Source of the DNA: Candidatus Saccharimonadota bacterium
Lineage (GTDB): Bacteria > Bacteroidota > Bacteroidia > Cytophagales > Amoebophilaceae
Direction: 5' to 3'
Length of the DNA: 32,000 nucleotides
Assembly: GCF_936981045.1 (NCBI RefSeq)
Contig: NZ_OW441264.1
Span: forward strand, 630,001 to 662,000
In this document: positions 1 to 32,000 of the stretch, piece by piece
Layout: every line of letters starts with the position of its first letter
Position numbering within the stretch: the first letter of the stretch is position 1
The notes under the pieces: model-generated
Told to the model about the DNA's origin: nothing
Seen by the model: only the letters and a program-made list of their open reading frames with translations
Databases searched by the model: none
Made by a program: the position numbers and the translations under genes

Positions 1-371
1 AAACGTTTTTTAACTGATTTAAAGCAAATATATCAAGCCTCAAGTAAGGAAGTTGCTGAACATTATCTATTGGAACTGGAAGAAAAATAGGAAAAAAAGT
101 ATCAGATGGTTACCAAATCTTGGCAAAATAATTGGGACCATTTATCTGCTTATTTTAGGTATTCAGGTTCTGTCAGAAGGCTAATTTATACAACCAATCC
201 CACAGAAAGCTTGCACAGGCAGATTAGACAATTTACTAAGACAAAGGGGGCATTTACCAGTATAAATTCCTTGTATAAAAACGATATCTCAGCTCGACAT
301 CTTTTTTCCCGGTAGGTTAAAGTTCGAGTTGAGATAGAGCGGTACTGTGACACAGTTCATTGAACACTTCC
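1..371 (+). mobile_element. IS256-family IS (type A), 3' fragment with degenerate transposase C-terminus and right inverted repeat
   Basis: Translation of 1..315 parallels the full type-A transposase at 5679..6918 (KRFLTDLKQIYQASSKEVAEHYLLELEEK, SVRRLIYTTNP.ESLHRQIR.FTKTKGAFTSIN). It has an in-frame TAG at 88..90 and an internal deletion. The terminal GTGACACAGTTCATTGAACACTTCC (347..371) matches the IR of the full copy (6968..6992). Confidence 0.8.
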
Positions 372-410
372 TACAAATAGCAAAATTACACTATCGACCT
401 ATCACAACGG

Positions 411-542
411 TCTCAACTCTTTTTAAACTCGTTAACTGAAGTAGAGCTCCTTTCCTCTTGAATGGTTTCCCAATCAATACTAACGGTAGTATGAGCCCCG
501 CAGACTTCTGATATCACCTCTATTGACTTCGCTTTACTTATA
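411..542 (-). mobile_element. Diverged 5'-region fragment of the type-1 group II intron
   Basis: The reverse complement aligns by eye, with scattered mismatches, to 14613..14745 of the intron in IS6 copy 2 (TATAAGTAAAGCGAA.TCAATA...GATTGGGAAACCA.TCAAGAGGAAAGG...CAGTTAACGAGTTTAAAA). It is bounded by the IS256-A end on one side and MITE copy 1 on the other. Confidence 0.6.
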
Positions 543-782
543 ACGTAAGTTCGGGATTTATTTTACTGATTTACAACAATTTAATATCAATTATTTAGTT
601 AATATTTGCACCTATTTAACAAGTTTTTATATCTAATTTTATAAATATAATATATATAATAAACTGATTATCAGAATTATTTTTTATTAAACTACCTATT
701 TAACTGTCTATAAAACAAATTTTATAAATTTTTATTAATATTGATTATCAAATGAAAAAATAATCTAATCCCGAACTCACGT
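543..782 (+). mobile_element. MITE copy 1 (240 bp, IS982-type termini), no target duplication
   Basis: Termini are ACGTAAGTTCGGGATT...AATCCCGAACTCACGT. The body is near-identical to the eight other copies. The flanks TTATA and TATTA differ. Confidence 0.9.
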
Positions 783-876
783 TATTAAAAAACTTAAGTA
801 TAAACGATTAAAGAAGTAACATAATTTAACCATTGTATAACACTAAAAGTCACTTTTTATACCAAAGCTTAAAACT

Positions 877-892
877 CTATTGCAACGGCCTC
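877..892. repeat. 16-nt motif CTATTGCAACGGCCTC (same motif forms the termini of the small element at 22778..22958)
   Basis: Exact or near-exact matches occur at 22782..22797 (reverse complement) and 22938..22953. This copy lies downstream of the leuS stop codon. Confidence 0.5.
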
Positions 893-1133
893 TAAATATG
901 AAAAAGATTAGGAAAATAAATAAGACACCTTGAGTCTTACAATAGGTACCTAGATCACTGAACAATAGATATGCTATATCTTTTAGCATATTTTTTAGTG
1001 AATATGCTAAAAGTAAAATTATATGCATATACAAGCAACCATCGAATGCCTGTGCTCCCCACCTGCGCCATGTATACATGGCTGTTATTTTTTCAGCTTC
1101 AACCCAATTTGTATTTTTCATAAACTCATGCTA

Positions 1134-3920
1134 TTATACAACTACATTTACCATTTTGTTAAGAACAATCACCACATTTTTAGGTGATTTACCTATAACC
1201 CATTTTTGAATCACTTCATTGGCCAATACTGCTTTTTCTATAGCCATAGAGGATGCATTACAGCCAAAAACCATTTTAGTACGCACCTTACCATTTACTG
1301 CAATAGGATATTCAAAACTTTTCTCTTCTAAGTATGCTTCATTCCAAAGTGGAAAAGCCACCTCTGTAATACTATCTGTTTTGTCTATACTTTCCCATAG
1401 CTCAGCAGCCATGTAAGGGGCAAAAGGTTCCAACAACAAAATAAAATCTGCTACAATAGATTGGGTGACCCTTTCAAAAGTTGATAACCTATTTAGACCA
1501 ATCATTAAACTACTTATAGCCGTATTAAAAGAACATTTTTGAATTGATTCTGTTACTTTTTTGATGGTTTTATGGATTACTTTAAGCATTTCCTGATGAG
1601 GAAGCAACTCAGTAGTGGCCCACGAAGCTTTTGCATGGTGTACAAAACGCCATACCTTATTCAGAAAACGAAAGACCCCTTCTATACCAGACAAATCCCA
1701 TGGTTTAGATTGTTCCAATGGTCCTAAAAACATCAAATACAAACGTAAAGCATCAGCGCCATATTGAGCAATAACCTTATCTGGGTCCACCACATTGTAT
1801 TTGGACTTAGACATTTTTTCCATTTTACTCCCACATATATATTTACCTCCTTCTAACAGGAAGCGCGCATCCGCAAATTCAGGGCGCCAATTTTTTAACG
1901 CTTTTAGGTCTAAAATATCTTTTTCTACAAACGCAGTAGGGATATAGATAGGAATGACATCATATTCCGATATAAGACCAGCACTCAGAAAGATATTTTG
2001 ATCTTTTAAACGATATGCTATTGCCGTAGGTTTTTGAATAAGCCCTTGATGGAATAATTTTGGAAATGGCTCACTTATATCAATGTGACCCAAATCATAC
2101 AATAGCTTGGTCCAAAAGCATGCATAAAGGAGATGTCCGGTTGCATGTTCTGCGCCACCTATATAAAAATCTACACCTTTCCAATAAGCTTCTTTTTCCT
2201 TACTCAGAAACGCTTCTGTATTATGTGGATCCATGTATCGCAAAAAATACCAACTAGAACCTGCCCAACCTGGCATAGTATAAAGGTCTAAAGGGTACCC
2301 CTCTGGGGTAGACCAACTGGATGCATTACCCAATGGTGGTGCACCAGATTTGTTTGGTTGATAACTACTTACTTCTGGTAATACAAGGGGTAGTTGGTCC
2401 TCAGAAAGGGCATAAGGAAGGCCATCTTCCTTATAGTATATTGGAAAAGGCTCTCCCCAATAACGTTGCCGACTAAATATAGGATCTTGTAATCTATAAT
2501 TAACCTTATACCTCCCAACCGTTTTTTGCGTAAGTTGTTGCATAACTTTTTCAACAGCTTCTGGTACAGAAAGTCCATTTAGAAAGTCAGAGTTAATCAT
2601 CCTACCTTTAGGTGTTTCATATGGACCATCTTTTATAAGGATCGTACTTTCTATTACAGGCAAGATGAGCAAATCAAAAGATTGTGCAAAGATATAATCT
2701 CGTTTATCATGAGCAGGAACACCCATAATAACACCTCTACCATAGCTGGGTAATACGTAATCTGCCACCCAGATAGGCAATGGGGAACCTGTAAAGGGAT
2801 GTATTACACAAGCACCTACAAATACACCGCTTAAAAAGGTAGTTTCTGCAAGACGACTTCTCTCTAAACGATTTTTAGCTTGCTCAATATAAGCAATAAG
2901 TTCTACATCACCTGTTTGTTGTGCTATAAAACTAGCCCAAGGATGCTCAGGTGCTAAGGCAATAAAACAAGCGCCAAAAATGGTCTCTGGTCTTGTGGTA
3001 AAAACCGTAATGGTCTCTCCTCGTTGGCCTTGTACCCTAAAGGTAATTTCTGCGCCTTGAGACTTGCCCAGCCAATTGCGTTGCATCTCTTTAGTAGAAA
3101 GTGGCCAATCTAAGGCTTCTAGATCGGTTAACAGACGTTCTGCATAGGCAGTCATACGTAAACTCCATTGCTTCATTTTTTTACGTGTGACTGGATAACC
3201 ACCTCTTTGAGAAAAACCATCTTTAACTTCCTCATTGGCCAAAACAGTACCCAATGCTTCACACCAGTTTACCATGCTATCTTTAAGATAAGCTAATCGA
3301 TAATGCAATAGTTTGGTTTGTTTTTCTGTTTCAGTAAATGCATTCCATTCCTCAGCTGAAAAAATAGGCGTATGGTCGTCACAAGCAGCTTGCACTTTGG
3401 TACTGCCGTGGAAAGTAAATTCCTGAATAAGGGTATCAATAGGGGCTGCTTTTTGTATAGCGGTATTGTACCAAGCATTGAACATTTGCAAAAATATCCA
3501 CTGTGTCCATTTATAATAGGCAGGTTCACTGGTATTGATTGATCGATCCCAATCGAAGTCTAAAGCAACTTGTTTAAGTTGTACTATATATTTTTCTATA
3601 TTTTTTGCAGTGGTAATGGCGGGATGTTGGCCGGTTTGAATAGCATGCTGCTCAGCAGGAAGACCAAAAGCATCAAATCCCATTGGATTCATCACACGGT
3701 ATCCACTATGCTTATAGTAACGAGATAATATATCTGAAGCGACATACCCCACGTAGTGCCCTACATGGAGTCCTTCCGCTGAAGGGTAAGGAAACATATT
3801 CAGTATATAATACTTGGGTACATTTTTAGTAGTAAGGGACCTACTATCTATAATAGATTTTTGTGCCTTCCATCTATTCTGCCATTTTTTTTCTATCTCG
3901 GTAAAAATATAGGGTTGCAT
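1134..3920 (-). CDS. leuS: Leucyl-tRNA synthetase
   Basis: A 928-aa uninterrupted ORF. It carries the class I aaRS HIGH-type motif (EGLHVGHYVGY) and KMSKS (KMEKMSKSKYN), and its length is typical of bacterial LeuRS with a CP1 editing domain. Confidence 0.97.
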   Translation of the reverse strand: MQPYIFTEIEKKWQNRWKAQKSIIDSRSLTTKNVPKYYILNMFPYPSAEGLHVGHYVGYVASDILSRYYKHSGYRVMNPMGFDAFGLPAEQHAIQTGQHPAITTAKNIEKYIVQLKQVALDFDWDRSINTSEPAYYKWTQWIFLQMFNAWYNTAIQKAAPIDTLIQEFTFHGSTKVQAACDDHTPIFSAEEWNAFTETEKQTKLLHYRLAYLKDSMVNWCEALGTVLANEEVKDGFSQRGGYPVTRKKMKQWSLRMTAYAERLLTDLEALDWPLSTKEMQRNWLGKSQGAEITFRVQGQRGETITVFTTRPETIFGACFIALAPEHPWASFIAQQTGDVELIAYIEQAKNRLERSRLAETTFLSGVFVGACVIHPFTGSPLPIWVADYVLPSYGRGVIMGVPAHDKRDYIFAQSFDLLILPVIESTILIKDGPYETPKGRMINSDFLNGLSVPEAVEKVMQQLTQKTVGRYKVNYRLQDPIFSRQRYWGEPFPIYYKEDGLPYALSEDQLPLVLPEVSSYQPNKSGAPPLGNASSWSTPEGYPLDLYTMPGWAGSSWYFLRYMDPHNTEAFLSKEKEAYWKGVDFYIGGAEHATGHLLYACFWTKLLYDLGHIDISEPFPKLFHQGLIQKPTAIAYRLKDQNIFLSAGLISEYDVIPIYIPTAFVEKDILDLKALKNWRPEFADARFLLEGGKYICGSKMEKMSKSKYNVVDPDKVIAQYGADALRLYLMFLGPLEQSKPWDLSGIEGVFRFLNKVWRFVHHAKASWATTELLPHQEMLKVIHKTIKKVTESIQKCSFNTAISSLMIGLNRLSTFERVTQSIVADFILLLEPFAPYMAAELWESIDKTDSITEVAFPLWNEAYLEEKSFEYPIAVNGKVRTKMVFGCNASSMAIEKAVLANEVIQKWVIGKSPKNVVIVLNKMVNVVV

Positions 3921-4224
3921 GTCTAAATATTATTCAGTAATCAGTAAAATCAATAATACATCGGGATGGCTTATACCCGTTCATAAACGTGTAGCCACTA
4001 GCTTCATCTAAAAATGGAATACACCTCTTTAATCTTTATAAGACGCCAATTTAGTTTAAAACTAATAAGAAAATATATAAATTTACCAATATTATTCTTG
4101 GGTTGATCCTAAGTTGGATATAGTTGGTGGGTATTGATTATTTATATTGGCATTGGCTATCTATTGCTTACCTTCTGTAGATTAGCCTTTTATTGAAGCT
4201 GACATTTGGTGTATGCAGGCTATT

Positions 4225-5206
4225 GTGTGCTGCAGCAAAGCAGTACTTAAGATAGAGGTAGGCCCTCCGCAATCTGTGTTCAGGCACTGGTTGCCAATGA
4301 CTGTAAGCTGCTATAGTAAAAAGCTGTGGTAGTGAGCGTTAAAGAAAAGATGCACAAGATGTATCACGTAAGGATGAGAGAGACGCATACAAGTGAACCA
4401 CCGTACATGTTTCGATAGATTTAAGTGATGTCAAAACCAGGTTAAGTACCAACACTAGGATAAGTTTGGAGGACACCTGATTACTGTCCAAGTGGCATCC
4501 GGCATAAAAGAGGCGTGACGCTCATCTAGGCTTAAGTATTGAACTGCAGGAACCTTCGTTTGTGATGTTAAAGAGAAAAGGCACAAGTAATAAATCTTAC
4601 AAGGCCAAAAGTATCGAAGCACAATCAAGGGGCGGAATAGTTCGTAGTAGTGATGAAGCAACTGTAATAGTTGTGGAGCAAAGGGGCTACCTTATCTAGT
4701 TACGTATGTATATCAACTAAAAAAATATAGGAGGAATATATAGATATGACAAAACCATTTACAATTTCTAAAAAGTTGGTGTGGGAAGCATATAAACAAG
4801 TTAAAGCCAACAGAGGGTCAGCAGGTATTGATCAAGAGTCAATTGATCAATTTGAGCTTAATCTGAAGGATAATCTGTATAAGGTTTGGAACAGAATGTC
4901 TTCAGGTAGTTATTTTCCACCACCTGTTAAAGCTGTTTTAATTCCAAAGAAAAGTGGAGGAACAAGAACATTAAGCGTTCTTACTGTTACTGATAGAATT
5001 GCGCAAACTATAGTAAAAAGTATACTAGAACCTGATCTAGAAAAGATATTTCATAAAGATTCTTATGGATATAGGCCAGGTAAAAGTGCACATGATGCTA
5101 TAGAAGTAACAAGGAAAAGAAGTAGGCAATATCCTTGGGTTGTTGAGTTTGACATAAAAGGACTATTTGATAATATAGATCACAAGCTGTTAATGAAAGC
5201 ATTAAG
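4225..5206 (+). mobile_element. Group II intron type 2, 5' part (ribozyme domains I-III plus truncated RT ORF)
   Basis: It starts with GTGTGC (4225..4230), as does the type-1 intron (GTGTGCAAC). About 520 nt of non-coding structured-looking sequence are followed by an RT ORF. It is cut off at 5206/5207 by an inserted IS end. Confidence 0.7.
4746..5206 (+). pseudogene. Group II intron reverse transcriptase, N-terminal ~153 aa only
   Basis: WEAYKQVKANRGSAGIDQES..., GGTRTLSVLTVTDRIAQ, YGYRPGKSAHDA and FDIKGLFDNIDHKLLMKAL are RT domains 0-3. The YADD domain and the maturase domain are missing. Confidence 0.85.
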
Positions 5207-5543
5207 TGTGAACTTTCAACAGAAACGCTACAAAAAATATAAAATTATATAGTAGATTATGTGGGATTGTGGGTAAGTTGTTAAACTTATCCATAGTCTC
5301 ACATGATAGCCTAGTGGACAATAAAACTCGTAAGGTTAATGCACGTAAGATTTGGGTACAAACTTATGAAACGTTAGTCTCTATAAGTAAGTTAGCTAGG
5401 CGTTGTGGTATTCCTAGATAAACTCTTTATCGTTGGTTAAAAAGGTATAAACAAGACGGTCTGGCAGGGCTACAGGATAAAACACAAAGACCTAATAAGC
5501 TTAGTAAGTTAAAAGTAACCCCTGATATGGGTCTTTTGTTTTA
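5207..5543 (+). pseudogene. IS481/IS3-like element left end with N-terminal HTH part of the transposase (in-frame TAA, truncated)
   Basis: It begins TGTGAACTTTCAACAG. Translation of 5302..5543 gives ...ISKLARRCGIPR*TLYRWLKRYKQDGLAGLQDKTQRPNKL, typical of the IS481/IS3 HTH region. No DDE domain follows. Confidence 0.55.
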
Positions 5544-5644
5544 AGTATGTAAATATATTTCGGGTTATATATTTAGATAAACTAAAATACTTAAAACAAT
5601 GAAAAGAAAAGAGACAGTTAAAGAGGTTCTGTCACGTCTATATT

Positions 5645-6992
5645 GGAAGTGTTCTATAAACTGTGTCACATCTCCTGTTCATCTCAACGTCTCTTTTAAT
5701 CTACCGGGAAAAAAGACGTCTATCTGAGATATGGTCAACGCCCAGTTTCGCAGTGGCATAGTCCATTTATCCTCGATCTTCTTTATGGCACAATATACTA
5801 ATTTATACAAAGCATTTATACTGGTAAACGCTCCTTTTGTCTTGGTAAACTTCCTAATCTGCCTATGCAAGCTTTCTATAGGATTGGTGGTATAAATTAG
5901 CCTTCTGACAGAATCTGAATACTTAAAATAACCAGACAAATGTTCCCAATTATTTTGCCAAGATTTGGTAACTATTGGATACTTCCCCCCCCCATTTTTC
6001 TTCTAATTCCAATAGATAATGCTCAGCAACTTCCTTACTTGAAGCTTGATATATTTGCTTTAAATCAGTTAAAAAACGTTTTACGTCTTTGCTAGCTACA
6101 TACTTGAGTGAGTTTCGTATCTGATGTACTACACAGACCTGCACTTGTGCATTAGGGAAAACGCTATTTATGGCTGAAGGAAAGCTTTTTAGGCCATCAA
6201 CACAGGCAATAAGGATATCTTCTACACCTCTTTCCTTAAGTTCGTTAAGTACACCCAACCAGAAGTTAGCCCACTCACTTTCAGACAAATAAAATCCCAA
6301 TACTTCTTTTTTACCCTCTTGATCTATGCCTAATAAGGTATACATGCATTTGCTTACACATCTGCCATCTTCTTTTACCTTAAAAAATATCCCATCCATG
6401 AAAACTATCGGATAAACTGATTGAAGAGGGCGGTTACGCCATTCATTTATTATCGGTAACAAGCTATCTGTAATAGATGATATTTCAGCAGCTGATACTT
6501 TATGATCATAGATCTCTTCAACATGAACGGCTATAGATTTATAGCTCATACCACTAGAAAACATGCTTAAGATCTTGCTTTCCAGCTCAGGATGTAGGCT
6601 TGTTTGACGCTTTTTAACTATTTGTGGATCGAAACTACCTGTCCTATCCCTAGGAGTTAGCAGATCAAAGGAACCAGAACTTGTACGTAAAGTTTTAGAG
6701 CTTTTGCCATTTCTTCTATTATTTTCTGTTGAATCACTAGATAAATGGTGTGCCATTTCACCTTCTAGACTTGCCTCTAGAAGCTTTTTTATCAGAGGCG
6801 TTAAAGCACCACCTTTTCCTGTTAAAGGCTTACCTAAACGGATAGAGCACAAAATATTTTCCTCCAGAAATTTGTAATCTACTAAACCAACATAGGAATT
6901 GTTCTTATTTTCTTCCATGTCTAAAACCTTTAATGTTTATTTAATTAATTTATAACTTTTTATCGCCTTGACACAGTTTATAGAACACTTCC
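5645..6992 (-). mobile_element. IS256-family IS type A, full length (1348 bp)
   Basis: The terminal inverted repeats are GGAAGTGTTCTATAAACTGTGTCAC (5645..) and GTGACACAGTTTATAGAACACTTCC (..6992). The element encloses a Mutator/IS256-type transposase. Confidence 0.9.
5679..6918 (-). pseudogene. IS256-family transposase split by a frameshift in a G9 (C9 on + strand) run
   Basis: ORFs 5950..6918 (322 aa) and 5679..5939 (86 aa) are consecutive parts of one transposase. Removing one G from the run at 5985..5993 fuses them (...EEKWGGKYPIVTKSWQNNWEHLSGYFKY...). Confidence 0.85.
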
Positions 6993-7011
6993 TTTGGATA
7001 TATATTGGGTA

Positions 7012-7119
7012 TTATTCGGCCATTAGCATAACAAAATTCTCAAAAGTAGAAAGATGATTTTTAGCTCCGATTACTTGTCCTTTTTGAATCATAGGAATGT
7101 TTTCTATCCCTGCAATGGT
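7012..7119 (-). pseudogene. IS6-family transposase C-terminal segment (TIAGIENIPMIQKGQVIGAKNHLSTFENFVMLMAE*)
   Basis: It matches the conserved IS6/IS26 C-terminal GIE....KGQ motif. The frame is closed by TAG immediately upstream, so it is only meaningful when joined to the N-terminal part. Confidence 0.7.
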
Positions 7120-7236
7120 CTAGAGTAAAGAAATGGTTGGACCACTTAAAATTAAGCATATCTATTGCTTCTGATTGCTCGCGATACAGTAACTGACTAA
7201 CTTGATTCTTCATTGTTTACCCATTCCCTTCTCATC

Positions 7237-7269
7237 CCACCGTACGTTCAGTTTTCCCGAATACGACGG
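7237..7269 (-). ncRNA. Group II intron domain V candidate (type-1 intron)
   Basis: The RNA reads CCGUCGUAUUCGGGAAAACUGAACGUACGGUGG. It forms an 8-bp basal helix (CCGUCGUA/UACGGUGG), a 2-nt CG bulge on the 3' strand and an upper helix with an A-rich loop. It starts about 15 nt after the RT stop codon. Folded by eye only. Confidence 0.55.
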
Positions 7270-7283
7270 TCTGACAGTCTTCT

Positions 7284-7625
7284 TCATAAACCTTGCACAA
7301 CTCTCTCAGGATACTTAATCATTCCACTACCAATGTACAACATCCCCATTGTATAGAGTTTGCTATTGGGATAGCTTTGCCACCCACACCCACGGCCTTT
7401 TCTTCTATGGGTTAAGTATCTGCGAAATCGGTTATTAATAAAGTCCTGCAATCTAACAAAAGCTTCACTCGCATTCGTATGTTTAAAATAGTTAACCCAT
7501 CCTAACACTACTAGTTTTATTTGCTCGATGAATGCTTGAGGTTTGATTGGTGCTCTTCTACAAGTCAGGTATTTTAGTCTGTTACGGATGCTTTGTTGGG
7601 ATTGTTTCATTGGAAATACATAAAT
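7284..7625 (-). pseudogene. Group II intron RT, C-terminal thumb/maturase (X) domain fragment
   Basis: RNRLKYLTCRRAPIKPQAFIEQIKLVVLGWVNYFKHTNASEAFVRLQDFINNRFRRYL is a typical maturase domain. The 5' part is cut off at 7625/7626. Confidence 0.8.
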
Positions 7626-7866
7626 ACGTGAGTTCGGGATTAGATTATTTTTTCATTTGATAATCAATATCAATGAAAATTTATAAAATTTGTTTTATTA
7701 GACAGTTAAATAGGTAGTTGAATAACAAATAATTCTGATAATCAGTTTATTATATATATTATATTTATAAAATTAGATATAAAAACTTGTTAAATAGGTG
7801 CAAATATTAACTAAATAATTGATATTAAATTGTTGTAAATCAGTCAAATAAATCCCGAACTCACGT
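7626..7866 (-). mobile_element. MITE copy 2 (241 bp) inside IS982 copy A
   Basis: ACGTGAGTTCGGGATTAGATTATTTTTT...CAGTCAAATAAATCCCGAACTCACGT. It abuts the inverted transposase N-terminal part at TACAA (the reverse complement of TTGTA). Confidence 0.9.
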
Positions 7867-8160
7867 TACAAGGGAGCTAACGTTCTTTGGATCAGTTCTA
7901 CAAATCTATTGTAGCTTACTAACTTTCCAAATTTACTAGAATGAAATTGCTGTAAATGAATATAATAAGACTTAAAATTTCTAAAACCAATCACATGAAA
8001 GGCAATAAGAACAGTCATTATTTCACTCAAAGTTAATGAACAAGTTCTAGTGGGTTTTCTTTTAGAGTTGGTTAACAGTTTTTTTTCCATATACGGCATA
8101 AACTTTATGAGAAATTCATCAACAGCATAATATATTTCAACTAATTATTTCTACATTCAT
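7867..8160 (-). pseudogene. IS982-family transposase N-terminal part (inverted, also frameshifted near codon 5)
   Basis: MPYMEKKLLTNSKRKPTRTCSLTLSEIMTVLIAFHVIGFRNFKSYYIHLQQFHSSKFGKLVSYNRFVELIQRTLAPL equals residues 21-97 of the ORF at 23693..24130. There is one extra T relative to copy B after ATGAATGTAGAAA. Confidence 0.85.
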
Positions 8161-8250
8161 AACTGGCTCCTTTGGATAATCTGGTTAGTATTTTTTTATC
8201 TCCAAATTTAAAACACAAAGGAGCTTTTTAAAGCTATTTTTTAACAAGCT

Positions 8251-8268
8251 AATCCCGAACTCACGTTT
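8251..8268 (-). repeat. IS982 IRL now internal, fused directly to the transposase C-terminal part
   Basis: CTAATCCCGAACTCACGT is followed by TTGTACTGTTTTAC. Upstream of it lies the IS982 5' leader in reverse orientation. Confidence 0.8.
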
Positions 8269-8860
8269 GTACTGTTTTACACAAAGTCTTGCTAAAACAA
8301 AAACAGGTTTTTATTTTATGGATGCAACAGCCATCAAGGTTTGCCATATCAAAAGAGCCTATACACACAGGGTTTTTAAATCGATTGCTACTAAAGGTAG
8401 AACCAGCATCGGTTGGTTTTTTGGATTAAAGTTTCACTTGATAGTCAATGATTTAGGAGAAATTATGAATTTTCAACTGACCACAGGTAAAACTAATGAT
8501 AGGCTTCCTGTAGAAAATTTATGTAAACACTTCATGGGTAAAATGTTTGCCGATAAAGGTTACATAAGCAAAGATTTATTTGAAAAACTGATCGAGAAAG
8601 GCGTGGAACTCATTACCCAGATCAGAAAAAATATGAAAAATTCTTTTATGCCACTTTGGGATAAACTGATGCTTAGAAAACGATCTATAATTGAAACTAT
8701 TATAGATCAGCTCAAAAATATTAGCCAGATAGAATATTCCAGGCATAGAAGCATACCTAATTTTCTAGTCAATTTGATAGCTGGAATTACAGCTTATGCA
8801 CTAAAAGAGAAAAAACCTTCTATAACTAATATATATATGACTGGTTCACAATACGTCTAA
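8267..8860 (+). pseudogene. IS982-family transposase C-terminal part (DDE region)
   Basis: YCFTQSLAKTKTGFYFMDATAIKVCH...FADKGYISKDLFEKL...IETIIDQLKN continues exactly where the N-terminal part ends (...TLAPL|YCFTQ, compare 23978..23990). Confidence 0.85.
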
Positions 8861-8897
8861 TCCCGAACTGAGGTTACAAGATTAAAAAATATATTTG

Positions 8898-8930
8898 AAA
8901 ATGCTCATCCGAAGGCATAAGCATTTTTTT
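8898..8930 (+). terminator. Candidate rho-independent terminator
   Basis: AAAATGCT-14 nt-AGCATTTT forms an 8-bp stem and is followed by a T7 run. It lies 24 nt beyond the IS982 right end. Confidence 0.4.
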
Positions 8931-9075
8931 AGTTGAGTTGGTAATAGCTATTTCTAATATATTCCAGTGTTTTACATGCTGCTAACAGGTTGCCTAAATT
9001 GCAAGAACGTAAATTCAAAATAAGGACAAAAATTTATATAAATTTTGATGATTTCAGCACACAAATATATTAAAA

Positions 9076-9208
9076 TTATTCATTTTCAGTATCATAGGCC
9101 CAGTTTGCTAATAAATACTTTGGCTTTATTCCTTCAATAAGGGTTTCAGCTTCCCTACAGTCAGCTGTGGTACCTTCCGTAATAATAGCCCTGACCGGCA
9201 TACCAGAC
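9076..9208 (-). pseudogene. IS5-family-like transposase fragment
   Basis: SGMPVRAIITEGTTADCREAETLIEGIKPKYLLANWAYDTENE* resembles the region around the second catalytic D of IS5-type DDE transposases. It is cut by the IS6 IRL at 9208/9209. Confidence 0.4.
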
Positions 9209-9272
9209 GGTTTTGTCGCGTTTATTCTAAAAAATCATTATTTTAGTATCTGCAGTTAAAAAAGTAGTTATT

Positions 9273-9875
9273 ATGTTTAATATTTCGCCCAAATTATTAC
9301 CTTATTTTAAGGGCTATTGTTCTTCAGCAGAAGTCATCCTGTTATTTGTCTAGATGAAGTGTCGTTTTTCCTTGAGCTATAGAGATTTGGAAGATATGAT
9401 GCGTATGAGAGGCGCAAGAGTTGATCATTCTACGCTACAAAGATGGGTTATTAAGTTTGTTCCTCTTATAGATGAAGCAGTAAGCAAAAGAAAACGACCA
9501 GTTGGTGGTAGTTGGAGAATGGATGAAACCTATGTTAAACTAAACGGGAAGTGGATCTATTTATATAGAGCAGTAGATCGTTATGGTGATACAGTTAACT
9601 TTTTTTTATCTGAGCATAGAGACAAGTCTGCAGCTTTTTCTTTTTTTCGTAAGGCGATCACAGAAAATAATATTCCTAAGAAAGTAGTAATTGACAAAAG
9701 CGGTAGTAATAAAGCTGCCCTTGATACGATCAATACAGAACTTGATCAAGATTATACCATTCAAATATTTCAAAACAAATACTTGAATAATAGAGTTGAA
9801 CAAGATCATAGGTTTATCAAAAAACGGCTAAAACCTATGCTTAGTTTTAAGTGTTTTAAGTCTGCAGCCATTGCA
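9273..9875 (+). pseudogene. IS6-family transposase, N-terminal 201 codons (in-frame TAG at 9351..9353)
   Basis: MFNISPKLLPYFKGYCSSAEVILLFV*MKCRFSLSYRDLEDMMRMRGARVDHSTLQRWV...WRMDETYVKLNGKWIYLYRAVD... follows the IS26-like pattern (HTH, DETYVK, YLYRA.D). Confidence 0.8.
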
Positions 9876-10234
9876 CGCCGGCACAGGTGTGCAACAAATG
9901 GGGTGTAAGTCCCCTGACTCTAATTTGTCTATTTCGGGAGTCTAGCAGGAGGTTGGATTTGTGGGGTGATTCACAGGTTTAAGTTACCTTTAAATGCATC
10001 TGCAAAATAGCGGGCTGCAACAAAAGTGAACCTAAATTAGCCTCGTTAAGCCGTTTAAGCGCATTTGCCGACTATCTAGTGGCTACAGGAAGGCTGATAG
10101 TAGGATGGAAAAAATAGACCATGACCATCATACAAGTGCCGGGGTGTTAGGGGTTGCACGCTATGAATGTTTCACATCGTAGTCCGGGAGATCTGATATG
10201 AATCCAGTAGGCCACTGGAAACTTTATTGTATAA
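9876..10234 (+). mobile_element. Type-1 group II intron-bearing insert, 5' 359 nt
   Basis: Near-identical to 14259..14617. GTGTGCAAC begins 11 nt after the CCATTGCA repeat. Confidence 0.75.
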
Positions 10235-10474
10235 ACCTCAGTTCGGTATTTATTTGACTGATTTACAACAATTTAATATCAATTATTTAGTTAATATTTA
10301 CACCTATTTAACAAGTTTTTATATCTAATTTTATAAATATAATATATATAATAAACTGATTATCAGAATTATTTGTTATTCAACTACCTATTTAACTGTC
10401 TATAAAACAAATTTTATAAATTTTTATTAATATTGATTATCAAATGAAAAAATAATATAATCCTGAACTCAGGT
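10235..10474 (+). mobile_element. MITE copy 3 (240 bp), no target duplication
   Basis: ACCTCAGTTCGGTATTTATTTGACTG...AATCCTGAACTCAGGT. The left flank is intron sequence (TATAA) and the right flank is a truncated MATE gene (TAATA). Confidence 0.9.
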
Positions 10475-11378
10475 TAATAATATGATCAAAAGCTATCTGG
10501 AGGGCCATGCTCATGGAAACATTGCATTGCTTTTAACTTTTTTTACACTGATTACTAATTTAATATTTAATTTTTTATTGATGTATGGGCCATGTGGTTT
10601 GCCAATGCTTGGGTTGAATAGAGCGGCTATTTCCATTGTGCTTTCAGAAACACTTACGGCCGTAGCAGGTGCGCTCTATTTGATGTATATATCACCACAA
10701 GGTCAGTATATAATGGATTTCAATGGGAGCCAAGTATCGTGGCGATATTTTAGAAAAATATTGTGGATCACTTGGCCAGTCGGGCTCCAGTTTGGAATAG
10801 AGGGCGCTTATCTGCTTTTTATTGCCATAATAGTACGTTGGATCAACATAGAAGCACAAGTCGCACATGCTATTCTATTTAATATTTGCCAATTAATTAC
10901 CATTTTTGCTATTGGTTTAGGGCTTTCTGGTTCGATATAGGTGACCCAACAACATCATCCAAAAAATGGCTGCTTAGTTAGGCAGGTAGCGTTTATCGCA
11001 TGTTTTATGATTGGTATGGTTTCCATAATAGTTGGGCTGATGCTACTCACGATTGGTCCTTATATGGTTTCTGTTTATAAACCTGTCGATGCTGTACGTT
11101 CTGTGGTAAGGCTATTAATTACATATCTATCTCTTTTTCAATTATTTTATAGTATGGGCCATTGGGGAAATAGTATATTACGTGGTTTGAATGATAATGC
11201 CTTTTTATTCCTGTTTAGTCTGATCACACAACTTATAGGAGTAGGTATGTGCTATATTTTAGTTATAAAATATAACTGGAACATCAGTGGTATATGGATC
11301 GCTTTGATACTGGAACTCATGCTACTCATCTTTTTTTTACTTATTCGGTTTGATTATAAAACTAGAATATCTGCTTAG
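10475..11378 (+). pseudogene. MATE-family efflux transporter, 5'-truncated and with an internal TAG
   Basis: ORFs 10482..10940 and 10941..11378 are collinear, hydrophobic and MATE-like (GLPMLGLNRAAISIVLSE, NSILRGLNDN). The N-terminal third of the protein is absent and TAG at 10938..10940 splits the frame. Confidence 0.7.
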
Positions 11379-11564
11379 AATGATAAAAACCCTCTGCGCA
11401 TAAATGGTTGGTATACATACCAATCCTATAAAGGTGATATAGCCTAAGTCAAAGATGCTATTTATAAAACTTAATAGAGGGTTATAACTTGATTGCTATC
11501 TATTTTTTGGTTATTTTCTCAAAGCATACACGCGTTTCTTGTTTTGGGTTCTATAATATAAGCT

Positions 11565-12308
11565 ATGATCAAAGCATTTGGAGCATATTTACTTTTTTTA
11601 CGTGCTATGTTTGGAAACCCTGTTCCATACCGCATGTTTTTGTCTCGGGTTGCTAAAGAATGCATTCAAGTGGGGGTTGACTCTCTTTTTATTGTTTGTA
11701 TTATTTCTATTTTTATGGGGGGGGCTACCTGTATTCAGCTTGCATCTCAATTAAAAAATCCACTTATAACGAAAGATTTTATAGGTGTTGCGGTACGCAA
11801 TATGACGGTTTCTGAATTAGCGCCAACTGTAATTGGTATTGTTTTTACCGGCAACATAGGTTCTAGTATGGCTAGTGAGTTGGGTTCTATGCGCATTAGT
11901 GAGCAAATAGATGCATTAGAGATTATGGGTGTAAATGCCAATAACTATTTGGTTTTACCTAAAATTATTGCTAGCGTTTGCATGTATCCGTTGTTGGTTA
12001 TTGTAGCTATGTTTCTTTCTATTTATGGTGGATTTCTCTCTTGTAAATGGCTTACGTCAGTCTCTCCTCAAGCCTATATAAATGGGTTAAGAAATGCGTT
12101 TGATGCATATGATGTGCATGTAGCACTTTATAAATCATTGGTTTATAGCTTTATTATCTCTTCTATTTCCTGTTACAAAGGGTTTTTTACAAGGGGTGGG
12201 TCATTAGATGTAGGAAGGTCCAGTACAAATGCCGTTACCAATAGTTGTATTGCTATTCTAGTAGCAGATCTATTTTTAGTTTATGTTTTACTTGGTCATC
12301 GTATCTAA
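11565..12308 (+). CDS. mlaE: MlaE/Ttg2B-family ABC transporter permease
   Basis: A 247-aa multi-pass membrane ORF with a MlaE-like core (ELAPTVIGIVFTGNIGSSMASELGSMRISEQIDALEIMGVN). The cognate ATPase starts 15 nt downstream. Confidence 0.85.
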   Translation: MIKAFGAYLLFLRAMFGNPVPYRMFLSRVAKECIQVGVDSLFIVCIISIFMGGATCIQLASQLKNPLITKDFIGVAVRNMTVSELAPTVIGIVFTGNIGSSMASELGSMRISEQIDALEIMGVNANNYLVLPKIIASVCMYPLLVIVAMFLSIYGGFLSCKWLTSVSPQAYINGLRNAFDAYDVHVALYKSLVYSFIISSISCYKGFFTRGGSLDVGRSSTNAVTNSCIAILVADLFLVYVLLGHRI

Positions 12309-12323
12309 ACTGACCGCTCCTTT

Positions 12324-13082
12324 ATGATTACCTTCGAAAATATTTCCAAAACTTTTAATAATAAAGTGGTTCTAAATGGGATCACTGGTACATTTAAAGC
12401 TGGACAAATAAGTTTGGTAATAGGGGCCAGTGGAACTGGGAAAAGTCTTTTAATTAAATGTTTACTTGGATTAGTAATACCAGACCAAGGCGTTGCTCTT
12501 TTTGATGGGCGTGATCTAGTATATGGAGATAGGTTGCTGCAAACCGAAATAAGGCGGGAAATTGGTATGCTCTTTCAGGGGGGGGCTTTATTTGATTCTA
12601 AAAACATAGAGGAAAATGTTCGTTTTCCGTTAGATGTGCTCACTACTATGAGTGTATCAGAAAAGAAAGATCGTGTGCATGAGTGTTTGGTACAAGTAGG
12701 TCTTACAGATGCACACCATAAGATGCCTAATGAGTTGAGTGGTGGTATGAAAAAGCGTGCTGGTATAGCTAGGGCTATCGTGAACTATCCTAAATATTTG
12801 TTTTGTGACGAACCTAACTCAGGTCTAGATCCTCAAACATCACTTAAAATAGATGAGTTAATTGCACAGGTAACCCATACCTATAAAACAACCACTGTGA
12901 TAGTGACCCATGACATGAATACGATTTTATCTTGGGGCGATTTTATTCTATTCTTACACCAGGGTAAAAAATCATGGGAGGGTAATTCTAAAGATATTTT
13001 ATATACTAGACTAAAGGAACTACAAGACTTTCTATTTGTTGGGAAGATTAAAGAACTTTTGTTGCAGGAAAATAATAAGTAG
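12324..13082 (+). CDS. mlaF: MlaF-like ABC transporter ATP-binding protein
   Basis: Walker A is GASGTGKS, the ABC signature is LSGGMKKR, and Walker B is LFCDEPNSGLD. 252 aa. Confidence 0.9.
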   Translation: MITFENISKTFNNKVVLNGITGTFKAGQISLVIGASGTGKSLLIKCLLGLVIPDQGVALFDGRDLVYGDRLLQTEIRREIGMLFQGGALFDSKNIEENVRFPLDVLTTMSVSEKKDRVHECLVQVGLTDAHHKMPNELSGGMKKRAGIARAIVNYPKYLFCDEPNSGLDPQTSLKIDELIAQVTHTYKTTTVIVTHDMNTILSWGDFILFLHQGKKSWEGNSKDILYTRLKELQDFLFVGKIKELLLQENNK

Positions 13083-13178
13083 TGCAGGATGACTATCTTA
13101 ATACATCTAGGTGGTAGTGCTACGAAAAAAACCTATCCATTTAGCCTTGGGAACAAGAAAAAATGCCCCATTGTAAAA

Positions 13179-13418
13179 ACGTCAGTTCGGGATTTATTTG
13201 ACTGATTTACAACAATTTAATATCAATTATTTAGTTAATATTTGCACCTATTTAACAAGTTTTTATATCTAATTTTATAAATATAATATACATAATAAAC
13301 TGATTATCAGAATTATTTGTTATTCAATTACCTATTTAACTATCTATAAAACAAATTTTATAAATTTTTATTAATATTGATTATCAAATGAAAAAATAAT
13401 CTAATCCCGAACTCACGT
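13179..13418 (+). mobile_element. MITE copy 4 (240 bp) with 5-bp TSD TAAAA
   Basis: ACGTCAGTTCGGGATT...CTAATCCCGAACTCACGT, flanked by TAAAA at 13174..13178 and 13419..13423. Confidence 0.95.
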
Positions 13419-13655
13419 TAAAAAGTTGCCAGTAGGAAATATACCATTAAAGATGATTAGAAGATTAGTTTAATGGGGCCGAGGGGTGGCTTCTGATTTT
13501 CCAGCTGCAAGGAGTGCTTTCAGCAACTTTTTCCAGAGGGCTTGATTTTTTGTACACTTTTTTATCAAGAAAAAAGTGTGATACAAATTCCGGTTTTGTC
13601 GCGTTTATTCTAAAAAATCATTATTTTAGTATCTGCAGTTAAAAAAGTAGTTATT

Positions 13656-14258
13656 ATGTTTAATATTTCGCCCAAATTATTACCTTATTTTAAGGGCTAT
13701 TGTTCTTCAGCAGAAGTCATCCTGTTATTTGTCTAGATGAAGTATTGTTTTTCCTTGAGCTATAGAGATTTGGAAGATATGATGCGTATGAGAGGCGCAA
13801 GAGTTGATCATTCTACGCTACAAAGATGGGTTATTAAGTTTGTTCCTCTTATAGATGAAGCAGTAAGCAAAAGAAAACGACCAGTTGGTGGTAGTTGGAG
13901 AATGGATGAAACCTATGTTAAACTAAACGGGAAGTGGATCTATTTATATAGAGCAGTAGATCGTTATGGTGATACAGTTAACTTTTTTTTATCTGAGCAT
14001 AGAGACAAGTCTGCAGCTTTTTCTTTTTTTCGTAAGGCGATCACAGAAAATAATATTCCTAAGAAAGTAGTAATTGACAAAAGCGGTAGTAATAAAGCTG
14101 CCCTTGATACGATCAATACAGAACTTGATCAAGATCATACCATTCAAATATTTCAAAACAAATACTTGAATAATAGAGTTGAACAAGATCATAGGTTTAT
14201 CAAAAAACGGCTAAAACCTATGCTTAGTTTTAAGTGTTTTAAGTCTGCAGCCATTGCA
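13656..14258 (+). pseudogene. IS6-family transposase N-terminal 201 codons (in-frame TAG at 13734..13736)
   Basis: Same sequence as 9273..9875 apart from a few substitutions (for example C3Y, Y133H). Confidence 0.8.
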
Positions 14259-15684
14259 CGCCGGCACAGGTGTGCAACAAATGGGGTGTAAGTCCCCTGA
14301 CTCTAATTTGTCTATTTCGGGAGTGTAGCAGGAGGTTGGATTTGTGGGGTGATTCACAGGTTTAAGTTACCTTTAAATGCATCTGCAAAATAGCGGGCTG
14401 CAACAAAAGTGAACCTAAATTAGCCTCGTTAAGCCGTTTAAGCGCATTTGCCGACTATCTAGTGGCTACAGGAAGGCTGATAGTAGGATGGAAAAAATAG
14501 ACCATGACCATCATACAAGTGCCGGGGTGTTAGGGGTTGCACGCTATGAATGTTTCACATCGTAGTCCGGGAGATCTGATATGAATCCAGTAGGCCACTG
14601 GAAACTTTATTGTATAAGTAAAGCGAAATCAATAAGGGTCATATCAGAAGTCCGCGGGGTCTATAATACCGTTCGTATTGATTGGGAAACCACTCAAGAG
14701 GAAAGGGACCCTACTTCAGTTAACGAGTTTAAAAGAGTTGAGAATGTCTGATTGCCCTAAAGCTATGAACGGAACATTAAAAGTTCAGCAACTCCAAAGA
14801 ACTCTATATCTCAAATCCAAGCAATGTAAGGAAGTCAGATTTTATAGTATATATGATAAAATTTATCTAAAAGATGTACTTTGGGAAGCTTGGCGTCAAG
14901 TCAAAGCAAATCAAGGTTCAGCAGGGATTGATGGTAAAAGCATAAGTGATATAATAGATCAAGGTGAGGCAAAGATTATCAATAAATTGCAGCAGCAACT
15001 ACGCGCAAAGCTATACAAATTTACCTCAAGCAGGTTGGTAGAAATACCCAAAGCTAAAGGTGGAACAAGGCCACTAGAGGTAATGACCGTAGAAGATCTC
15101 ATAGTGCTCACAGCAATGAAAATAGTCATTGAACCGATCTTCGAAGCTGATTTTCATGAATGTTCATACGGCTATAGACCGAAACGAGGAACCAAACAAG
15201 CGAGTTTAGTGATCCGAGAAGATCTATACCAGCAGGCATGGGGCGTAGTTGAGATTGATTTTCAATCATACTTTACTAGCATCTCACACGAAAAGTTATT
15301 AAAACTTATTAGTAAAAGGATAGCAGATGGCAGTATGTTGAAGCTAATTAAACAAACCCTAACAACGTCAATAGTAAAACAAGGTAAAATTACATGCAAG
15401 AAAGTTGGAGTACCGCAAGGATCACCAATATCACCGTTGTATAGTAATCTACCTAAATGTTATAGACCAAGTGTGGCACTCAAGGGGGTATCCAGAAAAG
15501 CTAAACGCAACCTTGCATAGGTATTGTGATGATGCAATTTTGGTATGTCGTAAGAGTGCTAGCTTAGCGCTGGAGAAATTCACAGAATTAGTAAGGAGGT
15601 TATCGCTCATTATTAACCACCAAAAGACACGAATAACGAAACTGAAAGAAGGCTTTAACTTCATAGGTTTTTACTTTGTAAAAA
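14259..15684 (+). mobile_element. Type-1 group II intron-bearing insert, 5' 1.4 kb
   Basis: It follows CCATTGCA (14251..14258). GTGTG lies at 14270..14274, then about 400 nt of non-coding RNA region, then the RT ORF. Confidence 0.8.
14678..15684 (+). pseudogene. Group II intron reverse transcriptase (2-nt deletion frameshift, 3' truncated)
   Basis: WEAWRQVKANQGSAGIDG, GGTRPLEVMTVEDLIV, YGYRPKRGTKQA and GVPQGSPISPL are read in one frame. IYLNVIDQVWH...RYCDDAILVC follows in the +1 frame, with the break near 15446..15449. Confidence 0.85.
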
Positions 15685-15924
15685 ACGTGAGTTCGAGATT
15701 AGATTATTTTTTCATTTGATAATCAATATTAATAAAAATTTATAAAATTTGTTTTATAGACAGTTAAATAGGTAGTTGAATAACAAATAATTCTGATAAT
15801 CAGTTTATTATATATATTATATTTATAAAGTTAGATATAAAAACTTGTTAAATAGGTGCAAATATTAACTAAATAATTGATATTAAATTGTTGTAAATCA
15901 GTCAAATAAATCCCGAACTGAGGT
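15685..15924 (-). mobile_element. MITE copy 5 (240 bp), no target duplication
   Basis: ACGTGAGTTCGAGATTAGATT...AAATAAATCCCGAACTGAGGT. It joins a truncated RT ORF to a truncated IS256-B transposase. Confidence 0.9.
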
Positions 15925-17112
15925 TTCCAGACTTTTTGATCAAGACGGCTTACTCAAACAATTAAGTAAGCGTCTTGTAGAAAAAGCATTACAGTCAGAA
16001 ATGGATGACCATTTAGGTTATAATAAGTATGCACGTAGTGATTCAGAGAATGTACGTAATGGATTATCCAGTAAGCACGTTATTACTGATAATGGCGTTA
16101 TATCGGTTGAAGTACCCAGAGGTAGAGCATCGACTTTTGAACCTATTTTATTGCCTAATCGTCAAACAAGAATTCCTAGTTTGGATGATAAGATCTTATC
16201 TTTATATGCTAAAGGTATGAGTCTGTCAGATATTCAGATTCAAATACAGGAATTATATGGCGCAGAAGTAAGTGAAAGCCTGATAAGTAACATCATAGAC
16301 TCTGTTATTGAAGATGTTAAGATATGGAAAAATCGTCCCTTAGAATCAGTCTATTCTATTGTTTTTTTTGATTGCTTTGTAGTTAAAGTTAGACAAGATA
16401 AGCGCATCATCAACAAGGCAGTCTATGTCGCTTTAGGTATAGATAGATCTAGCATAAAGGATGTTTTAGGGCTTTGGATGAGTGAAAATGAAGGGGCTAA
16501 ATTTTGGTTAGGCAATTTAACAGAACTCAAAAATCGGGGTATGAACGATATGCTCATTGCATGTACAGATAATTTGTCAGGCATGTCTGAGGCCATTGCT
16601 GCTGTATACCCAAAAACGGAACATCAGCTCTGTATTGTTCATGCAATTAGGGGTAGTTTGCAGTATGTTTCTTATAAACATAGAAAGGTATTAGTTGCTG
16701 ATTTAAAACCAATTTATACAGCAGTTACCGAGCAAGAAGCATTGATGGCCTTAGAAGCTTTTGCTACTAAGTGGAATCAACAATACCCACAAATAGCCCA
16801 ATCTTGGTATGCTAACTGGGATAATCTGATGGTATTTTTACAGTACCCTAATGCCATACGTAAGGTCATTTACACAACAAATGTTTGGAATCTGTAAATA
16901 GCCAATTTCATAGAGTTACCAAAAATAAAAAAGTGTTCCCTAACGATCTAGCTGTTTTTAAAACATTATATCTAACTATTAACTACATGACTAGAAAATG
17001 GACCACCTCTATTCATAACTGGAGCGAGGCTATGGCACATTTTTTAATTAAATTTGAAAACAGAATTGAATAAAACCAAAAAACTAATTTACACACTTAA
17101 GTGGACAGAGCC
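15925..17112 (+). mobile_element. IS256-family IS type B, copy 1, 5'-truncated
   Basis: The right end is ...AATTTACACACTTAAGTGGACAGAGCC (to 17112). The same end, reverse-complemented, begins at 24208. Confidence 0.85.
15926..17073 (+). pseudogene. IS256-family (type B) transposase, N-terminally truncated with a -1 frameshift
   Basis: ...LFDQDGLLKQLSKRLVEKALQSEMDDHLGY...IACTDNLSGMSEAI...IYTTNV, then ESVNSQFHRVTKNKKVFPND in the -1 frame (junction at 16880..16897). Confidence 0.85.
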
Positions 17113-17220
17113 GCTTTTGAGAATTTTGTTATGCTAATGGCCGAATAATACGCAATATATATCCAAAACTTCACTTAAAAGAAAAGACGTTACTAACGAA
17201 AATATAGAAGCGACAGAACC
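17113..17220 (+). mobile_element. IS6-family right-end remnant (108 bp, IRR facing accC)
   Basis: It is the reverse complement of 18633..18740 with a handful of mismatches and ends ...GAAGCGACAGAACC at 17220. Confidence 0.85.
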
Positions 17221-17232
17221 TTTTGATCTACT

Positions 17233-18588
17233 ATGTTTCAAAAAATATTGATTGCCAATCGTGGAGAAATTGCTTTAAGCATCATTCGGGTTTGCAAAGA
17301 AATGGGTATTAAAACCGTTGCGGTACATTCTACCGCAGATAAGGATAGCCTACATGTTCGTTTTGCCGATGAATCGGTCTGTATTGGACCACCTCCAAGC
17401 CATTTGTCTTATCTCTCTATTCCATCCATTATTGCTGCTGCGGAAGTAACCAATGCCCATGCGATTCATCCAGGCTATGGTTTTTTATCTGAAAATGCTA
17501 GCTTTGCAAGTATTTGTGCAGAATATGGTATTAAATTTATAGGTCCTTCCGCTACAGCCATTAGCAAAATGGGTGATAAGTCTACTGCAAAAGCAACGAT
17601 GCAGGCTGCCGGTGTACCCACCGTGCCTGGTTCCAATGGGCTACTAACTTCTGTTGATGAAGGCATCCGCCTAGCCCATAAAATAGGCTTCCCTGTATTA
17701 CTCAAAGCAACTGCAGGAGGTGGAGGGAAAGGGATCAAGTTGGTCGATACGCCGAAGGCATTCCAGCAAAAATGGATAGAGGCCAGGCAAGAAGCCATCG
17801 CTTCTTTTGGTAAAGATGGGCTTTATTTGGAAAAATATATAGAAGCACCTCGCCATATCGAGATACAAATCGTGGCAGATCAATATGGTAAAGTCATTCA
17901 TCTATCTGAAAGAGACTGTTCCATCCAGCGTAGACATCAAAAATTGGTAGAAGAAGCCCCTTCTCCCTTTGTAACAGGTCCATTACGGGCAAAAATAACA
18001 GAAGCGGCTATAAAAGGCGTATCTGCTATAGGGTATGAAGGCGTTGGTACCATCGAGTTTTTAGTGGATAAATACCAAAACTTTTACTTTATGGAAATGA
18101 ATACGCGCATTCAAGTAGAATATCTCGTTACACAAGCGGTTACTGGCTTTAATCTACTAAAAACCCAAATTGACATAGCAGCTGGGAAACCACTAGATCT
18201 ACCCAGTCTATATCCGCAAGGTCATGCCATAGAGGTCCGTATCAACGCAGAAGATCCTTTTCATGACTTTCGACCATCTCCTGGAAAAATTAACTATATG
18301 CATTTCCCCGGTGGACTGGGCATAACCATGGCTAGCCATATTTATGCGGGTTATGTAGTGCCTGCTTACTATGATGCTATGATTGCAAAGCTTATTGTGC
18401 ATGCAAATACCAGATTGGATGCGATTGCCAAAATGAAGCACGCATTAGAAGAACTTGTAATAGAGGGTATTCAAACCAATATACCTTTTTATCGTGTTTT
18501 GGTAGAGGATACAGCCTTTCAGGCAGGCCACTTCACTACGCAATACTTAGATACTTTTGACTTTTCACGACTTAAACCAGTAGAATAA
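17233..18588 (+). CDS. accC: Acetyl-CoA carboxylase biotin carboxylase subunit
   Basis: A 451-aa ORF. It has MFQKILIANRGEIA, the ATP-grasp glycine loop ATAGGGGKGIKLV, FMEMNTRIQVE, and a full-length C-terminal domain. Confidence 0.95.
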   Translation: MFQKILIANRGEIALSIIRVCKEMGIKTVAVHSTADKDSLHVRFADESVCIGPPPSHLSYLSIPSIIAAAEVTNAHAIHPGYGFLSENASFASICAEYGIKFIGPSATAISKMGDKSTAKATMQAAGVPTVPGSNGLLTSVDEGIRLAHKIGFPVLLKATAGGGGKGIKLVDTPKAFQQKWIEARQEAIASFGKDGLYLEKYIEAPRHIEIQIVADQYGKVIHLSERDCSIQRRHQKLVEEAPSPFVTGPLRAKITEAAIKGVSAIGYEGVGTIEFLVDKYQNFYFMEMNTRIQVEYLVTQAVTGFNLLKTQIDIAAGKPLDLPSLYPQGHAIEVRINAEDPFHDFRPSPGKINYMHFPGGLGITMASHIYAGYVVPAYYDAMIAKLIVHANTRLDAIAKMKHALEELVIEGIQTNIPFYRVLVEDTAFQAGHFTTQYLDTFDFSRLKPVE

Positions 18589-18704
18589 ATAAAAAGGAAT
18601 TTGTATCCTACTTATATATTCACTGCTACGAGGGTTCTGTCGCGTCTATATTTTCGTTAGTAACGTCTTTTCTTTTAAGTGAAATTTTGGATATATATTG
18701 GTTA

Positions 18705-18812
18705 TTATTCGGCCATTAGCATAACAAAATTCTCAAAAGTAGAAAGATGATTTTTAGCTCCGATTACTTGTCCTTTTTGAATCATAGGAATGTTTTCTAT
18801 CCCTGCAATGGT
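18705..18812 (-). pseudogene. IS6-family transposase C-terminal segment
   Basis: TIAGIENIPMIQKGQVIGAKNHLSTFENFVMLMAE*, the same as 7012..7119. Confidence 0.7.
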
Positions 18813-18929
18813 CTAGAGTAAAGAAATGGTTGGACCACTTAAAATTAGGCACATCTATTGCTTCTGATTACTCGCAATACAGTAGCTGACTAACTTGATT
18901 CTTCATTGTTTACCCATTCCCTTCTCGTC

Positions 18930-18962
18930 CCAAGGTACGTTCAGTTTTTCCGAATACGGCGG
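18930..18962 (-). ncRNA. Domain V candidate of intron copy 3 (two mismatches in the basal helix)
   Basis: The RNA reads CCGCCGUAUUCGGAAAAACUGAACGUACCUUGG. Compared with 7237..7269, the basal helix has C.C and C.U mismatches. Confidence 0.45.
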
Positions 18963-18976
18963 TCCGACAGTCTTCT

Positions 18977-20599
18977 TCATAAACCTTGCACAACTCTCTC
19001 AGGATACTTAATCATTCCACTACCAATGTACAACATCCCCATTGTATAGAGTTTGCTATTGGGATAGCTTTTCCACCCGCACCCACGGCCTTTTCTTCTA
19101 TGGGTTAAGTATCTGCGAAATCGATTATTAATAACGTGAGTTCGGGATTTATTTGACTGATTTACAAAAATTTAATATCAATTATTTAGTTAATATTTGC
19201 ACCTATTTAACAAGTTTTTATATCTAATTTTATAAATATAATATATATAATAAACTGATTATAAGAATTATTTGTTATTCAACTACCTATTTAACTGTCT
19301 ATAAAACAAATTTTATAAATTTTCATTGGTATTGATTATCAAATGAAAAAATAATCTAATCCCGAATTCACGTTAATAAAGTCCTGCAATCTAACAAAAG
19401 CTTCACTCGCATTCGCATGTTTAAAATAGTTAACCCATCCTAACACTACTGGTTTTATTTGCTCGATGAATGTTTGAGGTTTGATTGGTGCTCTTCTACA
19501 AGTCAGGTATTTTAGTCTGTTACGGATGCTTTGTTGGGATTGTTTCGTTGGAAATACATAAATGCTATTTCTGCCACTTGTTGGACTCTTTCTTTTTGCA
19601 AAGTAAAAACCTATGAAGTTAAAGCCTTCTTTCAGTTTCGTTATTCGTGTCTTTTGGTGGTTAATAATGAGCGATAACCTCCTTACTAATTCTGTGAATT
19701 TCTCCAGCGCTAAGCTAGCACTCTTACGACATACCAAAATTGCATCATCACAATACCTATGCAAGGTTGCGCTTAGCTTTTCTGGATACCCCCTTGAGTG
19801 CCACACTTGGTCTATAACATTTAGGTAGATTACTATACAACGGTGATATTGGTGATCTTTGCGGTACTCCAACTTTCTTGCATGTAATTTTACCTTGTTT
19901 TACTATTGACGTTGTTAGGGTTTGTTTAATTAGCTTCAACATACTGCCATCTGCTATCCTTTTACTAATAAGTTTTAATAACTTTTCGTGTGAGATGCTA
20001 GTAAAGTATGATTGAAAATCAATCTCAACTACGCCCCATGCCTGCTGGTATAGATCTTCTCGGATCACTAAACTCGCTTGTTTGGTTCCTCGTTTCGGTC
20101 TATAGCCGTATGAACATTCATGAAAATCAGCTTCGAAGATCGGTTCAATGACTATTTTCATTGCTGTGAGCACTATGAGATCTTCTACGGTCATTACCTC
20201 TAGTGGCCTTGTTCCACCTTTAGCTTTGGGTATTTCTACCAACCTGCTTGAGGTAAATTTGTATAGCTTTGCGCGTAGTTGCTGCTGCAATTTATTGATA
20301 ATCTTTGCCTCACCTTGATCTATTATATCACTTATGCTTTTACCATCAATTCCTGCTGAACCTTGATTTGCTTTGACTTGACGCCAAGCTTCCCAAAGTA
20401 CATCTTTTAGATAAATTTTATCATATATACTATAAAATCTGACTTCCTTACATTGCTTGGATTTGAGATATAGAGTTCTTTGGAGTTGCTGAACTTTTAA
20501 TGTTCCGTTCATAGCTTTAGGGCAATCAGACATTCTCAACTCTTTTAAACTCGTTAACTGAAGTAGGGTCCCTTTCCTCTTGAGTGGTTTCCCAATCAA
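18977..20599 (-). pseudogene. Group II intron RT/maturase, interrupted by a MITE and by the 2-nt deletion
   Basis: ORFs 19757..20599 and 19339..19872, plus the coding remainder at 18977..19133. The MITE is inserted after ...RLQDFIN. Confidence 0.85.
19134..19373 (+). mobile_element. MITE copy 6 (240 bp) with 5-bp TSD TAATA, inside the intron maturase domain
   Basis: TAATA lies at 19129..19133 and 19374..19378. The paralogous empty site is CGGTTATTAATAAAGTCC at 7429..7446. Confidence 0.95.
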
Positions 20600-21018
20600 T
20601 ACGAACGGTATTATAGACCCCGCGGACTTCTGATATCACCCTTATTGATTTCGCTTTACTTATACAATAAAGTTTCCAGTGGCCTACTGGATTCATATCA
20701 GATCTCCCGGACTACGATGTGAAACATTCATAGCGTGCAACCCCTAACACCCCGGCACTTGTATGATGGTCATGGTCTATTTTTTCCATCCTACTATCAG
20801 CCTTCCTGTAGCCACTAGATAGTCGGCAAATGCGCTTAAACGGCTTAACGAGGCTAATTTAGGTTCACTTTTGTTGCAGCCCGCTATTTTGCAGATGCAT
20901 TTAAAGGTAACTTAAACCTGTGAATCACCCCACAAATCCAACCTCCTGCTACACTCCCGAAATAGACAAATTAGAGTCAGGGGACTTACACCCCATTTGT
21001 TGCACACCTGTGCCGGCG

Positions 21019-21621
21019 TGCAATGGCTGCAGACTTAAAACACTTAAAACTAAGCATAGGTTTTAGCCGTTTTTTGATAAACCTATGATCTTGTTCAACT
21101 CTATTATTCAAGTATTTGTTTTGAAATATTTGAATGGTATGATCTTGATCAAGTTCTGTATTGATCGTATCAAGGGCAGCTTTATTACTACCGCTTTTGT
21201 CAATTACTACTTTCTTAGGAATATTATTTTCTGTGATCGCCTTACGAAAAAAAGAAAAAGCTGCAGACTTGTCTCTATGCTCAGATAGAAAAAAGTTAAC
21301 TGTATCACCATAACGATCTACTGCTCTATATAAATAGATCCACTTCCCGTTTAGTTTAACATAGGTTTCATCCATTCTCCAACTACCACCAACTGGTCGT
21401 TTTCTTTTGCTTACTGCTTCATCTATAAGAGGAACAAACTTAATAACCCATCTTTGTAGCGTAGAACGATCAACTCTTGCGCCTCTCATACGCATCATAT
21501 CTTCCAAATCTCTATAGCTCAAGGAAAAACAATACTTCATCTAGACAAATAACAGGATGACTTCTGCTGAAGAACAATAGCCCTTAAAATAAGGTAATAA
21601 TTTGGGCGAAATATTAAACAT
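21019..21621 (-). pseudogene. IS6-family transposase N-terminal 201 codons (in-frame TAG at 21541..21543)
   Basis: Same protein as 13656..14258 apart from H24R. Confidence 0.8.
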
Positions 21622-21653
21622 AATAACTACTTTTTTAACTGCAGATACTAAAA

Positions 21654-21893
21654 ACCTGAGTTCGGGATTTATTTGACTGATTTACAACAATTTAATATCA
21701 ATTATTTAGTTAATATTTGCACCTATTTAACAAGTTTTTATATCTAATTCTATAAATATAATATATATAATAAACTGATTACCAGAATTATTTTTTATTC
21801 AACTACCTATTTAACTGTCTATAAAACAAATTTTATAAATTTTTATTAATATTGATTATCAAATGAAAAAATAATCTAATCCCGAACTCACTT
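21654..21893 (+). mobile_element. MITE copy 7 (240 bp) with 5-bp TSD TAAAA, in the IS6 leader between IRL and the transposase start
   Basis: TAAAA lies at 21649..21653 and 21894..21898. Empty sites (TTTTA on the + strand) are at 9241..9245 and 13624..13628. Confidence 0.95.
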
Positions 21894-21977
21894 TAAAATA
21901 ATCATTTTTTAGAATAAACGCGACAGAACTGAAAAAAATATTTATCTTGCAGTAATTCAGCATGAATTTATAATTAT

Positions 21978-22739
21978 ATGATAAAAATACGAACCCACTC
22001 TGAGCTAAAGCTATTGCAACGGGCGGGTCATATTGTAGCGCTTTGTCATGATGTTTTAAAAAATTCGATTCGGCCAGGTGTCTGTAGTCTAGCCTTAGAC
22101 GCAATAGTGGAAGACATCATTCGCAACAATGATGCCGAGCCTGTATTTAAGGGGTATCGTGGCTTTCCAAATGCTACTTGCATCTCTATCAACAATGGTG
22201 TAGTACATGGCATACCTAATAACCGACTGTTGCATGAGGGGGATATTGTTAGTATTGACATAGGTGTAAAGTATAAGGGCTACATTGGAGATAGCGCTTG
22301 GACCTATCCTGTGGACAATATCTCTGATGAAAAAAAGTTTTTATTAGCGCATACAGAAAAAGCTTTGTGGGAAGGGCTACGTGTCATTAAAGCAGGCATT
22401 CACCTTTCTACCATTTCTCATGCCATAGGTCGATATGCTACACAGCATAAGCTTAGCATTGTGAAAGAATTGGGTGGACACGGTGTGGGCACCATGCTGC
22501 ACGAGCCACCTCAGATTCAAAATTATGGTAAGCCCAATCAGGGACCTATTTTAAAAGCTGGTATGATATTAGCGATAGAACCTATATTAAACCTTGGCCA
22601 TCCAGCCATTAAAACTTTGCAAGATGGTTGGACCATTGTCACCAAAGATGGAAAAGACTCTGCCCATTTTGAGCATACCATTGCTGTGGAAGAAGAGGGA
22701 TATGCTGTTTTAACCACTTTAATGGGGACATCCATTTAA
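21978..22739 (+). CDS. map: Type I methionine aminopeptidase
   Basis: A 253-aa ORF with metal-ligand contexts DIVSIDIGVKYKGYIGDSAWT, GGHGVG, LAIEP and HFEHT. Confidence 0.95.
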   Translation: MIKIRTHSELKLLQRAGHIVALCHDVLKNSIRPGVCSLALDAIVEDIIRNNDAEPVFKGYRGFPNATCISINNGVVHGIPNNRLLHEGDIVSIDIGVKYKGYIGDSAWTYPVDNISDEKKFLLAHTEKALWEGLRVIKAGIHLSTISHAIGRYATQHKLSIVKELGGHGVGTMLHEPPQIQNYGKPNQGPILKAGMILAIEPILNLGHPAIKTLQDGWTIVTKDGKDSAHFEHTIAVEEEGYAVLTTLMGTSI

Positions 22740-22777
22740 CGATGTGCAGGGCCTACCCTATTCCCCTTTAATACATA

Positions 22778-22958
22778 ATATGAGGCCGTTGCAATAGAAA
22801 ACTAAGTTTTTATAAGATAAAGGTAATTATCGCCTAATGGTTACTTTTAAGTATTAAAAATACATAAGCAATAATATTTCTAGTCTAGAAACATTACAAA
22901 TATGTCCGAATTATTATATTAAAACCATGCAAATTTTCTACTGCAACGGCCTCAATAT
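22778..22958. repeat. Small (about 181 bp) AT-rich element with about 20-bp terminal inverted repeats ATAT(T)GAGGCCGTTGCARTAG
   Basis: The left end is ATATGAGGCCGTTGCAATAG and the right end is CTACTGCAACGGCCTCAATAT. It contains no ORF. A third copy of the terminus lies at 877..892. Confidence 0.5.
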
Positions 22959-23086
22959 GATGTTGCACACGCTGATCTGAAAGCTATTTTTACTGATTAA
23001 AGCTATGAGAAAGCTATTATCTTAACTCGCAACTTATTGAGCGATTTTTGGCTCGATTTTGCTTGTTTAACGAAAACGTGTTTATG

Positions 23087-23345
23087 TTATATAAGCTTGT
23101 GTGCCAGCTCTAAAAGATTCCTCATACAAGCCACAATTGCCACTTTTTTAGGTTTATACTTACCTACTAGTCTATCATAGACTGTTTTTAAGTATCGAAA
23201 TCATTTTTTTCCTGTTAATACGGCCATATATAAGGCATCTCTAGGTATTTTTCTACCTCCACTAACAAATCTTTTTCCCTGTTTTTTTCCACTATCTAAC
23301 GGATATGGTACTATACCTACTAAAGAGGCTAGTTGATTGCTACTA
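23087..23345 (-). pseudogene. IS110-family transposase C-terminal fragment
   Basis: SSNQLASLVGIVPYPLDSGKKQGKRFVSGGRKIPRDALYMAVLTGKK*FRYLKTVYDRLVGKYKPKKVAIVACMRNLLELAHKLI* follows the conserved IS110 C-terminal pattern. It is cut by the IS982 IRL at 23345/23346. Confidence 0.7.
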
Positions 23346-23362
23346 ACGTGAGTTCTGGATTA

Positions 23363-23603
23363 ACGTGAGTTCGGGATTAGATTATTTTTTCATTTGATAA
23401 TCAATATCAATGAAAATTTATAAAATTTGTTTTATTAGACAGTTAAATAGGTAATTGAATAACAAATAATTCTGGTAATCAGTTTATTATATATATTATA
23501 TTTATAAAATTAGATATAAAAACTTGTTAAATAGGTGCAAATATTAACTAAATAATTTATATTAAATTGTTGTAAATCAGTCAAATAAATCCCGAACTGA
23601 CGT
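23363..23603 (-). mobile_element. MITE copy 8 (241 bp) with 5-bp TSD GATTA
   Basis: GATTA lies at 23358..23362 and 23604..23608. The insertion is within the IS982 IRL. Confidence 0.95.
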
Positions 23604-23692
23604 GATTAGATTTAAAAGAATTAAAAAAGCTCCTTTGTGTTTTAAATTTGGAGATAAAAAAATACTAACCAGATTATCCAAAGGAGCCAGTT

Positions 23693-24207
23693 ATGAATGT
23701 AGAAAAATTAGTTGAAATATATTATGCTGTTGATGAATTTCTCATAAAGTTTATGCCGTATATGGAAAAACAACTGTTAACCAACTCTAAAAGAAAACCC
23801 ACTAGAACTTGTTCATTAACTTTGAGTGAAATAATGACTGTTCTTATTGCCTTTCATGTGATTGGTTTTAGAAATTTTAAGTCTTATTATATTCATTTAC
23901 AGCAATTTCATTCTAGTAAATTTGGAAAGTTAGTAAGCTACAATAGATTTATAGAACTGATCCAAAGAACGTTAGTTCCCTTGTACTGTTTTACACAAAG
24001 TCTTGCTAAAACAAAAACAGGTTGTTATTTTATGGATGCAACAGCCATCAAGGTTTGCCATATCAAAAGAGCCTATACGTACAGGGTTTTTAAATCGATT
24101 GCTACTAAAGGTAAAACCAGCATCGGTTAGTTTTTTGGATTAAAGTTGCACTTGATAGTCAATGATTTAGGAGAAATTATGAATTTTCAACTGACCATAG
24201 GTAAAAC
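23693..24207 (+). pseudogene. IS982-family transposase, TGG to TAG nonsense at 24128..24130 and truncated
   Basis: MNVEKLVEIYYAVDEFLIKFMPYMEKQLL...TSIG*FFGLKLHL. Copy A has TSIGWFFGLKFHL. Confidence 0.85.
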
Positions 24208-25262
24208 GGCTCTGTCCACTTAAGTGTGTAAATTATTTTTTTGGTTTTATTCAATTCTGTTTTCAAATTTAATTAAAAAATGTGCCATAGTCTCGCTCCA
24301 GTTATGAATAGAGGTGGTCCATTTTTTAGTCATGTAGTTAATAGTTAGATATAATGTTTTAAAAACAGCTAGATCGTTAGGGAACACTTTTTTATTTTTG
24401 GTAACTCTACGAAATTGGCTATTTACAGATTCCAAACATTTGTTGTGTAAATGACCTTACGTATGGCATTAGGGTACTGTAAAAATACCATCAGATTATC
24501 CCAGTTAGCATACCAAGATTAGGCTATTTGTGGGTATTGTTGATTCCACTTAGTAGCAAAAGCTTCTAAGGCCATCAATGCTTCTTGCTCGGTAACTGTT
24601 GTATAAATTGGTTTTAAATCAGCAACTAATACCTTTCTATGTTTATAAGAAACATACTGCAAACTACCCCTAATTGCATGAACAATACAGAGCTGATGTT
24701 CCGTTTTTGGGTATACAGCAGCAATGGCCTCAGACATGCCTGACAAATTATCTGTACATGCAATGAGCATATCGTTCATACCCCGATTTTTGAGTTCTGT
24801 TAAATTGCCTAACCAAAATTTAGCCCCTTCATTTTCACTCATCCAAAGCCCCTAAAACATCCTTTATGCCAGATCTATCTATACCTAAAGCGACATAGAC
24901 TGCCTTGTTGATGATGCGCTTATCTTGTCTAACTTTAACTACAAAGCAATCAAAAAAAACAATATAATAGACTGATTCTAAGGGACGATTTTGCCATATC
25001 TTAACATATTCAATAACAGAGTCTGTGATGTTACTTATCAGGCTTTCACTTACTTCTGCGCCATATAATTCCTGTATTTGAATCTGAATATCTGACAGAC
25101 TCATACCTTTAGCATATAAAGATAAGATCTTATCATCCAAACCAGGAATTCTTGTTTGACGATTAGGCAATAAAATAGGTTCAAAAGTAGATGCTCTACC
25201 TCTGGGTACTTCAACCGATATAACGCCATTATCAGTAATAACTTGCTTACTGGATAATCCAT
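24208..25262 (-). mobile_element. IS256-family IS type B, copy 2, 5'-truncated with multiple frame breaks
   Basis: It begins GGCTCTGTCCACTTAAGTGTGTAAATT. ORFs 24247..24435, 24519..24842 and 24835..25170 are consecutive pieces of the same transposase as 15926..17073. Confidence 0.85.
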
Positions 25263-25661
25263 ATGAACAGTGGGAGAAAAAGCCTGAATTATTTCATACT
25301 AATCCTTGCCATTACACTTTGGGACTAAACATCTAGTCTTTTTATGGTTTTTATATGAAATATAACTTGTGCCTTGGATAGCTAAGATAGTTGAATATGA
25401 GTTAGATCTTTCAACAGTTTTAAGTATATGACTAGCTAATATTTTGCTCTTAGAAATAGAATCATTTTAGAAAAATCTACAGGCTGCTTTACTTTGATGC
25501 CAACCTTGACAGGCTTGATTTATTCAACCTTCAGGAGAGTCGACAAAACTGTTAGCTATTTTTAATAGTCTTTTACTTAACCTTTTATCACCAAAATGCA
25601 CCATCCCAAATGCATGCTCTGCCCAATAACTGCTTGAGATACTTAAATCTTTTTCTGTCAT
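25263..25661 (-). pseudogene. IS4-family (Tn5/IS50-like) transposase N-terminal fragment with stops
   Basis: MTEKDLSISSSYWAEHAFGMVHFGDKRLSKRLLKIANSFVDSPEG*INQACQGWHQSKAACRFF*N...ILAIQGTSYISY follows the IS4 N-terminal pattern (W...FG...GD.RL..RL...A, KAAYRFF, IQDTT). Confidence 0.6.
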
Positions 25662-25936
25662 TTATCCCCATTATCAAATTATAACTGACCTAATTTATAC
25701 TCATCCAACAAGTTAGTAAAATATGCCTTAGCATTTTTTGACTTATGGGTAATAGTAAGACCCAAACCCATACAAGAGATACAGCTGAACCATACCCAAA
25801 TCAATACCCATTTCATATGATAATCACCGTATGTAAATATTTTATTATTTGCAATATTTTGTGTATATTGCGCTTTAATTTTTGCTGTTAAGGTACAATA
25901 GAAAGGTCATAGACTTGTTGTTGAGGATATAGTTTA

Positions 25937-27262
25937 ATGAATTTAAATGCACTTACGCAAATGCTTCTTATAGGTTTAGCTATACTTTTGATCGTTTCTT
26001 TTTTGGGATCTCGGTTACAAGGCATGAGTCTCAGTATGCTGGGCGGGTTGGGGGTATGGTTGTTTATGGTAGTTTTACATGCGACGCCAGCAGATCCTCC
26101 TTTTCAAATCATGCTCTGTATTGCTGCAGTAGTGGCTGCAGTGGGAACCATAGAGGCTGCAGGTGGATTAAGCTATTTGGTGCAACTGGCTGAGTTATGC
26201 ATCCGAAAACATCCACGCAGCATCATATATATTAGTCCTATGGTAACCTATGCCATTACCTTTTTGGGTGGTACCAACCACATCGCTTACTCAATTCTGC
26301 CTGTTATTGCGGAGGTATCTAAAGAAGTAGGCATTCGCCCAGAACGCCCTTTATCCCTTTCTGTTATTGCCGCTTTGCACGGTGCGCTTGCTAGCCCTAT
26401 TTCTTCTATAATGGTTATTTTAAGCGGATTTTTAAGGATTTCTGGCATAGATATGGTCACCATTTTTAAGATTATCATTCCTTCAACAATGGGTGGATTG
26501 CTAATGGCAACATTTGTAACCAGTTTATTGAGTAAAGCCATGCCAGAGGCCTCAACGGTTACAGAAACAGCAACAACAGATATGGCCCCTGCCTGTCTGC
26601 CCCGCGGTGCTAGGATAGCAAAGCTTTCAATTGTTTGCTTCTTACTGGGTAGTTTAGGTACAGTTTTGATAGATGCTATTCCATCTTTACGCCCCTCTTG
26701 GGAAGTAAATGGCATCAAGATACTCCTACCATCTGCTTATATTATGCCCCTTGTGATGTTATCCACTGCTGCATCTATTATGTTGTTGTGCCGGATTGCA
26801 CCCAAGTCTATTACCCAGGGCAAAGCATTTACTGCTGGCATACAAGGGATGTTCGCTATTCTAGGTATTGCTTGGTTAAGCAGTACATTTGTGCAAAGTA
26901 ATCAACCAGTTTTACTGCAGTTTATATCAGCTTATCTTTCTGAGCCCTGGCAATTTTCTATTATCCTACTCTGTATGGCTGCTATTATGGGTAGCTCTGC
27001 TGCCACGATTAAAGCGGTATTTCCATTAGGTATCGCTTTAGGGATTCCTCCTAAAATATTATTGGCTGCTGCAACAGCTGTTAATGGTGTCTTTATTATT
27101 CCCATTTATCCAACCATACTGGCTGCTATTCATTTAGATACTACAGGCACAACCCGAATTGGTAAATTTCTTTTTAACCATAGTTTTATGTTGCCAGGTT
27201 TGGTTTCGATTGCTGGCGCAATGGGCATTGGATTCTTGCTAGTGTATATGGGTGGCCTATAA
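25937..27262 (+). CDS. dcuA: Anaerobic C4-dicarboxylate transporter, DcuA/DcuB family
   Basis: A 441-aa polytopic ORF with end-to-end resemblance to DcuA/DcuB (PVIAEVSKEVGIRPERPLS, HLDTTGTTRIGKFLFNHSFMLPG). Confidence 0.9.
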   Translation: MNLNALTQMLLIGLAILLIVSFLGSRLQGMSLSMLGGLGVWLFMVVLHATPADPPFQIMLCIAAVVAAVGTIEAAGGLSYLVQLAELCIRKHPRSIIYISPMVTYAITFLGGTNHIAYSILPVIAEVSKEVGIRPERPLSLSVIAALHGALASPISSIMVILSGFLRISGIDMVTIFKIIIPSTMGGLLMATFVTSLLSKAMPEASTVTETATTDMAPACLPRGARIAKLSIVCFLLGSLGTVLIDAIPSLRPSWEVNGIKILLPSAYIMPLVMLSTAASIMLLCRIAPKSITQGKAFTAGIQGMFAILGIAWLSSTFVQSNQPVLLQFISAYLSEPWQFSIILLCMAAIMGSSAATIKAVFPLGIALGIPPKILLAAATAVNGVFIIPIYPTILAAIHLDTTGTTRIGKFLFNHSFMLPGLVSIAGAMGIGFLLVYMGGL

Positions 27263-27281
27263 TAATCATATTTAATGTATA

Positions 27282-28445
27282 ATGGTTACAATTGGATGGC
27301 TTGTGCTCCTGCTGATGCTTGTAATAGGTTTACGCTTAGGTGGGGTTTCGCTTGGTTTATTGAGCGGACTGGGCTTGGGGTTATTGACTTTTTCGATACA
27401 ACCTGCTGCTCCTCCCAATGACTTAATGCTTCTGCAAGCCACCTGGTTCCTCTTGATGGCTACACTGGAAGCAACCGGGTTTTTTTATCTACTGGAAACC
27501 AAGCTCAGGTCTTGCATAGCGCAAGCCCACAACCATCATGGGGGTTTCGTTGTGCTGTTTTGCTATGGTTTGGTTTTTTTAACAGGAGATGCAAAATGGT
27601 TGCATCGATTGGTATGTGATCAAAATGCGCTATATAGAGACAAACCCCGGCTACTGGTTCCTCTTGGCATTGCTGCACATATGGCATTACTGGCTAGTCC
27701 TTTATCTATTTCAGGTATACTACTTATAGTGGTGGCAGGAAATGGTGGGTTGGCTATACTGGATTTAATAGGGATGATTGTTGCGATTACGGCCAGCATA
27801 ACAGCAGCTAGTAGCCTGCTGGTTGGACGTATACCCGACAAATGGCTTATGAAGGCATGTGAGTGGTTGAAGGCGTATCCTAAGGATGATGCTAAGGCAG
27901 TAACTGAATCAACAGGTAAGGTACAATTTTCCTTTTTGCTTTTGTTACTGGTTGCCATGCTGTTTCTACTTATAAAACCTGAAGCCAATAGATTAACGGG
28001 GCTAAGTTGCAAGATTTTTCCAGTTAGATTTCCTATATTTTTTGCTTTAGTCATGCTTTCCATTGCAGCTGTAGCCATATTGGGGTTTAAGATAAAGCCT
28101 GCTAAGATTTTGCAAACCTATCGATTTAAATTAGGGATTCAGCAGTTCTTTATATTTTTAGGATTAACTTGGTTATTAGATAGTTTAATAAGCCATGACA
28201 AAACTTATTTAATAAAAATAGTGTGTGATGGTAAGGCTAATTATGGTGATTATCTAGTAGCAGCATTATATATGCTTTTGATAGATATACCTATTGTCAT
28301 TTGGCTTTTTAGTGCACTACTGATAGAGCAGCATTGCAACATTGTAACGCTTGCCCTATGGCTTGTTGTAGTGCATAGTCTAGCGCCTATAAGATGTTGG
28401 ATCAGCAGTATCTTACAATCATATAAAAATAGTAATTCTATTTAG
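27282..28445 (+). CDS. Highly divergent DcuA/DcuB-like membrane protein (tandem paralogue, possibly decaying)
   Basis: A 387-aa polytopic ORF. IGLRLGGVSLGLLSGLGLGLL and KPRLLVPLGIAAHMALLASPLSISG align with the upstream ORF, but the C-terminal DTTGTTRIG motif is absent. Confidence 0.6.
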   Translation: MVTIGWLVLLLMLVIGLRLGGVSLGLLSGLGLGLLTFSIQPAAPPNDLMLLQATWFLLMATLEATGFFYLLETKLRSCIAQAHNHHGGFVVLFCYGLVFLTGDAKWLHRLVCDQNALYRDKPRLLVPLGIAAHMALLASPLSISGILLIVVAGNGGLAILDLIGMIVAITASITAASSLLVGRIPDKWLMKACEWLKAYPKDDAKAVTESTGKVQFSFLLLLLVAMLFLLIKPEANRLTGLSCKIFPVRFPIFFALVMLSIAAVAILGFKIKPAKILQTYRFKLGIQQFFIFLGLTWLLDSLISHDKTYLIKIVCDGKANYGDYLVAALYMLLIDIPIVIWLFSALLIEQHCNIVTLALWLVVVHSLAPIRCWISSILQSYKNSNSI

Positions 28446-28504
28446 AAAGGCAAGTAGATGCCTCCACTAAGCCCTATCATTGCACTAATTTTTACCTCAT
28501 TACT

Positions 28505-28795
28505 ATGGACATAAAAAAGCTACTTGGACAAATGGACCAGGTTCGAGAAAAAATGGAAGCGGTCAAAAAGCAAATAGACCAGCTTATCGTAACCAAAGAA
28601 ACCGGCGCTGGACTGGTTCAGGTAACCATACGTGGCGATAAAAAAATCCTTGCTGTTTCAATAGATGAAACACTGTTTAATAAAACAGACCGAAAAATGG
28701 TTCAAGATCTTATAGTCGGCGCGGCCAACCTAGCCTTGGAAGCAGTAGACCATAAGGTCCAAGAAGTCATACAACAGCAGGCAGCAACGCTATAA
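28505..28795 (+). CDS. ybaB: YbaB/EbfC-family nucleoid-associated protein
   Basis: A 96-aa ORF. ...QIDQLIVTKETGAGLVQVTIRGDKKILAVSIDETLFNKTDRKMVQDLIVGAANLAL matches the YbaB pattern. Confidence 0.9.
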   Translation: MDIKKLLGQMDQVREKMEAVKKQIDQLIVTKETGAGLVQVTIRGDKKILAVSIDETLFNKTDRKMVQDLIVGAANLALEAVDHKVQEVIQQQAATL

Positions 28796-28812
28796 GAGCG
28801 CCAATATACCAG

Positions 28813-29823
28813 ATGAACCATCTGCCAAGTGTAGTGATTGTAGTGTTAAACTATAATGGCCTAGCGCTATTAAAAGCCTATTTACCTACGTTAGTGCTAT
28901 ATAGTAATGGCTATAAAATAATAGTCGTGGATAACGCTTCTACAGATGGGTCTGTAGATTATATACAAGTCCATTTTCCAACAGTAACATGTATGGTGCA
29001 TGGGGCAAATTATGGAGTGGCAAAAGGGTATAATCTAGCCCTACAACAGATTCAAGCTACCTATTATTTGCTGTTGAATAATGATCTACTGGTTACAGAA
29101 TCCTGGTTAAAAGCGCTATTGACCCTTATGGAGGGTGATCCTTTTATCGCATTTTGCCAACCTAAAATACTTGCTCTCCCAAAACCAGATCAATTTGATT
29201 ATGCTGGCGCAGCTGGTGGATTTATAGATGCGTATGGCTATCCCTTTTGTCGGGGAAGGATTTTTAATTGTATTGAAAAAGATACCGGACAGTACAACGA
29301 TACAAGAGCTGTTTTTTGGGCCAGTGGGGCTTGTCTATTGGTGCGTGCCAAAGCTTTCCATAGGCTGGGTGGCTTTGATGAGCTGTTTTTTGCCCACTTT
29401 GAGGAGATTGATCTTTGTTGGCGTGCGCATCTTGCCGGCTGGAAGGTCTATTACTGCGGTAGCAGTACGGTTTACCATATAGGAGGGGCTACATTGCCCT
29501 ATAACAGTCCTAGGAAAACGTATTTAAATTTTAGAAATAGATTATTCATGTTGTATAAATATCACCCAAATGATATGATATATCAGATAAAAAATGTATG
29601 CCTAGATCTATTAGCTATTTTTGGGATGTTGTCTCTGGGCAAATTTGCACATAGCTGGGCTATTCTGAAAGCACAAATAGATTTTTTTAAATTTAAAAAA
29701 AAAGGTACCGCACAACCTTCCTCCGCCTGTTTGCCCAACCGCTATAAGGGGAGTATGCTGATTAATTTTTTTATTAAAAATAAGAAGTACTTTTCGGAAA
29801 TTGCTTCCCATCGGTTTACATAA
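28813..29823 (+). CDS. Family 2 glycosyltransferase
   Basis: VVIVVLNYNG, VVDNASTDGS and LLLNNDLL are GT-A/GT2 hallmarks. 336 aa. Confidence 0.85.
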   Translation: MNHLPSVVIVVLNYNGLALLKAYLPTLVLYSNGYKIIVVDNASTDGSVDYIQVHFPTVTCMVHGANYGVAKGYNLALQQIQATYYLLLNNDLLVTESWLKALLTLMEGDPFIAFCQPKILALPKPDQFDYAGAAGGFIDAYGYPFCRGRIFNCIEKDTGQYNDTRAVFWASGACLLVRAKAFHRLGGFDELFFAHFEEIDLCWRAHLAGWKVYYCGSSTVYHIGGATLPYNSPRKTYLNFRNRLFMLYKYHPNDMIYQIKNVCLDLLAIFGMLSLGKFAHSWAILKAQIDFFKFKKKGTAQPSSACLPNRYKGSMLINFFIKNKKYFSEIASHRFT

Positions 29824-29838
29824 GGAATGGTTATTCCT
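29823..29838 (+). terminator. Hairpin AGGAAT-GGTT-ATTCCT overlapping the GT2 stop codon (weak terminator candidate)
   Basis: It has a 6-bp stem and 4-nt loop, followed by ACTTATAT rather than a U tract. A related sequence follows accC at 18595..18620. Confidence 0.3.
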
Positions 29839-29865
29839 ACTTATATCTTATAAATTAGTGTAGTA

Positions 29866-30106
29866 ACGTGAGTTCGGGATTAGATTATTTTTTCATTTGA
29901 TAATCAATATCAATGAAAATTTATAAAATTTGTTTTATTAGACAGTTAAATAGGTAGTTGAATAACAAATAATTCTGGTAATCAGTTTATTATATATATT
30001 ATATTTATAAAATTAGATATAAAAACTTGTTAAATAGGTGCAAATATTAACTAAATAATTGATATTAAATTGTTGTAAATCAGTCAAATAAATCCCGAAC
30101 TCACGT
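29866..30106 (-). mobile_element. MITE copy 9 (241 bp) with 5-bp TSD TAGTA, intergenic
   Basis: TAGTA lies at 29861..29865 and 30107..30111. The copy sits between the GT2 gene and the SEDS gene, 65 nt upstream of the latter. Confidence 0.95.
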
Positions 30107-30171
30107 TAGTATTAAGTTTGTATGCACTTTTTCCCTGATACCGTTAGGCCATAATGACCTATAGATGACCT

Positions 30172-31359
30172 ATGAAGGAGTTGATTAAAGCAAAACTAAA
30201 AGGAGATCCCATTATATGGGGCATTGCCTTTATGTTGTCTAGCCTAAGTATTCTAACCGTCTATAGTGCTTCTAGTTCTTTAGCCTATAGACAAATGCAT
30301 CATAATACCGAATATTATTTGCTAAGGCAGACCCTACTTATAGGGGCCGGACTATCTGCTATGTGGTTAAGCCACCGGATTGATTATCGCTACTATGCTG
30401 CTATTGCTAAAGTTGCGCTTTGGATGTCGATTCCGCTATTGCTCGTAACTTGGCGATATGGATTAAAGTTAAATGAAGCTTCTCGGTGGCTTAATATTCC
30501 TTTTATCAATAAATCCTTTCAACCATCTGACCTAGCACAACTTACACTTATTATACGAATCGCTCATATGCTGGCCAAGGAACAAAAACATATTACTTAC
30601 TTTAGATCTGCCTGTTTGCCTATGTTAACCTGGTCTGGTCTTATTAGTGGTTTAATTGCTTTGACCAATTTCTCTAGCGCCATTCTATTATTTGGTACTT
30701 GTTTGGTACTCATGTTCATTGGAAGAATCCCTATTAAGCATCTACTCATTATCGTACCCTCTAGCATCCTAGTGGCAGGAGGCGCATTGATCTGGGGTCA
30801 ACGTGGTGGAACAGCTATCAAACGAATAGAAAATTTTCTAAAAGGTGATGTCTCCTTTCAAACTGAGCAATCTTATATTGCTATTGCAACAGGCGGACTT
30901 TCTGGTAAAGGTCCTGGCAATAGTACCCAACGTAACTTCTTGCCCCATCCTTACTCCGACTTTATTTATGCCATCTTAATAGAAGAGTATGGCCTTATAG
31001 GCGGTATATTTGTCATGGTGCTCTATTTGATTTTACTATATAGGGCCATTGCCTTGCTGCCCACAGCGACTAGTTATTATGGAGGAATTTTGGCTATAGG
31101 TATAAGCCTTTTACTTGTATTTCAGGCTTTATTGAATATGGCCATTGCAGTAGGTCTTGGCCCTGTAACAGGACTTCCACTACCATTTGTCAGCATGGGT
31201 GGTACCTCACTTGTATTTACAGGTGTGGCACTAGGCATATTATTAAGCATCAGTCAAGGAGAAATTGATACAGAACTACTTACTTTAAAAAAAGAAATTG
31301 TTGTTGGTATGCGCTATAATAAGTATAAAAAAAAACTAGATAGCCCTTGTAAAAAGTAG
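30172..31359 (+). CDS. FtsW/RodA/SpoVE (SEDS) family peptidoglycan polymerase
   Basis: A 395-aa ORF with about 10 TM segments, plus PYSDFIYAILIEEYGLIGG and LPLPFVSMGGTSLV motifs. Confidence 0.9.
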   Translation: MKELIKAKLKGDPIIWGIAFMLSSLSILTVYSASSSLAYRQMHHNTEYYLLRQTLLIGAGLSAMWLSHRIDYRYYAAIAKVALWMSIPLLLVTWRYGLKLNEASRWLNIPFINKSFQPSDLAQLTLIIRIAHMLAKEQKHITYFRSACLPMLTWSGLISGLIALTNFSSAILLFGTCLVLMFIGRIPIKHLLIIVPSSILVAGGALIWGQRGGTAIKRIENFLKGDVSFQTEQSYIAIATGGLSGKGPGNSTQRNFLPHPYSDFIYAILIEEYGLIGGIFVMVLYLILLYRAIALLPTATSYYGGILAIGISLLLVFQALLNMAIAVGLGPVTGLPLPFVSMGGTSLVFTGVALGILLSISQGEIDTELLTLKKEIVVGMRYNKYKKKLDSPCKK

Positions 31360-31378
31360 CACACCCACTCCTTACCCA

Positions 31379-32000
31379 TTAAAAATTCGAGCAAAGGGCT
31401 TGTGTTTGATGAGCAGCTTGCTGACGCACCGCTTCATATTCAGCAGGAGTAAGCTCCCCCACAAAATAGTCAAATGGATTTACACGATGTCCATTGTGGT
31501 AGGTCTCATAGTGGAGATGAGGGGCAGTTGAATCCCCTGAATTGCCCACTGTACCAATCTGCTGCCCTCTGGTTACGCGCTGTCCTTGTTTAACGATTAT
31601 AGTATGCATATGGGCACAGTGGGTTTGGAAGCCATGGCGATGATCAATAAGCAGATGGTTTCCATATCCTCTTTTATCGTTTTTAACCCATTGAACATAC
31701 CCATCCGCAGCAGCATAGATGGGCGTATGCATAGGAGCTGAAAAATCAACGCCTTGATGCATCCTGCGTATTTTATAGATTGGATGCCAGCGCATACCAA
31801 AAGGAGCAGATATTCTCTTTAAATGTTCCTTAGCAACCGGTGGTAAGGTAGGCATAGATTGCAATCTGCTGCTGTTTCTTTTTGCAAGACTCCATATTTG
31901 ATCATAAGATTTCTTTTGAATCGTCAACTGACTAATGAGTTGATCTACTTTAGACAATGTTTGGGCAATTAATGTACTTTTCCCTAAGTGAGCATATTTA
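31379..32000 (-). CDS. M23-family (LytM-type) metallopeptidase, 5' end probably beyond the window
   Basis: HQGVDFSAP is the HxxxD motif and GNSGDSTAPHLHYE is the HxH motif. The frame stays open from 31957 to the window edge. Confidence 0.85.
   Translation of the reverse strand, partial: KYAHLGKSTLIAQTLSKVDQLISQLTIQKKSYDQIWSLAKRNSSRLQSMPTLPPVAKEHLKRISAPFGMRWHPIYKIRRMHQGVDFSAPMHTPIYAAADGYVQWVKNDKRGYGNHLLIDHRHGFQTHCAHMHTIIVKQGQRVTRGQQIGTVGNSGDSTAPHLHYETYHNGHRVNPFDYFVGELTPAEYEAVRQQAAHQTQALCSNF

Follow-up and report, generated by a model that had tools for sequence, protein, structure and literature searches.

The window analysed here, a stretch of 32,000 nucleotides of the cOegib genome (contig NZ_OW441264.1, positions 630,001 to 662,000), carries one end-to-end and several truncated copies of an IS6-family element, the transposase gene of which is split by a group II intron. 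The genome is that of a Cardinium, and housekeeping proteins match those of cOegib exactly. According to its published description, mobile DNA makes up 29.6% of the genome, with 109 copies of ISCca2, 43 of them intact, and 169 copies of MITECca01, often disrupting other mobile elements (PMC9769881). The features of the end-to-end element (copy C) and of the remaining copies are as follows.

18633..21930, minus strand: complete IS6-family (ISCca2-like) element, copy C, 3298 bp (terminal inverted repeats, NF033587, BLAST map)
21654..21898, minus strand: MITECca01-type MITE in the IS6 leader, 245 bp with its duplication; the site is empty in copy A
21541..21621, minus strand: transposase codons 1-26, then a premature TAG (21543-21541); translation MFNISPKLLPYFKGYCSSAEVILLFV*
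21022..21540, minus strand: transposase 5' exon, codons 28-200, ending ...FKSAAI, with the DDE region (homologue alignment)
18813..21021, minus strand: group II intron, class C-like, 2209 nt (breakpoints of homology in six unrelated flanks)
20869..20997, minus strand: domain I region, Rfam group-II-D1D4-4 (RF02003, 46.8 bits, E 1.7e-8)
20810..20816, minus strand: EBS1 (AGUGGCU), which pairs over 7 bp with the end of the IS6 5' exon
18977..20533, minus strand: RT/maturase pseudogene with RVT_1 and GIIM matches; a MITE splits the maturase domain, and there is a 1-nt frameshift near 19825-19840
19135..19379, minus strand: MITECca01-type MITE in the maturase domain, 245 bp, duplication TTATTAA; the site is empty in copy D (7357-7512)
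18930..18962, minus strand: domain V, its helix opened beside the CGC catalytic triad by two substitutions, GG to CU (consensus comparison)
18816..18926, minus strand: domain VI, with a long stem and a tip insertion that varies among lineages (ten 3' ends compared; L003 is the minimal version)
18705..18812, minus strand: transposase 3' exon, codons 201-235 (TIAGIENIPMIQKGQ...MAE), and stop codon (translation, homologues)
9209..10234, plus strand: copy A, IS6 left half (9209-9872) and intron 5' part (9873-10234), ended by a MITE
13592..15684, plus strand: copy B, IS6 left half (13592-14255) and 1429 nt of intron 5' sequence (14256-15684)
6993..7625, minus strand: copy D, 3' part of the intron (7625-7120, lacking the maturase MITE) and IS6 3' exon (7119-6993)
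411..542, minus strand: intron fragment adjoining a MITE, with 90% identity to copy C 20664-20534

Copy C consists of about 844 bp of IS6 sequence, the 2209-bp intron (one MITE included) and the 245-bp leader MITE, and is bounded by terminal inverted repeats, AGTTCTGTCGCG and GGTTCTGTCGCG, at 21930-21919 and 18644-18633. The left IS6 ends in the window read GGTTTTGTCGCG or AGTTCTGTCGCG and the right end GGTTCTGTCGCG, these being short inverted repeats that begin with GG. The ~844 bp left after removal of the intron and MITE fit the ~0.8-kb size of the IS6 family. The transposase, a DDE transposase of the IS6 type, scored 214.7 bits against the NF033587 profile (cutoff 125) and shares 87-94% identity with annotated Cardinium IS6/ISCca2 transposases. 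The typical target-site duplication of the IS6 family is 8 bp. No matching 8-mers were found in the flanks of copies A, B and C, so that these copies give no proof of the composite having moved by simple IS6 transposition; the missing duplications fit IS-mediated rearrangement and are no argument against IS6 membership.

The transposase reading frame is closed in all left halves, copies A, B and C alike, by TAG at codon 27 (MFNISPKLLPYFKGYCSSAEVILLFV*), where the intact homologues have Tyr (LLFVYMKCRF). The frame obtained by removal of the insert comprises 235 codons and is closed by this TAG, and does not represent the open frame of 233 codons that had been proposed. An autonomous IS6 frame is absent, since all copies reaching those sites carry the TAG at codon 27 and the intron at 200/201. 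The statement that every copy is interrupted is correct inside the window but does not extend to the genome, which encodes an uninterrupted protein (P0001) 94% identical to the window transposase and has the 43 published intact ISCca2 copies. In the fetched Cardinium loci, a tblastn search for intron-less IS6 copies found none.

All three left halves (9209.., 13592.. and ..21930; 99.2-99.7% identical) lead into one and the same insert after ...GCAGCCATT, and beyond it the sequence continues with ACCATTGCAGGG, that is TIAGIEN, in both right halves (7119..6993 and 18812..18686). With the same junction in 3 of 3 left halves and 2 of 2 right halves of the window, the core observation of the initial annotation holds: a group II intron splits the IS6 transposase gene at a fixed position, in sense orientation. 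The native junction reads ...SAxITIxGIEN, i.e., AAI|TIAGIEN, in 8 of 8 intact homologues; the insert therefore spans exactly 21021..18813, between codons 200 (Ile) and 201 (Thr). Its excision restores the transposase reading frame exactly (...AAITIAGIEN...). The insert is thus the intron itself, base for base, and not a larger intron-bearing insert as had been supposed, and the junction FKSAAIAGIEN suggested with it lacks two residues (IT) compared with the intact homologues.

The octamer CCATTGCA is indeed present on both sides of the insert, and 8 bp is the typical IS6-family duplication length, which would suit a transposon-like cassette with an 8-bp target-site duplication, merely carrying an intron. 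The eight intact homologues, with their ...SAxITIxGIEN junction, indicate that nothing has been duplicated. The native sequence across the junction is GCCATT|ACCATTGCA, CCATT occurs twice in the native sequence already, and the left-hand GCA is the start of the intron 5' end, GCACG. Besides, the IS6 exons abut the intron ends directly, with nothing between, and the GCACG...UAG unit lies without a flanking repeat in six other loci. The cassette is refuted by the homologue alignment and the comparison of intron ends, and its probability is close to nil.

The intron of copy C without its MITE measures 1964 nt, compared with 1969 nt in an intact relative from the Cardinium of Nabis limbatus (L001, 2513-4481). 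It begins with GCACG and ends with CUCUAG, and the GCACG...CUCUAG unit recurs with the same start and stop bases in unrelated flanks at six loci (L001, L004, L002, L003, L007 and L061). Such identical units in unrelated flanks suggest past mobility of the intron family. Ll.LtrB-like spacing between a GTGTG at 21007 and GGGGUGUAAGUCC had made this GTGTG a splice-site candidate, and it had been named as the boundary. Lying 14 nt within the mobile unit, it is unconserved (GCGTT in L003); it is ruled out as the 5' splice site by the points at which homology breaks off and by comparison with canonical IIC relatives. The position of the pentamer gives the window intron a superficial likeness to the introns that splice upstream of GUGYG (C.te.I1, fungal rRNA; PMC4024640, PMC4424553). 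Unlike in that type, the internal pentamer varies (GCGUG in L002, GCGUU in L003), and its counterpart in canonical relatives is the GGGCGC strand of a stem and not the 5' terminus. It seems from this alignment that the terminus itself is changed and the splice site is not shifted.

The intron reverse transcriptase looks class C (IIC)-like, judging by similarity to solved reverse transcriptases, and domain V looks class C-like too. The RT/maturase gene matches RVT_1 and GIIM, and an endonuclease domain is absent, as initially described. After repair of the frameshift, the protein scored 345.8 bits against TIGR04416 (cutoff 300), and its closest solved relatives were the IIC reverse transcriptases 7UIM (9e-51), 5HHL (3e-42) and 6AR1 (2e-41), compared with 3e-28 for the IIB enzyme 6ME0 and 3e-22 for the IIA enzyme LtrA. 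Relatives L001, L002 and L003 have intact reading frames of 435-453 aa. In comparison with class C introns (B.h.I1, O.i.I1, GsI-IIC, E.r. IIC; PMC1702495, PMC4424553; PDB 6AR1, 7UIM), the window intron shares a small ribozyme, with ~485 nt upstream of the ORF, a reverse transcriptase of ~437 aa without D/En domains that is nearest to solved IIC enzymes, the GGGUGAAAGUCCC motif 27 nt from the intron 5' end, and a domain V lower helix (CCGCCGUAU/GUACGGUGG) with the CGC triad, which is common to the canonical GUGCG-starting relatives.

Several features are unlike class C. The termini are GCACG...UAG, not GUGYG...AY, in the window intron and in all relatives of its lineage, whereas canonical relatives from the same search have GUGCG...GAU. 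A literature search for GCACG in connection with group II introns found nothing relevant. The EBS1-IBS1 pairing is 7 bp long, the intron is inserted within coding sequence, and the domain VI tip insertion varies from 0 to about 100 nt among lineages. Four of the five target sites have no upstream terminator or attC-like hairpin; the upstream flank folds better than shuffled sequence at one of the five (L004, z = -3.4), the value for the IS6 site being z = -0.39.

In the covariance-model scan, RF02003 matched copy C and, at 50.5 bits (gathering score 49), copy A at 9897-10025, and RF02005 or RF02003 matched the intron relatives too. For RF00029, copy C gave no match at E<=1 and copy D 26.3 bits, compared with 37-42 bits over the full model in relatives L001-L003, where the matches end at the bases given above for domain VI. 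The EBS1 faces IBS1 AGCCATT (AGCCAUU), the final 7 nt of the IS6 5' exon, and at one alignment column it changes together with the 5' exon among three lineages: L001 and L004 have AGUCAGA vs UCUGAUU (7 bp), and L002 has CGUCG vs UGACG (5 bp). The search of the alignment for EBS2 yielded no co-located covarying site, EBS1 having 7 bp, and the search for EBS3 two candidate columns (278 and 302).

The domain V-like hairpin reported earlier is present, and it is damaged in both window copies that reach it. The consensus is invariant in six relatives; copy D has a C-to-U change within the CGC triad, and the domain of copy C has a predicted fold of -7.2 kcal/mol vs -18.1 for the consensus, no better than shuffled sequence. 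The impact of these lesions on splicing is predicted from such folds and comparisons. Domain VI has a bulged branch-point A at 18819, with UAG (18815-18813) after the stem. The ~110 nt following domain V might have been exon sequence mobilised together with the intron, or an extension of the 3' end in the manner of a "domain VII"; both readings are rejected, as the region is a domain VI stem with a variable insertion at its tip, of which L003 has the minimal form. Private substitutions in the intron 5' part are not in excess (11 in the window vs 9 in intact L001).

The sequences show where the intron begins and ends, how EBS1 pairs, which lesions there are and which of these the copies have in common. 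Of the five fragments, A, B and D are truncated; copy B is ended by a MITE and an IS256-family element, with an IS6 right end at 17114-17220. The RT frameshift is identical in copies B and C, and copy C has the maturase MITE as well, so no cognate maturase would be made from those copies. Domain V has been hit at different places in C and D, so the ribozyme was probably still intact at the time of copying. The TAG of the left halves could be older than the intron insertion.

It is rather likely that an entry of the homed-once type, DNA-level multiplication of the composite and subsequent decay explain the locus best. A group II intron of ~1.96 kb, class C-like and without an endonuclease, would have been reverse-spliced, in sense orientation, between codons 200 and 201 of an ISCca2-like IS6 transposase gene, guided by the 7-bp EBS1-IBS1 pairing. 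The IS6::intron composite would then have multiplied in cOegib mostly as DNA, by IS6 transposition with trans transposase from intact ISCca2 copies or by recombination between repeats. Multiplication as DNA is supported by the equal similarity of the IS6 and intron portions, by the inactivating lesions common to several copies and by three AGCCATTA sites elsewhere in the window that are empty of intron. The composite would now be decaying by the transposase nonsense codon, the RT frameshift and the domain V point mutations, and further by MITECca01 and IS256 insertions and truncations. This order of events and the route of copying are what we infer.

An active intron may instead have entered each IS6 copy separately at its cognate homing site, the shared lesions being due to gene conversion between repeats. 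The perfect EBS1 match is equally well explained by repeated homing. In favour of separate entries are the tuning of EBS1 to the IS6 site, while the EBS1 of relative L001 suits another target, the mobility of the family elsewhere in several different contexts, the independent origin of the domain V lesions in C and in D, and the RmInt1 precedent. Against separate entries, an RT-defective intron, as in B and C with their common frameshift, would need trans help to move, and similarity between copies is the same for the IS6 and the intron sequence (99.2-99.7%). When C is compared with D, divergence is if anything higher in the intron, with 18 differences over 496 nt, than in the exon, with 1 over 127 (Fisher p=0.14); recent homing into an older IS predicts the opposite. 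Separate retrohoming seems to us rather improbable.

The initial annotation regarded the element as a functioning IS6, in every copy of which transposase is produced only after intron splicing or precise loss. The sense orientation, the exact restoration of the frame by removal of 21021..18813, the 7-bp pairing, the domain VI stem with its branch A and the absence of excess substitutions in the intron 5' part would all suit such a dependence. It does not fit the window copies: the TAG leaves at most an N-terminally truncated product of 208 aa, domain V has lost its helix in C and has a mutated triad in D, B and C have a frameshift in the RT/maturase gene, into which a MITE is inserted as well in C, copies A, B and D are truncated, and 43 intact ISCca2 copies are published for the genome. 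The splicing-gated element, as proposed, thus has a very low probability, and to judge by these lesions present-day splicing and transposase production from the window copies are unlikely. An earlier phase of splicing-dependent transposase expression is conceivable, and the dependence may perhaps be true of the ancestral composite.

The arrangement of an intron within an IS transposase gene has its closest precedent in RmInt1 of Sinorhizobium meliloti, an endonuclease-less intron with a natural homing site within the transposase gene of ISRm2011-2, where splicing has been proposed to limit IS transposition (PMC4238363, PMC4496777, PMC1802570). The sense orientation, the occupation of multiple IS copies, the inactivation of genomic copies by point mutations and fragmentation, and a cryptic IBS1-like sequence in the 3' exon (CCATT at +2..+6 in the window) are common to both. 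RmInt1 differs in being a IIB/class D intron in an IS630-family element, as opposed to a IIC-like intron in an IS6-family one, and in using EBS1 and EBS2, EBS1 alone being found in the window. Splicing and homing of RmInt1 have been shown experimentally, whereas the window intron is known from sequence and all its local copies look dead. The idea of a transposase output that depends on splicing is not new in any case, RmInt1 in ISRm2011-2 being the earlier example (PMC4238363). The available part of the published cOegib genome paper contains no description of the IS6::intron composite or of an intron homing site (PMC9769881).

The window composite adds an IS6/IIC example to the intron-in-IS phenomenon worked out for RmInt1. 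The shared lesions suggest that a host IS can amplify an intron as DNA after the intron's own reverse transcriptase has died, and the non-canonical termini with the sequence-specific 7-bp EBS1 would bear on how strictly IIC ribozymes need GUGYG and AY. Both the DNA-amplification and the termini points leave the current picture unchanged unless tested experimentally. A more far-reaching reading, possible but doubtful, is that the intron represents an apparently undescribed class C offshoot (Cardinium, Glomeribacter, a gammaproteobacterial MAG) which in cOegib, before decay, may have co-propagated with IS6 as one unit. The offshoot would be set apart by three features: the GCACG...UAG termini, the 5' change being compensated in the terminal hairpin; the targeting of specific sequences via a long EBS1, not hairpins; and a tendency to lodge in transposase or RT genes. 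If this were true, the IS before decay would have copied the intron as DNA without need for a reverse transcriptase, and splicing would have gated transposase synthesis.

The three levels of nesting described initially, a MITE in an intron in an IS6 element, were confirmed, as were the two MITEs in the sole end-to-end copy, in the maturase domain and the IS6 leader, both 245 bp long, with empty sites in D and A, respectively. The leader MITE is missing from copies A and B. Every window copy is broken, and the composite is an assembly of nested mobile-element remains of an already known kind: nested elements of the same genome, with a ~240-bp MITE and MITEs inserted into mobile elements, follow the window pattern (PMC9769881). 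It illustrates the mutual inactivation of mobile elements in the shrinking genome of a spider endosymbiont, cOegib being carried by O. gibbosus. The MITE repeat is present in nine copies in the window, with ends CGTGAGTTCGGGATT, and matches MITECca01 by description in its length of ~240 bp, terminal inverted repeats, lack of an ORF, target duplication and many copies (PMC9769881).

Four housekeeping proteins of the window, LeuRS, AccC, Map and DcuA, exactly match those of cOegib, a Cardinium that lives as an endosymbiont in the spider Oedothorax gibbosus (chromosome of 1,137,202 bp). According to the published curation of cOegib, mobile DNA makes up 29.6%, the IS6-family element ISCca2 is present in 109 copies (43 intact), group II introns are listed, and a MITE of ~240 bp, MITECca01, occurs in 169 copies, often disrupting other mobile elements (PMC9769881). 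The content of the window fits this picture: the housekeeping genes leuS, mlaEF, accC, map, dcuA and ftsW are interspersed with transposase genes of the IS256 and IS982 families, nine MITE copies and pieces of two distinct group II introns. The IS6 and intron copies below were inventoried by a BLAST map of the end-to-end element, copy C, against the window.

Features of the window
411-542, further intron fragment
4254-5252 (+), fragment of a second, different group II intron; RF01999 (group-II-D1D4-2), 88 bits
5950-6918 (-), IS256-family copy (Transposase_mut)
7625-6993, IS6 copy D, right half
9209-10234, IS6 copy A, left half
13592-15684, IS6 copy B, left half
16001-17117 (+), IS256-family copy (Transposase_mut)
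17114-17220, stray IS6 right end
18633-21930 (-), IS6 copy C, complete, with terminal inverted repeats
24203-25262 (-), IS256-family copy (Transposase_mut)
25937-27262 (+), DcuA/DcuB-family transporter ORF
27282-28445 (+), adjacent DcuA/DcuB-family ORF with a much weaker profile match

The transposase of copy C matches NCBIfam NF033587 with 214.7 bits (cutoff 125) and shares 87-94% identity with IS6 transposases of Cardinium. Copies A and B are 99.2-99.7% identical to it, the boundary between IS6 and the insert included, and copies A, B and D are cut off by MITE and IS256 insertions. As the initial annotation had stated, every copy in the window that reaches the site is interrupted at one position, on which the mapped A, B, C and D agree; common descent, and not chance, is the explanation. 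Both MITEs in copy C were confirmed as real 245-bp insertions by the empty sites kept in copies A and D, which upholds the three-level nesting of MITE in intron in IS6. The fragment 411-542, only 90% identical to copy C, begins at the intron position (copy C 20664/20660) where a MITE cuts copy A (10226-10234); this coincidence may reflect either a MITE hotspot or an older MITE-bearing intron lineage with recombination between MITEs. Two of the three IS256-family copies, all probably ISCca9 or ISCca10, adjoin truncated IS6 right ends with different cut points (copy C equivalents 18686 and 18739).

The junction was inferred from an alignment of eight uninterrupted homologues, including a transposase from the same genome (P0001, 94% identical). 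All eight read ...FKxFxSAxITIxGIENI, so the native DNA is GCC ATT / ACC ATT GCA and the insert is exactly 21021..18813. The frame has 235 codons, and the true junction, ...FKSAAI/TIAGIEN..., separates codon 200 from codon 201. The left-hand octamer CCATTGCA is not a target duplication, as it consists of the native CCATT followed by three bases that already belong to the insert; deleting the insert plus one octamer costs two residues relative to the homologue junction. The resulting 233-codon ORF is not open either, since A, B and C carry TAG at codon 27, where the homologues have Tyr.

Relatives of the intron were found with its repaired RT as query in a scan that covered one genome for each species.

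Intron relatives and positions of the GCACG...UAG termini
Window: termini 21021-21017 and 18815-18813
L001, L004, Cardinium of Nabis limbatus: L001 termini 2513 and 4481
L002, gammaproteobacterial MAG: 2515
L003, another MAG: 1458
L005, L006, Ca. Glomeribacter
L007, Cardinium cBcalN2
L061, Cardinium cEina3

In every locus, similarity to the window begins at 21021 and ends at 18813, and the flanks are unrelated; the mobile unit therefore starts with GCACGCCGG and ends with CUUUACUCUAG. Judged by these breakpoints, the entire insert in the IS6 gene is the intron itself. The GTGTG at 21007, initially taken as the intron 5′ end, is not conserved: L002 has GCGTG in its place and L003 has GCGTT. The scan also yielded canonical relatives (L031, L054 and L077), which start with GUGCG and have the motif GGGUGAAAGUCCC 27 nt downstream, the same spacing as from GCACG in the window. 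In one alignment column of domain I, the window EBS1 AGUGGCU can form 7 bp with AGCCAUU at the end of the IS6 exon, while the same column holds AGUCAGA against UCUGAUU in L001 and L004 and CGUCG against UGACG in L002. This covariation fixes the intron 5′ boundary independently of the homology breakpoints, and the predicted pairing shows that the window variant is matched to the IS6 site. Exact AGCCATTA sites, comprising IBS1 (the exon end pairing with EBS1) and the first 3′ exon base, are found at 17556, 22604 (+) and 28912 (-); none is occupied by the intron, and two of them fall in accC and map. The 3′ exon begins A-CCATT (18811-18807), a second EBS1-complementary pentamer 1 nt past the 3′ splice site, which recalls the cryptic IBS1* of RmInt1 (PMC4238363).

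The intron ORF lacks an endonuclease domain, as noted initially, and contains RVT_1 and GIIM only. The repaired RT of 437 aa matches TIGR04416 with 345.8 bits (cutoff 300). Among solved structures, class IIC RTs (7UIM, 5HHL/5HHJ and GsI-IIC 6AR1) come closest to it, with IIB and IIA RTs ranking far below. The intron appears to be class C (IIC)-like, an assignment made by best hits and shared motifs rather than by phylogeny. Domain V is identical in six relatives (CCGCCGUAUUCGGGAAAACUGAACGUACGGUGG, with a CGC triad and a 2-nt bulge), and its lower helix is common to canonical IIC-type loci. Domain VI forms a long stem whose bulged A lies 7 nt before the end. At the tip of domain VI there is an insertion of variable length, absent from L003 (0 nt) and reaching about 100 nt in L005, which accounts for the ~110 nt separating domain V from the 3′ end. 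In L001-L003, RF00029 covers the full D5-D6 model and stops at the proposed 3′ boundary.

The termini of canonical IIC relatives are GUGCG...GAU, whereas those of the window lineage are GCACG...UAG. In this lineage, intron positions 2-7 are able to pair with positions 14-19, and the change of U2G3 to C2A3 is accompanied by that of A20C19 to G19U18 relative to the canonical relatives (GUGCGCCC...GGGCGCA), so that the terminal change looks compensated. The window intron also differs from textbook IIC introns by its long EBS1, and the upstream hairpin is absent at four of five targets of the lineage. The non-canonical termini, which lie outside the claims of the initial annotation, are the least expected feature.

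The window copies are damaged. B and C carry an identical 1-nt RT frameshift at SPLYSN/IYLN, and the maturase domain of copy C holds a MITE. In domain V of copy C, GG is changed to CU, opening the helix beside the triad; predicted folding (-7.2 vs -18.1 kcal/mol for the consensus) is no better than that of shuffled sequence, and the change leaves no RF00029 match at E<=1. In copy D the triad C is changed to U, and RF00029 gives 26.3 bits vs 37-42 bits in relatives. RT ORFs are intact in L001, L002 and L003 (435-453 aa). Over its first 520 nt, the window intron has 11 private changes vs 9 for L001; this 5′ part is thus not unusually mutated, and the decay is recent and partial. The domain V lesions of C and D are independent, so the ribozyme was probably intact when these lineages separated, and the composite may have had an earlier splicing-dependent phase.

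The intron lies in sense, its junction is exact and in frame, and its EBS1 matches the exon; together these features show that it entered the IS6 transposase gene by reverse splicing at a cognate site. It seems that the composite, already defective, was then amplified as DNA, which is favoured by the TAG common to A, B and C, the frameshift common to B and C, the equal similarity of the IS6 and intron parts between copies, and the three unoccupied AGCCATTA sites in nearby genes. Separate homing events into each IS6 copy fit these observations less well. Amplification of the composite may have proceeded by IS6 transposition in trans or by repeat recombination; this route is inferred rather than demonstrated, as no copy has an 8-bp duplication.

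The arrangement is the same as in RmInt1/ISRm2011-2, a group II intron in an IS transposase gene with a cognate homing site (PMC4496777, PMC4238363). Homing to an IS transposase gene, braking of the IS by splicing, and decay through point mutations and fragmentation are each known from RmInt1 (PMC4238363, PMC4496777), and nested mobile elements have been described in cOegib (PMC9769881), so the IS6 intron belongs to a known phenomenon.

The second intron fragment (4254-5252) has the 5′ end GTGTGCTGCAGCAAAGCAG, almost the same as in the outer intron of L002, and a truncated RT ORF at 4746-5252. In L002 (nested locus at 1093-5527; JBDTIZ010000046.1), an RF01999-type intron splits an IS6-family transposase gene after WRMDE, and a relative of the window intron splits the RT gene of that intron in the YADD region, so that one intron sits inside another within an IS6 gene, in a phylum other than that of the window. 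Judged by eye, the intron adjoins a putative IS5-type transposase gene in L061 (1008-1070; …ENPYWQYFCGYD) and a putative IS982-type one in L007 (880-940); if these neighbours are truly transposase genes, the intron family repeatedly lands in IS elements. The L001 copy lies ~1.7 kb downstream of 23S-5S rRNA genes (L001 1-755). Its 3′ end is followed by a MITE-like sequence that shares 74% identity with the window MITE, although MITECca01 was reported solely from cOegib (PMC9769881).
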